This document shows, one piece after another, positions 1-64,000 of a stretch of 64,000 bases of DNA (positions within the stretch are counted from its first letter, which is position 1; each line of letters begins with the position of its first letter). Both the position numbers and the translations under genes were made by a program. Location: NCBI GenBank assembly GCA_903847975.1, contig CAINFC010000294.1:811-64810 (forward strand). The letters run 5' to 3'. The notes beneath the pieces were generated by a model that worked only from the letters and a program-made list of their open reading frames with translations, was not told where the DNA came from and did no database searches. This DNA is from an uncultured Acidobacteriota bacterium (GTDB taxonomy: Bacteria > Acidobacteriota > UBA6911 > CAINFC01).

Positions 1-809
1 CTCCCGTAGGTCTGATAGACAGAGGCGGCCAGCTCCGGCGAATGCAGCTCCGGGGTGTCATGATTGGCGTCGAGCTCGAAGATCAGCAGATGATCGATGC
101 GCCGGCCCAGGGACGACAGGTGCCGGACCTTTTCCTCCCAGGTCAGATGGTGGAAGGAAAGGGAGCAGAGAGCCACGTCCACGTGCCTTTCCAGGCTTCC
201 GGCGATTTCCTGAATACGGCAGGTCCGCGAGCGGACGGGGGCATGCGGCAGGATTTCCCCAACGGTTTTTTCCGCCAGACGGCTCATGGCCGGAGAGGGG
301 TCGATCTGCAGAATCTCTCCGATTTCTCTGACCTTTCCCGATTCCAGCAGTTTGGCCACCAGCGCCGCTCCCAGGGCCCCGTTGCCGCAGCCGACATCCA
401 TAAAACGCAGCGGCCGGGAAAAATCCGGCAGGCTGTCGGCAGCCTGGCGCAGGAAATGCTCGCGCGCGCTGCGGAACACGGGGACCCCGGCGAAATGAAC
501 GAAAGGCGCCGGATCCTCGAAGGGGGCCGCGGCCATGGCGAAGCGGCCTTTCTGCCGCTCCAGGAAGCTGGTGACGAAGGCGTTCATGAACAGGCCGTCG
601 CCTTCCTCCAGAGCTCCGGCGGCAAACCAGGAACGGGCCGGACCGGAGAGCCCGGCGTTGGCCAGGCGGGAGCCCACAAAAAAGCGGAACATGCCGGCCA
701 GGTTGGAGCGCACCGCGCGGTCATAGCGGCCGGGAGCGGCTCCTTCGGCCAGGACTTCCCCGGCCAGCCGTTCCCACTCGGCCTGTTCCGATGACGATAA
801 GAAAAGCAT
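1..809 (-). CDS. Class I SAM-dependent methyltransferase (3' end cut by window edge)
   Basis: Minus-strand frame is open from the ATG (complement of 807-809) to position 1. Translation MLFLSSSEQAEWERLAGEV... contains FMDVGCGNGALGAAL (SAM-binding motif I, GxGxG) around 360-405. It is absent from the ORF track because it has no in-window stop. The listed +ORF 42..794 is its antisense shadow. Confidence 0.55.
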   Translation of the reverse strand, partial: MLFLSSSEQAEWERLAGEVLAEGAAPGRYDRAVRSNLAGMFRFFVGSRLANAGLSGPARSWFAAGALEEGDGLFMNAFVTSFLERQKGRFAMAAAPFEDPAPFVHFAGVPVFRSAREHFLRQAADSLPDFSRPLRFMDVGCGNGALGAALVAKLLESGKVREIGEILQIDPSPAMSRLAEKTVGEILPHAPVRSRTCRIQEIAGSLERHVDVALCSLSFHHLTWEEKVRHLSSLGRRIDHLLIFELDANHDTPELHSPELAASVYQTYG

Positions 810-836
810 AGGGTCCTTTCGATTCGGTGGCGGAAA

Positions 837-2123
837 TCAACCCGGCAGGTAGGGCAGCTTCCAGGGCTTGCGGTACTCGCGGGACACCATTTTCCGGGCG
901 ATCCGGTTTCCCCGCACCTGGCCGGCCCGCTCGTCCCACTCCACGCGTGCCGCGCTGCGGAAGGCCAGGTTGCCGAGGTGGGCTACGGCGGAAACGTGGT
1001 GGCCCACCGCCACGCTCTCCACCGGATCGCGCCGGCTGCGCATGCATTCCAGGAAATTGCCGGCATGCAGCACCCGCGAGCGGTCGTCGGCCTTCACCGC
1101 GTGCTTCTCCGCGGGGGCTCCCTTTTTGGTTCGCTCCGGGATGACTTCCCAGCCGCTCTGATCCAGGATCAGCGTGGCCTGCGTGCCGGTGAAGGCCACT
1201 CCGTGCTCCCGGCGATCCGGGCCGAGGTTGTTACCTACCTGGTGCTCGAAAATCAACCGGTAGGAGGGGAATTCGTATACCGTGACCTGGGAGTCGGGGG
1301 TTTCGGTATTGTCGTCGAGCACGTAGCGGCCCCCCGAGCTGATCACGGTCTTCGGCCATTCCGGGCCCATCCCCCAGAGAGCCAGGTTGATGAGGTGAAC
1401 GCCCCAGTCGGTCATCAGCCCGCCGGCATAATCCCAGAACCAGCGGAAGTTGAAGTGAAACCGGTTGGGGTTAAACGGCCGGCGGGGAGCCGGGCCCAGC
1501 CACAGGTCGTAGTCCACCCCGGAAGGAACCGGTCCGTCCGGAGGCTTGCCGCAGGGCTGCAGCCAGTCCAGGTAGGCCCAGACGCGGACCTGGCGGACTT
1601 TACCCAGTTTTCCCGAACGAACGAATTCGATGGCCTCGCGATAGTGCTCCCCGCTCCTCCATTGCGTGCCCATCTGCACCACGCGCCCGTGGCGCCGGGC
1701 GGCTTCCACCATGGCCTGCCCTTCGGCAATGGTGGCGGCCAGCGGCTTTTCGCAGTAGACATCCTTGCCGGCCTGGCAGGCCAGTACGGTGGGCAGGGCG
1801 TGCCAGTGGTCCGGGGTGCAGACCAGGCAGGCATCGATCTCCTTGTTTTCGACCACCCGACGAAAATCCTTCTCCGTCTGCGGAGCCCTGCCCTGCGCCT
1901 TTTCCAGCCGCGCCCGGGCTTTGGCGATGCGCTCGTCGTCGACGTCGCAGATCTGCGCGATTTCCACGCCTGGATGGGCCAGAAACGCATGGGTATCGCC
2001 GACCGAGATGCCGCCGCAGCCGATCAGGCCGATGCGGATGCGGTCGTTGGCCCCGGGGGCGCGTCGCGCGGCGGCCAGAACGGCGCCCGCGGACAGAAAG
2101 GTTCTTCGGGTTAGCGGATTCAT
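837..2123 (-). CDS. Gfo/Idh/MocA family NAD(P)-dependent oxidoreductase with twin-arginine (Tat) signal
   Basis: 428 aa. N-terminal RRTFLSAGAVLAA (Tat signal). Rossmann IGLIGCGGIS. EKPLA motif typical of the Gfo/Idh/MocA family. The +ORF 978..2114 is its antisense. Confidence 0.85.
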   Translation of the reverse strand: MNPLTRRTFLSAGAVLAAARRAPGANDRIRIGLIGCGGISVGDTHAFLAHPGVEIAQICDVDDERIAKARARLEKAQGRAPQTEKDFRRVVENKEIDACLVCTPDHWHALPTVLACQAGKDVYCEKPLAATIAEGQAMVEAARRHGRVVQMGTQWRSGEHYREAIEFVRSGKLGKVRQVRVWAYLDWLQPCGKPPDGPVPSGVDYDLWLGPAPRRPFNPNRFHFNFRWFWDYAGGLMTDWGVHLINLALWGMGPEWPKTVISSGGRYVLDDNTETPDSQVTVYEFPSYRLIFEHQVGNNLGPDRREHGVAFTGTQATLILDQSGWEVIPERTKKGAPAEKHAVKADDRSRVLHAGNFLECMRSRRDPVESVAVGHHVSAVAHLGNLAFRSAARVEWDERAGQVRGNRIARKMVSREYRKPWKLPYLPG

Positions 2124-2364
2124 AGCCAGTCTCCTGTTTTCATGATAATGATTGGATTCTAGGAACGGATCGCGGCGATTGTCAAGCGCCCGGGGGCAAA
2201 ACCGGTCCGCCCGGCCCGGGGGCCGGATCGCGGCTTCCGCTCCTCGGCACGGCTTTTCCCCTTGATTTCACGAAGTGCGGATCGTAAACTTCCCCTGGAG
2301 CAGTGTCGAAAACCATGCATGCACAACAACCGGCAGGAAACTGCGGATTCTTCTTTCTACCTTT

Positions 2365-4128
2365 ATGAAGCCTTACGACCTGCTCCTGGTGCACGCGCAC
2401 CGCGATTCCTTCGCTGCCTTTTATGAAGACGTCTCCATCGGGACCAACCTTCTGGCGGGCACGCTTCGGGCCCGGGGATTCGAGGTCGGATATTTTCGAG
2501 GCTTTGCCGTGGAGGCCGCCGCCTGGATCCGAGCCGAATGGCGCGGTCGGGGCGCCCGGGCCATCGGGTTCTATTGCGATTACGAAAACGAAACCCTGAT
2601 TGCCGAGATGGGCCGGGGCCTTCGGGCGGTTTCGGACCTCCCCCTGATCGTCGGCGGGCCGCAGGCCTGCTTCCTGCAGGAGGATTTTTTCCGGCGTTCA
2701 GGGTGCTGGGCGGCGGTGCGGGGGGAAGCGGAGGATACGGTGGCCGAGCTGCTGGCGCTGCTGCGCAACGGAAGCGGCAGTCGGGAAGGCATTGCCGGAA
2801 TCAGTTTTCCGGGGCCGGATGGCCGGCTGATCCGGAATCCGGATCGGGAGCCGATTGCCGACCTGAACGCTCTTCCCTGGCCGGACTTTACCATGGAAAA
2901 GAATCATGCCCATTGGGTCAGCCTCCCGGTGCTCTCCGGCCGGGGCTGCCCCTTCCGCTGCGGATTTTGCTTTCAGGGAGCGGTTTCCACCCGGGTGCGC
3001 CTGCGCAGCGTCGCCGAGGTCATGCGCGAGATCCGCCACCACTTTGCGGTTCATGCCAACCTGCGATCCGTATATTTTGTGGACGACACCTTTACCCTCC
3101 ACCCCGGGCGGGTCGGGGAGTTTTGCGAAGAGCTGGCGCGGCTGCGCCAGGAGCGCGATTTCGTCTGGTTTTGCGAGGGGCACGTGCAGACCCTGCACCG
3201 CTGGCCGGAAATGGCAGAGCAGATGGCCGCCGCCGGACTGGTCAAAATCTTCATCGGAGTGGAATCCGGTTCGGATCGGGTGCTGCAGCTCTACCGCAAG
3301 CAGACCACGGCGGCCATGATCGAAGAAACGGTCGGGCAGTTGGTCCGGGCTGGCATCCCGCAGGTGGTCGGAAACATCATCCTCGGCGGGCCGCAGGAAA
3401 GTCCGGACACGGTTCGGGAAAGCAGGGAGCTGGTATTCCGCTTGCTGGACGCCCATCCCGGCCGGTTCGACTGCCTCGGATTTTTCCTGGTTCCTTTTCC
3501 CGGCACTGCGGTGGCCGAGCAGCCCGACGCGCTGGGGCTGCGCCTGCTGGATCACGGGCGCAAGGCGGTGGTGGACGACATTCCCTTCACCGAAACGGAA
3601 AGCCTGTCCTTTCCCGATCTGTTCCGAATCCGGCGGGAGTTCCATCGGCAGACGCTCACCCGAATGCGGGAGCTGTTTCTGGCCGGCCAAATCCCTCGTC
3701 CGGTCCTGGAGTCGATCTATCATCTTCATGGCCGCTACGGGATCGGCTCGCGCTGGATGCAGAATATTTTCCGGCTCTACCCGATGTCCCACCGCTACTA
3801 TTCGATGCTGGCCGGGAAAGCGATCCGCTCCCCGAAGGGGGTATCCTGCGTAAGGATTCGGCGCTGGCGCCCGCGCCGGCTCTTCGAGATCTGGAACGGA
3901 GTCCGTTTTACCAACGGCTACCCGGAGCTGGCCGGAATACCGCTTTCTCCGCTGGAATATGAACTGCTTCTGCCGTGTACCGGGAAGCTGACTCTGGACG
4001 AAATCCTGGAGAAGACCTTCCCGAAATTCCAGGAGCGTTTTCCGGACCGGGCCGCCTTCCGCCGCCTGGCGCGGCAGCTTCTTCTTAAAATGGAAGCCCG
4101 GTGCTGGATCGGCTTTCACGAGGCCTGA
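2365..4128 (+). CDS. B12-binding (class B) radical SAM enzyme, paralog 1, with C-terminal PqqD-like RRE motif
   Basis: CxxxCxxC cluster SGRGCPFRCGFCFQG. N-terminal Rossmann-type cobalamin-binding-like domain (LLLVHAHRD...GFYCDYENE...IVGGPQA). C-terminal LSPLEYELLLPCTGKLTLDEIL. ATG at 2365 was chosen by alignment with the paralog 2 N-terminus. The track ORF begins at GTG 2275. Confidence 0.85.
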   Translation: MKPYDLLLVHAHRDSFAAFYEDVSIGTNLLAGTLRARGFEVGYFRGFAVEAAAWIRAEWRGRGARAIGFYCDYENETLIAEMGRGLRAVSDLPLIVGGPQACFLQEDFFRRSGCWAAVRGEAEDTVAELLALLRNGSGSREGIAGISFPGPDGRLIRNPDREPIADLNALPWPDFTMEKNHAHWVSLPVLSGRGCPFRCGFCFQGAVSTRVRLRSVAEVMREIRHHFAVHANLRSVYFVDDTFTLHPGRVGEFCEELARLRQERDFVWFCEGHVQTLHRWPEMAEQMAAAGLVKIFIGVESGSDRVLQLYRKQTTAAMIEETVGQLVRAGIPQVVGNIILGGPQESPDTVRESRELVFRLLDAHPGRFDCLGFFLVPFPGTAVAEQPDALGLRLLDHGRKAVVDDIPFTETESLSFPDLFRIRREFHRQTLTRMRELFLAGQIPRPVLESIYHLHGRYGIGSRWMQNIFRLYPMSHRYYSMLAGKAIRSPKGVSCVRIRRWRPRRLFEIWNGVRFTNGYPELAGIPLSPLEYELLLPCTGKLTLDEILEKTFPKFQERFPDRAAFRRLARQLLLKMEARCWIGFHEA

Positions 4129-4129
4129 C

Positions 4130-5920
4130 ATGAATCCCACCGCAAACAGGAACACCCCCTCTCCGTACGACATTCTACTGATCCATGCCCATCGGGACTA
4201 CTATTTTGCCGCCGCGGACGGGATCGCCATTGGAACCCTGCTGCTGGCCTCGGTTTTACGGGATCGCGGACTGCGGGTTGGCTATTTCCGCGGCTTTGCC
4301 GGGGAAACCGCCGGGTGGCTGCGGGCCGAGCTGGAAGCGACCGGAGCGCGCTGCGTCGGCTTTTACTGTGACTACGAGAACGTGACCCTGGTGGAATCCC
4401 TGTCGCGGATGGTCAAATCCGGCGGGGAAATACCCGTGGTGGTGGGAGGCCCGCAGGCCTTTGCGCTGACCGAAGAGTTCTTCGAGCGGTCGCGCTGCGA
4501 TTTCGCCATCCGCGGGGAGGCGGAAAGGACCCTGCCGGAGCTTCTGGAGCACCTTCTGGAGGGAAAGGGCTGCCGGGAGGCCATCGACGGAATCAGCTAT
4601 CCGGACGGCGGCGGGCGGCTGGTCCGAAACCGGGACCGGGAGCTGATCGCGAATCTGGATGAGCTGCCCTTCGCGGACTTCCGCCTGGAACGGCGCTGGC
4701 CCTACCAGAAAAGCCTGCCGGTGCTCAGCGGGCGGGGGTGCCCCTACCGCTGCGCTTTCTGCTTCGAAGGCGGCAACACCCGGACCGTCCGATACCGCAG
4801 CGTGGGCCATGTGATGGCCGAAATCCGGGAGAATCTGAACCGCCGGCCCGACCTGCGCTCCGTCTTTTTTCTGGACGATACCTTCACTCTGAACCGGCAG
4901 CGGGTGGAAGAATTCTGCCGGGAACTTTCGCAGCTGCGCCGGCAGCACGATTTCGTATGGTTCTGCGAAGGGCACGTGCAGACCATCAACCGCCACCCCG
5001 ACCTGCTGCCGGTCATGGTGGCAGCCGGCCTGGTCAAAATGGCCATCGGCATCGAGTCGGGCTGCGACGAAACGCTCCGGCTGTACAACAAGCAATCCTC
5101 GGCCGCGGAAATCGAAGCCGCGGTGGGACGCCTGGTGCGGGCCGGCGTGCCGCAGGTCGAGGGGAATATCATCCTGGGCGGGCCGCAGGAAACAAAACAA
5201 ACCGCCCGGGCCAGCCTGAACCTGGTCCTGCGGCTGCTTCGGGCCCATCCCGGAAAATTTTTCAGCGGGGCCTATTTCCTGACTCCTTTTCCAGGAACAG
5301 CCATCACCTGCGCCCCGGAGCGGTTTGGCCTGAAATTTCTGCCCCCGAGAGTGAAAAGCGGGCTGGACGACATCCCGCAGGCTGAAACCGAAGCGTTGTC
5401 GATTGCCCGGCTTTTTGAAATCCGGCGATCCTTCGTCCGCCGCGTCCATTCCGCCATGAGCCGGATTCTGCACTCCGGGAAAGTGCCGCACGACTCGATG
5501 ACCTCCGCGTATCGGCTGGCGGCCCGCTACGGCATCGCTTCGCGCTGGCTGCAGAACCTGACCGGGCGGGTTCCGGTCACCGACCGCTATTTCTCTCTGC
5601 TGGCCCGCGGCGGGGCGGTTTCCTCCCGCGGCATCCGGCGGGGGCGGCTGATGAAAATGCACCCGATGCGCACGTTCGAGGTCTGGAATTCGATCCGGTT
5701 TTCGGAAGGCTATCCGGTGATCCAGGGTTTTGCCCTTTCTCCCCTGGAGTACGATCTGCTGTGCGCCAGCAGCGGAAAGCGGCCGCTCGGCGAGATCCTG
5801 CAATCCGCCTTCCGGAAATTCGGGAGCAGCAGCGGCGATTATTCCGAATTCGAAAAGCTTTCTATGGGACGTCTGAAGGCCTTCGAGAAAAAGCACTGGC
5901 TGGCCTATTCCGAATTCTGA
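4130..5920 (+). CDS. B12-binding (class B) radical SAM enzyme, paralog 2, with C-terminal RRE motif
   Basis: 596 aa. SGRGCPYRCAFCFEG. N-terminal ILLIHAHRD...GFYCDYENV...VVGGPQAF. C-terminal LSPLEYDLLCASSGKRPLGEIL. Starts 2 nt after the paralog 1 stop, suggesting operonic coupling. Confidence 0.9.
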   Translation: MNPTANRNTPSPYDILLIHAHRDYYFAAADGIAIGTLLLASVLRDRGLRVGYFRGFAGETAGWLRAELEATGARCVGFYCDYENVTLVESLSRMVKSGGEIPVVVGGPQAFALTEEFFERSRCDFAIRGEAERTLPELLEHLLEGKGCREAIDGISYPDGGGRLVRNRDRELIANLDELPFADFRLERRWPYQKSLPVLSGRGCPYRCAFCFEGGNTRTVRYRSVGHVMAEIRENLNRRPDLRSVFFLDDTFTLNRQRVEEFCRELSQLRRQHDFVWFCEGHVQTINRHPDLLPVMVAAGLVKMAIGIESGCDETLRLYNKQSSAAEIEAAVGRLVRAGVPQVEGNIILGGPQETKQTARASLNLVLRLLRAHPGKFFSGAYFLTPFPGTAITCAPERFGLKFLPPRVKSGLDDIPQAETEALSIARLFEIRRSFVRRVHSAMSRILHSGKVPHDSMTSAYRLAARYGIASRWLQNLTGRVPVTDRYFSLLARGGAVSSRGIRRGRLMKMHPMRTFEVWNSIRFSEGYPVIQGFALSPLEYDLLCASSGKRPLGEILQSAFRKFGSSSGDYSEFEKLSMGRLKAFEKKHWLAYSEF

Positions 5921-5925
5921 ACGCC

Positions 5926-7677
5926 ATGCCCCCGCCCGAGAAGCTCTATATCCTGCTGCTCTATATCCAGCGCCTGGCGCCGGGAAGAAATTTCGAGCAC
6001 CTGGACAGCCTGGGAATCATGACCCTGGCGGCCTTTCTGGAAGACAAGGGCTACAGGGCGCGCACCTACACCGGGATTACCACGGATGCGCTCCGCGTGG
6101 CGGAGGAGGAAATAGGGCGGGAAAACCTGGGGGCCATCGGGCTCACCTGCGATTACGACAATCAGAGCGCGGTTATCTCCTTTGCCCGGGCCATTAAGGG
6201 ACGACACAGGATTCCGATCATCGTTGGAGGTCCGCAGGCTTTTCACCTGCGCTCCGGATTCCTGCGGGAGGCCCGCTGCGATTTTCTGATCAAGGGGGAC
6301 GGGGAGCAGGCGCTTTTCGAGTTGCTGGAGTGCCTCGGCGAAGGTCGGGATCCATCCGCATCGATTGCCGGCCTGACCTGTTTCGATCGGGATGGGGTCG
6401 AGAGGGAAAATCCGCCGAGGCCCCCCGGGCGAAACCTGGATGGGCGGCCTTTTCCCCGAACCCGCTACCGGCTGCGGCCGGGGAAGCGACGGGCGCTCTC
6501 GGTCATTGGCAGCCGGGGCTGTCCCTACCGCTGCTCGTTTTGTTTCGAGGGCGGAAACACCAAGCGGTTCCGCCCGCGCAGCGTGGGCGACGTGATGGCC
6601 GAGATCCGTCTGGGCCTGGAGGAGAACCCGGAGGCCCGGTACCTGATGTTCCAGGACGATACCTTTACCCAGCAACCAGACCGCACTCTGGCCTTCGCCC
6701 GGGAGCTGGCCGCACTGCGCCGGACGCGCGACTTCGTCTGGTTTTGCGAGGCGCATCCCGGCTTCCTGGTGCGTCATCCCGAAGTGCTGCCGGAAATGAT
6801 CGGCGCCGGCTTGCAGCGCATGCAGATCGGGTTCGAATCGGGGTGCCGGGGCACCCTGGATCAGTATCGGAAGGGAATCAGCCCGGAGCAGCTTCGGGAG
6901 GCGGTGCGGCTGTGCTGGGATGCGGGGCTGCCTCAGCTGGCGGGCAATTTCATCATCGGCGGGCCGGGGGAAGAGGAGCGAACCCTCACGACCACCCGTG
7001 ATTTTATCCTGGAGATCCTGAACGGCTTCCCCGGAATGCTGGACCTGTCCACCACCTTTATTAATCCGCTTCCGAATACCGAAATTACCCGGCAGCCGGA
7101 AAAATTCGGGATGATAATTACGGATCCGGAGATGTGCACCTCGCTGGAAGACTACCCGGTGAACGAAACGCTATCGCTGGACCGCGTGGCCATATGCCGG
7201 GCGAGGCGAAACATGGTGGAGGCGATATCCGCGACCATGAAGCGGCAGTATGCGGAAGGACTCATTCCTGCAGGCCGCATGAAAAGGCACTTCGAACTGG
7301 CTCTGCGATACGGAGTATCGAGCAGCTGGTTCAATTATGTTTTTTCGCGGGATGAAGTCTGCATGAGCTACCACACCCTTCTGCTCTTCACTTCCGCCCG
7401 GGGCATCGATGAAGCCAGGCCGGAGGAACTGCAAAGTGCCTTTCCGCTGCGCGTCGCCGACCCGGAAGGGATCGGACCCGGCAGGGGATCGCGCCTCGGG
7501 GCGCTTCTCTCCGCAGACGACCGAAGGATTTTAGGCGCTTGCGATGGTAAAACCCGCCTGGACGCCCTGGCGGCGCTCTTTTCGGGCAGGAGCGGCGCCA
7601 GCGCAGTGCCGCCGGATCCCTTCCTGAGCCGAATCGACGATCTGTCAAGGCGTCGCTGGCTGGTTTTTTTTCACTGA
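5926..7677 (+). CDS. B12-binding (class B) radical SAM enzyme, paralog 3
   Basis: GSRGCPYRCSFCFEG. N-terminal B12-like domain (GLTCDYDNQ...IVGGPQAF). ATG 5926 lies 6 nt after the paralog 2 stop. The track ORF start 5761 overlaps paralog 2 and is unlikely. The C-terminal ILGACDGKTRLDALAALF is a degenerate RRE-like motif. Confidence 0.85.
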   Translation: MPPPEKLYILLLYIQRLAPGRNFEHLDSLGIMTLAAFLEDKGYRARTYTGITTDALRVAEEEIGRENLGAIGLTCDYDNQSAVISFARAIKGRHRIPIIVGGPQAFHLRSGFLREARCDFLIKGDGEQALFELLECLGEGRDPSASIAGLTCFDRDGVERENPPRPPGRNLDGRPFPRTRYRLRPGKRRALSVIGSRGCPYRCSFCFEGGNTKRFRPRSVGDVMAEIRLGLEENPEARYLMFQDDTFTQQPDRTLAFARELAALRRTRDFVWFCEAHPGFLVRHPEVLPEMIGAGLQRMQIGFESGCRGTLDQYRKGISPEQLREAVRLCWDAGLPQLAGNFIIGGPGEEERTLTTTRDFILEILNGFPGMLDLSTTFINPLPNTEITRQPEKFGMIITDPEMCTSLEDYPVNETLSLDRVAICRARRNMVEAISATMKRQYAEGLIPAGRMKRHFELALRYGVSSSWFNYVFSRDEVCMSYHTLLLFTSARGIDEARPEELQSAFPLRVADPEGIGPGRGSRLGALLSADDRRILGACDGKTRLDALAALFSGRSGASAVPPDPFLSRIDDLSRRRWLVFFH

Positions 7678-7720
7678 TTCGGGTTTTGCACCGGAAAGCC
7701 CGGGAACGGAAAAAAATTCT

Positions 7721-7999
7721 TTAGCTGGCAGTCTGAACGCCGACGAAGACGTAGTCCACGCCGACAATGGACAGCCCGCCGGCGACCTTGTCGAGCTCCT
7801 CGTCGCTCATGGCTTTCTTGGGACCGGCGGCCAGGCTTTCCTGGGCGGCCTGACGGAATTCCGGGATGGAAACCTCGAATCCCTGCCTTTGGGCGATGCT
7901 GAGGAAATCCTCTTCCGACTTGGCCTTTTTCAGCTGGTTCTGAAGGTCGATGTCCGACTGGAGCTTGGCGACCAGGGCTTTGGCACTTTCTGCTGACAT
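7721..7999 (-). CDS. RiPP precursor peptide with Nif11-type leader, Gly-Gly cleavage motif and 17-aa core
   Basis: 92 aa: MSAESAKALVAKLQSDIDLQNQLKKAKSEEDFLSIAQRQGFEVSIPEF...AMSDEELDKVAGG|LSIVGVDYVFVGVQTAS. The N-terminus matches the Nif11 domain pattern (L..kl..d..Lq..l..a.s.ee...iA...GF). It ends with the ELxxVAGG double-glycine motif. SD GGGAGG lies 8 nt before the ATG at 7999. Confidence 0.8.
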   Translation of the reverse strand: MSAESAKALVAKLQSDIDLQNQLKKAKSEEDFLSIAQRQGFEVSIPEFRQAAQESLAAGPKKAMSDEELDKVAGGLSIVGVDYVFVGVQTAS

Positions 8000-8050
8000 G
8001 TTAAAAACCTCCCACGAAAATTAACATTGAAAGAAAGGAAAGAGGTAAAC

Positions 8051-8079
8051 ATTATAGGGGAAAAGGCGGTTCTTTGCAA
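8051..8079 (-). promoter_or_regulatory. Near-consensus sigma70-like promoter for the precursor peptide gene (TTGCAA-N17-TATAAT)
   Basis: On the minus strand, -35 TTGCAA is at 8079-8074, followed by a 17-nt spacer and -10 TATAAT at 8056-8051. This places the promoter about 50 nt upstream of the precursor ATG at 7999. Confidence 0.45.
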
Positions 8080-8187
8080 CCGGTGGCCCGCTTTTTTTTG
8101 TTCTGCCAGGCGCAATCCGTCGGCTTTCGGGCTTTCGCGAGAACTCTCCTCATTGGGACGGCAGAACCGCACCCCGTCCACGACTTC

Positions 8188-8273
8188 TTTCGCTATCGCT
8201 ATCGCTATCGAAAAGATCCCTTCGCGGGGTATGGCGACGGGTTTTTTGTTTCGATCACGATAGCGATAGCGAA
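8188..8273. repeat. Large inverted repeat: 26-nt arms containing (CGCTAT)3 hexamer repeats, 34-nt spacer
   Basis: Left arm tttcgctatcgctatcgctatcgaaa (8188-8213). Right arm tttcgatcacgatagcgatagcgaaa (8248-8273). The arms are reverse complements with 2 mismatches. The repeat lies between the 3' end of rSAM paralog 4 and the precursor promoter. Confidence 0.7.
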
Positions 8274-8315
8274 ACAAGGAACCCCATTGAGGGTTCCGGA
8301 CTTTTTGCGGCGCCA

Positions 8316-10079
8316 TCAGTATTCGCTGAAGGTCACCAGGTATGCGGCATCGAATTTCCGCAATACCTCCATGGCTGCGCGCTCCAGGTCCTCCTGAGGA
8401 AAGCGCCCCTTCAGGTCGGCAACCATGTCATCCAATCGCTGCTTGCCGGAGCTTTGCAGGAGGATTTCCCATTCCAGGGGCGAAAAAGGTTTCCCGTCCA
8501 GGTGGGGAACCTCGCCAATAAAAACCAGGTTCTTGCGGAGTTCCGTGGTCCGCAGAGGGTGAAACGCGCCGATTTTACCGGGGGGAATGTCCGCGAGCCG
8601 GACCGCCTCCCCGCGGGAAACCAGGCGGTAGTATTCCTCCAGGGCGGGATTCTCCGCGTACACCAGCGCTTTCCAGAGACTGGTCAAACCGTAGGAATAG
8701 TGCAGCCGGTAGCTGCTCAGAATTCTCTCATGGGGCACGCGTCCGCCTTGCAGGGCTTCCGACATGACCGTCCGGATATGGGCGGCAAGCCGGAGCCGCC
8801 GGGTCAGCACTTCTTCCGCGGTCTGCCCTTCGGGGACCACCAGCGGAAAATCGTCGACCGAGCTGCTTCCCTCGGGATCGAGGATTCTCAGGCCGAACCG
8901 CTGCGGGTTGGAGGTCACTTCCGTACCGGGATAGGGCCGGAGGAATCCGGTGCTGATATCCAGTGCGCCCGGGGCCATCTCCAGCAGCTGCCGGGTGCGC
9001 TGCAGCAGATTTTCAAACCTTTCCGGAGTCTCCAGCGGGCCGCCGACAATCAGGTTCCCGGCCACCTGCGGTATCCCGGCCTGCATGGCCTGGCGGACCA
9101 CGAATTCGATTTCCTCCACGGTGCCTTTTTTATTGTAAAGGTCCAGGACGTCCTGGTCGAGGCTCTCGATGCCGATCTGCAGCCGCGCCAGCCCTGCTTC
9201 GGCCAGCTCGGCGAGCATACCCGGGCGGCGGGCCAGCGGCTGGACGTGTCCTTCGCAGAACCAGACGAAATCGTGCTCCCGGTGCAGCCGGGCGATTTCC
9301 CGGCAGAAGGCGGTTACCCGCGCCGGGTCGGCGGTGAAGGTATCATCGGAGACATACAGGTAGCGCAGCCGGGGATTGCGGATGAGATTTTCCCGGATTT
9401 CGCGGATCACCTGGCCGATGTCCCGGTTGCGGACCTTCCGGCCGTGAGGGTCCTTGTAGCAGAAGGCGCAGGAGAAGGGGCACCCTCTTCCCGTGGAAAC
9501 GGTTCTCCCATAGGACGCCCCGGGAGTCAGGGAAAGGTGGTAGGCGGGAAAGGGAAGGGCATCCAGATCCTGCGGCGGAACGGCGTCTGCATTGCGGATG
9601 ACCTTGCCTCCGGAAAGGTAGGAAATGCCGGGAATTTCCGCAAGCGCCGGTTTTCCCCGGATCAGAAAGCCAACCAGGGCGGGCAGGATTTCTTCCGCCT
9701 CTCCGCGCACCGCGAAGGAGCAGCCGCACGTCCGGAAGAACTCCTCTCCCAGGGCGATGGCCTGCGGGCCGCCCACAATGGTTTTCCGCCGGTACTTGCG
9801 ACGCACCAGGCGGCACAGCTCCTCAACCGCAGTCCGGTTTTCAAAATCGCAGGAAAATCCGACGGCAATCAGACGCAGTTCGGCACAGAGCTTTTCCAGG
9901 ACGGCCGGAAACTCATGAGCCGGGCCATGGAAAACGCGGGCCTGGTAGCCCTGCTTTTCCAGGACGGCGGCCAGCAGAAAAAGACCCAGGAAGTCCGACG
10001 GCGGAGAGGGCGGGCCGGGGGCGGCCCGCCGCGTGTCGGCCAGGAGGATCGCCGGTGTTCGCGGATCAGAGGGGTGCAT
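8316..10079 (-). CDS. B12-binding (class B) radical SAM enzyme, paralog 4, with C-terminal RRE motif
   Basis: TGRGCPFSCAFCYKD. N-terminal B12-like domain (GFSCDFENR...IVGGPQAI). C-terminal FSPLEWEILLQSSGKQRLDDMV. ATG 10079 was chosen. The track ORF starts at TTG 10103. The start overlaps the paralog 5 stop by about 14 nt. Confidence 0.85.
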   Translation of the reverse strand: MHPSDPRTPAILLADTRRAAPGPPSPPSDFLGLFLLAAVLEKQGYQARVFHGPAHEFPAVLEKLCAELRLIAVGFSCDFENRTAVEELCRLVRRKYRRKTIVGGPQAIALGEEFFRTCGCSFAVRGEAEEILPALVGFLIRGKPALAEIPGISYLSGGKVIRNADAVPPQDLDALPFPAYHLSLTPGASYGRTVSTGRGCPFSCAFCYKDPHGRKVRNRDIGQVIREIRENLIRNPRLRYLYVSDDTFTADPARVTAFCREIARLHREHDFVWFCEGHVQPLARRPGMLAELAEAGLARLQIGIESLDQDVLDLYNKKGTVEEIEFVVRQAMQAGIPQVAGNLIVGGPLETPERFENLLQRTRQLLEMAPGALDISTGFLRPYPGTEVTSNPQRFGLRILDPEGSSSVDDFPLVVPEGQTAEEVLTRRLRLAAHIRTVMSEALQGGRVPHERILSSYRLHYSYGLTSLWKALVYAENPALEEYYRLVSRGEAVRLADIPPGKIGAFHPLRTTELRKNLVFIGEVPHLDGKPFSPLEWEILLQSSGKQRLDDMVADLKGRFPQEDLERAAMEVLRKFDAAYLVTFSEY

Positions 10080-11829
10080 AGGCCAGCCAGTATTTTTCCT
10101 CAAAGAGTCTCATTTTTTTCATACAGGTTCTGTCGAATTCCCGGCGCCTGCGGTACAGGCCGGCAAATTTCGGGTAGACGGCGTCCAGGACCGCCTGCAG
10201 GGTCAGCTTCCCGGTGGAGTGCAGCAGCAGGTCGAATTCCAGCGGGGAGAGCACGTAACGGCCGATAGCCGGATAGCCTTCCGAAAAATCGACATCGTGC
10301 CAGAGCTCCAGAATACGCTGCGGTCGCCATCCCGGGAGCTCGCCGCGGGGGATTTCGCGGGAGCGCCGGACGGCTCTCCTGGCAATCAGCGAATAATAGG
10401 GACTAAGAAAGGGAACCCGGTCGTAAACGACCCTTCTCCAGATGAAACTCTGGCGCTCGACCCGTTCCCGGAAAGCGTAGGCGATACGCTCGTGGGGTAC
10501 CTTCCCTTCACGAAACAGCTTCCACATGACCTCCACCATGGAATCGACCAGGTATTTCTGCCCCTGGGCAATCGCCTCGCGGTCCAGCCCGGTGCTTTCC
10601 GTCAGCGGGAAATCGGAAATAGCCGTTCCTCCGGAGGGGTCGAGGACTTTCAGCCCGAATTTTTCCGGCGTCCGGGTAATTTCCGTGCCGGGATAGGGCA
10701 TGACCGGGCTTGGCGAAATTTCAATGATTCCGGGGGCGGTCCGTATCAGCTTTTCGACGAAGCGGCAGTTCTGTCCGGTGATTTTCCCGGACTCAAAGGG
10801 TGCGCCGGTGAGAATGCAGGCAAAGATCTGCCGGACTCCGGCCTTTACGGCATTCCGGACGACCCGCAGCACCATGGCCGGGGTGATCTTTTTCCGGCAG
10901 GCGTCGAGCACCTTCCGGGAAGCCGATTCGATGCCGATCTGCAGCCGGACCAGGCCGGACGGCACCATCAGGTCCAGCATTTCCGGCCAGCGGTCCAGCC
11001 TTTCGACGTGCGCCTCGCAGTACCAGCGGAAGTTTTTCCGGGTGCGAAGCCTGGCCAGCCCGGCGCAGATTTCTCTCACCCGCTCCAGGGAAAGAGTGAA
11101 GGTATCGTCGGTAAAGGCGATGTAATCGACGACAGGATATCGTCCCAGAACGGTTTCTATTTCCTGGAGGATGCTCGGGACGCTTCGGAACCTGGCTCTG
11201 TATTTGGCGGCTCCCTCCTGGCAGAAGGCGCAGCGGTACGGGCAGCCGCGCCCGGTCATGATGTTGTATCGGGGCTGCAGGATATAGTCCGGGCACAGGT
11301 GATAGGCGGGCAGCGGGATCAGGTCGAGATCTTCGACGATTTCCCCCGGGCCGGTGGAAATCAGGCTCCCGTCCTCCCCAAGGTAGAGGAGCCCGGGAAT
11401 CTTCCTCCAGTCCGGGTCCGGCGACGGCAGGCACTGCAGCAGGCGGAGCAGGGGCACTTCCCCTTCTCCGACCACGGCCGCCAGGCAGCCGGTTCGCTTC
11501 AGGAACCGGGCGTCAAATCCGACGGCCTGCGGTCCGCCGAGCAGGACCGGCACAGCGAACTGACCGGCGATCCATGGGCCAAGCTCCTGAACTTCCACCT
11601 GATTTTCGAAATCGCAGTATAAGCCGACCGCCAGCAGATGCGACCCCTCGGCTTTTTCACGGATCAGGGCCATGGCCCGGATCGGCTCGCAGCTGTAGAT
11701 TTCCGGAGCGTAGCCATGCGTTTCCAGCCAGGAGCCGAGGCTCAGCAGGCCGCCCGGGATTTCCCAGGCAATCTCCATGCTGGAGGGGATGATCCGATGA
11801 ACGTTGAGCAGCAGTACGGTCTTGGTCAA
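10066..11829 (-). CDS. B12-binding (class B) radical SAM enzyme, paralog 5, with C-terminal RRE motif
   Basis: TGRGCPYRCAFCQEG. N-terminal VLLLNVHRI...GLYCDFENQ...LLGGPQAV. C-terminal LSPLEFDLLLHSTGKLTLQAVL. TTG start 11829 is preceded by AGAGGA 7 nt upstream. Confidence 0.85.
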   Translation of the reverse strand: MTKTVLLLNVHRIIPSSMEIAWEIPGGLLSLGSWLETHGYAPEIYSCEPIRAMALIREKAEGSHLLAVGLYCDFENQVEVQELGPWIAGQFAVPVLLGGPQAVGFDARFLKRTGCLAAVVGEGEVPLLRLLQCLPSPDPDWRKIPGLLYLGEDGSLISTGPGEIVEDLDLIPLPAYHLCPDYILQPRYNIMTGRGCPYRCAFCQEGAAKYRARFRSVPSILQEIETVLGRYPVVDYIAFTDDTFTLSLERVREICAGLARLRTRKNFRWYCEAHVERLDRWPEMLDLMVPSGLVRLQIGIESASRKVLDACRKKITPAMVLRVVRNAVKAGVRQIFACILTGAPFESGKITGQNCRFVEKLIRTAPGIIEISPSPVMPYPGTEITRTPEKFGLKVLDPSGGTAISDFPLTESTGLDREAIAQGQKYLVDSMVEVMWKLFREGKVPHERIAYAFRERVERQSFIWRRVVYDRVPFLSPYYSLIARRAVRRSREIPRGELPGWRPQRILELWHDVDFSEGYPAIGRYVLSPLEFDLLLHSTGKLTLQAVLDAVYPKFAGLYRRRREFDRTCMKKMRLFEEKYWLAYAPL

Positions 11830-11856
11830 AACAGGTCCTCTATGCCCTCCGAAGGG

Positions 11857-13623
11857 TCAATATCGTGTGAAGATCAGAAATTGCCGGTTCTCCAGCTCCT
11901 GCAGGATGCGGATCATTTCGACCTCGCTCTGCGGCCATTGCTCCTTCCATCTCCCCGAGCCCTCGTGCCGCTCGAGCAGCTCCCCGATGGAGAACTTTCC
12001 GGTACAGTAAAGGATCACCTGGTACTCCGCGGGGGTGATCGGCATGCCGAGCAGCTCCGGCGGCTCTTTCCGGAAATCGACCGTATTTCCCAGGTAGGGA
12101 ATACGCACCGGCCGCCAGAGGCGGAGCTCCTCCCGCGGAATTTCGCACAGGCTGCGGGCCGAGCTGCTGCCGAGCAATGTGAATCTCCGGTCGAAGTTTA
12201 CGTGCTGGGAGTACACCAGGCTGTGCCAGGTGCTCGATATCCCGTATCGGCGGTAGAGCTCGTAGTGCCGGCGGATCCGCGCATGGGGAACGCCTCCCTG
12301 AAAGGTCAGGTCCCACATCAGCTGCCGGATTTGCCGGGAAAACCGCCGCCGGCCTCCGGCGATATGCTCCCGGCTGAGGCCGGTAGTGGCCGCCACAGGG
12401 TAATCTCCGGTGGAGGTCACCGAAGCGCTGTCGACCGGCCGGATTCCGAACCGTTCGGGGGATTGCGTCATGGTGGTTCCCGGGAAAGGGGTGTACAGTG
12501 TGTGGGTAATGTCAAGCATGCCGGGAGCCCGCCGGAGCAGGCGGGTCACGAATTCTTCGGTTTCGGCCAGGGTCTCCGGGGTTTCCATGGCCCCGCCGAA
12601 AATGATATTCCCGCACAGCTGGGGCAGGTCCTGTTTGACGCAGAGGTCCACGACCTGTTCGATCTGGGTCAGATCGGTACTCTTGCCGTACAATTGCACG
12701 ACCTTTGCGGAGCCGGTTTCGATGCCAATCTGCATCCGCACCAGCCCGGCCTCGATCATTTCCGGCAGCATGTCCGGCCATTTTACGATCAGGCTGGGGT
12801 GCGCATCGCAGAACCATACGAAATCGTGCCGGCCCCGCAGCTCCTTCATGGCCCCGCAGAACTCGGTGACCCTGCGGGGATTCAGGGTGAAGGTGTCGTC
12901 GGCAAACCATACGTAGCGGATGCCCGGGGAATCCCGAAAGCCCTGCTCGATTTCCTCCCGCACGCTCTGTACGCTGCGCAGCCGCACGTTGCGGGTGTTT
13001 CCTCCTTCGAAGCAGAAGGCGCAGCGGAAAGGGCATCCCCGGCCGGTAAGCACCGCCAGGTTGGTTTTTTTGCCGGTCAGAGAAAATTCGGCCCGGGGAA
13101 CCGGCAGGGCATCCAGGTCTTCGATGGCCGGCCGGTCCGGAGTTCGGATCAGCTGCCCGGTGGCATCCAGAAAGGTAATGCCGGCGATTTCCTGCAGCGA
13201 TCCTTTGCCCTTCACAAAAAAATCCAGCAGCTCCGGAAGAGTCTGCTCTCCCTCTCCGCGCCCTACCGCATCGCAGAGAGAAGACCGGAGAAACCCGGCT
13301 TCCAGAAAATACCCCTGCGGCCCGCCGGCAAAGACGGGTACGGAGTACTTTCCTTTGGCGGTGCGGGCAAAGGATTCGACCACATTCTGGTTTTCATAGT
13401 CGCAGTAAAGGGCGATGGCCTGGACCCCTTCTTTCCGGTACATATTTTCGAGAAGGGGCAGGGCGTCGGTAATCGATCCGGTGAAAACCCGCGGGCAGTA
13501 GCCATGCCGGTCCAGGGCCGCCGCCAGGGTCATCAGCCCGATCGGCTCTACGTAGCGGTAGAACTGCTTGAAAGAGGCTCTCTGCAGGAAAAGCAATAAA
13601 ACTTTGGCAATACCCCTGGTCAT
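11857..13623 (-). CDS. B12-binding (class B) radical SAM enzyme, paralog 6, with C-terminal RRE-like motif
   Basis: TGRGCPFRCAFCFEG. N-terminal B12-like domain (ALYCDYENQ...FAGGPQGY). C-terminal ITPAEYQVILYCTGKFSIGELL. ATG 13623 (MTRGIAK...) has AAGGAAA immediately upstream. The track ORF extends to 13800, but that extension lacks homology to the paralog N-termini. An alternative ATG is at 13647. Confidence 0.85.
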   Translation of the reverse strand: MTRGIAKVLLLFLQRASFKQFYRYVEPIGLMTLAAALDRHGYCPRVFTGSITDALPLLENMYRKEGVQAIALYCDYENQNVVESFARTAKGKYSVPVFAGGPQGYFLEAGFLRSSLCDAVGRGEGEQTLPELLDFFVKGKGSLQEIAGITFLDATGQLIRTPDRPAIEDLDALPVPRAEFSLTGKKTNLAVLTGRGCPFRCAFCFEGGNTRNVRLRSVQSVREEIEQGFRDSPGIRYVWFADDTFTLNPRRVTEFCGAMKELRGRHDFVWFCDAHPSLIVKWPDMLPEMIEAGLVRMQIGIETGSAKVVQLYGKSTDLTQIEQVVDLCVKQDLPQLCGNIIFGGAMETPETLAETEEFVTRLLRRAPGMLDITHTLYTPFPGTTMTQSPERFGIRPVDSASVTSTGDYPVAATTGLSREHIAGGRRRFSRQIRQLMWDLTFQGGVPHARIRRHYELYRRYGISSTWHSLVYSQHVNFDRRFTLLGSSSARSLCEIPREELRLWRPVRIPYLGNTVDFRKEPPELLGMPITPAEYQVILYCTGKFSIGELLERHEGSGRWKEQWPQSEVEMIRILQELENRQFLIFTRY

Positions 13624-13645
13624 TTTCCTTGTTACCGGGATACCC

Positions 13646-13651
13646 ATTATA
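13646..13651 (-). promoter_or_regulatory. Candidate -10 box (TATAAT) upstream of rSAM paralog 6
   Basis: Minus strand reads ...cgtccagTATAATgggtatcccggtaacaAGGAAAATG. A perfect TATAAT lies 23-28 nt upstream of ATG 13623, within an AT-rich 100-bp gap after the hybrid HK gene. No good -35 was seen. Confidence 0.3.
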
Positions 13652-13726
13652 CTGGACGATCCATTTATTATGATTTCTTTTTTTCGTCGGCCGGGAATGG
13701 CGGAGTTCGAGCGGGTCCGCACGGCC

Positions 13727-15931
13727 TCAGGGCTGGTTCTTCTGCACCGTCCGCCGGTCGAGCAGCTGACGGATTTTTTGCAGAAGCACCTCGCGCTCAT
13801 AGGGCTTCTGGATCAGGTGCAGCTGTTCGTGGATCACGAAATCGGTATGGATGCCGCTCTGGCTGTAGCCGCTGGTAAACAGGATGGGGACCTCCGAGCC
13901 GGTGGCCCGGATCTGGTCCATGACCTCTTTCCCTCCCAGGTTAGGCATCATGACATCCAGCACCACCAGGTCGATCCGGTTCCGGTTCCGCTCGTAGATC
14001 TGGAGGGCTTCCAGGCCATCCGCAGCGGTCAGGACGGTGTAGCCGGCTTTGCGGAGAAAGGCCGCCTGGATGTGCAGAAGGGCGGTATCGTCCTCTGAAA
14101 TCAGGATGGTCTCTTTCCCGCCGGTCAGGGCCGGTTGGGAAGGGTTCGGCGATTTTTCGTTGGCGACCTCGACGATGGGCAGGTAAACCTGGAACACGCT
14201 GCCCTCTCCCGGCTTGCTGGAGGCGTGGATCAGGCCGTGATGCTGCTTGACGATTCCATACACGCTCGACAGGCCGAGTCCTGTCCCTTTTCCCAGGCCC
14301 TTGGTGGTAAAGAAGGGCTCAAAGACCTGGGCCAGCGTCGAGGCATCCATGCCGGCCCCGGTGTCCGCTACGCTCAAAAGAGCGTAGGCTCCCTCTTTGG
14401 CCCAGGCATTCAGGCTGCAAAACGACCGATCCAGAATTTCGGGACGGATTTCGATGGTGATCCGGCCGCCTTTGGGCATGGCATCCCGGGCGTTGATGCA
14501 GAGGTTGAGGAGAACCTGCTCCATCTGTCCCTTGTCGGCAAAAACATTGCCGGTCTTATGTCCGCTGACAACGCAGAGCTGGATGTTCTCTTCGATCAGC
14601 CGCCGGAGCATTTTCAGGACGCCCTGCACCAGGTCGTTCAGGTCCAGGTATACCGGGTGGATCACCTGGCGCCGGCTGAAGGCCAGGAGCTGACGGGTCA
14701 GGTCGGCAGCCCGCCGCCCGGCCGAGCTGATTTCCTCACATTCGCTCCAGGCCAGGGTGCCGGGCATAAGTTCCGACTGAAGGCTGTCGGCATTCATCAG
14801 GATCACCTGCAGCAGATTGTTGAAGTCGTGGGCCACTCCTCCGGCCAGATGTCCCACTGCTTCCATTTTCTGGGACTGGCGCAGCTGCTCCTCCAGGGTC
14901 TTCTGCTCCTCCTCCCTCTGCTTCCGTTCGGTGATGTCCTGGACAATACCGACGGATCGGACCGGTTCTCCCTGGGTATCGAATTCATTCCGGCCGATCG
15001 CCTTGACCCACTTGATCCGGCCGTCCTTCATGCGCAGCCGGTATTCGATTTCGAGAGGACGGTATTGGGAAACGGACAAGGTATAGGCTCGATGGACCAT
15101 ATCGCGGTCTTCCGGATGAATGCTTTCCAGGAAAGCTTCGTAGGTCGCTTCGAACCGCTTCGGGTCGATTTCGAAGAGCTCGAAAATTTCCGGCGGCCAT
15201 TGCATGCGGTTATCCTTCCGATCGAGGCTCCACATGCTCATTTTGGCAATCCGCTGCGCTTCCCGGAGATTGGCTTCGCTCTCCCGCAGCGACCGCTCCG
15301 CGTGCCGGCGGGCCTTCAGCTCCGCCTCCAGATCCTCCTTGGTCTTCACCAGGTCGGCGGTCCGCTCGCGTACCCGGACTTCCAGCCCGGCCTGCGCCCG
15401 GCGGAGCTCCTCCTCCTGTCTTTTTGCGGCGCTCATATCGGTAAGGATCAGGCAGACGGCCGTAATCTTATCTTCCATTTCCAGGGAAATGGCGGAAAGA
15501 AGCACCGGGACGGTCCCCTCCGGATCGACGGCCAGATTGAGCTCCAGGGCCTTTCCCGTGGCCAGATCCTCCCGGATCAGACGGTCAAAGGCCGGCCGGT
15601 CGGGGAGGGAAATCAGCGGGAGGAAGGAATTTCCGATGATCTGTTCCATCGGCTTGCGCAGCAAGGCCGCCAGGCTCCGGTTGCAGTACATGGTGCCGCC
15701 GTCCCGGGTCAGGATGGCCGCCCCCTCGTTCATGTTTTCCACCAGCAGGCGGTAGGTGCGCTCCGCATGCTGCAAGGTGAAGACGCGCTGACCCCCGGGG
15801 CCCGAAACGATCAGGGCGTCCACTTCGCCGCAGCGGATGGCATGCAGCGTATGCTCGGCCTCCTCCAGTCGGGCGCGAAGTTCCCGGATTTCCCGGTGAA
15901 GGCCTTGACTCGAAGATGGATTCCTGGTCAT
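13727..15931 (-). CDS. Hybrid sensor histidine kinase (PAS domains, HisKA, HATPase_c, C-terminal receiver)
   Basis: 734 aa. H-box HLAGGVAHDFNNLLQVI. ATPase G-boxes (DTGAGMD, GLGKGTGLGLS). C-terminal REC ILISEDDTALL...LVVLDVMMP. Coiled-coil and PAS segments are N-terminal. The start overlaps the kaiB stop by 4 nt (ATGA). Confidence 0.85.
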   Translation of the reverse strand: MTRNPSSSQGLHREIRELRARLEEAEHTLHAIRCGEVDALIVSGPGGQRVFTLQHAERTYRLLVENMNEGAAILTRDGGTMYCNRSLAALLRKPMEQIIGNSFLPLISLPDRPAFDRLIREDLATGKALELNLAVDPEGTVPVLLSAISLEMEDKITAVCLILTDMSAAKRQEEELRRAQAGLEVRVRERTADLVKTKEDLEAELKARRHAERSLRESEANLREAQRIAKMSMWSLDRKDNRMQWPPEIFELFEIDPKRFEATYEAFLESIHPEDRDMVHRAYTLSVSQYRPLEIEYRLRMKDGRIKWVKAIGRNEFDTQGEPVRSVGIVQDITERKQREEEQKTLEEQLRQSQKMEAVGHLAGGVAHDFNNLLQVILMNADSLQSELMPGTLAWSECEEISSAGRRAADLTRQLLAFSRRQVIHPVYLDLNDLVQGVLKMLRRLIEENIQLCVVSGHKTGNVFADKGQMEQVLLNLCINARDAMPKGGRITIEIRPEILDRSFCSLNAWAKEGAYALLSVADTGAGMDASTLAQVFEPFFTTKGLGKGTGLGLSSVYGIVKQHHGLIHASSKPGEGSVFQVYLPIVEVANEKSPNPSQPALTGGKETILISEDDTALLHIQAAFLRKAGYTVLTAADGLEALQIYERNRNRIDLVVLDVMMPNLGGKEVMDQIRATGSEVPILFTSGYSQSGIHTDFVIHEQLHLIQKPYEREVLLQKIRQLLDRRTVQKNQP

Positions 15932-16257
15932 TTTTTTCGCAAGTCAAGCCCGATGAGAACCTTGTCGGTGTCCGAAAGGTCCCCGATGATGCGCCGCAAG
16001 GGCAGCGGCAGTTTTTTAATGAGCGTCGGGGCAGCAATGATCTGCTCCCCCTCCGCCAGGGTCGGCTGCTGATAGATATCCACCACTTCCAGGGTGTAGC
16101 GGCCGTGCAGGTGCTCCTCGCAGATCTTGCGGATGTTGGCGATGGCCCGCACGGAACGGGGAGTAAGGCCGGTTACGAAGAGGCGTAAAACGTAATTGGA
16201 CGACTGGGTCCGGGTCAGCGCCTTTTCAAACGAAGCCGTCGCCGATCTGGTTTTCAT
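15928..16257 (-). CDS. kaiB: Circadian clock protein KaiB (copy 1)
   Basis: 109 aa. YVLRLFVTGLTPRSVRAI...LEVVDIYQQPTLAEGEQIIAAPTLIKKLPLPLRRIIGDLSDTDKVLIGLDL. Near-collinear match to cyanobacterial KaiB, including the RRIIGDLSD block. Confidence 0.85.
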   Translation of the reverse strand: MKTRSATASFEKALTRTQSSNYVLRLFVTGLTPRSVRAIANIRKICEEHLHGRYTLEVVDIYQQPTLAEGEQIIAAPTLIKKLPLPLRRIIGDLSDTDKVLIGLDLRKK

Positions 16258-16261
16258 GAGG

Positions 16262-16615
16262 TCAGTCTTCTCCCTTCGGCTTCAGGTCCAGCCCGACCAG
16301 CACGCGCTCCGTGTTGGACAGATTCCCGATGATCCTGCGCACCGGCGGGGGAAGCTTGCGGATCAGGGTAGGCAGGGCCACGATCTGATGGTCCTGGGCC
16401 AGTTGGGGGTTTTCGAGGAGGTCGATGATTTCGATCCGGTACTGCCAGCCAGCCAGGTTTTCCTCACAGATCCGGCGGAGGTTGGAAAAAGCCTCGAGGG
16501 ATTTGGGCGTCTGTCCGGCGACATAGAGCTGCAGGATCCAGACCTTGCTTCCGTCCCGCAATGGGCCTTTTGACCGGGATGTTTTCCGGGCGGCATCGGC
16601 CGCGATGTCCTTCAT
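16262..16615 (-). CDS. kaiB: Circadian clock protein KaiB (copy 2)
   Basis: 117 aa. [18 protein letters not shown]...[51 protein letters not shown]. Its stop is 4 nt from the start of kaiB copy 1. Confidence 0.85.
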
Positions 16616-16744
16616 GAAGTTCCTCTGCTTTCTTGAGAACCGTCATTGGGAAAAATGTTTGGATTCCCTTCGAGGGATGCGGAGGATTCCCCACCGGGAG
16701 AGAAGCGAATGCACTTCCCCGACCCCGGGAGATGCCTGCGCGCT

Positions 16745-18481
16745 TCAGCTTTTCCTTTCCTGCTTGCCGGCCGATGGCTGGTCGGCCTGCCTTTGCTCGG
16801 CAAGACGGGCCCGCGTCTGCCCCTGGACCTTTTCGCCCAGTTCTTCCTGGGAGACGGTCCGGTTCAGCTCCTCGCATTCCGATTCGAATTCGGCGCGCAG
16901 GGCGGCGATCTGCGCCTCGATCAGCCGGCGCTTGCGCTCGATTTCCCGCTGCTTGCGCTCGATATCCTGTCGCCGGACCAGGGTTTCCGCCTTGTCCCGG
17001 GCGTCCTGCACGATGCGGGAAGAGCCGGTAAGCAGCGTCCCGGAGGGCCCCAGGTAGACGTCGAGCAGCTCCACGCCGTTGTTGGTGAGCTGAAATTCCC
17101 GGATCTGGTTGGAGTGGGCCATGCCGCGGGACTTCAGCAGATAGATGCCGCGGTTGCGCTCCCCGCTGTTTTCGATGTCCCGCAGGAGCAGCCAGGTATC
17201 CATGATCGAGGAGATTCCCACGTCGGTGGTTTCGATTCCCGAACCGCCCGCAGAAAGGCTGGTGAAAAGCGTGGTAATCTGCCGGGACTTGAAAAAATCG
17301 ACCAGGCGGATCAGCATGGCTTTGCTTTCCGCCGGGCTGCCGATGGCTAGAAAATTGGTCACCGGGTCGACAATGACTACCTCGGGCCGATGCTGCTGGG
17401 TCAGCTTGTGCATGGTCACCAGGTGCATTTCCAGCCCATACAGCGTGGGGCGGGTGGCATGAAAATAAAGCAGGCCTTTTCGAACCCAGGGTTCCAGGTC
17501 GATGCCGATAGAGCGCATGTTGCGCATGATCTGCTCCGGGGATTCCTCGAAAGCGAACCAGAGGCAGCGCTCCCCCCGCCGGCAGCAGGCCTGGGCAAAA
17601 TGGGCCGCAATGCTGGTTTTGCCGGTTCCCGCGGTTCCGGAAACCAGGATGTTGCTGCCTCGGTAGTATCCTCGTCCTCCCATCATGGTGTCCAGGCGTT
17701 CGATGCCGCTGGGAATCCTTTCTGTGGAGGCCCGGTGCGAGAGATCCAGGGAGGTGATCGGCAGGACGGAAATGCCGTGTTCGTCGATCAGAAAAGGATA
17801 TTCGTTGGTGCCGTGCTTGGAGCCGCGGTATTTGACAATGCGCATGCGCCGGGTGGCCGTCTGCTCTATGATCCGATGGTCCAGAGCGATCACGCAATCG
17901 GCGACATACTCCTCCAGGCCGTAGCGGGTTAGGGTTTTTTCCCCCTGCTCTCCGGTAATGATGGCGGTCAGGCCGTGGTCCTTCAGCCAGCGGAACAGGC
18001 GGCGCAGCTCGGCCCGGAGAATGGCAGGGTTCGAAAGACCGGAAAACAGGGCCTCGATAGTGTCCAGCACCACCCGGCGGGCTCCAACTTGGGCTATGGC
18101 GTGCGACAGGCGCAGAAAAAGGCCTTCCAGGTCGTAGTCGCCGGCCTCCTGGATTTCGTTCCGGTCAATGTAGACGTAATCGACTGCGATTTTTTTCCTG
18201 CGGATCAGTCCGTCCAGGTCGAAGCCCAGCGGGCGGAAGTTCTGGGTCAGCTCCGGGCCGGTTTCCTCAAAGGATAGGAAGACGCCCGGCTCATCGAATT
18301 CCATGGCTCCGCGAAGGAGAAATTCCATGGCCAGCAGAGTCTTTCCACAGCCGGCCGTGCCGCAGACCAGCGTGGGGCGGCCCCGGGGCAGTCCGCCATC
18401 GGTAATTTCGTCCAGTCCCTGTATTCCGGTCGGGCATTTGGACAGATCGGGAGTATGGGGCGCGCGCTTCACTGGTTTCAT
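16745..18481 (-). CDS. kaiC: Circadian clock ATPase/autokinase KaiC (double RecA-like domain)
   Basis: 578 aa. CI Walker A VCGTAGCGKTLLAMEF plus EFDEPGVFLSFEET. CII Walker A VSGTAGTGKTSIAAHF. N-terminal GIQGLDEITDGGLPRGRPTLV and an overall duplicated architecture matching KaiC. Confidence 0.9.
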   Translation of the reverse strand: MKPVKRAPHTPDLSKCPTGIQGLDEITDGGLPRGRPTLVCGTAGCGKTLLAMEFLLRGAMEFDEPGVFLSFEETGPELTQNFRPLGFDLDGLIRRKKIAVDYVYIDRNEIQEAGDYDLEGLFLRLSHAIAQVGARRVVLDTIEALFSGLSNPAILRAELRRLFRWLKDHGLTAIITGEQGEKTLTRYGLEEYVADCVIALDHRIIEQTATRRMRIVKYRGSKHGTNEYPFLIDEHGISVLPITSLDLSHRASTERIPSGIERLDTMMGGRGYYRGSNILVSGTAGTGKTSIAAHFAQACCRRGERCLWFAFEESPEQIMRNMRSIGIDLEPWVRKGLLYFHATRPTLYGLEMHLVTMHKLTQQHRPEVVIVDPVTNFLAIGSPAESKAMLIRLVDFFKSRQITTLFTSLSAGGSGIETTDVGISSIMDTWLLLRDIENSGERNRGIYLLKSRGMAHSNQIREFQLTNNGVELLDVYLGPSGTLLTGSSRIVQDARDKAETLVRRQDIERKQREIERKRRLIEAQIAALRAEFESECEELNRTVSQEELGEKVQGQTRARLAEQRQADQPSAGKQERKS

Positions 18482-18557
18482 TCCTGGGTTTCCTCCTGCT
18501 TCCGAACCGCAATCTCACACTTATGAGGTGAGTATAGAATGATTGGGCCCGCCGTTC

Positions 18558-18574
18558 AAATACTTTGTGAGTAT
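18558..18574. promoter_or_regulatory. 17-bp palindrome AATACTttgtgAGTATT in the AT-rich kaiC upstream region
   Basis: Perfect 6-bp arms with a 5-nt spacer, about 80 nt upstream of the kaiC start, within the 300-bp intergenic region. Confidence 0.25.
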
Positions 18575-18788
18575 TAATAATAATGACGACCATTCCGGGA
18601 AGACGGATTCGTTCCATCATGGGACAAGTCCTTATCGGGACGGCACAACCGGACGAAAAAGCGATTATTTACGAAGCCGCCTCTTTTGATAACCCGAAAA
18701 AATCGCTGGAACCCGCAAAATCCGGCAATACCGGGTGTTCGCGAACCTGGCCCAATGGGATTTCTTCTTTTCCGCTCAATGGCCGATT

Positions 18789-19232
18789 TCATTCCGGGGT
18801 AAGCGGATTCCGGGAGAGCCATCCGCGGCTTGCCGCCTTGCGTGCCAGCAGGATCAGGAGAACGGCAATTGCCAGCACCAGGCCCTGTAACAGGAAAGGC
18901 ACGGGTCCGGCCAGGGACCAGACATCCGGCACAAGAAGCAGGCCGGCGTCCTGGACCGCCAGTCCGGCCAGGGAAGCAAGCAGCAGCGGCAGGGCCCAGT
19001 GACTGCGCCGCAGAAGCGCAAAGGAACCGGCCGCGCCCCCGCAAACGGCAATCGCCGTGGCGGATACCGCCCACCCGGTTCGCGATGCGAAGAGCGTCTG
19101 CTGCGCCGGGCTCATCCGGGAGATGTCTTCGGCGGTGACCAGCATGTCGCTGAGAAAAGCGAAGCATCCCAGCAGGTTCCAGAGGAGGGCCAGCAGGGCG
19201 ACCGGCCGATACCACTTGGGAATGGGCGTCAT
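18789..19232 (-). CDS. Hypothetical integral membrane protein (about 4 TM segments)
   Basis: MTPIPKWYRPVALLALLWNLLGCFAF... The ORF has four hydrophobic stretches. The overlapping 248-aa ORF in another frame is R/P-rich and was rejected. Confidence 0.4.
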   Translation of the reverse strand: MTPIPKWYRPVALLALLWNLLGCFAFLSDMLVTAEDISRMSPAQQTLFASRTGWAVSATAIAVCGGAAGSFALLRRSHWALPLLLASLAGLAVQDAGLLLVPDVWSLAGPVPFLLQGLVLAIAVLLILLARKAASRGWLSRNPLTPE

Positions 19233-19382
19233 TTTGATTCCTCCATGATTGGGTGGTCTCTTTATAGCCATTTTTTCGGTGTCCTCGTAAAAGGGTACGG
19301 CGCCTTTCAGGAAAAAACAAGTTTTGCGGCGCGACGCGTTTTTTGATTTTCCTGGAAACTTAATGAGCGGACCGGCATATTA

Positions 19383-21368
19383 TTGCAGGTGACCATAATT
19401 TCCGGGAAAAAGCTGCACCCCCAAGCCGCCTTGTGGACCTGCGCCCTGGGCGCGCTCTTGGCCATGCTTCGGATCGAAGCGGGAACCAATCCGTCTTTTG
19501 TTCTGTCGCTCTCGGACGGTACGCCCGTAACCATGAGCTTTTCGGCGGAGCCCGAATTAGCCGGCTGCCGGGCAATTTCCCTGCATCCGGACCGTCAGAG
19601 CTGGCGGTGCTCCGATTATTTATTGTACCTGTCCGTGCAGCGCGAGCCGTCTGCGGATCGAATCACCTTCGTGCTGCGCAGCCTGGACGGGTACGCCTTC
19701 CAGCTCCACGAGTACGGCTGCCGGGTGGCGGTGCCCCTGGAAAGCGGGAACGCCTTGTGGACCTTCAACCGCGAGGCGCAGCGGGACATCATGGAGACCG
19801 GTTTGGAGCGGCCGTGGGTCTACTTCAGTGCCGCCAACCGCGGCATCCCCTACCTGGCCCTGGTGGACCGCTCCGGGGGGAACCGGGTTTCTTTGGGCCT
19901 GCTGGAACAGGACCACATCGTCTTACTGCGGGGGGAGCCGGGTGCCGACCGGAAAAATTATGTGCTCACCCTCCGCCAGACCGACGATGCCATGGCCGGG
20001 CTTTTCCGGGACACCATTTACATCTCGCGGGACGGGAGTTCCTGGTTCCACAATGCCCGGAATTACACCCGGGCGGTGGACTCCCACCTGGGATTCCAGC
20101 CTCCATCGATCCCGGATGCGGCTCTGAATTCCACCTACGACAGCTGGTACTGGTCTCTCGATCATATCGACCAGGAGTTGACCTGGGATCTGGCGAAGCA
20201 AAGCCGGTCGCTCGGCTTCAAGTCCTACCTGATCGATGCCGGCTGGGACACTTCCGACGGAGAGTATGTCAAAGGACTGAAGGGCAAAACCGGAGATTAC
20301 TGGCCTCCGCCCGAAAAATTTCCGGATTTTGCCGGTTTGATTCAGGACATCCAGACGCAACTGGGAATGAAGGTGATGCTCTGGATGCAGCAGTACGCCA
20401 TGGGAAGGCTCTCCCGGTACTATGGCCCGCTTGGCTACTCGCTTTGCTCGGTGGGGGATCCGGAGGGGGGAAATCTGGCGGAAACTCCCATGCTGTGCCC
20501 TCGAACCCATGCGGTTCAGGACCATATGAAAGATCTTTTCGATCGGATCCTCGGCAGCTACCGCCCCGACGCCCTCTGGTTTGACTGGCAGGAGGAGATC
20601 CCCCAGGCCTGTGAGGCCAGCCACTCGCACCAGGACGACTACTTCGGGCAGGGGTACAACCGGACGCAGCAGATCATTCACGAGACCGTGCGCCGGTACT
20701 CGCCGGATATTTTTATCGATATGCGCTGGCCCTTTGCCAACCTCAATAATAAGCCTTATACCCATCTCTGGCAGCCGATCGATTCTGCCGGCGACTGGGA
20801 GGCCATGCGGCTTCGCGCCATGGTGATGCGTCCCTTCAGCGCGGGCCTGGTGATGGGCACGGACGAGATGTACTGGGACCCGAAACTGCCGGATGCGGAG
20901 GTGGCCCGTTTTATGGCCGCCGTGGTTTTCACCGGGGTTCCCTACTTCGGCCCCAATCTGCCGGCGGAGACTTCCGCCCACCGGGAGATGCTGAGGGCCT
21001 GGGTCGCTTTCTATGAGTCGAACCGGGAGGATCTGGTTTACGGCGACTTTTCCCCTTATGGCGACCGCGACCGGCCCGACCAACTGATCGAGGGACAAAA
21101 GGCAACCTATATTTATTATGGAAACCGCTTCGCGGGTGTCGTCCGGCTGGCACGGGCTCCGAGAGTGGTTCATGTCGTCAACAACTCCGACTCTCCCGGC
21201 ATCCAGCTGACGGTGCACGGCTTGAAAGAAGGGAAATACAGCGCTTCCGTTTCCGACCTGACCCTGCAGCACCGAAACAGGCCCGTTCCCGTCCGCCTTA
21301 CAGAGCAGGCAGTCCTGCGGTTCGACGTTCCGGTCGGGTGCCTTCTGACCCTGACTCCCATCGGATAG
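19383..21368 (+). CDS. Putative glycoside hydrolase (alpha-galactosidase-like TIM-barrel, GH27/GH36-like)
   Basis: 661 aa. KSYLIDAGWDTSDGEY and GMKVMLWMQ blocks resemble the catalytic-barrel motifs of alpha-galactosidases. Family assignment is uncertain. Confidence 0.55.
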   Translation: MQVTIISGKKLHPQAALWTCALGALLAMLRIEAGTNPSFVLSLSDGTPVTMSFSAEPELAGCRAISLHPDRQSWRCSDYLLYLSVQREPSADRITFVLRSLDGYAFQLHEYGCRVAVPLESGNALWTFNREAQRDIMETGLERPWVYFSAANRGIPYLALVDRSGGNRVSLGLLEQDHIVLLRGEPGADRKNYVLTLRQTDDAMAGLFRDTIYISRDGSSWFHNARNYTRAVDSHLGFQPPSIPDAALNSTYDSWYWSLDHIDQELTWDLAKQSRSLGFKSYLIDAGWDTSDGEYVKGLKGKTGDYWPPPEKFPDFAGLIQDIQTQLGMKVMLWMQQYAMGRLSRYYGPLGYSLCSVGDPEGGNLAETPMLCPRTHAVQDHMKDLFDRILGSYRPDALWFDWQEEIPQACEASHSHQDDYFGQGYNRTQQIIHETVRRYSPDIFIDMRWPFANLNNKPYTHLWQPIDSAGDWEAMRLRAMVMRPFSAGLVMGTDEMYWDPKLPDAEVARFMAAVVFTGVPYFGPNLPAETSAHREMLRAWVAFYESNREDLVYGDFSPYGDRDRPDQLIEGQKATYIYYGNRFAGVVRLARAPRVVHVVNNSDSPGIQLTVHGLKEGKYSASVSDLTLQHRNRPVPVRLTEQAVLRFDVPVGCLLTLTPIG

Positions 21369-21425
21369 GTTTCTGCGGCCTGCCGGAGAGGAGTCTCTGT
21401 CGGGAAGGCCGCAGCGGGCAAAGAG

Positions 21426-24400
21426 ATGAACAGTACGATCCGAACCATGATAGTTGCGCAGGCAGTCCTGCTTCTTGTCCTGTGCCGGGCCGGAGGGGCT
21501 TGGGCCGCGGAAAAGCCCGGGGCGTTCGCCGATTCGGCGGCAGGAACCTCCTCCCCCTGCCTCCCCTTCGCCGGAATCCCGAATCTCTATCCCGGTACCG
21601 GGCAGTCAGGCTCCTGCTCGCCCTGGGGTGGGGTCGGCCAGACGTTGACTGCCCCGATCACCCGCAGAGAACTGGTCTCCCTGCCGCTGGCCGGGCGCGA
21701 TTATACGGACCTGCTGATTCTTTCACCGGGAGTTTCCCCCAAAACCGTTACGGGAAACCTTATCGGGCCGCCCCTCCCGGCCCGTTTCCAGGTTGGCGGA
21801 GGAACCGAGTACAGCGGATCCTTTGCCGTCGGCCAGGCCGACAACACCAGCCGCACGACTTACGGAAGCGCCATCACCCCCTCCCTGGAAAGGATCGGGG
21901 AGGTGCAGATCCTCACCGCCGGGAGTTCCTGGGTGCAGGGCGGCGGTTCCTACAGTGTGGATGTGGTCCTGAAAAGCGGGAGCGAAAAGTTTTCCGGGTC
22001 GCTGTTCGAGTTTATGCAGCATGACCAGCTGAATGCCGGCAATTCTCTTTCCGGGCTGGAGCCGCCCCACCTGCGCCGGAGCCAGTTCGGGGGCAGTTTT
22101 TCGGGTCCGCTGCGGCGGGGCCGCCTTTTCTTTTCGGGTGGATATGAGGGAATAAGCGGGCGGGGTGCGGAACCGGCGATTACCCAGACCGCAACCGCCC
22201 AGCAGCGCGAGGGAATTTTTTCGGCGGAGGAAGGGGGCGATCCGGTCATCCGGGATCCTCTGACGGGAAAACCGTTTCCCGGAAACCGTATCCCTTCCAG
22301 CCGCTTTTCTCCCTTTGCCCGATACTTTCTGGACCGCATCTGGCCGCTGCCGAACTTTCAGACCCAGTTTTACCGGCAGAATGCGGTTGCCGATACGCGC
22401 TCGCATCAGGCCCATCTGCAGTTGGATTATCTTCCCGGCGCCGCCGACCGGATTTCCATCCAGATTTCGGGACAGGCTCTCACTTTCCGGCCGCTGGCGG
22501 CCCAGGCGCTTCTTTCGCCCCGGAACGAGAAATACGACCACCTGCTTGGCGGAGTGCACTATACGCGAATCCTCGACTCCCGGCGGACGAACCTGTTCAG
22601 TCTGGTTTTGCGGCATGACGATCAGCCCGTCCGGAGCAGCGCGGACGGCAGCGTGAATCCCTTCGCCGGCCAGGTCGGCCTGAACCTGGGAGAACCGGCC
22701 GGATCGGGCCTTCCGATGGTAATCATCACCGGCAAAGGGTTCAGCGGCCGGACCGGCCAGTGGGATACGCCGGAAGAGCATTCCGGAAACACCTTTCAGG
22801 TCCGGGATTTTCTTTCCTGGGTACAGGGAAATCACCGCTTCGGATTCGGCCTGGAAGCGAAACGCTTTCAGGACAACGAGAGGGAGGATTCCGCCGGCGT
22901 GGGTCAGTTCAGCTTCAATGGCCGGTACAGCGGCTCCGGCCTGGCCGACTTCTTCCTCGGCCTGCCCAACCAGGTGGACTTCGCCCCGGAACTGGGCCGG
23001 CTTTACTTCCGGAACTCCCTGTGGTCGGCTTTTCTTCAGGATCACTGGAATCTTCGCCGCAACCTGGCGATCAGCCTCGGCCTGCGCTACGAGTACCTTT
23101 CCTGGCCGGTCGAACGCTACAACCGGATGGCCACCTCCTATCCGCAGCTGGGAAGGCAGGTCGTGGTCAGTTCCTCGACCGGCCATCTTCCCGAAAGGCT
23201 GGACCCCGTGGCCCTGGACTCCTTTCCGGCGGGGACCTTTATTTCCAGCCGCCAGGCGGGACTGCCCCGATCGCTGCGCTTTCCCGACCGGAACAACTGG
23301 GCGCCGCAATTCGGCCTGGCCTTCCGGTATGCCGGCCGCCAGGTTCTGCGGGCCGGCTACCGCATCGACTATATAAAAAACAGTCAGTCCGTATTCAACG
23401 AGCGGAATGCCGGGCTGGGGCTTCCCATCCGGATCAACCGCACGGTGCTCAACCCCAACCCGCGGTATTTTGACATCCTGCAGCCCTTTGCCGGGAGGGC
23501 ATCGGCGGTGAAGGACACCATCGAATCCTCTGTCTACCTGGATCCGAATTTTCGCCTGGCGTATATGCAAAACTGGTGGCTGCAATGGGAGGGCGGCTTC
23601 TTCTGGAAATCCGAACTCCGGGTGGGGTATGCCGGCAGCCGGATGGTACACGGGAAGCAGACCTGGAACTGGAACCAGTCGCCGGACTGGCCCAACCGCA
23701 ACGATCGCTTCGAGGGCTACTCCGAAATTACGGCCCTGACCAGCGGTGCGGATTCTTTTTACCATGCGCTGCAGGCCGGACTGCAAAGGCAGTCGGCCCA
23801 GGGCTGGACGGGCCGGCTGAACTACACCTGGTCCAAGAACCTGGCCAACTGGGTGCCCGACAGCGAACCCGCTTCCATCTGGGTCCATGATCCGGCCATG
23901 CAGTGGGGCCGGAGCCGCTGGGATCGCCGGCATGCCGTGACCGGGAGTTTCATCGGCCCGCTGCCTCTGGGAAAAATTCAAAAGTGGCTGGGCTTCCTGC
24001 CGTGGCGCACGGACCGGATTCTGGGAGGCTGGGAGATTGCCGGCATTTTCCAGGTTCTTTCCGGAAAACCGCTGACCATCCTATCCTCCCTGGCGAAAGC
24101 CAATCTTTCGGTGTCGGGGAATGTGCCGGCGGACCGGTTGTCGCCGGGAACCCTGGCTCACCCCAACAGTGGCCGCTGGTTCGACCCCATGGCGTTTGCC
24201 ACCCCTCCGGCCGACCGGCCGGGAAACGCCGGGTACGGCGTGCTGGACGGGCCGGGGTGGATCACCGAAGATATCGCCCTCTATCGGGCCTTTCGGATCA
24301 GGGAGGGCGCCAGACTGCAATTCCGCCTGGAGGCTTATAACGCCTTGAACCACGTCAACCTGGGCGATCCGATCGTCGATGTCGACAACTGGAGCCACCT

Positions 24401-24464
24401 GGGCAAGATTCTCACCTCCGGTCCGGCCCTGCATTTCCAGCTTGCCCTGCGCCTCGATTTCTGA
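21426..24464 (+). CDS. TonB-dependent outer-membrane receptor (Acidobacteria-type; beta-barrel with C-terminal ...ALRLDF)
   Basis: 1012 aa. Signal peptide MIVAQAVLLLVLCRAGGAWA. Ends HFQLALRLDF (terminal aromatic residue typical of OM beta-barrels). Same architecture as the gene at 47063. The minus-strand ORF 21723..23981 (752 aa) is antisense. Confidence 0.8.
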   Translation: MNSTIRTMIVAQAVLLLVLCRAGGAWAAEKPGAFADSAAGTSSPCLPFAGIPNLYPGTGQSGSCSPWGGVGQTLTAPITRRELVSLPLAGRDYTDLLILSPGVSPKTVTGNLIGPPLPARFQVGGGTEYSGSFAVGQADNTSRTTYGSAITPSLERIGEVQILTAGSSWVQGGGSYSVDVVLKSGSEKFSGSLFEFMQHDQLNAGNSLSGLEPPHLRRSQFGGSFSGPLRRGRLFFSGGYEGISGRGAEPAITQTATAQQREGIFSAEEGGDPVIRDPLTGKPFPGNRIPSSRFSPFARYFLDRIWPLPNFQTQFYRQNAVADTRSHQAHLQLDYLPGAADRISIQISGQALTFRPLAAQALLSPRNEKYDHLLGGVHYTRILDSRRTNLFSLVLRHDDQPVRSSADGSVNPFAGQVGLNLGEPAGSGLPMVIITGKGFSGRTGQWDTPEEHSGNTFQVRDFLSWVQGNHRFGFGLEAKRFQDNEREDSAGVGQFSFNGRYSGSGLADFFLGLPNQVDFAPELGRLYFRNSLWSAFLQDHWNLRRNLAISLGLRYEYLSWPVERYNRMATSYPQLGRQVVVSSSTGHLPERLDPVALDSFPAGTFISSRQAGLPRSLRFPDRNNWAPQFGLAFRYAGRQVLRAGYRIDYIKNSQSVFNERNAGLGLPIRINRTVLNPNPRYFDILQPFAGRASAVKDTIESSVYLDPNFRLAYMQNWWLQWEGGFFWKSELRVGYAGSRMVHGKQTWNWNQSPDWPNRNDRFEGYSEITALTSGADSFYHALQAGLQRQSAQGWTGRLNYTWSKNLANWVPDSEPASIWVHDPAMQWGRSRWDRRHAVTGSFIGPLPLGKIQKWLGFLPWRTDRILGGWEIAGIFQVLSGKPLTILSSLAKANLSVSGNVPADRLSPGTLAHPNSGRWFDPMAFATPPADRPGNAGYGVLDGPGWITEDIALYRAFRIREGARLQFRLEAYNALNHVNLGDPIVDVDNWSHLGKILTSGPALHFQLALRLDF

Positions 24465-24796
24465 TCGATTCAAAGTGGGCATGCGCATCGCCGGCTTCCG
24501 GGATCGGCGTTCCTCCGTTGCATCCGCTGTTTCCGCGTTCCTTTCTGCTGACCGGACTTTCGCGACTGGAGCGGAGCCGGGACGGGACCCGGTGGATGCA
24601 TGTGCTCAAGACCCTGGTCATTTACCGTCTTTTGTCTCCGGTCAGCGAATGGCGGCAACCCCGGCATTGGTAGGAGCGCAGTGCGTTGGGAAATTTGCTG
24701 GGAGAGGATTTGGGGCGGGTGGCCAAAGGCGCGGAAGCTGATACAATCAGGGCACCGCTTGAAAGAGCTGCAAGAGCAGTGGGTGCGGCGAAAGAG

Positions 24797-26812
24797 CTAG
24801 CCTTCACCTTTCTCGATGGGGAGTTCCGGCCGGCTGGCCCATTCCGCCCAGCCTCCGTCGTACCAACTCACCCGTCGATAGCCCAAAAGGTGGCGCAGCA
24901 CGAAGTAAGTCTGGCTGGCTTGATGCCCGGTGCGACAGCTAACCACCACTGGCGAATCCTTGTTCGGGATCAGCTTTGCGTATGCTTCGTCGAGTTCGCT
25001 GAGTGCTTTAAAGCGAGTCACAGCATTGTCTGTGGACACGTCCAAAGTGAACGGCCGGTTGACCGCGCCGGGAATGCGCCCGCTACGCGCTTCTTCCGAC
25101 TTCTTGCCGTTAAAATAATCGCCGGGCCGCACATCGAGAAGCACAGCGCCCCGCTTTTGAAAGAGGGTCTGGACGTGCCGGTAGTCCACGCTGAACGTGT
25201 CTCCATCCGTCGCCACCGGGTATTCTGTGGCGACGATGTTTGGCAACAATGTGTCTATGGGTCGTTTCTCAACCGCCCATTGCTCCCACCCGCCGTTGAG
25301 AATGGCGTAATGCATGTGTCCCACCCGCTCCAAGGCCAGGGCTGCCAAGGTTGCGTCCTGTAGCTTGTCGGTTGGTACCAGAACAACCTGCGTTTGCTGC
25401 TTAATCCCAAGCAGGCCCAGGTGACGTGCGATCATGTCCGCCGGAAGCAGCATGGACGAAACACCACCAACTGCGCCGCGGAAATGCTCCACATCCATCC
25501 GCACCGAACCAGGGATATGGCCGCCATTGTAGGCAGGCTGCAGACGCAGATCGATAATGCGCAGGTCCACACGACCCAGATTCTCTTGCAGCCACGATGT
25601 CTCAACCATGCGGGGGGTGTCGCTCTGCGGATTCATGGTTTTGGCGGCATGAGTTGGCGGTCCACTCAGGAAGAACCTCCGCCACGCGGTGACCTTGGCC
25701 GCTTGGGGATCGGAGAGCGGTGTGCGGCGCAGGGAAACTGGTTTCAATACTTCCTGGATAAAGCCTTGTAGGCCATCTGTCAGCAGGTAGGCATTCACGA
25801 ATCCCATCCGGGCCAGGGTATCCCGGGCTTGGGCCGGGTGGGTCATCCCATTGGAGTACAGCACAATCTTGCTCTTGCTTTTGTGCGGCGCGAGAAACTC
25901 CGGAAGGTCTGCGGCGGCAACGTTGACTGCGCCACGGATGTGAAACGTGGCAAACTCGCCTGGCGTGCGGATATCCACAAGCAACAGACTGGAGTCCCCG
26001 GCCATCAAGAGGTCGGCTAACTCATCGGGTTCGATGTGATCTTCGCCGGCCTCCATAGCCTGGAGCATGCTCGTTTCCAAGAGGGCGGCAGGGCTCTCCA
26101 TCTTTGCGGAAGGCGCTACTGGGGGGAGCAACGCCACGGCCAGCGCTCCAACCAGGATTATGGCGCTGAATGCTTTCAGGAATGGACTTCCCCAATAGGG
26201 GCCGTTGCCCGCCACTTTCTTCTCGATCCATTCCGAGCCCCAGAAAGCCGTCACGGCAACCGCAGAAAAGAGGAGTGCGAACATCGGACCCGAAACGCCC
26301 AGTGCTTCCCAAACGAATTGGACGCCGCTGTCACCCCAGGTTGCAAGCGGTCCGAAGATCCCGTAAAGCTCATTGAAGAGAATGCTGCCCAGAGCGCCGC
26401 CGCCGAGAAAAATCAGAGCATCGAGGCGTCCGCTGGCGAGCCCGACGGCGGCGGTACCGGGGCACCACGAACTCAAAACGAAACCCACGCCAAAGAGCAG
26501 GCCGCCGAGGATCTGCGCACCGTAAATAGTGGGCAGGACATAGATTTGTCCCGCGCCGACGACCCCCAGAGCGATTGCCAACTGCAAGCCAAGCATCGCC
26601 GTGACCATCGCAGTGAACATTACCCGCAGCACCGTCATGTCGCGGAAATAGAAGATGCCCGCGAGCCGCCGCGAGCTGCCGAAACCGGCCTGTTCGAGCG
26701 CGAAACCAAATCCGAACCCAAGCAGCAGCGACAAAATAAATGCCGCACTGGATCCCAGGCCATCTTGGCCAAATAAGGTGGTAATCATTGCCACTGCCTC
26801 CGGCAAAACCAA
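24797..26812 (-). CDS. YeeE/YedE-family sulfur-compound transporter fused to three rhodanese domains
   Basis: 671 aa. N-terminal polytopic membrane domain with GxxxG-rich helices and the CPG motif of YeeE/YedE (LSSWCPGTAAVGLA). Then repeated rhodanese modules with catalytic Cys (e.g. SCRTGHQAS). Ends GGWAEWASRPELPIE. Confidence 0.8.
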   Translation of the reverse strand: MVLPEAVAMITTLFGQDGLGSSAAFILSLLLGFGFGFALEQAGFGSSRRLAGIFYFRDMTVLRVMFTAMVTAMLGLQLAIALGVVGAGQIYVLPTIYGAQILGGLLFGVGFVLSSWCPGTAAVGLASGRLDALIFLGGGALGSILFNELYGIFGPLATWGDSGVQFVWEALGVSGPMFALLFSAVAVTAFWGSEWIEKKVAGNGPYWGSPFLKAFSAIILVGALAVALLPPVAPSAKMESPAALLETSMLQAMEAGEDHIEPDELADLLMAGDSSLLLVDIRTPGEFATFHIRGAVNVAAADLPEFLAPHKSKSKIVLYSNGMTHPAQARDTLARMGFVNAYLLTDGLQGFIQEVLKPVSLRRTPLSDPQAAKVTAWRRFFLSGPPTHAAKTMNPQSDTPRMVETSWLQENLGRVDLRIIDLRLQPAYNGGHIPGSVRMDVEHFRGAVGGVSSMLLPADMIARHLGLLGIKQQTQVVLVPTDKLQDATLAALALERVGHMHYAILNGGWEQWAVEKRPIDTLLPNIVATEYPVATDGDTFSVDYRHVQTLFQKRGAVLLDVRPGDYFNGKKSEEARSGRIPGAVNRPFTLDVSTDNAVTRFKALSELDEAYAKLIPNKDSPVVVSCRTGHQASQTYFVLRHLLGYRRVSWYDGGWAEWASRPELPIEKGEG

Positions 26813-27315
26813 GCCATGGCGTAGCCACTGACAAACATCGCTCCTAGAAACAACAGGCTGCCGGTGGCCAGCATCGCACCGCCGGTCAATGCCTGACCCG
26901 AAGTGCAGCCTGAGGCCACCCGGCTCGCGAACCCAGTCAGGATGCCACCCGTCAACGCCATTGCGATGCGACGACCGCGCGACGCCGTCGGCCCGCGTTC
27001 CAGTTGCGGCTGAACCCGCCGTCCCACGATCGCCGAGACAAGGCCTCCGAGCAGGGTGCCGACAAACATGAATACCAGATAGTATCGGAGGGGGTCCTTA
27101 CCCCAGGCCCCAAAGTAGGCGCTGTCCGCCACATGTTGCGGCATGAGGCAGCTTTGTGCGAATGCGCCAATCCGCGCAATGCCCGCAGAAGCCCCGAGTC
27201 CGACGCCCAGGAGGAGGAAGCTGGCGAGCAAAACCAGACCCAACAGAACCCCGGACAGATATGGATTCATGTAAGGTTTAGGGCCAAAGGACGGAGGGAT
27301 AGGGTTGGAATTCAT
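26785..27315 (-). CDS. YeeE/YedE-family membrane protein (second half of split transporter)
   Basis: Hydrophobic, with the conserved CTSG motif (ASGCTSGQALTG). AGGAGG lies 9 nt upstream of ATG 27315. The track ORF begins at GTG 27336. Confidence 0.75.
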   Translation of the reverse strand: MNSNPIPPSFGPKPYMNPYLSGVLLGLVLLASFLLLGVGLGASAGIARIGAFAQSCLMPQHVADSAYFGAWGKDPLRYYLVFMFVGTLLGGLVSAIVGRRVQPQLERGPTASRGRRIAMALTGGILTGFASRVASGCTSGQALTGGAMLATGSLLFLGAMFVSGYAMAWFCRRQWQ

Positions 27316-27339
27316 AGCTTCGTTCCTCCTGATCACGAT

Positions 27340-29358
27340 TCAGCAACCGACCGATTTTCGCTTCTTCGGGGTTGGGAGTGGCGGGGTGGGTGCCGTGGAG
27401 GCGGGGCGAGGAGTGCTGCTTACCCCCGGCACCGCCTGCGGAAGAGCACTGCCGCTGGGTAACGGCACGGTGCGAACCGCGACCTTCAGTTCGCTTTCCT
27501 CCCAAAACGCTTCCAGCCCGCCATGCAGGGCCTTGATCGGGCGCTTGGTTCTTTGGGAAAGAATGCCGGCTGCCATCATGGCCAGTGAACCGTCGCGGTC
27601 CACGAGGATCAAAGGACCCGCTCCCGTGAGGTAGCCGGGATTTTCCAAAACATCGGCGAGCTCGGCTCGTCGCGAGCCTGGCAGGGCGTAATCTTGGAAT
27701 GCCTCCGGTGGGCGTATGTCCACCAGGTCGAACGTGCCCGGCAGATCTTTGATTAATCGGCCCAAGTCCGCCGGTGAAATGCGTTCTGCAATCTGAATCT
27801 GGCGTTTAGGGGCGGAGTCGGTGGCCTTCTTTTCATTCCCGTATACCGGATAGCCTGCGTCAATCCACGCTGCGCTGCCACCAGCCAGGCTGGAGACGTT
27901 CTTGAATCCTTTCCGCTGCAGGATGCCCACTGCCAGGCTCGACCGGTAGGCGCTGTTGCACACCGCGACCACGGGAAGATTCGGATCGAGTTTTCCTGAC
28001 AACTCGGCCAGGTGGCTGATCGGCAGGTTTACTACCGTGCCGATGCGGAGGGCCATCCATTCATATGGCATTCGCACGTCCACGATGATCGGCGCACTGC
28101 CGTTTTTCATCTGCTGATAGAGATCCGCGGGGGTGATGGTTCCGCTCGAGGCCAGCGGCAGCCCCGCTTTTTTCCAGGCATCAAAAGGCAACACCCGTCC
28201 GCCGTAGGCCACGCGATGCAGGCGGAACGTCGCTTCCTTCAACTCCTCCCCGGACCCTATCAACACCAGCGGCGATTTCCAGGGTACCATTGTTCCGACC
28301 CAGGTTTCCAATCGGCCCCGCAGGGCGATGTTTACGGAACCCGGCACATGTCCGGCGGCGTAGGTTTTGGCCTCACGCAAGTCCACCAGCCATTGCCCGG
28401 CATCCTTGGTAATTGACTCCTCGGCTTTGGCGGTCGCCGGGGAAGCGTTCCAATCCACCAGGGGTGGCCCGGAGCGGTTCATAGCTGCGTTGTGTTTGAA
28501 ATATTGGGGTGCTTCCGGCAGGCCTTCCAATACTGCTGCGATGAATTCACTGCGGCCCTTTTTCTGTAGGTAGGGGTTGGACGATTTTTCCCGGCCAATG
28601 GTTGAGGATGGATCATCAGACAGATTTGCACCGCACAGCGATCCTGCGCCATGGGCCGGCAGAACCAGGACGTTATCCGGCAGCTTGGAAAGTTTGTTGT
28701 GCCATGTGTCGTAACTCATGGATGCCAGCGTGGCGGCGGTCATGGTGCCTTCCAGCAGATCGGGGCGTCCAACGGATCCCACGAACAGGGTGTCGCCTGT
28801 GAACATGGCACGCGGCTGAGTTTCCCGCTCGCTGCTGACCAGGCCGCACATACCGTCAGGCGTGTGACCCGGCGTAGGGATGGCTTTCACAGTGGCTTTG
28901 CCCACCCGGAATACCGAGCTCTCCTGAAGCGGCTCGATTTTGTATTGCGCACCGCTTGCGGCGTTTTGATAAATGGGTACGTTCAATGCCCGGACCGCCT
29001 CGAGATGGCCTGCCAGGAAGTCGGCATGCGAATGAGTGAGAAACAATCCCTTGATCGTCAAAGTGTGCTTTTTCGCATAGTCCATGTACCCCTGGATGTC
29101 ACGGTCCGGGTCCACCAGCACCGCCTCCGATCCGGAGACCAACAGGTAGGAATAGTGACTCAGCACGGGTAGAGTAAACTGTACAATTTCAAATCCTGGG
29201 AACCGGTAGGTATCCACGATCTGGTGGAAGGCGTCTTCGGTGCCGTGTGAGGCGGACTCGGTGTCCTTGATCTGCGTTTTATCCCCCTCCGGCACCGCTC
29301 CACCCGGAATCAGGAACGAGAGAAGAGCCATGACTTGAATGTAAATGCGCATCTTCAT
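27340..29358 (-). CDS. MBL-fold persulfide dioxygenase-like enzyme fused to rhodanese domains (CstB-like), with signal peptide
   Basis: Metallo-beta-lactamase motif FLTHSHADFLAGH. Followed by rhodanese modules (active Cys in VAVCNSAYRSS). N-terminal MKMRIYIQVMALLSFLIPGGA signal peptide. AAGGAA lies upstream of ATG 29358. Confidence 0.8.
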   Translation of the reverse strand: MKMRIYIQVMALLSFLIPGGAVPEGDKTQIKDTESASHGTEDAFHQIVDTYRFPGFEIVQFTLPVLSHYSYLLVSGSEAVLVDPDRDIQGYMDYAKKHTLTIKGLFLTHSHADFLAGHLEAVRALNVPIYQNAASGAQYKIEPLQESSVFRVGKATVKAIPTPGHTPDGMCGLVSSERETQPRAMFTGDTLFVGSVGRPDLLEGTMTAATLASMSYDTWHNKLSKLPDNVLVLPAHGAGSLCGANLSDDPSSTIGREKSSNPYLQKKGRSEFIAAVLEGLPEAPQYFKHNAAMNRSGPPLVDWNASPATAKAEESITKDAGQWLVDLREAKTYAAGHVPGSVNIALRGRLETWVGTMVPWKSPLVLIGSGEELKEATFRLHRVAYGGRVLPFDAWKKAGLPLASSGTITPADLYQQMKNGSAPIIVDVRMPYEWMALRIGTVVNLPISHLAELSGKLDPNLPVVAVCNSAYRSSLAVGILQRKGFKNVSSLAGGSAAWIDAGYPVYGNEKKATDSAPKRQIQIAERISPADLGRLIKDLPGTFDLVDIRPPEAFQDYALPGSRRAELADVLENPGYLTGAGPLILVDRDGSLAMMAAGILSQRTKRPIKALHGGLEAFWEESELKVAVRTVPLPSGSALPQAVPGVSSTPRPASTAPTPPLPTPKKRKSVGC

Positions 29359-29396
29359 AACGAGATTCCTTATATGGGACAAGCCGGCAAAAAGTA

Positions 29397-29463
29397 AACG
29401 CGGCATCGCACCGCGTTCTTCGCGTTTCCGCAAACCCAACAACCACGCGGTTGGAAGCCGCGT
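29397..29463. promoter_or_regulatory. Two tandem palindromes ACGCGG-N7-CCGCGT upstream of the sulfur operon
   Basis: AACGCGGcatcgcaCCGCGTT at 29397-29417 and ACGCGGttggaagCCGCGT at 29445-29463. Both lie 40-105 nt upstream of the persulfide dioxygenase start at 29358. Confidence 0.4.
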
Positions 29464-29761
29464 CTATGTTCAAAAGACCGACTTTTTGCGTACTTGTGAT
29501 AATTGCCAACTCATTCATGCAAAGTGGATAGCGACTGAAGTATGGGTTTTGGAATCACCAGGTAAGCTTCCTGTGCCATCCATGCAAAAACAAAATGGTG
29601 AATAAAAGATGTGCTTTCTTTCCACTAATACCCTACTTGATAGTCGCTATTTTTGTCAAGAGAAAAAATTGGGGTGCAGGCCTGAGAAATTATGCTAATA
29701 CTTGAAAATAGGAGAGGCGCGTGATAACCTAGTAGTATATACATACTAGGATAGGGGTTAC

Positions 29762-30130
29762 ATGTCTCTCTCTTCAAAAGCCTTGCTCTGGCAAAAGATA
29801 ATTGCTTTAGATCCGATCTGTTCCGGTTCCCTTCATGAGCAGTATTTGCCTTGTGGAAAATCAAATTGTCAATGCAAAAATTCCCAACATCCCCAACGGC
29901 ACGGTCCTTACTACCTTTGGGTTCGTCGTCTGAACGGCAAGCAAGTGAATCGAACTCTAAAACCCGGTCCGGAACTGGAAAAGGTACGAAAAGGCATTGC
30001 CAACTACCAGTTGTTACAGTCCTATTTGGGTCAGGTGTTGCTGGAAGATGAAAACCGAGTCTTGGAGCCGGATCGTGCTTGGATGGGGGCTACTAAAAAA
30101 AACTTCAGATGGAAATTGCCGAAGTCTTAG
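29762..30130 (+). CDS. IS orfA: zinc-finger-like N-terminal transposase fragment
   Basis: 122 aa. Cys cluster CSGSLHEQYLPCGKSNCQCKN. Basic and HTH-like remainder. Its end overlaps orfB. Confidence 0.4.
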   Translation: MSLSSKALLWQKIIALDPICSGSLHEQYLPCGKSNCQCKNSQHPQRHGPYYLWVRRLNGKQVNRTLKPGPELEKVRKGIANYQLLQSYLGQVLLEDENRVLEPDRAWMGATKKNFRWKLPKS

Positions 30131-30585
30131 AACAACATTTGCAGGAATTTGAATTACCGGAAGCCGAGCAGTTGCAAGAGGTCGATGCGGGAGCCGAAGA
30201 AGAGCTGTTTCGTCGGATGGGCCAGCAGGTGGTGTGCCAAAAACTGGGCCAACGGTGGCAAGCAGCCGATCAGACCAAGGAGGCCCATTGTTCCCAATGT
30301 AAACAGAAGATGAAAGCCCTGGGTAGGCGGCCGAAAAGAATTCATTCCCTCTGTGGTCCAATCAATTATGCCCGCCTTACCGATCAATGGGCTTTGGAAC
30401 ATCATTTGCCGGTGGGTTCCGGAAATGTGGAATCGGCGGAACGGCACATTGTCCAATTACGATTCAAACAATCCGGCATGCGGTGGTCGGACCAAGGCGC
30501 CCGGGATATTCTCCATTTGCGTACTCTACATCGCAGTGGGCACTTTGAACAGTATTGGGAGGATTATGCCGCGAGCGGCTTCTGA
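30109..30585 (+). CDS. IS orfB: transposase C-terminal fragment (ISKra4/UPF0236-like tail)
   Basis: 158 aa in the -1 frame relative to orfA. Zinc ribbon CSQCKQKMK...SLCGPI. C-terminal SGNVESAERHIVQLRFKQSGMRWSDQGARDILHLRTLHRSGHFEQYW resembles, from memory, the conserved transposase tail of that family. No DDE core is present, so the middle is deleted. Confidence 0.4.
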   Translation: MEIAEVLEQHLQEFELPEAEQLQEVDAGAEEELFRRMGQQVVCQKLGQRWQAADQTKEAHCSQCKQKMKALGRRPKRIHSLCGPINYARLTDQWALEHHLPVGSGNVESAERHIVQLRFKQSGMRWSDQGARDILHLRTLHRSGHFEQYWEDYAASGF

Positions 30586-30905
30586 TCGATAACTTTTCAG
30601 GCCTGCACCCGCGCCCTTTTATATGCTAGATTCTACTGCAAATGCGTGGTAGAATATTGGGACCATGATTTAAACGGTAAATTGATCCATCATTGCATAT
30701 TCCTGCATCTTTGAGCAGATGCCACCGTAGGGGGCAATAATGATGGAACCGGGCGACCTTGATTCTGAATCCGCTCGCCGATCTATCAGCGAAGAGGAAG
30801 GTACCCCTGGTGATACGTTTATCGTGATCGGCTTTTGGATTCGACAGAAAACATCGGCCGAAATTCCCTTCAGAAAAACATCCCGTCAAGGCGTAAGGAG
30901 GGGCT

Positions 30906-33900
30906 ATGGCAAGCCACGCTTACTGTAAAGCGGTTCATCTTTTTCTGACCATCCTACTGCTGTTCAGTCAACTGCCCGACAGAGCGAAAAGGCCAAGAAC
31001 CCAGTTTGTCGATACCCAGTCAAAACACGGACCGCTGCCTGAAACCGTCGAGGCAGCTTTCGCACGGAAGCCGGACACCCCGGTCCTGCCCGCCGGCACC
31101 GGAACCGACTGGTGGACCGCAGCGAGAGCCGACATTCTACGCGCAGAGTATTACGTGACCTGGCAGGAGAAAACCAATTTAGCGGATGTACCGGCGGCCT
31201 TTCAGGCCCCCAACCGGGCACAGAATCTGCGAACCTACTTTACAGCGAAAGGGGCGCGGCTTATTCCACGGGAGTTCCCGAGCCAAACCCCTCCCTGGCA
31301 ATGGGGGCTTTCGCTGGTGGGTTACGGGAACACCGGCGATATTCGGCCGGCAGCCAAGGCCCTTCTGAGCGCAAAGGGTAACCGCATCGAGTATCGTCGC
31401 GATGGCCTTACCGAGTGGTACATCAACGACGAACGCGGACTGGAACAGGGCTTCACCCTTCACCGGCCACCCGCGCCTGCCTCGGCTGCTGCCAGCAACT
31501 CCATGGCCCATGGTACGATTGCACTTGAATTGGCAATCGCCACCAATCTCACGGCCAGCCTCAGCGCGGAAGCCATGGGCGTGGATTTCATGACTGAGAG
31601 CGGGGCAATCGCCTTACGCTACGGCCAATTGAATGTGGTGGATGCCACCGACCGCAGTTTGCCTGCCTGGATGGAGCTTCCCCCAGCGGGACCGCATGAT
31701 TCATTTCCCTTGCGATTGGTAATTGACGCTTCGGAAGCTGTCTATCCCATTACGGTTGATCCACTGACCTCCAGCCCAAATTGGACGGCGGAGAGCGATC
31801 AGGCCTCTGCCTATTTCGGTCGATCGGTTGCCACCGCTGGTGACGTCAATGGGGACGGCTACAGCGACGTCATCGTCGGAGCATACTATTACGATAATGG
31901 GCAGGTGAATGAAGGGCGTACCTTCCTCTTTTACGGTTCGGCCGCAGGGCTTTCGGCCACGGCCAATTGGACGGCGGAAAGCGACCAATCCTCTGCTTAT
32001 TTCGGTCAATCGGTTGCCACTGCCGGCGATGTGAACGGGGACGGCTACAGCGACGTCATTGTCGGTGCACCTTACTATGACAACGGAGAGGGGAATGAAG
32101 GGCGGGCCTTCGTCTATTACGGTTCGGCTGCAGGGCTATCAGCAGCGGCGAACTGGACCGCAGAGAGTAACCAAACTTCTGCCCTTTTCGGTCAATCGGT
32201 TGCCACCGCCGGCGATGTAAATAACGATGGCTACAGCGACGTCGTCATCGGCGCCCATTTTTACGACAACGGGCAGACGGATGAAGGGCGGGCCTTTCTT
32301 TTTACTGGATCGGGGCAAGGGTTGTCTTCAACACCGAACTGGACGGCGGAGGGCGATCAGGCTATCGCCTATTTCGGCGCGTCCGTGTCGACGGCCGGTG
32401 ATGTGAACGGGGACGGCTACAGCGACGTCATTGTCGGGGCCGCCAATTACAGCAACGGGCAAACCAACGAAGGACGGGCCTTCATCTATCATGGCGCGGC
32501 AAACGGGCTGTCCACGACGGCCAGCTGGACGGCGGAAAGCGACCAGGCTTCCGCCTATTTTGGGGTTTCAGTGGCAACGGCCGGGGATGTCAACGGGGAC
32601 GGCTACAGCGACATCATTGTCGGAGCGTCCCATTACGACAATGGGCAGACGAATGAAGGAGCGGTTTTTGTCTATCAAGGGTCGTCAGGGGGGTTACCCG
32701 TTACAGCCAACTGGACCGTAGAAAGCAATGGGGCCAACGTACGCTTTGGGGCATCGGTTTCGACCGCCGGCGACGTTAACGGCGACGGCTACGGAGATGT
32801 CATTGTGGGAGCATATTTGTATGAGGATAATCCACCCGTTTCGCAAAGTGAGGGGGTCAGGGAAGAGGCCCATGGGGGAAGGGCCTTCGTCTATTACGGA
32901 TCGGCGGGAGGCCCATTGAGCACCGAATACTGGACGGTGGGAAGTGCTCAGGCAGGCGCATATTTCGGCTTATCCGTGGCTACGGCGGGAGATGTCAACG
33001 GCGACGGCTACAGCGACGTCATCGTCGGTGCAGCGTATTACGATGGCGGTCAGACAGATGAAGGGAGAGCCTACGCCTATTACGGATCGGCCACGGGCCC
33101 ATCAACCGTAGCAGCCTGGACGGCCGAAGGCGATAAGGTATCGGCCGTTTTCGGTTACGCGGTGGCTTCGGCCGGGGACGTCAATGGCGACGGTTACAGC
33201 GACGTCATTGTCGGCGCAGCTACTTACGACAACGGGCAGACGGATGAAGGCCGGACCTTCGTTTATTATGGATCGGCCGCGGGACTATCAACCGTCGCGG
33301 GCTGGACCGCCGAAGGCGACCAGGTATCGGCCGGTTTCGGTTACTCGGTGGCAACGGCCGGGGATGTAAATGGGGACGGCTACAGCGACGTCATTATCGG
33401 AGCCCTCGGATACAGTAATGGAGAAACGAGTGAAGGCGGGGCTTTTGTCTATTATGGTTCGGCAGAAGGGCTTTTCGCCGTGGCGAACTGGATCATGGAA
33501 AGCAATCAGGTATTTGCCAAATTCGGCGTCTCGGTGGCTACGGCCGGGGATGTAAACAACGACGGCTACAGCGACGTTATTATCGGGGCGTATTTCTATG
33601 ACAACGGACAGACGGATGAAGGTCGGGCCTTTGTGTATCACGGCTCGGCGACAGGGCTTTCGACTACGTCCAACTGGATAGCGGAGAGCAACCAGGCATC
33701 TGCCTATTTCGGGATTTCTGTTGCGACAGCCGGTGACGTTAATGGCGACGGCTTCAGCGATGTGATCGTCGGCGCCGAAAACTACGACAACGGGCAGGCA
33801 GATGAAGGCCGGACATTTGTATATTTCGGCTCTCCGTTAGGGTTGTCATCCACGGCGAACTGGGCTGTGGAAAGCGACCAGGGTTCCGCCTTTTTGGGTG

Positions 33901-36900
33901 CCTCGGTGGCGACCGCAGGGGATGTCAACGGCGATGGTTACAGCGACGTCATTATTGGGGCTCCGTACTATAACAATGGACAAGACAACGAAGGATGGGC
34001 CTTCGTCTATCACGGCTCGGCTGGGGGCCTTTCCACTGCTGCCAACTGGACGGCGGAGAGCAACCAGGTGGATGCACGTTTAGGTGAATCCGTTGCGACA
34101 GCAGGCGACGTCAACGGCGATGGCTTTAGTGATGTTATTGTCGGAGCCTGGCTGTATGATAATGGGCAGACCAATGAAGGGCGGGTATTCGTTTTTCACG
34201 GCTCGGCGTCAGGATTACCTGCTGCAGCGGATTGGACAGCCGAGAGCGACCAGGCGCTTGCCGATTTCGGCAAGGTCGTTTCCACGGCCGGCGACGTCAA
34301 CGGGGACGGTTACAGCGACATCATCATCGGGGCACCCTGGTACGATCGAGGGCAGATGGATGAAGGTCGGGTGTTTCTTTATTACGGAAATGCGGGAAAT
34401 GGGCTCTCCATCCTCCCACGACAAATGCGTACCGATGGATCGCGACCGATCTCTTTACTTGGAAGATCTGATTCCGCCACCTCTTTTCAATTGCGTCTGA
34501 CCGGGCGCATGCCGCTCGGCCGAGAGGATGCCAGGCTTCAATGGCAAGTGGCCCCTCCAGGCAGTTCCTTCAATTCGCCGATTGCCATCAGCGGCACCTC
34601 CGAGTGGACTGATTTACGACCTGGTGGCACCCTTCTCTCCCATAACGTCACAGGACTGAATGCTGCGACACCGTACCACTGGAGGGCCCGTCTTCTCTAT
34701 CGACCAGGGAATCCTTTGGGGCTTCCAGCGAGCCGCTGGTTCCACTCCGCTCTAAACGGTTGGAACGAGAAGGATTTCCGCACATCACAGATGCCGCTGG
34801 GTGCTTTTAACAAGACCAGCCCGACCAACGGAGCAACCTCTACCACCACCAGCCCCACGCTTTTCTGGTCCCCCAGCGAGGGCGCTGCCGACTATGCCTA
34901 CTGCTACGACACCTCAAATGACAACACCTGCGGCGGCTCCTGGATCAGTGCCGGTTACAGCGTCAGGGCGGCTTTGACCGGCCTCGCCCACGATACAACC
35001 TACTATTGGCAAGTGCGGGCTGGCAATTCGGAAGCCACCATCTTTGCTAACGCCGGCACCTGGTGGGGTTTCACAACCAATATTGCGCCACCGCAGGACT
35101 TTAGCAAGTCATCCCCAACAAATGGCGGCGCCGGTGTTGCTACTAATCCGACGCTCACCTGGAGTACCAGCCCTGGGGCGGCATTCTATGAGTACTGCTG
35201 CGACACCTCGAACGACAATGCCTGTAGCAGCTGGGTGAGCACGGGGGCGGTTACCCGCGCCACCATCAGCGGGCTGTCCAACGATACAACCTACTACTGG
35301 CAGGTGCGGGCCGCGAATGGCGGGGGCAGGACCTACGCCAACACCGGAGCTTATTGGAGTTTTACCACGCAGGGTCTACCGCCGGCGGCCTTCTCGAAGA
35401 GTGCACCCCCAAACGCCGCCACCGGCGTTGCTGTCAATCCTTCTCTTTCCTGGGGCACCAGCGGCGGCGCGACCAGCTATGAGTTCTGCTACGATACCAC
35501 GGACGACAACGATTGCAGCACTTGGACCAGCACTGGCACCCATACCAGTGTCGGCCTAAGCGGGCTGTCCTACAATACGGTCTACTTTTGGCAGGTGCGG
35601 GCTATCAACGCGGGTGGAAGCAGATACGCCAACGATAGCAGCACAGGTTTCTGGAGCTTCAGAACTCAAGCGGAAGCCCAGGTTTGTACCTTTATTGTAA
35701 CGCCGTCATCGGCCTCCGCTTCGGCAGCCGGTGGGCCGAGCCAGATCAGCGTTGCGACCGGGGCAACGTGCTCATGGTCGATAATCAATCCTGCGTCGTG
35801 GATCTCGTTCCCTAGCCCTGGGCCCTTCACTGGCCCGGGAACCGCCGATTTTAGCGTTGCGGCGAATCCCAACGGAACGGCTCGTAATGTCATCATAACA
35901 ATCGCCGGCCAACCATTTACTCTTTCACAGGAAGGCGCTGCCTGCCATGCATCTCTCAATCCGCTCTCTGCAAATGTTGCTGCCGGTGTCGCAACCGGCA
36001 CAGTAAATATCTCCTATCCTGAAGGTTGTGCGTGGCAGGCCACCTCAACGACAAGCTGGATTACAATTTCCTCCGGCTCGACTGGTACAGGCAGCCGATA
36101 TCTTACGTACGCTGTGGATGCCAACTATGGCGCAGCCATTCGGACGGGAACCATAGTGGTGGGTGGTGTCTCCATTGAAGGCTCCCTATTCACTATCACA
36201 CAAGCAGGAAAAGTATGCACATTCGGCATATCTCCTCCAAACATGACCAGCATGGCTTCGGGGACCTCAGGTAAAATAACAGTATCCGCTCCGCAAGGAT
36301 GTTCCTGGCAGGCTTCTTCTGACGTGGCGTGGATATCTGTTACCTCGGTTGCGTCGGGTGGCGGAAGCGGGTCGGTGGACTACAATGTTCAGGTCAACAC
36401 GATGGATACGCCCAGAATAGGCACTTTGTCGGTAGCTCACCGTACCTTTTATGTCTATCAATCAGGTTCGACAGCGACACCTTCCTGTACCGTTTCGGCT
36501 ACCCCAACCGTCATTCGGAGCACCGGGCTAGCGGAGTTGACAGGTGAGCTGGCGATTCACTGCATTAATGTTCCGCAGGCTGGAATCCCTGCAGATATCT
36601 ATGTATCCCTAGGGGCGAATGTTACAAACCGCCTGCTTATAGAACCCGACTACACAGATGCCCTGCTATTGCTCAATAATCCCATGTCACCCACTCCGGG
36701 TATCAATGCATTCCTGGGTGTGGCAGCCGGGTATAACATTTTGCGCTGGCCCAATGTGATCCTAAAAGGGGAAGCGGACGGTAAAGCAGGAATGCGCATC
36801 ACCAATATGCGCGTTAACCCGACCATCCTGAGCGAGGCAAGTGCGATATCCGCCGTCGTCGGTCTTCAGAGTCGCACGGTTATTCCTATTGCTAACTCGA

Positions 36901-38501
36901 ATTGTGTTGTAGCCACCGTGAGTTCTCCGATGGTTGCGAGTCGAAGTGTTGCATCTTATAACCCCGCAAGTTCTAATCAAATCGGCGTATTCGTTACTTT
37001 CAAAGAGTTGTTTCCATCGGCGTTCCGGTACCGGACAGGGGGCCCAGCCAGGATCGATCCTGCCGCCGAGGCAGGCTACTCGGCGGAGGCGCTCGGCAGC
37101 GATGTAGGTACAGCGACTCATGGTACTCGTTTATATCTGAGGTTCACGTCGATTCCTGCAGGCGTTAAGGTATATGCCCCGATTTATCCCATCGGCAGTC
37201 AGGCCGCCCAACTGGTCAGTGCCGACGCGTCAGGGACCGGTGGTGAATTTCTTCCAGGTTCAGCGATGGGTGGGTCTCATTTCTTGTTGACGGCGGTCAA
37301 CAGCACAGTAAATGCCACCTGGGAAGTGCGCACAGCGGATGCATTGGTTATCGAGCAGCATTCTTTGGGGATGGTATTTGAAGGAGCGACCGGTTCGGAG
37401 ATGGACCGGATTCTCGCTTCGCTGGAAGCCTCTTTGGCACCATTCAGTGCTACCAACACAATGTCGGCGACGGGCGCTATTCCGAGATTTCGTGCTGTGA
37501 ACCCTTCCGTGATGAAATATGTAAATCTACGTATCCTGCCTCAGACTACATATGTAGGAACGCTAAGACCACTATCGAAAAGAGCACTGCAGCTGTCGGC
37601 AGAACTCAGTTATGTACTCAGTTATACGGTTGTAAATGAAGGTTCAGAGGCGGCAAAAAACTTGGAGATAAAAGGATATGCCCCGCCCGGATTCATATAT
37701 GCCGATTGCCAAGCACCGGGAGGGGTATGTAACTTTATAGGGACGGAAGCGAGCTTCACCTACGCTGAATTGGGACCGGGATCGGAGTGGACGGTTGAGG
37801 CACAGATCAATTCTGCCGAAGCACCTGGCAATAACACTTATGTTCATAACATAATGACCGTATCGAGCAAAGAACTGGATTACGATCTCCTCAACAACAC
37901 CACGTCTTCCGGAGTGGTCATACAGGACTGTATGCCTGCCCTATCATCCTCGGGTATCAGCCTGCCTATGGGAGGCGGGGAGGGAACAGTTCAGGTGCAG
38001 TCGACTTGCAGCCAGTGGTGGGCCTTGACTTCAAATCCATGGATCGAAATTACATCGGGGCACTCCGGCAGCGGGAACGGAACGGTTAGTATATCCGTGG
38101 AGCCCAACCTCACCGGAAGCTTCCGGACGGGGACCCTCCTCATTGGCAACCAGGCGTTCCTGGTAAGCCAGGCGGGTCCCTACCCATTACCGGAAGCTTT
38201 CAGCAAGATCGGACCGAGCGACGGGATAATGGGCGTTTCCCCTAATCTAACTCTCACGTGGGGCAGCAGCAACGGTGCCACGGGCTACGAAAGCTGCTTC
38301 GATATCTCCCCGAACTGCAGCGGTCTCTGGGCCAGCACGGGTATTAGTACATCGGCAGCATGGAGCAACCTGATCGCCGGCAGTACCTATTACTGGCAAG
38401 TACGAGCCATTAATCCAGGGGGGGTTACATACGCCAATAATAACGTGTGGTGGAAATTCACTACCGCAGCAAAAATCCACTTTCCCTTAATTATTCGCTA
38501 A
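30906..38501 (+). CDS. Giant secreted FG-GAP (integrin-alpha-like) repeat protein with Fn3-like and Ig/BACON-like domains (2531 aa)
   Basis: AAGGAGG RBS. Signal peptide. About 17 tandem ~65-aa repeats of ...NWTAESDQ.SAYFG.SVATAGDVNGDGYSDVIVGA..YDNGQTNEGRAFVYYGSA.GLS... with the Ca-binding DxNxDGxxD signature. These are followed by four repeats of ...SPTNGA..V..NPTLSW....GA..YEYC.DTSNDN.C..W.S.G....A.ISGL..DTTYYWQVRA.N and then Ser/Thr-rich Ig-like segments. Confidence 0.85.
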   Translation: MASHAYCKAVHLFLTILLLFSQLPDRAKRPRTQFVDTQSKHGPLPETVEAAFARKPDTPVLPAGTGTDWWTAARADILRAEYYVTWQEKTNLADVPAAFQAPNRAQNLRTYFTAKGARLIPREFPSQTPPWQWGLSLVGYGNTGDIRPAAKALLSAKGNRIEYRRDGLTEWYINDERGLEQGFTLHRPPAPASAAASNSMAHGTIALELAIATNLTASLSAEAMGVDFMTESGAIALRYGQLNVVDATDRSLPAWMELPPAGPHDSFPLRLVIDASEAVYPITVDPLTSSPNWTAESDQASAYFGRSVATAGDVNGDGYSDVIVGAYYYDNGQVNEGRTFLFYGSAAGLSATANWTAESDQSSAYFGQSVATAGDVNGDGYSDVIVGAPYYDNGEGNEGRAFVYYGSAAGLSAAANWTAESNQTSALFGQSVATAGDVNNDGYSDVVIGAHFYDNGQTDEGRAFLFTGSGQGLSSTPNWTAEGDQAIAYFGASVSTAGDVNGDGYSDVIVGAANYSNGQTNEGRAFIYHGAANGLSTTASWTAESDQASAYFGVSVATAGDVNGDGYSDIIVGASHYDNGQTNEGAVFVYQGSSGGLPVTANWTVESNGANVRFGASVSTAGDVNGDGYGDVIVGAYLYEDNPPVSQSEGVREEAHGGRAFVYYGSAGGPLSTEYWTVGSAQAGAYFGLSVATAGDVNGDGYSDVIVGAAYYDGGQTDEGRAYAYYGSATGPSTVAAWTAEGDKVSAVFGYAVASAGDVNGDGYSDVIVGAATYDNGQTDEGRTFVYYGSAAGLSTVAGWTAEGDQVSAGFGYSVATAGDVNGDGYSDVIIGALGYSNGETSEGGAFVYYGSAEGLFAVANWIMESNQVFAKFGVSVATAGDVNNDGYSDVIIGAYFYDNGQTDEGRAFVYHGSATGLSTTSNWIAESNQASAYFGISVATAGDVNGDGFSDVIVGAENYDNGQADEGRTFVYFGSPLGLSSTANWAVESDQGSAFLGASVATAGDVNGDGYSDVIIGAPYYNNGQDNEGWAFVYHGSAGGLSTAANWTAESNQVDARLGESVATAGDVNGDGFSDVIVGAWLYDNGQTNEGRVFVFHGSASGLPAAADWTAESDQALADFGKVVSTAGDVNGDGYSDIIIGAPWYDRGQMDEGRVFLYYGNAGNGLSILPRQMRTDGSRPISLLGRSDSATSFQLRLTGRMPLGREDARLQWQVAPPGSSFNSPIAISGTSEWTDLRPGGTLLSHNVTGLNAATPYHWRARLLYRPGNPLGLPASRWFHSALNGWNEKDFRTSQMPLGAFNKTSPTNGATSTTTSPTLFWSPSEGAADYAYCYDTSNDNTCGGSWISAGYSVRAALTGLAHDTTYYWQVRAGNSEATIFANAGTWWGFTTNIAPPQDFSKSSPTNGGAGVATNPTLTWSTSPGAAFYEYCCDTSNDNACSSWVSTGAVTRATISGLSNDTTYYWQVRAANGGGRTYANTGAYWSFTTQGLPPAAFSKSAPPNAATGVAVNPSLSWGTSGGATSYEFCYDTTDDNDCSTWTSTGTHTSVGLSGLSYNTVYFWQVRAINAGGSRYANDSSTGFWSFRTQAEAQVCTFIVTPSSASASAAGGPSQISVATGATCSWSIINPASWISFPSPGPFTGPGTADFSVAANPNGTARNVIITIAGQPFTLSQEGAACHASLNPLSANVAAGVATGTVNISYPEGCAWQATSTTSWITISSGSTGTGSRYLTYAVDANYGAAIRTGTIVVGGVSIEGSLFTITQAGKVCTFGISPPNMTSMASGTSGKITVSAPQGCSWQASSDVAWISVTSVASGGGSGSVDYNVQVNTMDTPRIGTLSVAHRTFYVYQSGSTATPSCTVSATPTVIRSTGLAELTGELAIHCINVPQAGIPADIYVSLGANVTNRLLIEPDYTDALLLLNNPMSPTPGINAFLGVAAGYNILRWPNVILKGEADGKAGMRITNMRVNPTILSEASAISAVVGLQSRTVIPIANSNCVVATVSSPMVASRSVASYNPASSNQIGVFVTFKELFPSAFRYRTGGPARIDPAAEAGYSAEALGSDVGTATHGTRLYLRFTSIPAGVKVYAPIYPIGSQAAQLVSADASGTGGEFLPGSAMGGSHFLLTAVNSTVNATWEVRTADALVIEQHSLGMVFEGATGSEMDRILASLEASLAPFSATNTMSATGAIPRFRAVNPSVMKYVNLRILPQTTYVGTLRPLSKRALQLSAELSYVLSYTVVNEGSEAAKNLEIKGYAPPGFIYADCQAPGGVCNFIGTEASFTYAELGPGSEWTVEAQINSAEAPGNNTYVHNIMTVSSKELDYDLLNNTTSSGVVIQDCMPALSSSGISLPMGGGEGTVQVQSTCSQWWALTSNPWIEITSGHSGSGNGTVSISVEPNLTGSFRTGTLLIGNQAFLVSQAGPYPLPEAFSKIGPSDGIMGVSPNLTLTWGSSNGATGYESCFDISPNCSGLWASTGISTSAAWSNLIAGSTYYWQVRAINPGGVTYANNNVWWKFTTAAKIHFPLIIR

Positions 38502-38716
38502 TATTCGCTGGTATGGGGTCCTATACTTGCAAAGCGGCAAAAAACCGAATTCGAATTTTCTTGCTTCTCCATCGGGGTTACGCCTTTTCGGACCGGCGGA
38601 TGGCCGGCCTCAGCCCCTAAGGCGGAAACCGCGGAGGAATAGGGGCACCCTACACGTTTTATTTACCTTTGCTGAAAAATAGAAAGGCCGATTCAATTCT
38701 CAACGGAGGAGAAAGA

Positions 38717-41578
38717 GTGGATTTAAAACGGCAGCAGCAAATCGAAACACTTTTCCATCAGGCTCTGGCGTTGGAGCCCGGCAAGCGAATCTCTTTCCTG
38801 CAGGAAGCATGCCAAGCCGATGAGGGTCTTCGCCGGGAAGTGGAAACTTTATTGAATGACACATCCCAGGTGAAGGAGTTCCTGGAATCCTCCGATAGGC
38901 AAGAAGCAATCCGTAACCTCGCTGAGCATCCGGCCTTGCAACCTAAGCCGGACTGGACGGGACGGATCCTGGGATCCTACCGGCTGGATGAGAAGATTGG
39001 TCAGGGAGGGATGGGAGTCGTCTATAAAGCCGAAGATATCCACTTGGGTCGCCGGGTCGCCATCAAGGTGCTGCCTCCCGATCTCATGATCCATGAGGAA
39101 CGCCGGCTGCGGTTTCTGCGGGAAGCCAAAGCCGCTTCCAGCCTGCAACATCCTGGAATCGTTACCATCTTCGATATTAACCGCAGCCAGGGCGATGGTC
39201 CGGATTACATTGTGATGGAATATCTGGCGGGAAAATCCTTGGATCAGTGGATAGGACCGAAGGGGATAGCCCCCCGAATAGCGGCCCGCATCGCGATACA
39301 GATCGCGGAGGCTCTGTCTGCCGCTCATGCCGCCGGCCTTGTGCACCGGGATTTAAAGCCGGCAAATATTATGGTAATGGAAAGCGGTCCGGTTAAACTC
39401 CTGGACTTTGGCTTGGCTAAGCTGATGGAGAGCGAATCCGCCCAGGAGCCGGGGCAGGAAGAAAATAGCGGGTCCGGTACGGCCAAAGGTTTAATAATGG
39501 GCACACCGGCCTATATGTCGCCCGAGCAGGCCGGTGGTGGAAAGGTGGATTCCCGGTCGGATATCTTTTCCTTTGGCTCCGTGCTTTACGAAATGCTGAC
39601 CGGTATCCGCGCCTTCTCCGGAAACAATCACCTGGCTACCCTTTCCGCCGTGCTGCGCGAGGAACCGAAACCGGTAGGAAGCCTGGTTCCGGATCTTCCC
39701 GCACAATGGGAGAAGATCGTCCATCGCTGCCTGCGCAAAGATCCTGCCCGGAGATTCCAGCATATTGCCGATTTGAAAATAGAGCTCGAGGAACTGTTTC
39801 CGGAAGAAGCGGCGCCAGTGGTCCATGAGAAGAGGGCTAAACCGGCACTTCGTCGGCTTTGGCCGGTAGCCGCCGTGGCTTTCTTGGTGTTGTCGGTGCT
39901 CCTCTTCGGGTATTTTTTTTCCAGCAAACCGACTGCTTCTTTGCCGTTTGCGACCACGACCCGGCTTACCTCTTATTTGGGTTATGAAGATGGACCCTGC
40001 TTTTCGCCGGATGGGAAACAGGTGGTATTTGCCTGGAGCGGAGCACAACAGGACAATTGGGACATTTATGTCAAGATGCTGGATGCCGACACGCCGCTGC
40101 GCCTGACCACCAGTACGGCACAGGATATTGCCCCGGCCTGGTCTCCTGATGGTCGCCAGATCGCTTTTATCCGTCGTCAGGAGAACCAGGACTCGATTTG
40201 GATAATCGATCCGTTGGGGAGAACGGAACGTAAGTTGACGGACGAATCCTTCTTAGGCTGCTGGATATCGTGGTCTCCGGATGGGAAATGGCTGGCCGTC
40301 TCCCGTCAGGAATCCCTCCAGGGGGCGAATCTCCTCGGCGAGATTTTCCTTATTCCCGTGGAGGGGGGACAGAAAAGAAGAATCACCTTCAATCAAGCCC
40401 ACGCCGATATCTACCCGGCTTTTTCCCCCGACGGGAAAAAGCTCGCCTATGCCTCCTATCAAAGCGCAGTATCCGGGGACCTCTATGTCGTCGAGTTGGG
40501 TATGGACTACCTTCCTCTAAATCCGGCACGTAAGATCACTCGGAATAATGTGAAAATAGCGGGAATATCGTGGATGCCCGATAGCCGGGAGTTGATCTAC
40601 TCCGCTTCCGACCAGTTTAACGCCAGCTATTTTCTCTGGCGAACCGGCATTTCGAGCCGAAATCCGCCCGAAAAGCTACAGGTGTTGGGACAGGCCGTTC
40701 ATCCTGCGGTTGCTCCCACAGGCTACCGGCTCGCTTTCCGGCAGAGTGAATCGAGTGGCGATATCTGGAAATGGAACCGGGGAAAGCTGGATAGGAACTT
40801 CATCTCATCAACCCTGCATGAGGATAACCCCCAATTTTCTCCGGATGAAAAGAAGATTGCCTTTGGCTCCAACCGTATTGGCGGGTTGTACGCTATCTGG
40901 GTGTGCGATGTGGACGGATCCAATCCGCGGCAATTGACCCATGGACCGGGTCGGATGCAGGGAATGCCGCGATGGTCTCCGGATTCCCGTTGGATCGTCT
41001 TCGACAGTTTGTCGGAAAGAGGACAGGTTGATCTATTCGTAATCGATGCGGCAGGGGGAACACCGCGGCAACTGACCTTCTTTGCCTCCGATGAGAGCGT
41101 TCCCAGCTGGTCCGGAGACGGACAATGGATTTATTTTCGCTCCAACCGAACCGGGCAAAGTGAAATCTGGAAAATTCCCTCTGCCGGTGGCGAGGCGGTA
41201 CAAATAACCGACCAGGGAGGCTATGTGGCCTTTGAATCCTGGGATGCCCAATTCATTTTTTACACCAAGGATTTTGGACAGGGAGGTCCCCTTTTCCGCA
41301 AACGCCTTTCGGGAGGGAAAGAGGAACAAGTCCTGAGTTCGGTTGTCAATCGGGCCTTCTGCGTAACCCGGGAGGGAATCAACCATATCGCCTCCGGGGA
41401 AAATGGACAATTCCTGCTCCTGTTCTTTGACTTTGCTTCCGGTCAGGAACAATTGCGTTTAACTTTGGATTCTCCACCCGGTATGGGTATGACGGCCACC
41501 CGGGATGGGCAGACTCTGCTTTTCACCGGTCGCCAGGTAGTCGGCTCCGACCTGATGCTGGTCGAAAACTTTCGCTGA
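38717..41578 (+). CDS. Ser/Thr protein kinase with TM segment and C-terminal TolB-like beta-propeller
   Basis: Hanks kinase motifs GQGGMGVVYKA, AIKVL, HRDLKPANIMV, DFGLAK, GTPAYMSPE. TM LWPVAAVAFLVLSVLLFGYFF. Then repeated SPDGK/WSPDG propeller blades. GTG 38717 (MDLKRQQQIETLF...) is preferred because GGAGGAG lies 5 nt upstream. The track ORF starts at 38669. Confidence 0.85.
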   Translation: MDLKRQQQIETLFHQALALEPGKRISFLQEACQADEGLRREVETLLNDTSQVKEFLESSDRQEAIRNLAEHPALQPKPDWTGRILGSYRLDEKIGQGGMGVVYKAEDIHLGRRVAIKVLPPDLMIHEERRLRFLREAKAASSLQHPGIVTIFDINRSQGDGPDYIVMEYLAGKSLDQWIGPKGIAPRIAARIAIQIAEALSAAHAAGLVHRDLKPANIMVMESGPVKLLDFGLAKLMESESAQEPGQEENSGSGTAKGLIMGTPAYMSPEQAGGGKVDSRSDIFSFGSVLYEMLTGIRAFSGNNHLATLSAVLREEPKPVGSLVPDLPAQWEKIVHRCLRKDPARRFQHIADLKIELEELFPEEAAPVVHEKRAKPALRRLWPVAAVAFLVLSVLLFGYFFSSKPTASLPFATTTRLTSYLGYEDGPCFSPDGKQVVFAWSGAQQDNWDIYVKMLDADTPLRLTTSTAQDIAPAWSPDGRQIAFIRRQENQDSIWIIDPLGRTERKLTDESFLGCWISWSPDGKWLAVSRQESLQGANLLGEIFLIPVEGGQKRRITFNQAHADIYPAFSPDGKKLAYASYQSAVSGDLYVVELGMDYLPLNPARKITRNNVKIAGISWMPDSRELIYSASDQFNASYFLWRTGISSRNPPEKLQVLGQAVHPAVAPTGYRLAFRQSESSGDIWKWNRGKLDRNFISSTLHEDNPQFSPDEKKIAFGSNRIGGLYAIWVCDVDGSNPRQLTHGPGRMQGMPRWSPDSRWIVFDSLSERGQVDLFVIDAAGGTPRQLTFFASDESVPSWSGDGQWIYFRSNRTGQSEIWKIPSAGGEAVQITDQGGYVAFESWDAQFIFYTKDFGQGGPLFRKRLSGGKEEQVLSSVVNRAFCVTREGINHIASGENGQFLLLFFDFASGQEQLRLTLDSPPGMGMTATRDGQTLLFTGRQVVGSDLMLVENFR

Positions 41579-41600
41579 TCTTTCTATGGAAAGCAATCAG

Positions 41601-41646
41601 CTGCAGTGAGCAGGCCCTCCAGCTTGCCCTGCGCCTCGATTTGTGA
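41601..41646 (+). pseudogene. Orphan 3' remnant of a TonB-dependent receptor gene (...LQLALRLDL*)
   Basis: 24-nt exact match ccagcttgccctgcgcctcgattt to 24440-24463 (the 3' end of the receptor at 21426..24464). In frame it reads LQLALRLDL-stop, with no upstream receptor body. Confidence 0.4.
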
Positions 41647-41683
41647 TGGATTGGTCCCGCACAGGGTTCCTCTTTCTTCTCCC

Positions 41684-41698
41684 GGGGGGGGGGGGGGG
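41684..41698. repeat. Homopolymeric G15 tract (G15 A G4)
   Basis: Direct observation: cccggggggggggggggggagggg. Confidence 0.85.
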
Positions 41699-41828
41699 AG
41701 GGGCCGAGACAGGACCGGCTCAACCGCAAAAGGTCGATTTTCCTTGCTTCACTGGGCAATGCGGTTCTCCTTGCGCGACAATGATCCCATTACCGCCTTG
41801 ATCTTTGTGTTTTCAGGAGGAGAGGACT

Positions 41829-42578
41829 ATGCAGTCGCAGGAAACACCGATCGAAAAGGACATTCTGCCCCAGGTCCATGAGCATCGCCTTGAGGAAGAC
41901 ATCCCGGTTCCGGACAAAACCGCATGGGTCGCCCTGCAGCAGCGAATGCGCATCTGCAGTGAGGAAGTCTACGCGGAATTCAGGCGGGCCGGTAAATACG
42001 ATCCGGCATGTTATATTCCCATCCCCGGGATGGACAGACTTTGGGGTCAGTTTGTCATTTCCGCTTATCCGCTGCTGCTTATTTCCGGGGAGCAGGGTTG
42101 TGGCAAAGGCGCACTGCTGTGCTACTGGACGGAAAAACCGCTTCGCTCCGGAAATTCCGGGGGAGAGGTGGTCCAGGACGGCGAGCGGGAATCCATGGCG
42201 GTCCTTCTGGCGGAGGCATATCGTGCCGGCCTTCACGGCCGCGACTGTTCGCGGCTGCTGGACGCCTGGCTGGCCGATACCCTGCGGCTGGATCCGCGCG
42301 CCGGCCTCGCCGATTCCCTGCGCACCGCTTTATCCCGGACCGGGCCGGAAGCGCGCATTATCCTGGCTATCGATGCGATCAACGAATTCGAAACCGTACC
42401 GGCCTCTTCCGGATTCAACCGCCGCCGCCTTCTTGAAAAATGTGTAGAACTGGCTGGTCGGTCGGACCAGGGTTCCGCTGGAGTTTCACAAACGAACTGG
42501 TCGGCCGGATGCTTCTTCGAAATCGATGGGAGGGGCCTACCGGACCGCTCTGGTCTACCGGTTCGGTTTCCTGTTTGA
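41829..42578 (+). CDS. Hypothetical protein with P-loop-like GEQGCGKGA segment
   Basis: GGAGGAGAGG RBS before ATG 41829. Globular-looking composition. Overlaps the next ORF in the +1 frame, so a frameshift is possible. The opposite-strand ORF 42415..43146 is R/P/G-rich junk. Confidence 0.4.
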   Translation: MQSQETPIEKDILPQVHEHRLEEDIPVPDKTAWVALQQRMRICSEEVYAEFRRAGKYDPACYIPIPGMDRLWGQFVISAYPLLLISGEQGCGKGALLCYWTEKPLRSGNSGGEVVQDGERESMAVLLAEAYRAGLHGRDCSRLLDAWLADTLRLDPRAGLADSLRTALSRTGPEARIILAIDAINEFETVPASSGFNRRRLLEKCVELAGRSDQGSAGVSQTNWSAGCFFEIDGRGLPDRSGLPVRFPV

Positions 42579-43020
42579 AATCCGGCCGGGCCTGGAGGAG
42601 GTAGCCCTGGAAAAACCAGGTCTCACCGACTGGGGGGAGCTGCCGGATCTGCCGGAAGTGCAGTCGCTGCGGATGGCGGACAATCCGATGCAAGCCCGAT
42701 TGGGGGAGATGCCGCCCCTGCCCGCCGTACAGGAGCTTACCCTCCAGGGGGAGGTTTCCCGCCCGCTGCCTGATTTCCGGGAGTGGAAGGCCCTGCGGAC
42801 CGTTATCCTGGAGAGCACTTCCATCTGCGACTTCCGGCCCCTGCTGCATGCTCCGGCCCTGAAACGGCTGGCCCTCAAAGGCACCCAGCCGGAAGGCACC
42901 AGTCCGATTATTTGCGAAGCCATCAAGATTGATGAAGCGGGGCGGGAAAAAGTCTTGAACCCCGAAGGGGGTTCCGTAACACAGCCCGGGGTTGCGCCGC
43001 ATAGGCGCTACCCCGGGTAG
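42526..43020 (+). CDS. Hypothetical leucine-rich-repeat-like protein (possibly the frameshifted continuation of the upstream ORF)
   Basis: LxxLxL-like segments (LRTVILESTSICDFRPLLHAPALKRLALKG). Start is uncertain. Confidence 0.3.
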   Translation: MGGAYRTALVYRFGFLFEIRPGLEEVALEKPGLTDWGELPDLPEVQSLRMADNPMQARLGEMPPLPAVQELTLQGEVSRPLPDFREWKALRTVILESTSICDFRPLLHAPALKRLALKGTQPEGTSPIICEAIKIDEAGREKVLNPEGGSVTQPGVAPHRRYPG

Positions 43021-43200
43021 GCGGATTTGTTTGAAAACAGCCCTGTAAGGGCTGCGCAAACACCTGGCATGGCTGGATATTGCGCAACCCTTACAGGGTT
43101 GTCGCTTGCGGGTGTCCCTACCCGGGGTAGGCGCGAAGCGCGCCAACCCCGGGCTGTGTACCGAAGCCCTTTCAGGGCTTTCGGCAACGGAAATTCGAAG
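43005..43200. repeat. Cluster of REP-like short hairpins / palindromes in a 500-bp noncoding region
   Basis: CAGCCCTgtaAGGGCTG, CAACCCTtacAGGGTTG and GAAGCCCTttcAGGGCTTC. The stems differ by compensatory changes. They are interleaved with two copies of the ctacccCGGGgtagGCG palindrome (43011-43023, 43119-43134). Confidence 0.45.
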
Positions 43201-43528
43201 ATGTGGGACTTTTTACCGGGCTATCAAGATTGGTTGTCGGTTGGGTCGGCCAGGCTCCGAATGCAGCCGGGAGAGCGGACGGATGTCCTGCCCCTCCAAG
43301 GGGAAATGTACTGATGCCTCCCACATAGTGCCTGCGTACACCCGCTCCGCTTCTTTCCACTCCCTTGCGCGGGAGCCAGTGCCTTTTCGCGCCCTGCACC
43401 CGATGATTTTTCGGACTCCAGCTTGCCTTTTCCCCTGGAGGCATCCTAAACTTGCCGTAGTTTGGAGAATTAAGACCCAATAATCCTTTGCCCTGGTTGG
43501 CAACCCGGGCAACGCCGGAGATTACCAC

Positions 43529-44458
43529 GTGATCGAAGTAGCGGGACTGTGCAAAAACTACGGGGACATCGTTGCGGTTCGGGAGGTCACCTTCCAGGCG
43601 GAAAGCCGCCAGATCTTCGGTCTGTTGGGCCCCAACGGAGCGGGAAAGTCCACAACTCTGGGCTGCATTTCCGGACTCCTGCCTCCTTCGGCAGGAAGGG
43701 TTCGGGTTCTAGGGCACGATGTGGTTTTGGAAAGACGGGCGGCTCGGGCCCAATTGGGCGTCGTTCCGCAGGAAGTCTCGCTTTACGAGGATCTCTCGGC
43801 CAGGGAAAATCTCTCCTTCTGGGGTGCCGCCTACGGTTTGCATGGCACGGAACTCAAAGAGCGTGTGCATGAAATTCTGGGGATAACCGGGTTGGCCGAC
43901 CGCTCCCAGGAACCGGTCAAGAGATTCAGCGGAGGGATGAAACGCCGGCTGAACCTCGGATGCGCTTTGGTTCATCGACCGCGGGTGCTGCTGCTGGATG
44001 AACCCACGGTCGGCGTTGACGCGCAATCGCGCCGGCGTCTTCTGGATTTGGTGCGGAACGAAGCGCGGAACGGCGCTTGCGTTCTCTACACGACCCACTA
44101 CATGGAGGAAGCGGAGGAACTGTGCGACCGGCTGGCAATCATTGACCACGGCCGTATCATTGTCCAGGGGACCTTGGCGGAGTTGCACCGGATCGTCGGT
44201 GAAAACGATATCCTGCGGTTTGCCGGAAAATTCGATGCGGATCGGGCGCGAGCCGCTCTGCAGGACAGAAACGGTGTGGAAATCGTTCAGCTGACTGCGG
44301 ATTCGTTGCGATTGTCTGTCGCCGGCGCTTCGCATCGCCTGGCTGAATTGTTCGCCGCATTGGCCGCTGCCGGGTGCGAAATCCGCGAGACCACGCTGAC
44401 GCAGCCCAGCCTGGAGAGCCTCTTCATCAAACTAACCGGAAAAGAGCTGCGCGAATAA
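43529..44458 (+). CDS. ABC transporter ATP-binding protein (ABC-2/DrrA-like)
   Basis: GTG start with GGAG upstream. Walker A GPNGAGKST. Signature LSGGMKRRL. Walker B LLLDEPTVGVD. Confidence 0.9.
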   Translation: MIEVAGLCKNYGDIVAVREVTFQAESRQIFGLLGPNGAGKSTTLGCISGLLPPSAGRVRVLGHDVVLERRAARAQLGVVPQEVSLYEDLSARENLSFWGAAYGLHGTELKERVHEILGITGLADRSQEPVKRFSGGMKRRLNLGCALVHRPRVLLLDEPTVGVDAQSRRRLLDLVRNEARNGACVLYTTHYMEEAEELCDRLAIIDHGRIIVQGTLAELHRIVGENDILRFAGKFDADRARAALQDRNGVEIVQLTADSLRLSVAGASHRLAELFAALAAAGCEIRETTLTQPSLESLFIKLTGKELRE

Positions 44459-44460
44459 CC

Positions 44461-45687
44461 ATGTACCTCCTCTGCGCCGGCATGCAGAAAGATCTGCGAC
44501 GGTTTCTTCGCGACCCAGTGGCTCTGATGTTCTGGCTTGCTTTGCCGCTGGGCATTGGCATTGCGATCACACTCGCCACGGGCGGGGCCGCAGGCCCCAA
44601 ACCAATCGCCCGGCTGTTCCTTGTCAATGAGGATCAGAGCTTGGTAAGCGACATCCTGATTCAGGCATTCCGCCAGGCCGGAGGAGTCTTCCAAGTCGAG
44701 CCGGTAGAGCGTGCGGAAGGCCGCCGGCGTTTGGACCGCGGTGAGGGCACTGCCCTGCTCATCCTGGCCAAGGGATTCGGAGAGGCTGTGCTGGCCGAGA
44801 AGCCTTTCCGCCTCGAGCTGATCACCAATCCGGAGCAGCGGATCTTGCCTCAAATGGTTGAAGAACTTCTTCAAGTCCTGAGGCAAGCCGTTTTCTACCT
44901 GCATCGACTGGCCGGCAATGAACTGAAAGCCTTGGCCGCCGGTCGGGCCGGCAGCCGGGTTTTTTCTGATGCCGATATCGCGCGTATAAGCATTGCCATC
45001 CATCAGACGGCGAACCGTCTGCAGAATTATCTTTACCCGCCGGCCGTTCTTTTGGAAACTGCCCCAAGAGCGGGAACCGGGACGCAGGCCAACATTTCCA
45101 TGATGTTCCTGCCCGGCATCCTGCTCATGTCGCTGCTGTTTATGGCTCAGGGATTAAGCGACGACATTTGGAAGGAACGCAATCAAGGCACTCTCCGACG
45201 TTGGACGATTGCCCCGGGTGGTCCCTTGCCGTTCCTGATTGCAAAACTGGTTTCAGCAGCCGTGCTGATCTTTGCGGTGTCTTTGATAATCCTGAGCATC
45301 GGCATGGCTTACCATGGACTGCCTTTTTACCGATTGCCTTTGGCGTTATTGTGGTCCACCGTTTCCGGCCTGCTCTTTCTTTCTCTGATGCAATTCATGC
45401 AGCTTTATGCCTCCAGCCAGCGCGCCGGCGCCATCCTCGCCACCTGCCTGGTTTTTCCTTTAATGATTTTGGGGGGAAGCATGTTTCCCTTGGAACGGAT
45501 GCCCGCCTGGATGGCCGCCGTGGGCCGCTGCACCCCCAACGGTTGGGCTCTCGAACTGCTGAAAGACATACTTTTGGGCCGGTCGGATCCGACCGATTGG
45601 TCGGCGGGATTCGCAGGTATGGCGTTGTTGTCCGTCGCCGCAAGCCTCCTTACCGTACGCCGTATACCAACCTTTGCGAGAAATTGA
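44461..45687 (+). CDS. ABC-2 family transporter permease
   Basis: ATG 3 nt after the ATPase stop. Polytopic (MFWLALPLGIGIAITLA..., six hydrophobic segments). The track ORF start 44374 overlaps the upstream gene. Confidence 0.75.
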   Translation: MYLLCAGMQKDLRRFLRDPVALMFWLALPLGIGIAITLATGGAAGPKPIARLFLVNEDQSLVSDILIQAFRQAGGVFQVEPVERAEGRRRLDRGEGTALLILAKGFGEAVLAEKPFRLELITNPEQRILPQMVEELLQVLRQAVFYLHRLAGNELKALAAGRAGSRVFSDADIARISIAIHQTANRLQNYLYPPAVLLETAPRAGTGTQANISMMFLPGILLMSLLFMAQGLSDDIWKERNQGTLRRWTIAPGGPLPFLIAKLVSAAVLIFAVSLIILSIGMAYHGLPFYRLPLALLWSTVSGLLFLSLMQFMQLYASSQRAGAILATCLVFPLMILGGSMFPLERMPAWMAAVGRCTPNGWALELLKDILLGRSDPTDWSAGFAGMALLSVAASLLTVRRIPTFARN

Positions 45688-45688
45688 C

Positions 45689-46828
45689 ATGCTTCACGAT
45701 GTCTTTTTCATTGCCCGGAAAGATGTGCGCTACATGCTGCTGGATCGTGAGACCATCCTGTGGCTGTTCGTCATGCCGGTGGTCTTATTTTACTTCATCG
45801 GCACCGTGACAACCGGCTTCTCCGGAGGGCAGCCGGCGCGAAAAACGGAGATCGTCCTGCAAGCTCCGCAAAGTGCCGGATTTCTTGGCGACCAGGTGCA
45901 GCGGCGACTGGAAGAAAATAATTTCCGGGTGCTTCGCCCGACCGAACAGGAACAACCGAGGAGTTCCCGCCGGATCAGCCTCCCCGACTCCTTTACCGAA
46001 TCGATCGTCCAGGGCAGGCAGGCCAAAATATTGTACTCGTATGGCGAATCGGATCTGAATGCGGAGTACGACGTGCTGCGTGTGAAACGTGCTGTCTATA
46101 CGGTTTTGGCCGACGTGGTGGCGCTGCGCGCCAGGGATGGGGATATCCGTCCGCAAACTTTAAGTGAATTGGATGCCATGCCCCGCACCCTTAGTTTGGA
46201 TATACGGCCGGCGGGGAAACGCAAAGTAATTCCCACCGGATTTGAGCAGGCCATTCCCGGCATAATGGTCATGTTCACGCTGGTGGTAATGTTGACGAGC
46301 GGGGCTGTGACGCTGGTCATCGAACGCCGCCAGGGCCTCCTTCGCCGGCTGGCCTCCACGCCGATTTCCACCCGATCGATCGTCGCCGGAAAATGGGCAG
46401 GCAGACTCCTGTTGGGTCTGGTGCAAATCGCCTTTGGAGCGAGCGCCGGCACGCTGCTCTTTGGCATGGATTGGGGCCCGCAACGATGGATGGTTGGAGT
46501 CGTCCTTCTGGCCTGGTGCGCGCATTGCGCCTCCTTAGGCCTGTTTCTAGGCAGCCTGTCGCGCACGGAGGGGCAGGCGGCGGGAATCGGCGTTCTGGCG
46601 GCCAATGCCCTGGCGGCAATCGGCGGCTGCTGGTGGCCGATCGAAGTCACTCCACCCTGGATGCAAGCCGTTTCCCGGCTGGTGCCCACGGGTTGGGCCA
46701 TGGACGCGATGCATCGTCTCATCAGCTTTCAGGATGGCGCTGCCGGCGCGGTTCCGGACACGCTGGCGCTGCTGCTGGCGGCCCTGGTTTTCGGCGTATG
46801 GGCAGCCCGCCACTTCCGATACGAATAA
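45689..46828 (+). CDS. ABC-2 family transporter permease (second)
   Basis: MLHDVFFIARKDVRYMLLDRETILWLFVMPVVLFYFIG... with a large periplasmic loop and C-terminal TM bundle. ATG 45689 is preferred over TTG 45674. Confidence 0.75.
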   Translation: MLHDVFFIARKDVRYMLLDRETILWLFVMPVVLFYFIGTVTTGFSGGQPARKTEIVLQAPQSAGFLGDQVQRRLEENNFRVLRPTEQEQPRSSRRISLPDSFTESIVQGRQAKILYSYGESDLNAEYDVLRVKRAVYTVLADVVALRARDGDIRPQTLSELDAMPRTLSLDIRPAGKRKVIPTGFEQAIPGIMVMFTLVVMLTSGAVTLVIERRQGLLRRLASTPISTRSIVAGKWAGRLLLGLVQIAFGASAGTLLFGMDWGPQRWMVGVVLLAWCAHCASLGLFLGSLSRTEGQAAGIGVLAANALAAIGGCWWPIEVTPPWMQAVSRLVPTGWAMDAMHRLISFQDGAAGAVPDTLALLLAALVFGVWAARHFRYE

Positions 46829-47062
46829 CCGCTTCCACACCTCCGGGCTCCTCTTGAGATCTGGGCCGCAACTCCCACACGAGGAAACCCGGGTAAATTC
46901 GGCTTCGCGTATCAAGCGCGAATAGGGCATCACAGCTTTTCCTAACGGGACAAACATACCCTTTGTCGCCGCGTTCCTTTCTGCCAAACCAATACGCTGC
47001 TTCTACCCCTGAAAAGCGGTTGTCCTTAAAATGTTAAAATATTGCTCCGGAGGAGGACCGCT

Positions 47063-50000
47063 ATGACGTTATTTGGGAGTACGATTGCCGGGCATCGGCT
47101 TTTTCGGGCGTGTGCCCGAACATTTTTCACCCTGTCTCTTTGTTCCCTTTCCCTGCCGGCTCAGAGCGTAGTCGGCCGCATCTCGGGGACCGTGAGCGAT
47201 CCTTCCGGGGCGGTGATCCCCGGGGTCACGGTTACGCTGATCCATGAGGCCACGCGGGTGGAGCGCACCGCAATAACCGACGACCAGGGCTTTTACCTGG
47301 CCACCGCCGTGCCCGTGGGGATGTATACCGCATCGGCGGAAATGGCCGGCTTCCGGAAGTCGATGGTGACCGGCAACAACCTGGTGGCCGACGGGCGGCT
47401 GACCGTGGACCTCAAGATGGAAATCGGCGAGGTCAGCTCCACGGTGGAGGTCACCGCCGCGTCCGGGGAAGGCCTGAATACGGTATCGGGCGAAGTGCAG
47501 CGCGTGGTCGATTCCGAGCAGGTGCTGAACATGGCCCTGAATGCCCGCAACTACATGCAGCTGGCCACTCTGATTCCCGGCTCGGTGATCCTCGACGAGG
47601 ACCAGCTGGGGATGACCACCAGCCTGAGCATTACCCAGCAGTCGGTCAACGGCAACCGCGGCAACACCAATTACCTGAGTGTCGACGGCGGATCCAACAT
47701 GGACTCGGGCTCCAACGGCAGCCAGGTGAACAACGTGGGGATCGATTTCATCCGCGAGGTGAACATCAAGTCTTCCAATTTCTCCGCCGAGTTCGGGCGC
47801 AACTCCGGGGCTTCCATCAACATCGTCACCCGCGGCGGCGGGAACCAGTACCACGGTGGCTTACTCTACTTCTTCCGCAACGACCACCTGGATGCCCGCA
47901 ACTTCTTCGCCCCGATCAAGGGACCCTTGCGCTACAACAATTTCGGCTGGAACCTGGGCGGGCCGGTGCGCAAAAAGAAAATCTTTTTCTTCGCCGGCCA
48001 GGAGTGGAAACGGATCCGCCGGGTGACCGACGCATCGCGGCAGACCATTCCCACCCGCGCCGAGCGGGCCGGGGACTTCAGCGGCCGAACCGGCACCCTC
48101 AATATGCCGGGGACGACCACTCCGATTCCCAATCGCAACATTTCGTCCCTGATGAGCGCGGACGGCAAGGCCATCGCCGCGGCCTACACGGCCATGGAGA
48201 AGCTGGCCTCCTACTACTCGGACACCTCCACCTCCAACAACGTCATTTTTCAGATGCCCAACCCCTTCGACTGGCGGCAGGATATCGTCCGGCTCGACTA
48301 CAAGGTCAGCGAGCGGCACACCCTCTATTACCGCTACCTGCACGACATGTACGACCTGATCGAGCCCTACGGCACCTTCAGCAGCTCGAACCTGCCCATG
48401 ACCCCCACCAGCCGCCGGCGCCCCGGCTACAGCAACCAGCTGGCCCACACCTGGATGGTCAGCCGCACTATGACCAACGAGGCCAAGATCAATACTTCCT
48501 GGAACGGCCAGCGCATTCCGATGATCGGCGACTACTGGAAACGCTCCACCTACGGATTCCAGTTCCCCCGGCTGTTCAACGCCACCAGCTGGAACGGCAA
48601 CGGCGGTATTCCCAACATCAGCATTTCCAACATGGCCAACCTGCGCGGATCCAATTTTGCGCTGATCTCTCCCACCACCGACATTCAGGTGATGGACAGC
48701 TTCACCTACCTACGCCGCCGGCACATGATGAAGTTCGGCGCTACGGTGATCCGCAACCGCAAGGATCAGAACGGACGCTCCGACTGGCTGGGCGCGGTCT
48801 CTTTCTCGACCAGCGGCAACAACAAAACCACCGGCAGCGCCCTGGCCGACGCCTTTCTCGGCAATTTCCGGACCTACAGCGAAAGTTCCGCAGATCCCGT
48901 CGGGCACTTCCGGTTCACCTCCTACGAGGGCTTCGGGACCGACAACTGGCGGGTCTCGCGGCGGTTGAGCCTGGAGTACGGCGTCCGCTGGCAGTACAGC
49001 ACGCCGACCTACGTCTCGGCCAATAACATCACCACCTTCGACCCCGCGCTCTACGATCCGGCCCGGGCGGTGACCGTGCTGGCCAACGGAACCATCGCCG
49101 CCAATTCCGGCAACCGCTACAACGGGCTGATCCTGCCCGGCAGCGGCATTCCGGCCGACGAGGCGGGGCGCATTACCGGCGTCGATCCGGCGGCCATGGC
49201 CGCCATTCCCCGGGGGGCGCGGCGCGGCTTCTACGAGGCCCGGCTGCTCTGGGCTCCGAGGTTCAGCTTTGCCTTTGCCTTCGATGCCCACACCGCCATC
49301 CGCGGCGGATTCGGCGTCTTTTATGACAAGCCCGAAGGGAACATCATCTTCAGCCAGCTGAACATCGCCCCCTGGCTGCAGAGCGTAAACCTGGAAAACG
49401 GCAACCTGGCCAACCCCTCGGGCGGCACGGCCGCTGCCCTGACCCCCTTCGGGTCGATGGATGCGGTCAGCCCCGGACTGAAAACTCCCTACACCATGAA
49501 CGGCAGCCTGGGCATCCAGCGGGAGCTGCCCTGGGGAGCTTTCATGGAAATCAGCTATGTGACCAACGAGGGACGCCACCTGATCCGCCGTCCGGATGTC
49601 AACCAGGTGCCTTTCTCCGTGCTGTACGAGAACAACAAGATCCCCTCCGCCCAGCGCCCTTCGACCAACAGCCTGCGGCCTTTCAAGGGATATTCCAACA
49701 TCAACCAGCGGATCTCCGATTCCAACTCCAATTACCATGCCATGCAGGCCTATCTGAACAAGCGCAAGGGTGCGGTGACCTTCACCTTCAGCTACACCTG
49801 GTCCAAGGTGCTGACCGATTCGAGCAGCAACACCGATGCCGGCGGGGTGGAAGGATGGCGCGATCGCAGCTTCAATTACGGCCCGGCGAGCTTCGACCGC
49901 AGCCACGCTCTGGTGGCCACGTACTCGTACCAGGTGCCCTCCTTCGGCCGGTCCAACGCCTTCACCTCCAGTCCGGTGGTGCGGGCCGTCCTCGGCGGCT

Positions 50001-50425
50001 GGCAACTGAATGGCATCACCCGCTTTCAGACCGGGGCTCCGCTGACCGTTACCGCCAGCACCTCGACGGGAACGCGGCGGGCCGACTACCTGGGCGGGGA
50101 AGTCCTGGCGGAGGAGCCGGGGCCCAACGGATGGCTCAATCCGGCGGCTTTTGCCGCCGCACCGGACGACCGCCGCGGCAGCTCCGGAGTCGGCATGGCC
50201 CGCGGGCCGGACCTCTACCTCTGGGACTTCTCCATCCGCCGGACGATCCGCCTGGGCGCGCTGCGCGAGGGCATGCGTCTGCAGATCCAGGCCGACTTGT
50301 TCAACGCCTTCAACCGGGTCAATTTCAAGACGCCGCAAACCAGCATGTCCAACGCCTCCTGGAACACGGTCAGTTCGGCGGGGCCGCCGCGCAACATTCA
50401 GCTGGCGCTGCGGCTGAACTTCTGA
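47063..50425 (+). CDS. TonB-dependent outer-membrane receptor with N-terminal carboxypeptidase-regulatory-like domain
   Basis: GGAGGAGG RBS before ATG 47063. Signal peptide. CarboxypepD_reg-like GTVSDPSGAVIPGVTVTLIHEATRVERTAITDDQGFY. Ends NIQLALRLNF. The minus-strand ORF 48710..50722 (670 aa) is antisense. Confidence 0.85.
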   Translation: MTLFGSTIAGHRLFRACARTFFTLSLCSLSLPAQSVVGRISGTVSDPSGAVIPGVTVTLIHEATRVERTAITDDQGFYLATAVPVGMYTASAEMAGFRKSMVTGNNLVADGRLTVDLKMEIGEVSSTVEVTAASGEGLNTVSGEVQRVVDSEQVLNMALNARNYMQLATLIPGSVILDEDQLGMTTSLSITQQSVNGNRGNTNYLSVDGGSNMDSGSNGSQVNNVGIDFIREVNIKSSNFSAEFGRNSGASINIVTRGGGNQYHGGLLYFFRNDHLDARNFFAPIKGPLRYNNFGWNLGGPVRKKKIFFFAGQEWKRIRRVTDASRQTIPTRAERAGDFSGRTGTLNMPGTTTPIPNRNISSLMSADGKAIAAAYTAMEKLASYYSDTSTSNNVIFQMPNPFDWRQDIVRLDYKVSERHTLYYRYLHDMYDLIEPYGTFSSSNLPMTPTSRRRPGYSNQLAHTWMVSRTMTNEAKINTSWNGQRIPMIGDYWKRSTYGFQFPRLFNATSWNGNGGIPNISISNMANLRGSNFALISPTTDIQVMDSFTYLRRRHMMKFGATVIRNRKDQNGRSDWLGAVSFSTSGNNKTTGSALADAFLGNFRTYSESSADPVGHFRFTSYEGFGTDNWRVSRRLSLEYGVRWQYSTPTYVSANNITTFDPALYDPARAVTVLANGTIAANSGNRYNGLILPGSGIPADEAGRITGVDPAAMAAIPRGARRGFYEARLLWAPRFSFAFAFDAHTAIRGGFGVFYDKPEGNIIFSQLNIAPWLQSVNLENGNLANPSGGTAAALTPFGSMDAVSPGLKTPYTMNGSLGIQRELPWGAFMEISYVTNEGRHLIRRPDVNQVPFSVLYENNKIPSAQRPSTNSLRPFKGYSNINQRISDSNSNYHAMQAYLNKRKGAVTFTFSYTWSKVLTDSSSNTDAGGVEGWRDRSFNYGPASFDRSHALVATYSYQVPSFGRSNAFTSSPVVRAVLGGWQLNGITRFQTGAPLTVTASTSTGTRRADYLGGEVLAEEPGPNGWLNPAAFAAAPDDRRGSSGVGMARGPDLYLWDFSIRRTIRLGALREGMRLQIQADLFNAFNRVNFKTPQTSMSNASWNTVSSAGPPRNIQLALRLNF

Positions 50426-50466
50426 AGCCGGCCGGAAAATGACGTAGTTCAGAGCCGCACCGATCC

Positions 50467-50497
50467 GGAATGGGGGGTGCGATGGCCCCCCCATTCC
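50467..50497 (+). terminator. Candidate stem-loop terminator after the TonB-dependent receptor gene
   Basis: GGAATGGGGGG tgcgatgg CCCCCC(C)ATTCC. An 11-bp GC-rich stem lies 40 nt after the stop and is followed by a moderately U-rich stretch (cttggccttctctgtgttttg). Confidence 0.35.
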
Positions 50498-50850
50498 GCT
50501 TGGCCTTCTCTGTGTTTTGCCGAATCGCGCCTGCCATCCGTCACATCCTTCCGAAGTTCGCCCAAGATCACTTTTTTCGCACTTCGGGATAAGTATCAAA
50601 AGGACCTTACATTCCTTTTCCGGCTGGTTTAAACTTTCCTCGTTGCCCCTCTGCAATCTCCTTTCATTGGAATGGGTGCGGCTTGCCTTTGGAAGGACTG
50701 CGGGGCCATCCGTATCCGGCAAACCGGAACGCAGGAGTCGGGAGGCAGCAGGAGACCGGACATGACACGGAAAGAGAGATTTTTTCCGAGATATTTTCCC
50801 ACTCTGAATTCAGGCTCCGGCACATCGGAGTCAAGGGAGAGGGATTCGCC

Positions 50851-52995
50851 ATGAACCACCTGGAAACAAAACCCGCGGCCGTTGTGGTCGACGACGACAC
50901 GACCCAGCCGGGTATCCTGGCCGGGCTCCTGGCCGGAGCCGGTATCGAGGCGCTCACCTACGAGAGCGCCGAAGCGGCCCTGGCCGCCATGGACCCCGCC
51001 GCGCCGCCTGCGCTGATCGTAACCCGCCAGTACATGCGCGGCATCGACGGCTGGCGCTTCTGCCGTCTGCTGCGCTCGCCTGAGTTTGCTGCCTTTGGTA
51101 AGGTTCCGATCCTGATGGTTTCGGCCGCCTTCGCCGGGGACCCAACCGGGCGTTTCGCCGCCGATGTCGGGGCCGACGCCTTCCTGACTTGGCCCGTGGA
51201 CGGCCAGGTGTTCGTCGCACAGGTTCGGGCCTTGCTTTCGGGTCAGGAGAGGAGCCGGTTGCCCCGGGCTCTGATTGTCGCGGACGCTCCGGCCCTGGCC
51301 GGGCAGATCAAGGAAGCATTGGCCGCCAACGGCTACCGGGTGGACACGGCGCTCTCGGTTCGCGAGGCCGAGTTGGCCTTTGCCAGGACGCCATACGATG
51401 TGGCGGTGCTGGACGATTTCCTGCCCGACGGGACCGGCGGCGACCTGCTGGACAGGATCCGGGCCGCGCAGCCCGGCTGCGTCTGCCTGATGACGACCGC
51501 AGCCCCGACGCCGGAGCGGGCTATTTCCTGGATGAAGCGCGGGGCGGCCGCCTATGTGCCCAAGCCCTTCGAGCCGGAGCGGCTCATCGGGCTGTGCGCC
51601 CAGTCATACCGCGAGCGCGCCCTGTTGCGTATCGAGGACCAGCTCGAAGCGCGCACCCGGGAGCTGCGCGAAAGCGAGGAGCGCTACCGCACTCTGTTCC
51701 AGAACTCGGCCGACGCCCATCTGCTGCTGGCCGATGGAATTCACGTGGACTGCAACCAGGCGGCGCTTGCGCTGATGCGCTGCACCCGGGAAGAAATTGT
51801 CGGCCACAGTCCGATCGATCTTTCCCCCGAATTCCAGCCCGACGGCTCCCGGTCGGAAGAAAAAGCGGCCGCCTTCATTCAAGAGGCATTTGCGACCGGA
51901 AGCAAGCGTTTTGAATGGGTGCACCGCCGTCCCGACGGGACCGATTTCTGGGCGGAAGTGGCCGCCACGGTCCTGACGATCCGCGGGAAACCCATGCTTT
52001 TCGCCTCCTGGCGCGATATCAGCGAGCGCAAACAGGCCGAGGAGTCGCTGCGGGGGAGCGAGGAGCGGCACAGAACCATCCTCGGCACGGCCATGGATGG
52101 ATTCTTCGTGAACGACTCTGCCGGCCGTTTTATCGAAGTCAATGAGACCTATTGCCGGATGAGCGGCTATGCCGAGCAGGAACTCCTGTCTCTGCGTGTC
52201 CAATCCGTGGAAGATGTGGAGACCGCCGCCGATACCGCCGCGCACCTGCAGAAGGTGCTGGCCCTGGGGCAGGACCGGTTTGAAAGCCGACACCGGCGAA
52301 AGGACGGGAGCGTCTTCGATGTGGAGGTGAGCGTCCAGTATCTGTCTGCCGAGGAGCCGCGATTCGTGGCCTTTGTCCGCGACATTACCGAGCGCAAGCG
52401 TGCGGCGGAGGCGCTGCAGCAGAACCGGAACATGCTCGACCGGATATTGAATACCATACCGCAAAGCGTTTTCTGGAAAGACAGGGACAGCCGGTATCTG
52501 GGATGCAATTTGCAGTTTGCAAAAGCCGTCGGCCTGGAAAGTCCCGACAAGATTGTCGGCAAGACGGACTTTGATCTTCCCTGGCCGAGAGAGGAAGCCG
52601 AGGCATACCGCAAAGATGACCGCTTTGTCATGGACCACAATCGCTCCAAGACCCACATCATCGAACCGCTGCAGCAGGCCGACGGCAAACGGCTGTGGAT
52701 CGACACGTCCAAAATGCCTTTGGTTGACGGACAGGGCAATGTGTATGGCGTGCTCGGTGTTTACGAGGATATTTCCGACCGCAAGCGGGCGGAAGAAGCG
52801 CTGCGGGAAAAACTGGCCGAACTGGAGCGGCTGAACCAGCTGATGATCGGACGGGAAACCCGAATGATCGAACTGAAGCTTGAAATCAACGAATTGTGCG
52901 GCCGTCTGAGCCTGCCGAAGCGTTATGCGGCACCGGACAGCACTTTAGGGAAGGAGGATTCATGCATATCGCCACATCCAAACAGGAAGCCATGA
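50851..52995 (+). CDS. Response regulator with two receiver domains and three PAS domains (no kinase core)
   Basis: GGGAGAGGG RBS. REC1 AAVVVDDDTT...ILMVSA. REC2 ALIVADAPALAGQ...VAVLDDFLPDG...YVPKPF. Then PAS repeats (ERYRTLFQNS..., EERHRTILGTAMDGFFV..., MLDRILNTIPQSVFWKD...). No H-box or HATPase motifs. Confidence 0.8.
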   Translation: MNHLETKPAAVVVDDDTTQPGILAGLLAGAGIEALTYESAEAALAAMDPAAPPALIVTRQYMRGIDGWRFCRLLRSPEFAAFGKVPILMVSAAFAGDPTGRFAADVGADAFLTWPVDGQVFVAQVRALLSGQERSRLPRALIVADAPALAGQIKEALAANGYRVDTALSVREAELAFARTPYDVAVLDDFLPDGTGGDLLDRIRAAQPGCVCLMTTAAPTPERAISWMKRGAAAYVPKPFEPERLIGLCAQSYRERALLRIEDQLEARTRELRESEERYRTLFQNSADAHLLLADGIHVDCNQAALALMRCTREEIVGHSPIDLSPEFQPDGSRSEEKAAAFIQEAFATGSKRFEWVHRRPDGTDFWAEVAATVLTIRGKPMLFASWRDISERKQAEESLRGSEERHRTILGTAMDGFFVNDSAGRFIEVNETYCRMSGYAEQELLSLRVQSVEDVETAADTAAHLQKVLALGQDRFESRHRRKDGSVFDVEVSVQYLSAEEPRFVAFVRDITERKRAAEALQQNRNMLDRILNTIPQSVFWKDRDSRYLGCNLQFAKAVGLESPDKIVGKTDFDLPWPREEAEAYRKDDRFVMDHNRSKTHIIEPLQQADGKRLWIDTSKMPLVDGQGNVYGVLGVYEDISDRKRAEEALREKLAELERLNQLMIGRETRMIELKLEINELCGRLSLPKRYAAPDSTLGKEDSCISPHPNRKP

Positions 52996-53624
52996 ACCTG
53001 GGCTTTGGCAACTATACCTGCAACTGGGGCACCCATATGTGCGGACTCTACGAAACCCCGCACGAGCGGGATGAGATCATCCTGGGCTTCCTCCATCAGG
53101 GCGACCAGGAAAAGGACCTTCAATTGTACTGCCCGGTGGAGAGACCCCCCGAAGACTTCTGCAGCGCCTACCAGCGGGAATACCCCGCTTGCGCCGGGCA
53201 TGTTCATGACCCCCAACGCTTCCGATTGCTTGGAGCCAGGGAACTTTACTACCCTGACGGCCGGTTTTCCCCCCGCAGCATGGACCGTGGACTGGCCGAA
53301 TTCTACGAGGATTCCCAGCGGCAGGGCAAACGCAACATCCGCGCCACGGCGGAAATGGTCTGGGCGCTCGATGCCATCCCCGGCGTGGAGCACCTGATGG
53401 TCTACGAATCGCGGCTCAACTATTTCATTCCCGGAAAACCGTGGATGAGCATCTGCCTGTACAATCTGACGCGCTTTTCCGGGGCAACGATCATGAAGGT
53501 GCTGCAAACCCACCCTTTCGCGATCTCGGGCGGGGTTATCACCGCCAACCCCTATTATCAGGACCCCGATGACTGGCTTAAAGCCAATGCGCCGGACTTT
53601 CAGGGGCAAGTGGAACGGGGATGA
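52962..53624 (+). CDS. MEDS-domain protein (DcmR-like sensory domain)
   Basis: AAGGAGG lies 4 nt before ATG 52962. An alternative ATG 52992 overlaps the upstream stop as ATGA. GTHMCGLYETPHERDEIILGFLHQGDQEKDLQLYC matches the MEDS pattern (HxC..Y.....l...l.f...G...ge.c.y). Its stop overlaps the start of the downstream hybrid HK (ATGA). Confidence 0.7.
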   Translation: MHIATSKQEAMNLGFGNYTCNWGTHMCGLYETPHERDEIILGFLHQGDQEKDLQLYCPVERPPEDFCSAYQREYPACAGHVHDPQRFRLLGARELYYPDGRFSPRSMDRGLAEFYEDSQRQGKRNIRATAEMVWALDAIPGVEHLMVYESRLNYFIPGKPWMSICLYNLTRFSGATIMKVLQTHPFAISGGVITANPYYQDPDDWLKANAPDFQGQVERG

Positions 53625-55624
53625 GCCGAGGAAACGACCTTTTTCTGCTGCTGCTCAACCTCTCGCAGATGCAAAGCCGCGACGCGATCATGGCTTTGTT
53701 CCTCGAGAGCCTCGGCGCGTTGTTCGCGCCCGTGGCCTTTGCGCATGCCGATCGGGAGCCGGACGGGAGCGGGCCGAGTTTTGCGATCACCACCCGGAAA
53801 TCGGCGTACGGGTTCGTTGTTCCGTCGACGGGAACGACGTTGTCCGGGGAAGATCGCAGCAGCCTGAGCAACGCGGCGCAAATGTTGGCGATCATGCTGG
53901 AAAGGCTTGATTTTGAGGCCAACCTGGAAAAGGAGCGGATGTCCATATCCCGGATCGCGGAGGATCGCCTGTCGGAGTTGGAGCGTGCCGTGGAACATCT
54001 CCGGCAGTCCCGCAACGCCTATATCAATCTGGCCGAAGACCAGGACCGGGAAATTGCCAACCGCAAAAAGGTGGAAGAGGCGCTGCGCGAGAGCGAGGAA
54101 ACGTACCGGGCACTGGTGGACGGATTGCCCGATATTGTGATGCGCTTCGACCGCGCGGGGCGGCATCTGTTCGTGTCCGACAAGGTCCGCGAGACGGTGG
54201 GGCTGGAGGCCGGGAAGTTGATCGGCAAAACCCATGCCGAGCTGGGATTTCCGGAAACCCAGTGCCGGTTCTGGGAGGAATCCATCCGGCGGGTGTTCGA
54301 CAGCGGCATGCCTTTCGAAACCGAGTTCACCATCGAGGGCCAGGCCGGCTCTATGATCTTTAACTGGCGGCTGGTGCCCGAATACGATGACCTGGGAAAG
54401 GTGTCGTCCGTACTCTCGATCAGCCGCAACATCACCGGCCGGCGGCAGGCGGAGGCGGAGCGTGAGAAGCTCCAGGCCCAGCTCACCCAGGCCCAGAAGA
54501 TGGAGTCGGTGGGGCGGCTGGCAGGAGGCGTGGCGCACGACTTCAACAACATGCTGGGGGTGATTCTCGGCCACACGGAGATGGCTCTGGAGAAGGTGGC
54601 CCCCGGCGAGCCCCTGCATGCCAACCTGGCGGAGATCCGAAGTGCCGCCGAGCGCTCGGCGGACCTCACCCGGCAGCTGCTGGCCTTTGCGCGAAAGCAG
54701 ACCGTCGCCCCCAAAGTGCTCGACTTGAACCATACGGTGGAAAGCATGCTCAAGTTGCTGCGGCGGCTGATCGGCGAAGACATCGACCTGGCCTGGAGGC
54801 CGGGCAGGGGACTCTGGCTGGTCAGGCTGGACCCTGCCCAGATCGACCAGATCCTGGCCAACCTGTGCGTGAACGCCCGGGATGCCATTGCCGGCGTGGG
54901 CAAGGTCACCATCGAAACAGCCAACGCCGTCTTCGACGAGGACGGCTGTGCAAGGAGCTCGGGCCTGATCCCCGGAGAGTATGTGCTGCTGGCCGTAAGC
55001 GACGACGGCTGCGGCATGGATAGCGGGACGCTGGCCCACATCTTCGAGCCCTTCTTCACCACCAAGCAGATCGGCCAGGGGACCGGCCTGGGCCTGGCCT
55101 CGGTGTATGGGGCGGTCAAGCAGAACAACGGCTTTGTCAATGTATACAGCGAGCCGGGCCAAGGTACCACTTTCAAGATCTACCTGCCGCGGTACGCAGC
55201 CCAGGCAGCGGCGGAGACGCAGGAGCCCAGGCTGCAGGCAGCGGCGCACGGCAGCGAAACCGTGCTGCTGGTGGAGGACGAACCGGCCATCCTGAAAATG
55301 ACCACGATGACTCTGGCGCGTCTGGGGTACAACGTGCTGGCGGTCACTACCCCGGGAGAGGCCATCGGGTTGGCCCGGGAGTACTCCGGCCGTATCGACC
55401 TGCTCCTAACCGATGTGATCATGCCGGAGATGAACGGACGGGTCCTGGCCAAAAGCCTGAAGGCCACCTGCCCGGAGATGCGGTGCCTGTTCATGTCGGG
55501 TTACACGGCCGATGTCGTCGCCCACTGTGGCGTTCTGGATGAAGGCGTGCATTTCATCCAGAAGCCGTTCTCGGGGAAGGACCTGGGGGCGAAAATCAGG
55601 GAGGCTCTGTGCCGGGACGAATGA
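53621..55624 (+). CDS. Hybrid sensor histidine kinase (PAS, HisKA, HATPase_c, receiver)
   Basis: H-box RLAGGVAHDFNNMLGVI. DDGCGMD and GTGLGLASV ATPase boxes. C-terminal REC VLLVEDEPAIL...LLLTDVIMPEMNG. The minus-strand ORF 53600..55249 is antisense. Confidence 0.9.
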   Translation: MSRGNDLFLLLLNLSQMQSRDAIMALFLESLGALFAPVAFAHADREPDGSGPSFAITTRKSAYGFVVPSTGTTLSGEDRSSLSNAAQMLAIMLERLDFEANLEKERMSISRIAEDRLSELERAVEHLRQSRNAYINLAEDQDREIANRKKVEEALRESEETYRALVDGLPDIVMRFDRAGRHLFVSDKVRETVGLEAGKLIGKTHAELGFPETQCRFWEESIRRVFDSGMPFETEFTIEGQAGSMIFNWRLVPEYDDLGKVSSVLSISRNITGRRQAEAEREKLQAQLTQAQKMESVGRLAGGVAHDFNNMLGVILGHTEMALEKVAPGEPLHANLAEIRSAAERSADLTRQLLAFARKQTVAPKVLDLNHTVESMLKLLRRLIGEDIDLAWRPGRGLWLVRLDPAQIDQILANLCVNARDAIAGVGKVTIETANAVFDEDGCARSSGLIPGEYVLLAVSDDGCGMDSGTLAHIFEPFFTTKQIGQGTGLGLASVYGAVKQNNGFVNVYSEPGQGTTFKIYLPRYAAQAAAETQEPRLQAAAHGSETVLLVEDEPAILKMTTMTLARLGYNVLAVTTPGEAIGLAREYSGRIDLLLTDVIMPEMNGRVLAKSLKATCPEMRCLFMSGYTADVVAHCGVLDEGVHFIQKPFSGKDLGAKIREALCRDE

Positions 55625-55760
55625 GGACCGAGGGCCGGCTTTGGCCTGGATGTCACAGGCGGAATCCCGCTCGCAACGTGCCGCCTTTAAGGCGGGACTA
55701 AATGGGATGCCTCTTCGGGGGGGGCAGTAAACCTCCGGGTCGACCGTTCCGGCATATTTT

Positions 55761-58700
55761 CTATCTCATCAGCAGCGGCAGGTAGATCCACGTGTAGGTT
55801 CCTTCCCCGGCAAGAGAAATCTGGATAACGGAATGGTCCGGGTCGTTGGAAGGCATTGTCAGCAGAGCGCTTCGGCCGGTCAGGGCGGATGGCTGAAAGG
55901 CCACGCGGACCGTGCAGTTGGCCGAGGGAGCCAGCGTCCTGCCGGAGCAGGGATCCTCGAGGATCTTAAAATCGGCGGCATCGGCTCCCGTTTTGCCGAT
56001 CGAACCGATCACCAGGTTCTGGGTCCCGGTGCTCAGAATGTTCACTACTTTATCGGGTGATGTCGCCCCGCGGGGAACCTTCCCGAAATTGAGGCCCGTC
56101 CCGCCATCCGATAACATAACCACGATGTTGGTTGGGCTTTCGGTGGTGAAGGTCCAGGAGTAGGCCGCAGCCATAGGGTTTCCGGCCTTGTCCCGGATCC
56201 CGCTGCCCAGCGTGGCCGTGTAGGCGGTCGAGGGAGAAAACGCTTTGCCAGGCGCGAAGAAAGCCGTCCAGGTCGCTTCGTTATAGGTTACCGTTCCGGT
56301 CATGCCCCCGCTCACGGAAAAAGTCGATGCCGTCAGTGTGGCGGAATCGACAGGTTCCGAAAAAGTGGCCCGGAGGTTCGGCGCATAGGTGCCCGACCCC
56401 GCCGACACCGGGTTCGGATCATAATGGATGTCGCCGGCATTGGCTTCCGGGAAGGTGCCGGTCACCGCAGGAGGAGCGGTGTCGGCGGAACCGGGATGGA
56501 CGGCGATCGCCACCCGGGCCGGAACGCTGTCCGTCGACCCGTTGCGGACCAGGTAGTAAAATTCATCCCCGCCGCTGAAGTTCAATATGGACGTGTAAGT
56601 GATGTCGGGCGGTGTTCCGGCGAGGGTCCCGAAAGAGGGCGGCCGGGTGATGCGGTAGGTCAGCGGCACGGATCCGCTGTCCCGGCCGCTGAGACGAATG
56701 GAGGCGGCTACCGCCGAGGTTGCGGTCACCTCCTTGGGGTCGGCGGCAAGCCAAGCGACCCGGTTGGAAACCGGATTGGTCGGCGTAATCTGATTGACCG
56801 TCGGGAAGTAGACCTTGGCCAGATTGGTGATTTCCGTTCCCGCAGCCGCGCTGGTTTTCACATGGACGCGGAAGGTTACATATCCTTTGCCGTGGGCAGC
56901 CAGGGTGCCGATCTCCCAGCCCAGGAGCCTCGATGCGCCCGAATAGGTGCCGCTATTGCCGATAGACAGAGTGGCCTCATCGAGATTGGGGTCCAGTTCG
57001 TCGAGGACGAATACGTTGTAAGCCGTGCCTTCCCCCAGGTTCTCGTAGTCGATGCGGTAGGTGAGCGACTGCCCGGGGATTACCTCGCCGGCAAAATCGA
57101 CCGACTTGGCGTTGGGGTCGTCCGGCAAGGTCGCTTCGGTCACGATTTTAGTAATATAAGGCTCGCAGGATATATTCGGGAAAGCCCCCGGGAGTGCCCG
57201 ATTTCCCCGGAAGCGAGCCGTACTGCTGCAGGGTTTGCCGCAGTGAGGCTCCGGAGTTTCAATGCACTCGCAATACTGGCAAATTTCCTGTTGGCTTCGA
57301 TCGAGGACCCACCGGGAGCCGGTGCTGTCCACCCGGCAGACGCTGACATCGACTTTGGTAGCCAAAGGGCGCAGGAAAAGCCACAAAGCCCAGACGGCAT
57401 CGATATTGCAGCTGCGGCGCGTTTCCGATGGCTCACATGCCCAGGTGTTGGGGGCCATCCTGCAATCGCCGATACACTTCTCGATGCTGCCGGCAAATCT
57501 GGGGTACCTGTTCCGATTGACGTCGATATACATACGGGCGCAGGCCGCGCAGCTGGCCGGATCCTTTTTCCCTTCTTTCATGGCTGCCTGGCAGGTGAGG
57601 CAATCCCTGCTGGTCTGCCTGAACTGCTTGGTCTGCATGTAATGGTTCCATTTCGGATTGTGGAACAGGCAGTTATAGGTGCACTTATCCCGCTCCTGGC
57701 TATGGGCCACCGCCCAGGTTCCCCAGCCCCGAAAGGAGTTGTCGTTCCAGTCCTCCCGGAAACCGCCATCCTGGTCGAAAAGCGAGTAGGCGCTGTCCTC
57801 ATATTTTTCCAGGAAAGCGTTGCTCCCGGCTTTTTTGAGAAAAACCGGGCTGGCCTGCGGCGGGTTCAGGAATGCCAGCACCAGGTTGGAAGAGCCATCC
57901 GACAAATCGTAGCGCCGGGCCACCTGGTCGAAGGAAAATCCCTGACTCAAAGCGTAATCGTACAGTCGCTTCAGCTCCGGGTCCCCGGCAAGGAGGGCGG
58001 AAATCTCCGTGGGGGTGTAGGATTTTTCGGACAGCGTCTGAACGGGAACATAATTCAGGTAGTCGGCCGCCACCGTGCTCGAAGTAATGTTTTCGGCCGT
58101 CATGTCGACATACATCTCGATTTTCTGATGCAGCGGCAATTCCCAGGGGACTTCCATTTTCAGGGTCAATATACCTTTGGCTCCCGGGCTGAGATGGCCC
58201 AGCTTCCAGAATACCTGGTGCCGGTCGTCGCGATAGATTCCTCCCTGCGAGCTGGAATGATAGGTGAAATCACCCGGAAGGTAGAAAATAGCCACGGCAT
58301 TCTGGATGGTCTGCGCCAGGATGTTGTGATACTCGACCAGAAAAGTGGTCACTTCTCCCGGGGTGACGTAGCGGTATCCCCAGGCATAAATCAGGCTGTA
58401 TTCGGGGATCAGAGCCTTTTCCGGGAAAAGCTTAGGGTGGGCAAACGTCCCGTTGCCGAGCTGCCCCGAATCATTCCACCCGCATCCCCAGACGGTGCCG
58501 TCTTTCTTCACCAGCAGGGAGTGGTATCCACCGGCTCCCGCTCCGCTTACGGCGGTCAGGAATCCGCTGGGATCCAGGGGATCTTTCATTCGCGTCGCTA
58601 CAATTTTGTTTTCCTGCGCCCCGCTGCAGAGCTGCCCCCCGTTGTTGGCCCCCCAAGCCCAGGCACTGCCATCGTTTTTCACCGCCAGCGAGAAGCGCCC

Positions 58701-59645
58701 GTCGGCGGCGATTTTCGTAATTCCGGTCAGGTACCCGCCGGCATCGACGGGATCTTTCACCTGGACAAAAAACTTGGTCACCGGGGGCGGGTAAACGGAG
58801 CTCACGGTGGTGCCATCCCCGAGCTGCCCCTCCTGGTTTCGGCCGCAGGCCCAGACGGTGCCGTCCTGCCGGAGGGCCAGCGTATGTTCCCAACCTGCGG
58901 CAATGGCCACGATTTGGGCCAGACCTGCTGCGGGCCCGGCCACATCCTGGGGAACGGACCCGGCGTCATAATACATCCTTCCAAGGACCGCATAATCGCG
59001 GGTTCCCCAGGTCCAGACTGTACCGTCGGACCGGAGCGCCACGGAGTGGCTACCTCCGGCGGCGATGGCGACCACTCCGCCCAGGTATCCCGAGGACCCT
59101 TTGACCTGGACGGGAACCGTTTTCCCGATATAGGTGCCATCGCCCAGCTGCCCGCTGTAATTGTAGCCCCAGGCCCAGACGGTTCCATCGGATTTGAGGG
59201 CCATGGAGTAGAGGTCGCCGGCAGCCACCTGGACCACGCCGGTCAGAAAGCCGGTGAGATCGGAAGGATCCTTGACCTGCACGGGAGTATGCTGATTGGC
59301 CTTGGTGCCGTCGCCCAGCTGTCCGTATCCGTTTATGCCCCAGGCCCAGACGGTTCCGTCCGACCTGACCGCCAGGTTGTGGGCGGAAGAGCTGACGAGG
59401 GAAACCACATCGGCGAGATCGGACATCCGCACCGGGTTGTTTTTATTGACATTGGTGCCGTCGCCCAGCTGTCCGTAATAGTTGTACCCAAAGCTCCAGA
59501 GGCTGCCGTCCTCACGCAGCGCAACGGTATGGTTATTTCCCCCATCCGCGAGGGTGACCTTGAGCGTCAGCGCCAAACAGATGCCGGAGAGGTTCGACGC
59601 GACGACAAAGAAACTCAACAGCAAACCGAATGACGTTTTCTTCAT
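55761..59645 (-). CDS. Giant secreted RCC1-repeat (beta-propeller) protein with C-terminal Ig-like/cadherin-like domains (1294 aa)
   Basis: Signal peptide MKKTSFGLLLSFFVVASNLSG. Seven or more RCC1 blades (GYNYYGQLGDGT, GINGYGQLGDGT, GYNYSGQLGDGT, GRNQEGQLGDGT, GANNGGQLCSG, GWNDSGQLGNGT). Cys-rich middle region. T/S-rich Ig-like C-terminus. Confidence 0.85.
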   Translation of the reverse strand: MKKTSFGLLLSFFVVASNLSGICLALTLKVTLADGGNNHTVALREDGSLWSFGYNYYGQLGDGTNVNKNNPVRMSDLADVVSLVSSSAHNLAVRSDGTVWAWGINGYGQLGDGTKANQHTPVQVKDPSDLTGFLTGVVQVAAGDLYSMALKSDGTVWAWGYNYSGQLGDGTYIGKTVPVQVKGSSGYLGGVVAIAAGGSHSVALRSDGTVWTWGTRDYAVLGRMYYDAGSVPQDVAGPAAGLAQIVAIAAGWEHTLALRQDGTVWACGRNQEGQLGDGTTVSSVYPPPVTKFFVQVKDPVDAGGYLTGITKIAADGRFSLAVKNDGSAWAWGANNGGQLCSGAQENKIVATRMKDPLDPSGFLTAVSGAGAGGYHSLLVKKDGTVWGCGWNDSGQLGNGTFAHPKLFPEKALIPEYSLIYAWGYRYVTPGEVTTFLVEYHNILAQTIQNAVAIFYLPGDFTYHSSSQGGIYRDDRHQVFWKLGHLSPGAKGILTLKMEVPWELPLHQKIEMYVDMTAENITSSTVAADYLNYVPVQTLSEKSYTPTEISALLAGDPELKRLYDYALSQGFSFDQVARRYDLSDGSSNLVLAFLNPPQASPVFLKKAGSNAFLEKYEDSAYSLFDQDGGFREDWNDNSFRGWGTWAVAHSQERDKCTYNCLFHNPKWNHYMQTKQFRQTSRDCLTCQAAMKEGKKDPASCAACARMYIDVNRNRYPRFAGSIEKCIGDCRMAPNTWACEPSETRRSCNIDAVWALWLFLRPLATKVDVSVCRVDSTGSRWVLDRSQQEICQYCECIETPEPHCGKPCSSTARFRGNRALPGAFPNISCEPYITKIVTEATLPDDPNAKSVDFAGEVIPGQSLTYRIDYENLGEGTAYNVFVLDELDPNLDEATLSIGNSGTYSGASRLLGWEIGTLAAHGKGYVTFRVHVKTSAAAGTEITNLAKVYFPTVNQITPTNPVSNRVAWLAADPKEVTATSAVAASIRLSGRDSGSVPLTYRITRPPSFGTLAGTPPDITYTSILNFSGGDEFYYLVRNGSTDSVPARVAIAVHPGSADTAPPAVTGTFPEANAGDIHYDPNPVSAGSGTYAPNLRATFSEPVDSATLTASTFSVSGGMTGTVTYNEATWTAFFAPGKAFSPSTAYTATLGSGIRDKAGNPMAAAYSWTFTTESPTNIVVMLSDGGTGLNFGKVPRGATSPDKVVNILSTGTQNLVIGSIGKTGADAADFKILEDPCSGRTLAPSANCTVRVAFQPSALTGRSALLTMPSNDPDHSVIQISLAGEGTYTWIYLPLLMR

Positions 59646-59704
59646 GATGAACTCCCTTTCCCTTGTGGGCTTCTCATGACGGGACGGCTCCCGGCGATGC
59701 TATT

Positions 59705-60319
59705 TCAAGGCAGGTGAATGCCCAGTTCCTGGAGGGCCTTACGAACCTGCAGGGGGCCGTTGACCTGAATGGCGCGAATCCCGGCATCGACGGCGCCGCG
59801 CACGCACGCCGGATTGTCGTCGAAGAATATGACCTCCCCGGCCGCCATGGCCAGGTTTTGGAGAACGTATTCGTAAATACCACGATCCGGCTTCATCATC
59901 CCGATTTTGTGCGAAAGGAAGAGATGGTCGAAGCAGGAGCCGACCTGGTAACGCCGCTGGAGGATTCCCCAGTGCATTTCATTGTTATTGCTCAGGCAGG
60001 CCAGCGGGATTCTTCCTTTCAAGGCCTGAAGGATTTCGAGGGCGCCGGGCAGGTATCCCTTCTCCCAGGATGCAAACTGCTGCAGAAAATCCTCCGCGGA
60101 AATATCGAAGCCGGCGTCCGAGGTGACGCCACGGGCAAACTCCAGCGGGCTGCATTTTCCGGTTTCCAGGGTACGGACCCAGGGGGATTCGATCCAGAAC
60201 CGCCGGGCCCCTTCGGTATCCAATCGGCCCCGGGATAGACGGACCAGCGGACCGATGCCGTCGAAGCCAACCAGCACCCCTCCCAGGTCGAAAATCAGCG
60301 CTTTCGGAAAAATGGCCAT
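59705..60319 (-). CDS. HAD-superfamily hydrolase (variant motif I)
   Basis: MAIFPKALIFDLGGVLV... (motif I-like, second Asp replaced by Gly). C-terminal HAD motifs (...LSNNNEMHW..., ...FFDDNPACV...). ATG 60319 is preferred over the track start 60421. Confidence 0.6.
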   Translation of the reverse strand: MAIFPKALIFDLGGVLVGFDGIGPLVRLSRGRLDTEGARRFWIESPWVRTLETGKCSPLEFARGVTSDAGFDISAEDFLQQFASWEKGYLPGALEILQALKGRIPLACLSNNNEMHWGILQRRYQVGSCFDHLFLSHKIGMMKPDRGIYEYVLQNLAMAAGEVIFFDDNPACVRGAVDAGIRAIQVNGPLQVRKALQELGIHLP

Positions 60320-60793
60320 AGATCGACTTCCCCGGCTGCCGGCCTCTCGGAAATTGAAAATGGTATGGGTTGATTGTACTACAGGAGAAAACATCCTGCC
60401 ACCGTGAAAGGCTTTCGCCATGAAAACTCATAGCCCAGTGGGCCGGATCGGGCGATACCTCCCGGGACACGGGAGCCGTCAGCTAAGACAAACCGGTAAA
60501 AAGCCGCCCTCTCGCGGCGAAAAGCCCTTCCGCCTTTCTTCCCGCTCTTCCTTTCTTCCTGTGAGCCCGATCTTTTCACAGGAAGACGGGAAGATGAGGA
60601 AGGAAGAAAGAAGCCATCCGTGTATAGAGAATGGAGAAAGGGATTTTGTGCAGGAAAGATAATCCCTCCGGAAACAAAGGAGGGTGCCGTGGACCGGCTA
60701 TTTTTGACGCCGGAATTCTTTGGATTGCAAGCGGAGATGTCGCAGTCCTGTGGATGGTATCGTTTCCCTCCAGCCGGGAAACGGGCCGGGACT

Positions 60794-61681
60794 TCAGCGG
60801 CCCAGGCCGTCCTGCAAAATCTGGGACAGCTTCCAGATCAGCAGCAGTCCGGGGTTGTCCACCACGTAGCCCACAAAACCCATATCGTCCACCGTGATCG
60901 CCATGGCGATTCGGCCGCGGCGCGTGTAGACAATGCCGACATCGCTCCGCAACCGGTCCAGCGCCCCCGATTTGGAGGCCACCGGGATGGTGTCCGGCAT
61001 GTTTCTGCCGAGGCCCTCCTTGTACTGCTGCCGCTTCAGGATGGCGATCATTTCGTCCGAAGCTTCCCGGGAAACGACCTGGCCGCGTTCGATCATCTCC
61101 AGGAGCTTGACCATTTCACGCGGCGTCGTGGAGCCCAGGCCGAAAAGGCGGTTCTCGGGATCCCGGTATGCGGCCGATTCTCCGCCGCCGCCGATCTTAC
61201 GCATGGCGCGGGTCGCCGGCAGCCCGAGGGAATCCATGAAGCCGTTCACGCTGTCGGCTTTCACTTTATCCAGCACCAGGTTGGTGGCCGTGTTGTCCGA
61301 GACGACGATCATCAGGTGCATCGCGGTGCGAAGGTCGATGCGGATGTGATCGGAAAACTCGGAGAGCACTCCCGAGCCTCCCTGTCTGGCTTCCCTGGTC
61401 AGATCGATTTCGTCGGTCCATTTCAGCTTCCCTTCCGCCACCTGGTGAAAGGCTTCGGCCATGATGGGAAGCTTGATGGTGCTGGCGGTTCGCACTTTTT
61501 CGTCGGCCCGAAGCGCGTAGTCGCGCCCGGTATCCAGGTTACGGGCATAAATCCAGACCTTGCCGGAAAACCCTTCCATCGCCGAGCGGACCTGTTCCTC
61601 CAGCGGGACGGGGACTTTTTGCCAGGCCGCGGAGGGCACCGCCAGCAGCAGCCAGAAAGCGCAGCGCAGAACTGATTTCAT
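60794..61681 (-). CDS. Class A beta-lactamase-like serine hydrolase with signal peptide
   Basis: MKSVLRCAFWLLLAVPSAA signal peptide. STIK (SxxK). SDN (VVSDNTATN). KSG (ASKSGAL) triad boxes in class A order and spacing. Confidence 0.7.
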   Translation of the reverse strand: MKSVLRCAFWLLLAVPSAAWQKVPVPLEEQVRSAMEGFSGKVWIYARNLDTGRDYALRADEKVRTASTIKLPIMAEAFHQVAEGKLKWTDEIDLTREARQGGSGVLSEFSDHIRIDLRTAMHLMIVVSDNTATNLVLDKVKADSVNGFMDSLGLPATRAMRKIGGGGESAAYRDPENRLFGLGSTTPREMVKLLEMIERGQVVSREASDEMIAILKRQQYKEGLGRNMPDTIPVASKSGALDRLRSDVGIVYTRRGRIAMAITVDDMGFVGYVVDNPGLLLIWKLSQILQDGLGR

Positions 61682-61907
61682 AGTTTCCCCTTTTACGGCA
61701 AAGGGCGGCAACCACCCGGACCCACGGCTGGTCCGCCCGTTCATGCAGGAATGATTTTACTGCAGGATGGCAGGATCCGGCTCGTGAAAATATTTGGCGT
61801 GCGGGAGGAAATCCGATGGTTTCCAAGGCGGGCCCGCTCCTTTTCCAGGTAATATTTCATGGGCGGTTCCGATGTTCGGCGGCCCTGTCTTTTTGAAAGA
61901 GGAAACA

Positions 61908-63998
61908 ATGATATTTTCCAGGAATCGTATGAGGAAGAGTATCTTTCTGCCGGTCTTCCTGCTGTTATTTTTCTGCGGTCTGACGGCCGGCAGCCTGGCC
62001 GGAGAACGCAAGCCGAAAAGTTCTTCGGCGGGACTCGACCTCGAGGGAATGGATCCTTCTGTCGCCCCGGGGAATGATTTTTTCGCCTACGCCAACGGAT
62101 CCTGGCTGAAAAACACGCCGATTCCTGCCGACCTGGAGAGCTATGGTGTAGATGAGCTTGTTCTCGAGCGCACCGGCCGAAAAACAGAGGCTCTGGTCGA
62201 GGAGGCGGCGGCAGAAAAAGCACGTCCGGGGACGGAATCGCAGCAGATCGGCGACTATTTCAAGGCCTACCTGGATACTGCCGCCATTGAAGCCCGGGGG
62301 CTTCAGCCTCTTCAGCCGACCATGGAACGGATTGCCGGCATCTCCGGCCTGCGCCCGCTTTCGGAGTTTTTCGGGAGCCAGGTGAGGGCGGACGTGGACG
62401 CGCTCAATGCCACCGACTGGTACACGGACAACCTGTTCGGGCTGTGGGTCGCCCAGGACCTCGACCGGCCCGGGCGAAATGTTCCGTACCTGCTGCAGGG
62501 AGGACTGGGAATGCCCGACCGGGAGTACTACCTGGATGCCTCGCCCCGCATGGAGGAAATCCGGAAGCAGTATGCGGCACACATCGCCGCCGTTCTGGAG
62601 CGGGCCGGGATCGCCGGGGCGGATGAAAAAGCCCGGAGAATCCTTCTCCTGGAAACCCGCATGGCCAAAGCCCATGCGGATCGCGCGGCAACCGGAGATA
62701 TCCGCAGGGGAAACCAGCACTGGATGCGCCCCGAATTTGAATCCAGGGCGCCCGGCCTGGACTGGGAGGCTTTCTTTTCCCGCTGCGGCCTGGCAGGCCA
62801 GTCGGAGTTTGTGGTCTGGCAGCCGGAAGCCGTTGCGGGCCTTTCCGCCCTGGTGTCCTCGGAGCCGATCGAGTCCTGGAAGGACTATCTTCTGTTCCGG
62901 ACTTTGGAGCATTTTGCCACGGTGCTCCCCAGGAAATTCGACGAGGAGAATTTCGCCTTTTACGGGAGGATTCTTTCCGGAATTCCCCAGCAGCGGGACA
63001 GGCGTATCAGAGCGGTGGATGCCGCCGCCAGCGCCCTGGGGGATGCCGTGGGCCGGCGGTATGTCCGGCGACACTTCCGCTCCTCGGAAAAAAAGCGGGC
63101 CGAAACCATGGTGCAATACATGATTACCGCTTTCGCGGCACGGATCGACCGCCTGTCGTGGATGACTCCGTCCACCCGGGCCAGGGCCAAGGCCAAACTC
63201 AAAACCCTGGTGGTGGGCATCGGGTATCCGAAGCGCTGGACGGACTATTCCGGGCTGCGCATTCTGCCGGGCGATGCTTTCGGAAACCTGGAGAGGGTCG
63301 AGCTGTTCGAGCTGAAGCGCAGCCTGCAGAAGCTGAACCGGCCGGCAGACCGCTTCGAATGGGTGATGACCCCGCAAACGGTCAATGCCGTCAACCTTCC
63401 TGCGATGAATGCCTTGAATTTTCCGGCCGCCATTCTGCAGCCGCCTTTTTTCGACCCCGACCGCCCGGCCGCTGCGGACTTCGGATCCATCGGGGCGATC
63501 ATCGGGCATGAAATCAGCCACAGCTTTGACGACCAGGGCTCGCTTTTCGACCACCAGGGGAGGCTGTGCGACTGGTGGACGGATGCCGACGCCGCGCAGT
63601 TCAAATCTTCCGCGGAAAGACTGGTGGGGCAATACGACCGCTATCGCCCCTTTCCCGATGCCGCGGTTAACGGTCGCCTGACGCTTACCGAGAACATCGC
63701 CGACGTGGCCGGCCTGTCGGTGGCCTACGATGGCTACCGGCTCTCCCGGAAAGGCAGAAAGGATCCGGTGAAGGACGGCCTGACCGGCGACCAGCAGTTT
63801 TTCCTGAGCTTTGCCCAGTCCTGGAGGCAGAAGGTGCGCGAAGACGCACTCCGCCTTCAGCTGGCCACGGACGGTCATTCTCCGGCAGAGTACCGTGCCG
63901 CTGCGGTACGCAATATCGATGCCTGGTATGAAGCCTTCGAGGTGAAGCCGGGGGAGGGGCTTTACCTCGCACCGGCAGACCGGGTCAGGATCTGGTAA
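61908..63998 (+). CDS. M13-family zinc metallopeptidase (PepO / neprilysin-like), lipoprotein-type signal
   Basis: AGAGGAAA RBS before ATG 61908. Signal FLPVFLLLFFCGLTAGS. HEISH zinc motif. ENIADVAG (ENxADxGG). C-terminal NIDAWYEAFEV typical of M13. Confidence 0.85.
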   Translation: MIFSRNRMRKSIFLPVFLLLFFCGLTAGSLAGERKPKSSSAGLDLEGMDPSVAPGNDFFAYANGSWLKNTPIPADLESYGVDELVLERTGRKTEALVEEAAAEKARPGTESQQIGDYFKAYLDTAAIEARGLQPLQPTMERIAGISGLRPLSEFFGSQVRADVDALNATDWYTDNLFGLWVAQDLDRPGRNVPYLLQGGLGMPDREYYLDASPRMEEIRKQYAAHIAAVLERAGIAGADEKARRILLLETRMAKAHADRAATGDIRRGNQHWMRPEFESRAPGLDWEAFFSRCGLAGQSEFVVWQPEAVAGLSALVSSEPIESWKDYLLFRTLEHFATVLPRKFDEENFAFYGRILSGIPQQRDRRIRAVDAAASALGDAVGRRYVRRHFRSSEKKRAETMVQYMITAFAARIDRLSWMTPSTRARAKAKLKTLVVGIGYPKRWTDYSGLRILPGDAFGNLERVELFELKRSLQKLNRPADRFEWVMTPQTVNAVNLPAMNALNFPAAILQPPFFDPDRPAAADFGSIGAIIGHEISHSFDDQGSLFDHQGRLCDWWTDADAAQFKSSAERLVGQYDRYRPFPDAAVNGRLTLTENIADVAGLSVAYDGYRLSRKGRKDPVKDGLTGDQQFFLSFAQSWRQKVREDALRLQLATDGHSPAEYRAAAVRNIDAWYEAFEVKPGEGLYLAPADRVRIW

Positions 63999-64000
63999 CT

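Follow-up and report, generated by a model that had tools for sequence, protein, structure and literature searches.

Genes and features at the locus

The window, by which we mean the whole 64-kb stretch of DNA that was analysed, contains a RiPP cluster in which, read along the minus strand, three radical-SAM (rSAM) genes are followed by a 316-nt spacer and then by a Nif11-leader precursor gene (7721..7999, minus strand). The precursor is 92 aa long, and its core after the GG motif is LSIVGVDYVFVGVQTAS. Gene calls place the minus-strand rSAM genes at 11857-13647, 10066-11829 and 8316..10079, and a significant B12-binding domain was found in two of the three. The last of them (8316..10079), a B12-binding rSAM gene of 587 aa as called on independent contigs, has its stop codon at 8316-8318, and its C-terminal codons match those of orthologues from clusters without the hairpin described below. 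Genes called as KaiC, KaiB, KaiB and a hybrid histidine kinase (13727-15931, minus strand) come before the rSAM genes in minus-strand order, and three further B12-rSAM genes on the plus strand (2365-7677) converge on the precursor gene.

Along the minus strand, the spacer holds a small hairpin, a big hairpin that abuts it, ~100 nt of G+C-rich sequence, a promoter-like site and the motif GGGAGG. The last, read from the sequence, is the Shine-Dalgarno sequence of the precursor gene (8013..8008, minus strand), and the promoter-like site is a predicted sigma-70-like promoter of that gene, TTGCAA-17-TATAAT (8051..8079, minus strand), with 10 of 12 consensus matches. The big hairpin lies 38 nt past the stop codon of the B12-binding rSAM gene on the minus strand and stops 105 nt short of the -35 box, and thus stands, as the original prediction had it, between the enzyme genes and the promoter of the precursor. 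The genes called within ~10 kb are those for KaiC, two KaiB, the hybrid kinase, six rSAM proteins, an oxidoreductase and a methyltransferase; no DNA-binding regulator is among them. The signalling genes nearest to the hairpin are those for the hybrid histidine kinase and KaiB/KaiC.

Sequence and folding of the hairpin

The hairpin had been described from its letters as two 26-nt arms that are reverse complements with 2 mismatches and stand 34 nt apart, and this geometry is exact in the sequence: 8188-8213 is TTTCGCTATCGCTATCGCTATCGAAA and 8248-8273 is TTTCGATCACGATAGCGATAGCGAAA. A repeat search widens the arms to 30 nt each, at 8184-8213 and 8249-8278; they stand 35 nt apart and are 90% complementary, including a perfect core of 15 nt. 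Arms and loop are listed here without a strand. Arm 1 (8184..8213) comprises three perfect CTATCG units (8193-8210), with a degenerate unit, CTTTCG, outside them and an A-rich edge on the inside; arm 2 (8249..8278) comprises the units CGATCA, CGATAG and CGATAG (8252-8269) and a degenerate outer unit, CGAAAC. The loop (8214..8248) begins AAAAG and finishes TTTGTTT, and its A-rich start and T-rich end prolong the stem, in line with the profile of the family introduced below. In a comparison with the window, the fetched loci and the JGI metagenomes, the loop sequence was seen at the window locus only.

A fold of the minus strand, the check proposed for the original prediction, showed the 95-nt element to be very stable as RNA (-50.5 kcal/mol, z -10.7); the plus strand gave -49.0 kcal/mol (z -7.5), and none of 200 shuffles matched the fold energy of the element. 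The fold energy of the element as single-stranded DNA is -29.1 kcal/mol (z -7.1), a value that no shuffle equalled. The big stem was retained when the element was folded within 151-nt and 331-nt contexts.

Strain-level contigs from separate assemblies (L001-L003) span the hairpin and all carry an identical element; L004 ends before it, and the four contigs are nearly identical wherever they overlap. Since the hairpin is present in strain-level contigs from several assemblies, it is not an assembly artefact; since these contigs are near-identical, variants of the window locus hold no covariation information. With up to 2 mismatches, the 14-mer CGCTATCGCTATCG has 4 matches in the window against 0.32 expected, all 4 of them within the element, and a relaxed scan of the 64-kb window for phased ATCG/CGAT arrays found no second copy of the hairpin. 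The search for other copies that had been suggested thus came out differently at its two scales: the 14-mer is confined to the element within these 64 kb, and family copies occur in other genomes and in metagenomes.

Comparisons with the window element's own sequence returned little beyond the arms. A window-specific loop 24-mer had 0 matches in the JGI metagenomes, blastn of the window spacer against all fetched loci matched the hexamer arms alone, and the window element had no match among plasmids. Neither a target-site duplication nor an outer terminal repeat nor an empty site could be defined for the window copy from the strain contigs and fetched loci. At the gathering score, Rfam 15 had no family match in the window; a search of 8000-8400 up to an E-value of 10 gave only matches with E of at least 0.2, which are chance-like, and seven other element-bearing loci gave just tRNA and TPP matches, elsewhere in those loci.

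Small hairpins beside and inside the main stem

For intrinsic terminators we required a G+C-rich stem (5-12 bp) with a short loop, followed immediately on its 3' side by a U-tract. The big hairpin does not have this make-up: no U-tract follows its outer stem on either strand, the sequence after it being GAAGUCGUGG on the minus strand and CAAGGAACC on the plus strand. What the terminator scan flagged here is only the neighbouring small terminator-like hairpin GGAACCCTCAATGGGGTTCC at 8297..8278 on the minus strand, with the tail TTGTTTCGCT (whole feature 8268..8297). Situated 18 nt past the rSAM stop codon, it abuts the big hairpin and folds at -13.3 kcal/mol (z -2.45). Directly after it on the minus strand comes TTGTTTCG, which is the base of the big stem. 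This small hairpin lies outside the signature of the hexamer family.

Within the loop of the big hairpin is an inner hairpin on the plus strand, CCCTTCGC-GGGGTATG-GCGACGGG (8218-8241; feature 8218..8251), with an A-run before it and TTTTTTGTTT (8242-8251) after it. It resembles a bidirectional terminator, the stronger side being the plus strand with its U-tract, but its stem is interrupted, and the internal mismatch is why the terminator scan left it unflagged. Its fold energy is unexceptional (z -1.4 on the plus strand, -1.8 on the minus strand), and the region contains 2 terminator-like sites against 2.1 expected from shuffles. The earlier statement that no U-tract follows on either strand therefore holds for the outer stem, and it missed two features, namely the inner hairpin at 8218-8241 with TTTTTTGTTT and the small hairpin at 8297..8278 with TTGTTTCG.

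Orthologous RiPP clusters without the hairpin

Thirteen homologues of the precursor have 53-69% identity and a conserved core, LSIVGVDYAFVGVQTSK, directly after GG. Six of these could be placed on contigs, the longer of which have the same layout as the window, with 3 rSAM genes, the Nif11 gene and 3 rSAM genes. The spacers from the last rSAM gene to the precursor gene in these six orthologous clusters are 122, 97, 43, 43, 43 and 259 nt long, and all of them are free of hexamer runs and of any hairpin like that of the window. The rSAM gene of L180, the closest orthologue, ends in the codons of the window gene, and TTGCCA-17-TATAAT lies 34 nt past the stop codon. The distance from rSAM stop to promoter is 236 nt in the window versus 34 nt in L180, so the window lineage probably gained ~200 nt of spacer, of which the hexamer hairpin makes up 95 nt.

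A dispersed family of hexamer hairpins

We scanned a reference set of one genome per species (596 Gb) with the pattern CTATCGCTATCG-N(30-60)-CGATAGCGATAG, which fixes 24 bases, has an expectation of ~0.1 chance match and is matched by the window element itself. The scan matched at 46 loci, spread over 23 genomes and not including the window locus. Of these loci, 44 have additional phased units and are thus true members, from ~21 genomes and about six phyla. Loci in Devosia and Dehalococcoidia have no further units and were set aside as probably unrelated palindromes. Carriers among the Desulfobacterota are Desulfosarcina, Desulforapulum, Desulfobacteraceae and Desulfohalobiaceae; others belong to the Acidobacteriota (Thermoanaerobaculia), Verrucomicrobiota, Kiritimatiellia, Lentisphaerae and Ca. 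Auribacterota (Erginobacter), together with a Chlorobi-type genome and a gammaproteobacterial MAG. The element is multi-copy in several of them, with at least 16 copies in a Thermoanaerobaculales MAG (12 seed loci and 4 extra copies inside those loci), at least 11 in a Desulfohalobiaceae MAG and at least 5 in Ca. Erginobacter.

A second pattern that leaves the dinucleotide of each unit free, (ATCGNN)x4-N(8-38)-(CGATNN)x4, gave at least 120 loci in metagenomes, with 116 distinct loops among the matches listed. Viral contigs gave 1 match with a CT-specific pattern and 0 with a 3-unit unbiased pattern, and with the arm order reversed they gave 2 matches, one of them apparently coding; viruses are essentially without the family, and the control for arm order is uninformative there. 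Plasmids gave no match for the Desulfohalobiaceae MITE described below. Our literature search, which included full text, found no description of the family; as this search was incomplete and an earlier description is possible, we say only that the family was apparently undescribed before.

The ~1 Mb of fetched loci contains 173 pairs in which an ATCG arm is followed by a CGAT arm, 0 pairs in the reverse order and 23 unpaired runs, counts that are biased by the way in which the loci were collected. Open reading frame calls were crude (in the window, the strand was miscalled), so we typed spacers only where the flanking frames were unambiguous and at least 200 aa long, with Pfam spot checks. On this basis, 36 elements occupy 19 co-directional, 8 convergent and 9 divergent spacers. 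In the co-directional spacers, the element lies at a median of 55 nt past the preceding stop codon and 49 nt before the following start codon. Neighbours checked with Pfam include a NifX-like gene, a PCMT gene with an undecaprenyl-phosphate translocase-like gene, a DUF1425 gene with an LpoB gene (LpoB/DUF1425), two Proton_antipo_M (nuoL/M-like) genes, an ArsR-methyltransferase, AdoHcyase and ABC ATPases. The neighbouring families that recur are abundant ones only (ABC ATPases, two-component proteins), and no transposase-like family recurs within 2.5 kb of ~170 elements.

Two genomes carry the hairpin inside a larger, MITE-like unit. It lies at the centre of a ~210-bp unit with 18-bp terminal inverted repeats, GTCAGCCCTGCCGCTGGC, in the Desulfohalobiaceae MAG, and one subfamily is centred in a ~230-bp unit in the Thermoanaerobaculales MAG. 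Within each of these single genomes, near-identical copies include the flanks (210-230 bp, terminal inverted repeats). Other copies of the family occupy spacers that are too short for units of 210-230 bp.

Sequence plan and arm evolution of the family

Family members are ~60-125 nt long and share a common plan, (NNATCG)3-8, a variable loop and (CGATNN)3-8, with the ATCG core in strict 6-nt phase. The hexamer periodicity noted in the original prediction is thus present in the window and holds family-wide. We defined the family by at least three NNATCG units on the 5' side, at least three CGATNN units on the 3' side and a loop of ~4-63 nt, which takes in the window copy with its 3 + 3 perfect units, its arrays 41 nt apart and a single degenerate unit flanking either arm on the outside. 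The 44 members of the genome set have 3-8 NNATCG units in the 5' arm, loops of 9-63 nt and 3-6 CGATNN units in the 3' arm. The search for this set fixed two units per arm and left the adjoining units unconstrained; in these adjoining units the A, T, C and G of the core are found at 74-97% per position, and the NN positions carry 0.05-0.5 bit. In the unbiased metagenome set, among the matches listed, the free dinucleotide is CT in 28% of units, GG in 15%, GT in 14%, AA in 12.5%, GA in 8% and CA in 6%, and it begins with G or C in 79%. The outer flanks tend to a degenerate xTCG unit (TCG at 61-67%), and 65% of members open the loop with A. Profiling of 224 outer flanks revealed no conserved tetranucleotide beyond this degenerate hexamer unit and no GTAG or CGTC tag.

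Among the matches listed in the unbiased set, complementarity of the NN positions between arms is 0.642, versus 0.638 +/- 0.010 after shuffling unit order within arms, and the mean fold energy is -38.65 kcal/mol, versus -38.86 kcal/mol with shuffled unit order (Wilcoxon p 0.14). The CT-biased set gave an NN complementarity of 0.703 for true arms and 0.705 for chimeric arms. A value above that of between-element chimeras (0.52) arises from shared unit composition. Unit types in the 3' arm are not arranged as a mirror image of those in the 5' arm. We accordingly rejected compensatory evolution of the stem, arm complementarity being no better than in chimeric arms or unit-order shuffles, and the hairpin potential stems from the periodic cores and one dominant unit rather than from unit-by-unit compensatory change. 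As NN complementarity and energy stand at shuffle level, pairing alone fails to explain the conservation; unmirrored arms with a conserved ATCG core suggest sequence-specific recognition, beyond a purely passive-structure account.

Near-identical copies within one genome differ in their arms by indels of 6 or 12 nt and in their flanks by point changes. We read this change of arm length as slippage by whole units, independent in each arm. Loop lengths fall into all three classes modulo 3 (49, 41 and 26 of the 116 among the matches listed), from which it follows that the arms are not translated through.

Interpretation and alternatives

The hairpin in the window is a member of the hexamer family, the family is dispersed at unrelated loci in many phyla, its phased core is conserved, and the orthologous clusters lack the element. 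The dispersal rests on other genomes, the window itself having one copy in 64 kb. On these grounds the hairpin is probably one copy of a dispersed, non-coding palindromic hexamer-repeat family, a REP/MITE-like intergenic element.

An element dedicated to the RiPP cluster, be it an insulator or processing stem-loop that sets the ratio of precursor to enzymes or the operator of a cluster regulator, appears very unlikely to us. The site would suit such an element, with the last rSAM gene on one side and the promoter of the precursor on the other, the stem is very stable, and the hairpin is identical in all three assemblies that span it (L001-L003), but six orthologous clusters of the same gene order do without it, and hairpins of the same type stand at unrelated loci across many phyla. 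Because of this dispersal and because the sister clusters lack it, we infer that the hairpin is not a dedicated regulator of the RiPP pathway. The occurrence of the element at many unrelated loci had been named in advance as the finding that would speak against a pathway-specific reading, and at the level of the family this is what we found, in ~21 reference genomes and at least 120 metagenome loci, with housekeeping genes as neighbours. What survives of the proposed insulator or processing stem-loop is a plausible passive effect, insulating or protecting a 3' end; an element specific to RiPP operons is not supported by the comparison. The alternative proposal, an operator for a dimeric regulator, is contradicted by the 105 nt that separate the hairpin from the -35 box downstream of it and by the lack of a DNA-binding regulator among the genes called within ~10 kb. 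A primary role as a transcription terminator is unlikely as well. Minus-strand transcripts would in that case end at 8297..8278 or at the inner hairpin followed by AUCUUUUCG, or at both, and antisense transcripts on the plus strand at the inner hairpin with its U6GU3. In favour of this are the site flagged by the scan with its tail TTGTTTCGCT, the A-run before and the T-run after the inner hairpin, and a position between an operon and a separately promoted gene. Against it, the outer stem is without a U-tract on both strands, terminator-like sites are no more frequent than in shuffles, and the inner hairpin is of ordinary stability; moreover, family members sit within operons (between the nuoL/M-like genes and between DUF1425 and LpoB) and 9 of the 36 are in divergent spacers, where a terminator would be harmful or pointless.

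Recognition by a protein is a possibility that we entertain tentatively, with the arms as phased recognition sites and the hairpin as secondary. The protein could act on DNA, as a transposase, a recombinase or a nucleoid protein, or on RNA, as an oligomeric binder with one unit per subunit. The ATCG core, conserved in 6-nt phase in units that the search left free next to variable NN positions, fits such recognition, as do the unmirrored unit order with complementarity and energy at shuffle level, a core common to about six phyla, and the 173 convergent pairs beside 0 reverse pairs and 23 unpaired runs. However, no candidate protein was found and no recurrent gene family stands beside the elements, the absence of reverse pairs is biased by locus collection (one reverse case occurs in a viral contig), and slippage of the dominant CTATCG unit (28%) in a mobile element of common descent could give the same picture. 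The original argument that the periodicity favours protein binding accordingly agrees with the phased core and the unmirrored dinucleotides. Recognition by a protein is compatible with the reading of a dispersed repeat. The chance that the repeats are coding is, by comparison with these, close to nil. The ATC-GNN frame would give Ile-Ala or Ile-Gly dipeptides and the other arm Asp-Ser, Asp-Thr or Asp-Pro, so that a small protein would contain (Ile-Ala/Gly)n and (Asp-Ser/Thr/Pro)n, and one MITE subfamily does have an open frame through the hairpin. Yet with loops in all modulo-3 classes only 41 of the 116 listed keep the frame, and class 2 meets CGA-TAG stops; elements occupy the 10-60 nt that separate genes with Pfam matches; and the one window ORF through the first arm (8027-8263, plus strand, 78 aa) overlaps the precursor promoter. 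Coding dipeptide repeats were ruled out on account of the loop classes, the in-frame stops and the tight placement between genes with Pfam support.

Returning to the dispersed repeat as the preferred reading, the hairpin would have arrived in the window lineage as part of the additional ~200 nt of spacer that separate the rSAM stop codon from the promoter of the precursor gene. If transcribed, the spacer would give the rSAM-operon RNA a 3' stem-loop of ~-50 kcal/mol, and the big hairpin together with the small one at 8297..8278 may passively impede both read-through and 3' exonucleases. Expression of the precursor would then be driven by its own promoter, and the T-rich inner loop hairpin would stop antisense transcription on the plus strand. 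The role of the hairpin here is at most that of a passive RNA barrier or 3'-end stabiliser.

A more speculative reading, which we consider doubtful, makes the convergent arrays a cis-element class of their own, common to several phyla because a conserved oligomeric protein would read one ATCG core per subunit. The arms would be binding platforms rather than mirror-image stems, resized by slippage of units, and the copy in the window would have been co-opted as a protein-controlled barrier that parts the enzyme operon from the promoter of the precursor. If this were true, the reader of the ATCG cores could be a transposase or a DNA- or RNA-binding factor of the host.

For the RiPP cluster, the practical consequence is that the hairpin should not be counted in the regulatory design and that heterologous constructs can probably omit it. 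The explanation of the hairpin is in itself ordinary, and the family is moderately interesting. It is unusual in having phased-hexamer arms with a fixed 4-nt core, unmirrored and differing between copies by whole units, and it is spread over Desulfobacterota, Acidobacteriota, several PVC phyla, a Chlorobi-type genome and Gammaproteobacteria and abundant in the metagenome collection. The family likely causes contig breaks and spurious small ORFs in the MAGs that carry it, and a search for the enzyme or binding protein that underlies the hexamer hairpins now has a defined target.

Comparison with known systems

TRAP, which binds 11 G/UAG repeats spaced by 2-3 nt, and HutP are ring-shaped RNA-binding proteins that read single-stranded arrays of phased triplets in the leaders of specific operons, in one orientation. 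The hexamer arrays resemble these in their short conserved core, a period in the range of 5-7 nt and free spacer bases, but they are paired with each other and dispersed, and the analogy serves the protein-binding alternative only. Lanthipeptide operons have a stem-loop after the precursor gene, for example downstream of nisA, as part of the operon design. The window hairpin is likewise a stable hairpin between RiPP precursor and enzyme genes that could uncouple transcript levels; unlike those stem-loops, it comes after the enzyme genes, upstream of a separate promoter for the precursor, and is absent from the orthologous clusters. The STRR heptamers of cyanobacteria and other microsatellite-like arrays are intergenic head-to-tail arrays of short units that change in copy number by whole units. 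The hexamer family is also an intergenic short-unit array whose copy number shifts by whole units, but it consists of two arrays of opposite polarity that face each other over a loop, with a 6-nt unit, a fixed 4-nt core and a free dinucleotide.

The general properties of bacterial MITEs have been reviewed (PMC3184786, PMC2229807). Like Correia/NEMIS, RUP and ERIC, the hexamer elements are small, non-coding and bounded by inverted repeats, and in the Desulfohalobiaceae and Thermoanaerobaculales MAGs they have near-identical copies at unrelated intergenic sites of one genome; the window copy has arms that are inverted repeats and a length of 95 nt, and loop lengths are without frame constraint. 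Unlike MITEs, they have only the hexamer arrays in common across genomes, the loops and outer flanks being unrelated, and many copies lie in spacers too short for a 200-bp MITE. At the loci examined, neither a target-site duplication nor a parent insertion sequence was identified for the family.

REP and REPIN elements are mobilised by RAYT transposases. The hexamer elements share with them that they are short, non-coding, extragenic palindromes, multi-copy in some genomes, that they often stand just past stop codons or between genes of the same operon, and that they are probably transcribed as stable RNA hairpins. REPs are described as 20-40 bp long with an unpaired GTAG or CGTC tag and are credited with roles in mRNA stabilisation, termination and supercoiling (PMC3733652). 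The window element, with 95 nt, 30-nt arms and a 35-nt loop, is larger than these 20-40 bp, and the arms of the family are built of 3-8 phased hexamers around loops of 4-63 nt, with no GTAG or CGTC tag in the flanks. The arms are also not mirror images at their variable positions, and the hexamer core is common to several phyla instead of being lineage-specific; no link to a RAYT gene emerged within 2.5 kb of ~170 elements. The hairpin behaves like a REP or a small MITE, yet in two defining features of REPs, size and tag, it departs from them.

Hexamer hairpins within repeat units of other genomes

We examined the surroundings of loci that a two-arm pattern scan of reference genomes had returned for the hexamer hairpin, the 95-nt palindrome at 8184-8278 whose arms are built from (NNATCG)n and (CGATNN)n. 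In the Desulfohalobiaceae genome S24.Bin096, a hexamer hairpin of this family lies at the center of a MITE-like unit of ~210 bp, defined from the copies at L012, L021, L023, L034, L041, L044 and L047; its terminal inverted repeats, GTCAGCCCTGCCGCTGGC, are 18 bp long. These copies occur in both orientations, and their arms differ from one another by indels of 6 or 12 nt. The boundaries of this unit are provisional, since some copies share an extra ~35 nt on the left side.

A Thermoanaerobaculales MAG contains a repeat unit of ~230 bp that ends in CTGTCATCCTGAG and CTCAGACCGACAG and again has a hexamer hairpin in its center, with the loop ATGCGCCCCGTGCCAATCCGGCCATT. Copies were found at L014:1480, L025:1992, L035, L040 and L050:125 and 3471, with a metagenome counterpart at L095. 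Two copies of this unit bracket a 991-aa ORF, an arrangement that is also present on the L095 metagenome contig.

The viral contig IMGVR_UViG_3300009702_000353 (L178:5510-5570) carries the same unit types as the hexamer hairpin family with the arms reversed, (CGATNN)6 preceding (ATCGNN)3 in a nearly gapless configuration; this is the sole clear case of reverse arm order that we saw. Two matches to the two-arm pattern, L024:14-81 in Devosia insulae DS-56 and L019:1605-1679 in a Dehalococcoidia MAG, contain no further hexamer units and were set aside as probably unrelated to the family. The Devosia match sits where a contig stops and forms a long, perfect palindrome.

The spacer around the hairpin in strain-level contigs

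No variation in the hexamer hairpin was observed among the strain-level contigs of this locus (L001-L004) that we compared with the window, of which L004 stops short of the hairpin. Elsewhere in the spacer, position 8156 is A in the window vs G in L001-L003 (the position lies outside L004 coverage), and at 8286-8291 L001 has one T fewer in the loop of the small terminator-like hairpin at 8297..8278 on the minus strand.

Two weaker promoter-like sites were found on the plus strand at 7993-8055 (CTGACA-17-GAAAAT and TTGAAA-17-CATTAT, 9/12 matches each). Both overlap the precursor promoter and 5' region and face the hexamer hairpin. A hypothetical plus-strand transcript from these sites would have its 3' end at the T-rich tail (8242-8251) of the inner hairpin in the loop.

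Layout and neighborhood of the RiPP cluster

Immediately upstream of the three minus-strand rSAM genes, and co-directional with them, gene calls place a block of KaiC, two KaiB and a PAS/HisKA/HATPase/REC hybrid kinase (13727-18481, minus strand; KaiC at 16745-18481, minus strand). The hybrid kinase stop and the first rSAM start are separated by 80 nt. This arrangement recurs on contigs from other samples with an identical precursor, which are strain-level copies of the window locus, and is absent next to the rSAM genes in the orthologous clusters examined.

The RiPP cluster itself (2365-13647, both strands) consists of a single Nif11-leader precursor flanked by two convergent radical-SAM triplets, with a B12-binding domain in most of the six paralogues. 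The core peptide, LSIVGVDYVFVGVQTAS, lies C-terminal to the GG motif. At least six metagenomic lineages (L051-L056, L180-L182) retain this 3+1+3 arrangement as well as the core peptide, with precursor identities of 53-69%. Six B12-rSAM enzymes set against a Val/Ile-rich core of ~17 residues suggest that the core may undergo multiple C-methylations of the proteusin type.

Follow-up and report, generated by a model that had tools for sequence, protein, structure and literature searches.

Here, we show that a 64,000-nucleotide stretch of DNA from an uncultured Acidobacteriota bacterium (the window) carries, in its kaiC-kaiB-kaiB-kinase locus, an intact "hourglass" KaiBC operon that is non-cyanobacterial and of the KaiC2 type known from Rhodobacter sphaeroides. 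Direct observations are the genes present, the preservation of catalytic and phospho-acceptor residues, the synteny kept across relatives and the KaiB-KaiB fusions found in some metagenomes, and we consider it probable that the four genes form a complete KaiBC signalling cassette of the KaiC2 type, with a kinase that starts in a Kai-linked helix-plus-PAS module.

The ORFs and their Pfam domains confirm the four genes listed in the initial annotation, which lie on the minus strand in the order kaiC (16745..18481, 578 aa; two KaiC domains, E 6.3e-110), kaiB-a (16262..16615, 117 aa; PF07689, E 1.5e-26), kaiB-b (15928..16257, 109 aa; PF07689, E 2.6e-27) and a hybrid histidine kinase (13727..15931, 734 aa; PAS_4, PAS_3, HisKA, HATPase_c and Response_reg). 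A Pfam scan of the ~37 ORFs of the window found no KaiA domain, which supports the earlier description of the locus as non-cyanobacterial KaiBC, with kaiB in two copies and no kaiA in the window. Some 50 nt before kaiC begins, a consensus scan picked out, purely as a pattern match, a candidate sigma-70-like promoter (TTGAAC-17-TATACT) with an AGGAGG ribosome-binding site 3' of it (18531..18559, minus strand). Gene spacing in the Kai operons of relatives is tight (best 80 of at least 594 matches). In the window, kaiB-a and kaiB-b are separated by 4 nt, and the 129 nt between kaiC and kaiB-a are atypical against a family median of 0. The ATG of the kinase sits on the TGA stop of kaiB-b (ATGA; junction AAAAAAATGACC), an overlap that agrees with the proposed translational coupling of the two genes.

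KaiC scores 737 bits against the NCBIfam equivalog NF006799 (cut-off 408), and among solved structures R. sphaeroides KaiC (PDB 8DBA, E 1.4e-195) is the best match; the Synechococcus elongatus structures 1TF7 and 2GBL reach E ~1e-98. The alignment to 8DBA runs without large gaps to query residue 554 and spans the coiled-coil tail, to which the C-terminal extension of our protein (residues 495-554; 16820..16999, minus strand) is homologous. Previous work has shown that KaiC proteins of this clade carry a tail that is ~50 aa longer and Ser-Ser phosphosites, that the tail couples two R. sphaeroides KaiC hexamers, that KaiC autophosphorylates without KaiA, that KaiB binds CI, and that the R. sphaeroides KaiBC system undergoes ATP:ADP-driven, hourglass-type phosphorylation cycling (PMC10076222). 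The phosphosites and catalytic glutamates, a check suggested in the initial annotation, are in place: S424/S425 (codons 17207..17212, minus strand) align with S413/S414 of the R. sphaeroides protein, the residues that the phosphomimetic structure 8FWI replaces by Glu, and both glutamate pairs are present, with Walker A K47 and E72/E73 in CI and Walker A K288 and E312/E313 in CII. Across 21 homologues S425 is invariant and S424 is at least 90% conserved; T419 lies five residues upstream of the pair (TDVGISS).

To place the operon among its relatives, we used 80 loci from GTDB species genomes, which are the best 80 of at least 594 query matches, so the frequencies given here describe the nearest subclade rather than all KaiC2 systems. 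Seventy of these loci hold enough sequence after kaiC to count kaiB genes, and they come from over 10 phyla as well as two archaeal lineages; two kaiB genes occur in 48 of them, one in 17 and none in five. Carriers include non-phototrophic lineages such as methanogen-related archaea, syntrophs and Bacteroidota. In the window, kaiB-b matches the S. elongatus structure PDB 4KSO (E 1.3e-27) and 8FWJ_M (E 8.8e-27), and kaiB-a scores 105.4 bits against NF006798, under the cut-off of 110. Judged by sequence comparison, the tandem kaiB genes are two old, position-specific paralogue groups, with kaiB-a in the position-1 group and kaiB-b in the position-2 group. Mean identity is 72% within position-1 KaiBs, 58% within position-2 KaiBs and 51% between the groups; the nearest neighbour belongs to the same position class for 47/49 and 45/48 proteins, six alignment columns tell the groups apart, and the position-1 group is closer to R. 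sphaeroides KaiB than the position-2 group. In addition, some metagenomes encode natural KaiB-KaiB fusions of ~200 aa in loci of the form kaiC, fused kaiBB, PAS kinase, in which domain 1 is position-1-like and domain 2 position-2-like. We therefore regard it as very improbable that kaiB-b arose by recent duplication, or is redundant or decaying, and has no separate role, a reading that the paralogue analysis contradicts. The two copies do adjoin each other and are 51% identical, but each is nearer to its same-position counterparts in other phyla than to the copy beside it, both ORFs are intact with good Pfam scores for the KaiB domain, and the position-1 then position-2 order is kept in the fusions. 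The AF2 model of the fused di-KaiB was unusable (pLDDT 50.7), and the distance matrices of KaiB1, KaiB2 and the kinase N-terminal module are weakly correlated (0.05 to 0.31).

The kinase carries the expected motifs, namely H368 in HisKA, the N, G1 and G2 boxes of HATPase_c, and D659 and K709 in the receiver. It had been described as lacking a SasA-type KaiB-like N-domain, and this holds: Pfam shows only PAS in that region, and the AF2 model (pLDDT 82.8) has a PAS fold. Conservation after kaiB, together with this model, delimits a Kai-linked N-terminal module at kinase residues 1-185 (15377..15931, minus strand), which consists of a long helix, a beta-hairpin ('GEVDALIV...RVFTL'), the PAS fold and a linker helix. 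Within our sample, the gene after the last kaiB begins with this module in 54 of 60 loci, that is 42/43 with two kaiB genes and 12/17 with one, and all five sampled homologues of the module (E 1e-33 to 6e-12) lie directly after kaiB. The outputs behind it vary (n=50: HATPase_c 34, REC 17, sigma-54 activator 4, GGDEF 3, EAL 3), and PAS-only forms also occur. The HWE kinase encoded after kaiB in R. sphaeroides has the module as well (39% identity over 108 aa, E 7e-14). Thus the tandem kaiB genes and the coupled kinase are not peculiar to this locus but form the majority layout of the nearest KaiC subclade.

Comparison with known systems places the operon closest to R. (Cereibacter) sphaeroides KaiBC (8DBA, 8FWI, 8FWJ; PMC10076222), which belongs to the same KaiC clade, has Ser-Ser sites, the coiled-coil tail and no KaiA, and shows the same order of kaiC, kaiB and kinase, the latter being an HWE histidine kinase gene on plasmid pB. 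Its KaiB has 63% mean core identity to the position-1 group, and its kinase shares the N-terminal helix-plus-PAS module with that of the window. However, R. sphaeroides has one kaiB where the window has two from distinct paralogue groups, its kinase core is HWE rather than HisKA/HATPase_c with a receiver and a second PAS, and its KaiB carries N88/K90, whereas the two window KaiBs, like cyanobacterial KaiB, have G88/D90. The full four-gene layout recurs in a cultured organism on plasmid p3 of Pararhizobium qamdonense, annotated in RefSeq as kaiC, kaiB, 'KaiB family protein' and hybrid kinase; its KaiC is ~58% identical to ours, and its kinase is 40% identical in the N-terminal module and 38% in the HisKA/HATPase/REC core but, at 563 aa, is the shorter of the two and has no second PAS. 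S. elongatus KaiABC with SasA/CikA likewise relies on a double-domain ATPase/autokinase KaiC, a KaiB of the same family and a histidine kinase that reads the clock state. It differs in having KaiA, a Ser-Thr instead of a Ser-Ser phosphosite pair, an A-loop mechanism where the window KaiC has a coiled-coil tail, and kinases with a KaiB-like domain (SasA) or GAF and pseudo-receiver domains (CikA) in place of the PAS module, and it is unlike the window operon with its two KaiB paralogues. The proto-circadian system of Rhodopseudomonas palustris (PMC4794148) also consists of kaiB and kaiC without kaiA and has a longer KaiC C-terminal region; this organism is a phototroph, whereas no phototrophy genes were seen in the window. 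Finally, the KaiC-like system of P. putida likewise has a hybrid kinase encoded beside kaiC, although this KaiC-like protein falls into another KaiC group and the system has no KaiB (bioRxiv 10.1101/2022.01.26.477890).

Homologues that are 51-63% identical are the basis on which we infer timing, dodecamer formation, the fold switch of KaiB and the docking of the kinase. By homology, KaiC hexamers would pair via the C-terminal coiled-coil tail, which would take the place of KaiA, so that KaiC, like its R. sphaeroides counterpart, would autophosphorylate S424/S425 at a high ATP:ADP ratio. Fold-switched KaiB on the CI ring of phosphorylated KaiC would then speed up ATP hydrolysis and dephosphorylation when ATP:ADP drops, and the system would work as an hourglass that the environment resets, not as a free-running clock. 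Both KaiB paralogues may sit on one complex, probably as a hetero-pair; we propose such joint action because of their ancient, position-fixed conservation and the natural KaiB-KaiB fusions, and since R. sphaeroides has one KaiB there is no experimental precedent for the role of the second paralogue. The kinase is predicted to dock on the Kai complex through its N-terminal module, and the state of KaiC would be relayed through phosphorylation of H368 to the D659 receiver and an onward partner. In our view the best experimental precedent for this coupling comes from P. putida, where the kinase encoded beside kaiC needs no more than its N-terminal PAS to bind the KaiC-like protein (bioRxiv 10.1101/2022.01.26.477890).

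Instead of measuring day length, the same parts could act as a switch for stress or energy state and pass ATP:ADP or redox information to the phosphorelay. The cassette is widespread in non-phototrophic lineages, Legionella KaiBC has been implicated in the oxidative-stress response and is reported to act in stress rather than timing, and Pseudomonas KaiC-like proteins have been implicated in salt and stress resistance. We nonetheless consider this somewhat unlikely, given that R. sphaeroides KaiBC, the nearest homologue to have been characterised, shows ATP:ADP-driven, hourglass-type cycling (PMC10076222) and that kaiC of R. palustris confers a fitness gain in 24-h cycles only (PMC4794148); the timer and the switch overlap mechanistically and are therefore not separable by sequence. 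It has also been suggested for R. sphaeroides that the kinase is an input (PMC5520375, PMC10931921), in which case the PAS would sense oxygen, redox or light and set the state of KaiC, and the modelled N-terminal module does fold like heme-PAS (FixL, DosP) and LOV sensor domains. These matches, however, have 12-24% identity only, the module stays constant while the effector is swapped between kinase, sigma-54 activator, GGDEF/EAL and PAS-only forms, a pattern that fits a shared receiver for a single signal whose outputs differ, and in P. putida it is the PAS that binds KaiC; we regard an input role as unlikely.

A further question is whether the hourglass cassette gates the adjacent peptide-antibiotic-like (RiPP) operon, by read-through or by kinase control of the RiPP promoter, in which case peptide production would track the hourglass state. 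As initially described, the RiPP genes lie downstream on the same strand; they comprise three radical-SAM paralogues and a Nif11 precursor of 92 aa. The distance from the kinase stop to the first B12-radical-SAM gene (ATG at 13623), given as ~100 bp, measures 103 nt (13624..13726). We found no terminator-like site in this A+T-rich gap, in which folding is no stronger than after shuffling (z = 0.53), and the arrangement is the same on all readable contigs of the source species. Despite this, we judge gating to be quite improbable. The synteny check proposed for it was negative: radical-SAM genes adjoin kai in 0/80 KaiC2 loci (best 80 of at least 594), the only radical-SAM matches (L076, L077) being 25-26% identical and several kb off, and no radical-SAM genes lie beside kai in the two closest KaiC relatives examined, the nearest non-self KaiC (70% identity) and another (69%). 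The gap itself holds both a TATAAT hexamer and a ribosome-binding site (AAGGA), consistent with a start of its own, and half of the RiPP radical-SAM genes are convergent (2275..7677, plus strand), so that read-through from kai is impossible for them. The RiPP cluster thus looks like a neighbour of the cassette rather than a conserved part of the system, and the adjacency looks accidental. The short flanks of homologous RiPP arrays (L082, L083, L085) contain no Kai or kinase matches, and the array in L083 is preceded by an unrelated 718-aa gene; all three share the Nif11 precursor, and L082 and L083 keep the radical-SAM paralogue order 6-5-4.

The Kai genes of the window appear to form a standard KaiC2-type module, and for this locus our analysis is chiefly a clarification. 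The four genes of the initial annotation lie on the minus strand: kaiC (18481..16745; 578 aa, Pfam KaiC twice, E 6e-110), kaiB-a (16615..16262; 117 aa, KaiB domain PF07689, E 1.5e-26), kaiB-b (16257..15928; 109 aa, PF07689, E 2.6e-27) and a hybrid histidine kinase (15931..13727; 734 aa) in which Pfam recognizes PAS_4, PAS_3, HisKA, HATPase_c and Response_reg. A promoter-like site (TTGAAC-17-TATACT), followed by an AGGAGG ribosome-binding site, was found by pattern match 5' of kaiC. The two kaiB genes are separated by 4 nt, and the junction of kaiB-b with the kinase reads AAAAAAATGACC, the kinase ATG lying over the kaiB-b TGA, which bears out the start-stop overlap described previously. We compared this arrangement with 80 loci from GTDB species genomes, in which KaiC is 60-66% identical to the window KaiC and which come from more than 10 phyla of bacteria as well as from Methanoperedens and Methanobacteriaceae; because they represent the best 80 of at least 594 matches, frequencies drawn from them are valid only for the nearest subclade. 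Close gene packing is general among these best 80 loci: with gene starts picked by a simple rule, the median gap is 15 nt between the kaiB genes (overlap in 12/51) and 16 nt between kaiB and the kinase (overlap in 12/59). Downstream of kaiC, kaiB-a starts after 129 nt and kaiB-b after about 490 nt. The first spacer (window 16616-16744), in which no terminator-like site was found, compares with a median of 0 nt in 72 related loci, half of them overlapping (36/72), and may, for example, help to set the KaiC:KaiB ratio. Upstream of kaiC, a 160-aa membrane ORF (18789..19271) was considered as a cassette member and rejected, since no homologue of it occurs near kai in the other loci. A KaiA domain was not detected by Pfam among the about 37 ORFs of the 64-kb window, in agreement, at this scope, with the earlier statement that kaiA is missing, and a scan of the whole window found neither Rfam families nor tRNA genes.

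The sequence of the window KaiC places it in the KaiC2 clade, with R. sphaeroides KaiC as its type. The protein matches PF06745 in two places (366 bits, cut-off 26.6) and the KaiC equivalog NF006799 with 736.7 bits against a threshold of 408, and its closest solved structure is R. sphaeroides KaiC 8DBA (E 1.4e-195). This alignment spans the C-terminal tail up to residue 554/578, whereas alignments with cyanobacterial KaiCs (E about 1e-98) end near residue 503. KaiC2 proteins are distinguished by Ser-Ser phosphosites and by a tail about 50 aa longer, which forms a coiled coil that joins two hexamers and replaces KaiA (Pitsawong et al., PMC10076222), and the window protein has the Ser-Ser pair and a homologous C-terminal extension. 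S424/S425 align with S413/S414 of 8DBA and with E413/E414 of the phosphomimetic structure 8FWI, T419 is present, and the C-terminal extension contains two heptad registers, one rich in Ala/Arg and the other in Ile/Leu. In addition, CI and CII each retain a Walker A motif (GTAGCGKT, K47, and GTAGTGKT, K288) and a catalytic FEE (E72/E73 and E312/E313), and the Walker A lysines and Glu-Glu pairs are invariant across 21 homologues. The phosphosites and catalytic glutamates, whose loss would have counted against the proposal of the initial annotation, are therefore all present by alignment and motif position. More than 8000 database proteins match the window KaiC at E below 1e-30, and the nearest non-self matches are only about 70% identical and spread over many phyla.

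Second, the comparison indicates that the two kaiB genes belong to two old, position-specific classes, which we refer to as first- and second-position KaiB according to operon order. In the 70 loci whose sequence continues for 900 nt or more beyond kaiC, kaiB occurs as a tandem pair in 48, as a single copy in 17 and not at all in five (drawn from the best 80 of at least 594). Across phyla, first-position KaiBs are 72% and second-position KaiBs 58% identical among themselves; identity between the classes is 51%, which equals that of the two copies within a locus. When each KaiB is matched to its nearest neighbour in the other loci, the two share a position class in 47/49 cases for the first position and 45/48 for the second, and six alignment columns discriminate the classes, with kaiB-a and kaiB-b of the window carrying the expected residues. 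The same-class nearest neighbours and class-specific columns rule out a recent kaiB duplication. Both window KaiBs retain G88 and D90 (S. elongatus numbering) and score well above the PF07689 cut-off of 27 (92.4 and 94.8 bits), but they miss NF006798, the circadian clock protein KaiB equivalog (105.4 and 108.8 against 110 bits), the only membership test run in which the locus fell short. Since the experimentally validated KaiB of R. sphaeroides also lies under this cut-off (94.2 bits), the miss reflects a cyanobacteria-centred threshold and not a different family. R. sphaeroides KaiB is 63% identical to the first-position class and 51% to the second, and its operon holds this one first-position kaiB in contrast to the two of the window; the cultured rhizobium Pararhizobium qamdonense (RefSeq) has the same order of kaiC, kaiB, KaiB-family and hybrid-kinase genes as the window.

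Moreover, a profile search retrieved proteins of about 200 aa in which a first-position-like KaiB is fused to a second-position-like KaiB, and these fused kaiBB genes stand between kaiC and a PAS kinase. Together, the constant gene order, the old divergence and the fusions argue that the two KaiB paralogues would act as a pair on one complex. The natural fusions (proteins P0166-P0172, and the metagenome loci L097:5001-5615 and L098:5001-5609) have at least two linker types. An AF2 model of the fused KaiB-KaiB, built on a 6-sequence alignment, was unusable (pLDDT 50.7, pTM 0.37), and mirror-tree correlations among KaiC, KaiB1, KaiB2 and the N-module, the helix and PAS segment in residues 1-185 of the window kinase, were weak and uninformative. 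Lineages with a single kaiB differ in the class that they keep, which suggests that the paralogue lost was not the same in every lineage: in three cyanobacterial KaiC2 loci (L003, L018 and L062) the lone kaiB has its best match in the second-position paralogue, with no N-module gene behind it, while several other single-kaiB lineages, R. sphaeroides included, have kept the first-position type.

Third, the gene that follows the last kaiB in the comparison loci opens with a homologue of about residues 10-180 of the window kinase. This N-module begins the post-kaiB gene in 42/43 two-kaiB and 12/17 one-kaiB loci, cyanobacteria accounting for three of the loci that lack it, and the window segment can be aligned with the gene downstream of kaiB in 59 loci (all counts from the best 80 of at least 594). 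The window thus carries all four elements of the cassette as defined from the 80 loci, namely kaiC, position-1 kaiB, position-2 kaiB and an N-module protein. What comes after the N-module varies: among 50 such proteins we found HATPase_c in 34, a receiver domain in 17, a sigma-54 activator in four, GGDEF in three and EAL in three, and short PAS-only proteins also occur. When the N-module alone was used for a database search, 38 matches were returned, and the five examined in their genomic context (E 1e-33 to 6e-12) all follow kaiB immediately in kai loci. The module is common to the HWE kinase of R. sphaeroides (39% identity over 108 aa) and to the Pararhizobium qamdonense kinase (40%), and the best full-length match of the window kinase comes from a Bryobacterales locus. 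An experimental precedent comes from P. putida, in which the N-terminal PAS of a kaiC-adjacent kinase is sufficient for binding the KaiC-like protein (bioRxiv 10.1101/2022.01.26.477890).

An AF2 model of kinase residues 1-185 (pLDDT 82.8) predicts a long helix, a beta-hairpin, a PAS fold and a linker helix. Its fold matches, 12-24% identical, are LOV and heme-PAS domains, with no thioredoxin-like protein among them; likewise, PAS families are the only Pfam matches in residues 1-340. These results support the initial view that the kinase, unlike SasA, lacks an N-terminal KaiB-like (thioredoxin-like) domain, and the kinase is instead predicted to possess a dedicated Kai-linked module with a fold different from that of SasA. 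The protein also differs from CikA, which combines a GAF domain with a C-terminal pseudo-receiver: Pfam finds no GAF match, and the receiver has both the phospho-acceptor D659 and K709 and is therefore not a pseudo-receiver. The motifs of the kinase core are intact (H368 in AHDFNN, N-box 476, and the G1 and G2 boxes with DTGAG 523 and GTGLGL 549), with HisKA scoring below its own Pfam cut-off (21.9 against 26.9). Elsewhere, in the rearranged locus L088, in which kaiC lies downstream of three receiver genes, a 191-aa protein (P0158, L088:621-1196) consists of a KaiB that runs directly into the Kai-linked PAS module, of which it has the helix and the first half; this may be a genuine fusion or a gene in decay, and we give it little weight because its PAS is truncated and the locus rearranged. 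A second set of signalling genes at window 50683-55624 encodes a REC-REC-PAS-PAS protein (770 aa), a MEDS-domain protein (242 aa) and a PAS-HisKA-HATPase-REC hybrid kinase (667 aa), the last of which shows 37% identity with the Kai-linked kinase over residues 166-726 of the latter and has no N-module.

If the window proteins behave like those of R. sphaeroides (PMC10076222), KaiC hexamers would pair through the C-terminal coiled coil into a dodecamer and autophosphorylate without KaiA at a high ATP:ADP ratio; fold-switched KaiB would then bind CI and speed hydrolysis and dephosphorylation, yielding an hourglass that is reset by the environment. The comparative evidence further points to a complex that the two KaiBs would share as a hetero-pair and that the kinase may read through its N-module, with phosphate probably passing from H368 to D659 and onward to a partner. 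The same genes might instead constitute a stress or energy switch with no timing role, for which there are precedents in Legionella and Pseudomonas and which we consider rather unlikely, or the PAS kinase might serve as an input sensor instead of an output, which seems to us an unlikely arrangement; the sequence, however, does not separate either of these from an hourglass with the kinase as its output. The kaiC-kaiB-kinase arrangement has been noted outside cyanobacteria since 2011 (PMC3164672; PMC5520375), and the KaiC2 mechanism was solved in 2023 (PMC10076222). Our search, which mostly did not extend to subscription journals and is weak in this respect, found no papers on position-specific KaiB paralogues, KaiB fusions or a conserved N-module. 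Most close relatives of the window KaiC appear to have two ancient, position-fixed KaiBs, whereas the biochemical model from R. sphaeroides has only one, and across the family the post-kaiB gene nearly always opens with the N-module regardless of its output domain. If the KaiBs do form a hetero-pair and the PAS module is the docking site, this would identify the link, missing so far, between Kai systems outside cyanobacteria and their output, and offer clock biochemists concrete constructs for testing.

Finally, we considered the proposal that the Kai timer controls the neighbouring RiPP locus (window 2275-13623), which comprises two convergent sets of B12-binding radical-SAM paralogues, six in total and about 590 aa each. 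A Nif11-leader precursor (7721..7999, minus strand; 92 aa, TIGR03798 61.4 bits against 32.3), with the core LSIVGVDYVFVGVQTAS following its Gly-Gly site, is found together with maturation enzymes, as in Nif11-leader (proteusin-like) RiPP loci; ApyD is the best named relative of the paralogues, with a score far under the cut-off. The first of three radical-SAM genes that share the minus strand with the precursor begins 103 nt after the kinase stop, matching the gap of roughly 100 bp noted initially. KaiBC could stand at the head of a RiPP operon, with the precursor and three enzymes read through or switched by the kinase and the timer gating a secondary metabolite, and the shared strand, the short gap and the lack of any terminator-like hairpin or significant fold within it are compatible with readthrough. 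This gap is also A+T-rich and has, besides a TATAAT hexamer, a ribosome-binding site of its own. The other three radical-SAM paralogues, making up half of the RiPP enzymes, are encoded convergently on the plus strand. Nor did we recover the proposed synteny: a radical-SAM homologue adjoins kai in 0/80 loci (best 80 of at least 594), and the closest non-self KaiC (70%) is followed by two kaiB genes, a PAS protein and unrelated genes, as is a 69% relative. When metagenomes were scanned with the protein of the first radical-SAM gene, five loci were recovered. Three of them, L082, L083 and L085, are arrays of several paralogues and include a Nif11 precursor with 46-61% identity; L082 and L083 keep the 6-5-4 paralogue order of the window. 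The five loci contain no Kai or kinase matches, a test that is weak on its own because only one has more than 2 kb of upstream sequence (2.5 kb, with an unrelated 718-aa gene). Since the pairing was not found in any of these loci, the adjacency appears to be specific to the species of the window, and we regard gating of the RiPP locus by the timer as very improbable. The kai genes being a standard, self-contained KaiC2 module, the RiPP cluster is best analysed separately.

On the other side of the kai region, upstream and past an outer-membrane barrel gene, lies a minus-strand set of sulfur-handling genes (window 24797-29442) encoding Sulf_transp/rhodanese (671 aa), Sulf_transp (183 aa) and metallo-beta-lactamase/rhodanese (700 aa) proteins, and Pfam also identifies CarboxypepD_reg/OMP_b-brl_4 genes in the window, which, together with the Bryobacterales match of the kinase, hint tentatively at Acidobacteriota as the source. 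A 2531-aa ORF (window 30906-38501) contains 13 FG-GAP repeats together with BACON, fn3 and purple-acid-phosphatase-N-like domains, and its stretch has a G+C content of 0.53-0.59 compared with about 0.61 in the remaining window.

Follow-up and report, generated by a model that had tools for sequence, protein, structure and literature searches.

The segment from 29672 to 30610 of the window (the whole 64-kb stretch of DNA analyzed here) is a defective insertion sequence of 939 bp. We put the probability at about 0.92 that it is the dead remnant, shortened by an internal deletion, of an element of the ISKra4 family, the family of the prokaryotic Mutator-like group 4 (p-MULT 4) transposases, which is divided into the ISAzba1, ISMich2 and ISKra4 groups (Guerillot et al. 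2014, PMC3942029).

Termini and internal deletion

The extent of the element and the parts of its transposase gene are as follows.

29672..30610, + strand: whole defective insertion sequence, a 1747-bp element minus 807 bp and with a 1-nt loss in the leader
29672..29693, + strand: left terminal inverted repeat (IRL), GGGTGCAGGCCTGAGAAATTAT; same terminus in L002, L004, L103 and L104
30109..30585, + strand: ORF2, 158 aa, in which transposase residues 1-85 continue in frame with 355-427
30363..30364, + strand: deletion junction, with the dinucleotide CA common to both breakpoints
30430..30432, + strand: retained codon for the Glu of G-N-V-E-S, predicted third catalytic residue, corresponding to E377 of the intact transposase P0127
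30589..30610, - strand: right terminal inverted repeat (IRR), ATAACTTTTCAGGCCTGCACCC on the + strand; identical in L103 and L104, near-identical in L004 and L011

The terminal sequence GGGTGCAGGCCTGA has perfect matches in the 64-kb window only at 29672-29685 (+) and 30597-30610 (-), bearing out the perfect 14-bp termini that a sequence-only reading had reported. Beyond these 14 bp the inverted arms stretch to 22 nt with 91% complementarity (20/22), and they form the longest inverted repeat of the region. The repeats run GGGTGCA...TGCACCC, a terminus type found in 49 relatives, and the family consensus of the left terminus reads GGGTGCRCGCC..AAAGTTAC. Homology to another assembly (L002) begins at most 3 nt from the left terminus and the full-length relatives L004 and L103 have near-identical termini, so both boundaries are independently confirmed. 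The low GC content noticed earlier was also found (0.49 vs. 0.60 for the window), and the two flanking intergenic stretches are likewise low, at 0.44 and 0.47.

An intact 1747-bp relative, carried by L103 (L103:369-2115) and by L104, aligns to the window copy in two blocks at 96% identity. The L103 element encodes P0127, a transposase of 427 aa. Compared with it, the window copy lacks 807 bp (269 codons, in frame; positions 693-1499 of the L103 element) and with them residues 86-354 of P0127, which confirms the earlier description of an internally deleted, nonautonomous insertion sequence. The catalytic layout of P0127 consists of D194 (D1), D264 (D2), D285-H288 (the D(2)H motif) and E377. The deletion takes out D1, D2 and D(2)H together with the predicted terminal-repeat-binding region (N2), and of the family's catalytic series (D, D and D(2)H, then E after a long helical insert), the window copy has the E segment alone. 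The earlier statement that no DDE core is present thus holds for the first three motifs and fails for the tail, which keeps the G-N-V-E-S segment with the predicted third catalytic residue. We assigned this role to its Glu because the distance between D264 and E377, 113 aa, fits the insert of 99-138 aa described for these transposases (PMC3942029). The motif YHAAEHL was considered as the site of the catalytic Glu and rejected; the same description (PMC3942029) identifies it as the D(2)H motif and puts the Glu in the retained tail.

Against the model of ISKra4 transposases (NF033572, curated cutoff 205 bits), ORF2 scores 74.9 bits, matching the model ends only, and a conceptual OrfA-OrfB fusion scores 72.1 bits. 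Intact relatives score above the cutoff (P0002, 214.4; P0003, 217.1; P0006, 244.6; P0127, 214.6 bits). With ORF2 below 205 bits and the 96% identical P0127 above it, the window copy is a truncated member of the family by descent and not a functional one.

A tblastn match to the transposase tail at 58511-58600 (E ~0.08) falls inside a 1294-aa gene on the opposite strand and was taken as chance. The 20-nt right end had no exact match among JGI metagenome contigs, and a scan of species-representative genomes found three Acidobacteria relatives.

Frameshift site, OrfA and decay of the window copy

The leader, the first reading frame and the site at which the two frames meet comprise the following features.

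29702..29730, + strand: putative element promoter, -35 TTGAAA (29702-29707), 17-nt spacer and degenerate -10 TAACCT (29725-29730)
29725..29753, + strand: conserved palindrome overlapping the -10, family form TATCCTAGTA-N7-9-TACTAGGATA, one pair broken in the window copy
29754..29757, + strand: weakened ribosome-binding site GGGG (GGAGG in relatives; 1-nt deletion in the window copy)
29762..30130, + strand: ORF1, an OrfA of 122 aa with DUF6788 (Pfam PF20586, E 1.9e-21)
30095..30103, + strand: frameshift site AAAAAAAAC, A_AAA_AAC in the ORF1 frame, with the A8 run at 30095-30102

ORF1 had been regarded as a Cys-rich N-terminal fragment. Nearly all of its 98 homologues are 119-122 aa long, making 122 aa the standard length, and ORF1 is a complete OrfA. 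The protein has a Cys/His cluster (C20, C31, C36, C38 and H47) and a long C-terminal helix; in a structure model (pLDDT 84.6) the Cys cluster is part of a sheet accompanying the long helix. A fold search of the PDB yielded nothing better than E 0.2, and we therefore left OrfA without a fold assignment. The papers of the searchable literature library contain no mention of DUF6788.

The -1 relationship of the two overlapping frames (29762-30130 and 30109-30585) was read correctly from the start. The -1 frame opens at 30097, directly after a TAA, and the OrfA-OrfB fusion, as read in the family, would be 274 aa long in the window copy. An A8/A9-CT motif lies at a fixed distance in ~80 relatives with the A8 run invariant, and the transposase frame of L012-L014 lacks a separate start codon close to this run. 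The -1 overlap is the native, conserved frameshift site of the family rather than damage. RNAalifold found no conserved structure downstream of the A-run among 52 nonredundant sequences, and for want of such a stimulatory structure slippage of RNA polymerase on A8/A9 would be an equally good mechanism.

Upstream of ORF1, we infer the element promoter from its sequence; a stricter consensus scan calls neither this promoter nor the one in the right flank. When read against ~40 relatives, the -10 of the family is TATCCT, from which the window copy alone departs with an A at 29727. In the palindrome that overlaps the -10, 9/11 pairs stay paired via two-sided changes among 29 relatives, with almost no G-U pairs. 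The single indel, at element position 84/85, is the 1-nt deletion in the ribosome-binding site. Only the window copy carries mutations in these three features (the -10, palindrome and ribosome-binding site).

The coding parts differ in how they have changed. Relative to the intact relative, ORF1 shows 13 nucleotide differences and one amino acid difference, whereas nine nucleotide differences in the tail of ORF2 cause seven amino acid changes (Fisher p = 0.0015), three of which strike positions invariant in 53 relatives. Between the two copies in the population, ORF1 differs at eight nucleotides with no amino acid change. Decay has affected the tail as well as the -10 box and the ribosome-binding site.

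Oriented insertion upstream of promoters and comparison with known systems

Beyond the right end of the element lies a further feature.

30627..30655, + strand: host promoter-like site, -35 TAGATT (30627-30632), 17-nt spacer, TGgTAGAAT, -10 at 30650-30655

The -35 hexamer TAGATT, a weak match (3/6), stands 16 bp from IRR, and the site faces an ORF of 62 aa (30740) and the FG-GAP gene of 2531 aa (30906). In the right flanks of 46 relatives, positions 17-21 read TTGAC (T in 32/46 at position 17) and a promoter-like site is found at offsets 14-18 in 15/46, against 0.94 in shuffles; their left flanks have no such peak. The signal is strong across the clade, and the window copy, with an offset of 16, fits it; having the right end 16 bp ahead of a sigma-70-like -35 box is the insertion preference of the whole clade. 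Perfect 9-bp target duplications were found in 6/49 relatives (2e-4 expected by chance), and CTGTTTTCC is common to the left flank of L104 and the right flank of L103. Two circular unitigs, i.e., minimal contigs of the assembly graph (L005 and L006), are 1774 nt long, the length of a 1765-bp element whose right end is separated from its left end by a 9-nt spacer.

An intact element is ~1.75 kb long, with 22-bp terminal inverted repeats beginning GGG, a putative promoter overlapped by the palindrome, and a 122-aa OrfA (DUF6788) followed by the A8 slippery run. A -1 shift at A8, either ribosomal or through slippage of RNA polymerase, fuses OrfA to the 427-aa DDE transposase frame. Elements of the clade insert one way, with the right end 16 bp upstream of a sigma-70-type -35 box, and generate 9-bp target duplications; they form a junction in which 9 nt lie between the abutting right and left ends. 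In the window copy, the 807-bp in-frame deletion at the CA microhomology removed the predicted repeat-binding region and most of the catalytic core.

In the ISKra4 family the terminal repeats measure 18-39 bp and conserve a C at the terminus (5'-G...C-3'), the target repeats are of 8-9 bp, and circles with spacers of 6-10 bp have been described (PMC3942029). The close intact relatives of the window copy pass the NF033572 model and show the D-D-D(2)H-long insert-E layout; the 22-nt repeats in the window are within the family range and end ...GCACCC as in ISAcce1 (PMC3942029). The relatives have 9-bp target duplications, whereas the window copy is without a duplication and without the 269 codons. 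At the level of groups, the ISKra4 group has been credited with promoter targeting and the ISMich2 group with frameshifting, two ORFs being present in the latter and a conserved -1 frameshift restoring the transposase (PMC3942029). The window copy and ~80 relatives share this two-ORF arrangement, while insertion ~16 bp upstream of -35 boxes is known from several ISKra4-group members. Compared with these published descriptions, the clade unites a trait of each group. Its targeting is also oriented and involves the right end only, whereas the 13 ISKra4-group elements reported have promoters on both sides (PMC3942029).

Outside the family, the closest resemblance in targeting is to TnGBS and ISLre2 (p-MULT 3), which insert 15-17 bp upstream of sigma-A promoters and are oriented as here, with the right end ~16 bp from the -35; promoter-targeting p-MULT elements are defined by insertion 13-17 bp upstream of a sigma-A -35 box, and the window copy lies at 16 bp. 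They differ in transposase family (61-107 bits with the ISLre2 model, cutoff 200), and, unlike them, the element studied here has no conjugation module and a frameshift-dependent transposase. The IS3 and IS1 families, in which OrfA and an OrfAB fusion arise through a programmed -1 shift on an A-rich run, have the same short OrfA, A-run shift and -1-frame fusion, but their transposase fold is unrelated and the clade has no conserved downstream stimulatory structure. Internally deleted derivatives and MITEs share with the window copy the intact terminal repeats, the missing catalytic core and a length below 1 kb; in contrast to MITEs, which are recognized by several dispersed copies with flanking target duplications, the window copy is found at a single known locus, without a target duplication or evidence of amplification. 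The circular unitigs are similar to IS256-type circular intermediates, although they represent a relative with ~73% OrfA identity, not the window copy, and may instead be a tandem dimer.

Genomic context and status of the copy

We found no target duplication at the window copy, where the earlier reading had suggested one be sought: the left flank is AAAAAATTG and the right flank GCGCCCTTT, and the alternative left flank in other assemblies, CTATGCTTG, does not provide one either. Only the window's own arrangement connects the sulfur operon with the FG-GAP gene across the element, whereas other assemblies break inside the element or switch the left flank. The adjacency of sulfur operon, element and giant FG-GAP gene may be something other than the original insertion site, namely a mis-join or a strain-specific recombinant of two copies sharing an identical internal segment; we regard this as possible though doubtful. 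In its favor, the contigs of five samples (L015-L019) enter the element from the sulfur operon and end at 29765-29971, contigs entering from the right begin within it, at 29789 and 30087, and in three contigs (L002 and two further ones) the same deleted element has a 1114-aa FG-GAP gene on its left; moreover, L002 differs from the window at 29686-29968 only and is identical over 29969-32053, and neither left flank forms a target duplication. Yet a public contig of 78,391 nt carries both the sulfur-operon protein and the 2531-aa protein, as does the window, and each junction singly is reproduced at 99.9-100% identity in independent assemblies. Public gene calls start the sulfur gene at the ATG at 29358, the longest ORF beginning too far upstream. 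The proposal that the insertion separated the sulfur operon from a former regulator has no support, as the right end of the clade targets promoters, here that of the FG-GAP gene, and the left flank differs between assemblies; no remnant of a regulator is visible.

Having lost the predicted terminal-repeat-binding region, D1, D2 and D(2)H, the window copy is unable to transpose by itself, but it keeps both ends and could in principle still serve as a substrate for an intact cognate transposase. That full-length copies in the same genome currently mobilize it in trans as a living, MITE-like nonautonomous element, as had been suggested, seems very improbable to us. The two terminal repeats have stayed intact and match those of L103 exactly, closely related intact multicopy elements exist in nature, and the same population contains a second, longer copy (P0004 contig; second left arm). 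The transposase of that copy, the sole other one in the same samples, is nevertheless truncated at 233 aa, before D2, and a search with the conceptual OrfA-OrfB fusion as query found no full-length transposase in those samples. All seven contigs with the exact ORF2 protein have one right flank, the 64-kb window holds no second copy of the element, and the target duplication is absent. The search for full-length copies that had been proposed turned up intact relatives in unrelated samples only; neither a sign of movement of the deleted copy nor an intact copy in the same population was found. Marginally less probable still is that the pair of frames has been domesticated, with OrfA alone or the catalytically dead 274-aa fusion retained as a DNA-binding regulator that inhibits related elements or acts on the FG-GAP promoter. 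The deletion preserves the frame, and both ORF1 and the fused frame have remained open, which may reflect selection for a residual function; the OrfA model with its Cys-cluster sheet and long helix is confident. The near-absence of amino acid changes in ORF1, both against the intact relative and between the population copies, could be seen in the same light, but is equally expected from divergence between active lineages before the insertion. Against retention stand the damaged -10 and ribosome-binding site of the window copy, the nonsynonymous changes gathered at invariant positions of the tail, the position of N2 inside the deletion and the occurrence of the protein in one closely related population only.

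We thus prefer the reading of the window copy as a dead ISKra4-family element. For the source genome, it is a fossil of little importance, left by a past insertion in front of the giant FG-GAP gene's promoter, and its two ORFs are better annotated as a pseudogenized ISKra4-family element than as two hypothetical proteins. Assemblies, and possibly strains, differ at the element, and contiguity across 29.7-30.4 kb should be treated cautiously.

The relatives make plain the construction and the insertion preference of this group of elements. We tentatively suggest that they could form an undescribed lineage of the ISKra4 family, combining a -1 shift on an invariant A8 without a stimulator, which could mean slippage of RNA polymerase, with insertion 16 bp upstream of promoters in strictly one orientation; in that case DUF6788 would be an OrfA autorepressor acting on a palindromic operator over the -10, and the OrfA of the window might survive as a regulator. 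For annotation, DUF6788 can be taken as the OrfA component of ISKra4-family transposases that depend on a frameshift, and with their invariant A8, 9-bp duplications and -35 box at +17, the relatives provide a clean data set on promoter-targeted insertion and A-run recoding.

Descent and lost core of the element

The 939-bp element is bounded by GGGTGCAGGCCTGA, which a search of the window found as a perfect match at the two element ends only; the inverted arms, 22 nt when extended and matching at 20 positions, are the longest inverted repeat of the region. Perfect 14-bp inverted termini, two overlapping open reading frames (ORFs) in a –1 relation and low GC had been proposed from the sequence alone, and all three were borne out. 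The ORFs overlap by 22 nt, and the GC content is 0.49 compared with 0.60 for the window, the adjoining intergenic DNA being likewise low (0.44 and 0.47).

Features of the element
29672–29685 (+), left terminus
29762–30130, ORF1, 122 aa
30109–30585, ORF2, 158 aa, –1 frame relative to ORF1
30597–30610 (–), right terminus

ORF1, earlier taken for a Cys-rich N-terminal fragment, turned out to be a full-length DUF6788 protein (PF20586, E 1.9e-21) of the same length as its homologues: nearly all of the 98 found are 119–122 aa, on short contigs typical of repeated elements. We found no mention of DUF6788 in the searchable literature. ORF2 scored 74.9 bits on the curated ISKra4 transposase model NF033572 (cutoff 205, passed by full-length homologues of 427–433 aa) and aligned only at both model ends. 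Against the full-length homologues, it consists of residues 1–85 and the final 73 residues, fused in frame. Through a cluster look-up we found P0127, an intact 427-aa transposase (214.6 bits on NF033572). Its element, 1747 bp long and identical on the contigs L103 and L104, has the ends of the window copy. The window copy matches this element at 96% identity in two blocks, which places a deletion of 807 bp (269 codons) between 30363 and 30364, with the dinucleotide CA common to both breakpoints.

The published layout of Mutator-like transposases comprises N2 (binding the terminal repeats), D1, D2, D(2)H, a helical insert of 99–138 aa and E (Guerillot et al. 2014, PMC3942029); mapped to it, the catalytic positions of P0127 are D194, D264, D285–H288 and E377. 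The deletion of residues 86–354 removed the expected N2 position, D1, D2 and D(2)H, but the tail kept in ORF2 still has the G-N-V-E-S segment. The sequence-only claim of a missing DDE core was thus essentially right, except that the third catalytic position survives. The window copy shares the terminal repeats, the –1 two-ORF layout and the promoter-proximal right junction with its close relatives; they score above the transposase model cutoff and have catalytic D1 and D2 and a 9-bp target duplication, all of which it lacks. It is a truncated ISKra4-family member by descent, and as a feature of the window an ordinary insertion-sequence relic.

Copies and flanks in the population

No second copy was found in the window. 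The exact ORF2 protein is present on seven public contigs, with identical right flanks in all and a varying left flank: on three contigs, L002 among them, a 1114-aa FG-GAP gene lies left of the deleted element. L002 matches the window from 29669 on, with 14 differences in 29686–29968 and identity from there to 32053. Contigs of five samples (L015–L019) cover the junction between sulfur operon and element with 99.9–100% identity and end at 29765–29971, while those from the right side begin at 29789 and 30087. On one contig, the arm with the 1114-aa gene is joined to a longer element form with a transposase frame (P0004) that ends at 233 aa, before D2. Given the contig breaks, the two left arms and the longer form, the population has at least two copies with an identical internal segment, the 939-bp form and a longer, also broken form. 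By these short-read assemblies, either left arm may belong to either body; one public contig of 78 kb has the sulfur gene together with the 2531-aa FG-GAP gene, arranged as in the window.

The 9-nt flanks of the window copy, AAAAAATTG and GCGCCCTTT, differ, so that the target-site duplication sought there is absent, and no 9-bp duplication results when the right flank is paired with either of the two left flanks. The likely history is recombination between copies, or a deleted form born from two copies.

Two copies of one relative, L049 and L051, have the left flank AATGGTAAACTA in common and unlike right flanks, with a 9-bp duplication in L051 only; they are either a further case of flank exchange at such an element or a chimeric assembly. 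Within the 2531-aa gene, internal repeats of ~186 bp (70–75% identical) occupy 31779–34400, and at 32054 L002 switches to another repeat unit, which makes short-read assemblies unreliable in this region.

We found no support for the suggestion that the insertion parted a former regulator from the sulfur operon. Just upstream of the sulfur-operon gene start lie a 22-nt inverted repeat and a hairpin, which could be a leader or attenuator (29396–29466). Public gene calls start that gene at ATG 29358 (– strand), and its longest ORF (TTG 29442) runs across both.

29395–29416 and 29445–29466, 22-nt inverted repeat
29418–29396 (–), terminator-like hairpin followed by a T-run

Frameshift, leader and decay

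We compared the frames in the window, L004, L011–L014 and 80 JGI metagenome loci. Wherever the OrfA and transposase motifs were both found, the transposase frame was –1 to ORF1. A run of A8 (68 loci) or A9 (10 loci) followed by CT lies 95–96 nt before the GAEEEL motif, and the –1 frame opens exactly at this run, directly after TAA; in L012–L014, the transposase frame lacks its own start codon near the run. The database protein P0005 reads straight through (...GKKKLQE...), as the predicted OrfA–OrfB fusion does. By these patterns the –1 overlap is native to the family, not damage, and we conclude that the transposase is made as an OrfA–OrfB fusion by a –1 shift at the A run, which would be either a ribosome slip (A_AAA_AAC) or an extra A from RNA polymerase. 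RNAalifold on 52 nonredundant sequences gave no conserved structure downstream of the run. P0053 (147 aa), a DUF6788 homologue with 70% identity to ORF1 on an 83.8-kb contig elsewhere, has an aberrant N terminus and no longer contains the shift-site residues KKNF; this protein is probably left over from a further element of this type, in a related genome.

In the leader common to the relatives, a 17-nt spacer separates a –35-like TTGAxx from TATCCT, and a palindrome, TATCCTAGTA-N7-9-TACTAGGATA, leads into GGAGG. In the window copy, TAACCT and GGGG stand in place of TATCCT and GGAGG, and one palindrome pair is broken.

29725–29753 (e.g., L004:54–82 and L103:422–450; ~40 loci), palindrome between putative –10 and ribosome-binding site

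The palindrome varies among subclades yet stays palindromic, with 9 of 11 pairs compensated on both sides and almost no G–U; this covariation is as much in keeping with a DNA operator as with an RNA hairpin, or more so. The palindrome is a candidate autoregulatory operator, at which OrfA may have a role. The OrfA model (pLDDT 84.6) consists of a short helix, a three-stranded sheet with a Cys/His cluster and a 40-residue helix, and a fold search of the PDB gave no significant neighbor.

Differences of the window copy from the intact L103 element
ORF1: 13 nt differences, 1 aa change
First 85 transposase codons: 6 nt differences, 2 aa changes
73-codon tail: 9 nt differences, 7 aa changes

The tail differs from ORF1 in this respect (Fisher p = 0.0015), and three of its changes (Y to D, L to F and Q to R) fall at positions invariant in 53 relatives.

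Insertion ahead of promoters

Ends were definable in 49 relatives, mostly 1716–1772 bp long with the terminal consensus GGGTGCRCGCC..AAAGTTAC. Perfect 9-bp target duplications flank 6 of the 49 (2e-4 expected by chance), and CTGTTTTCC flanks the element on the left in L104 and on the right in L103. In two samples, a full-length relative (~73% OrfA identity) forms circular unitigs, minimal assembly-graph contigs, of 1774 nt with ends overlapping by 30 nt (L005 and L006); they consist of a 1765-bp element and the 9-nt spacer TGCTACATT joining right end to left end, a junction also present in L007.

Right end/spacer/left end junction
L005:1419–1487
L006:1–69
L007:1397–1465

The samples with this junction also show at least three other right flanks. 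The unitigs come either from a transposon circle or from a tandem dimer; the spacer fits the 6–10 bp published for circular intermediates of the superfamily (PMC3942029).

In 46 right flanks (L004, L008, L011–L013 and 41 JGI loci between L020 and L099), positions 17–21 favor T (32/46), T (25), G (25), A (20) and C (19), and positions ~40–46 are –10-like. A promoter-like site starts at offsets 14–18 in 15 of the 46 (shuffled flanks: mean 0.94, maximum 6), and the same positional scan of the relatives' left flanks gave no such peak. Judged from these flanks, the clade inserts in one orientation, with 16 bp between its right end and a downstream –35-like TTGAC.

Beside the window copy, TAGATT starts 16 bp past the right end, in a site pointing at a 62-aa ORF and the 2531-aa FG-GAP gene.

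30627–30655, promoter-like site: –35 TAGATT (30627–30632), 17-nt spacer, TGgTAGAAT (30647–30655)

The –35 match is weak and a stricter promoter scanner made no call. The flank nevertheless fits the promoter-offset pattern of the clade, and the right junction therefore looks like the original one; the position of the element ahead of the FG-GAP promoter reflects the insertion preference of the clade. The 62-aa ORF (30740–30928), gene-called in every assembly, follows the proposed promoter, overlaps the start of the FG-GAP gene by 23 nt and has no protein-family match.

Both traits of the clade are known already (Guerillot et al. 2014, PMC3942029): it has the conserved –1 frameshift in common with the ISMich2 group, and oriented insertion ~16 bp upstream of sigma-A promoters with TnGBS, ISLre2 and some ISKra4-group elements. 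For the ISKra4 group, promoter targeting is reported on both sides, whereas this clade targets promoters in one orientation at its right end only. The clade unites the frameshifting assigned to the ISMich2 group in that paper with the oriented promoter targeting assigned there to the ISKra4 group. This union in one clade and the assignment of DUF6788 as OrfA add modestly to what is known of the relatives.
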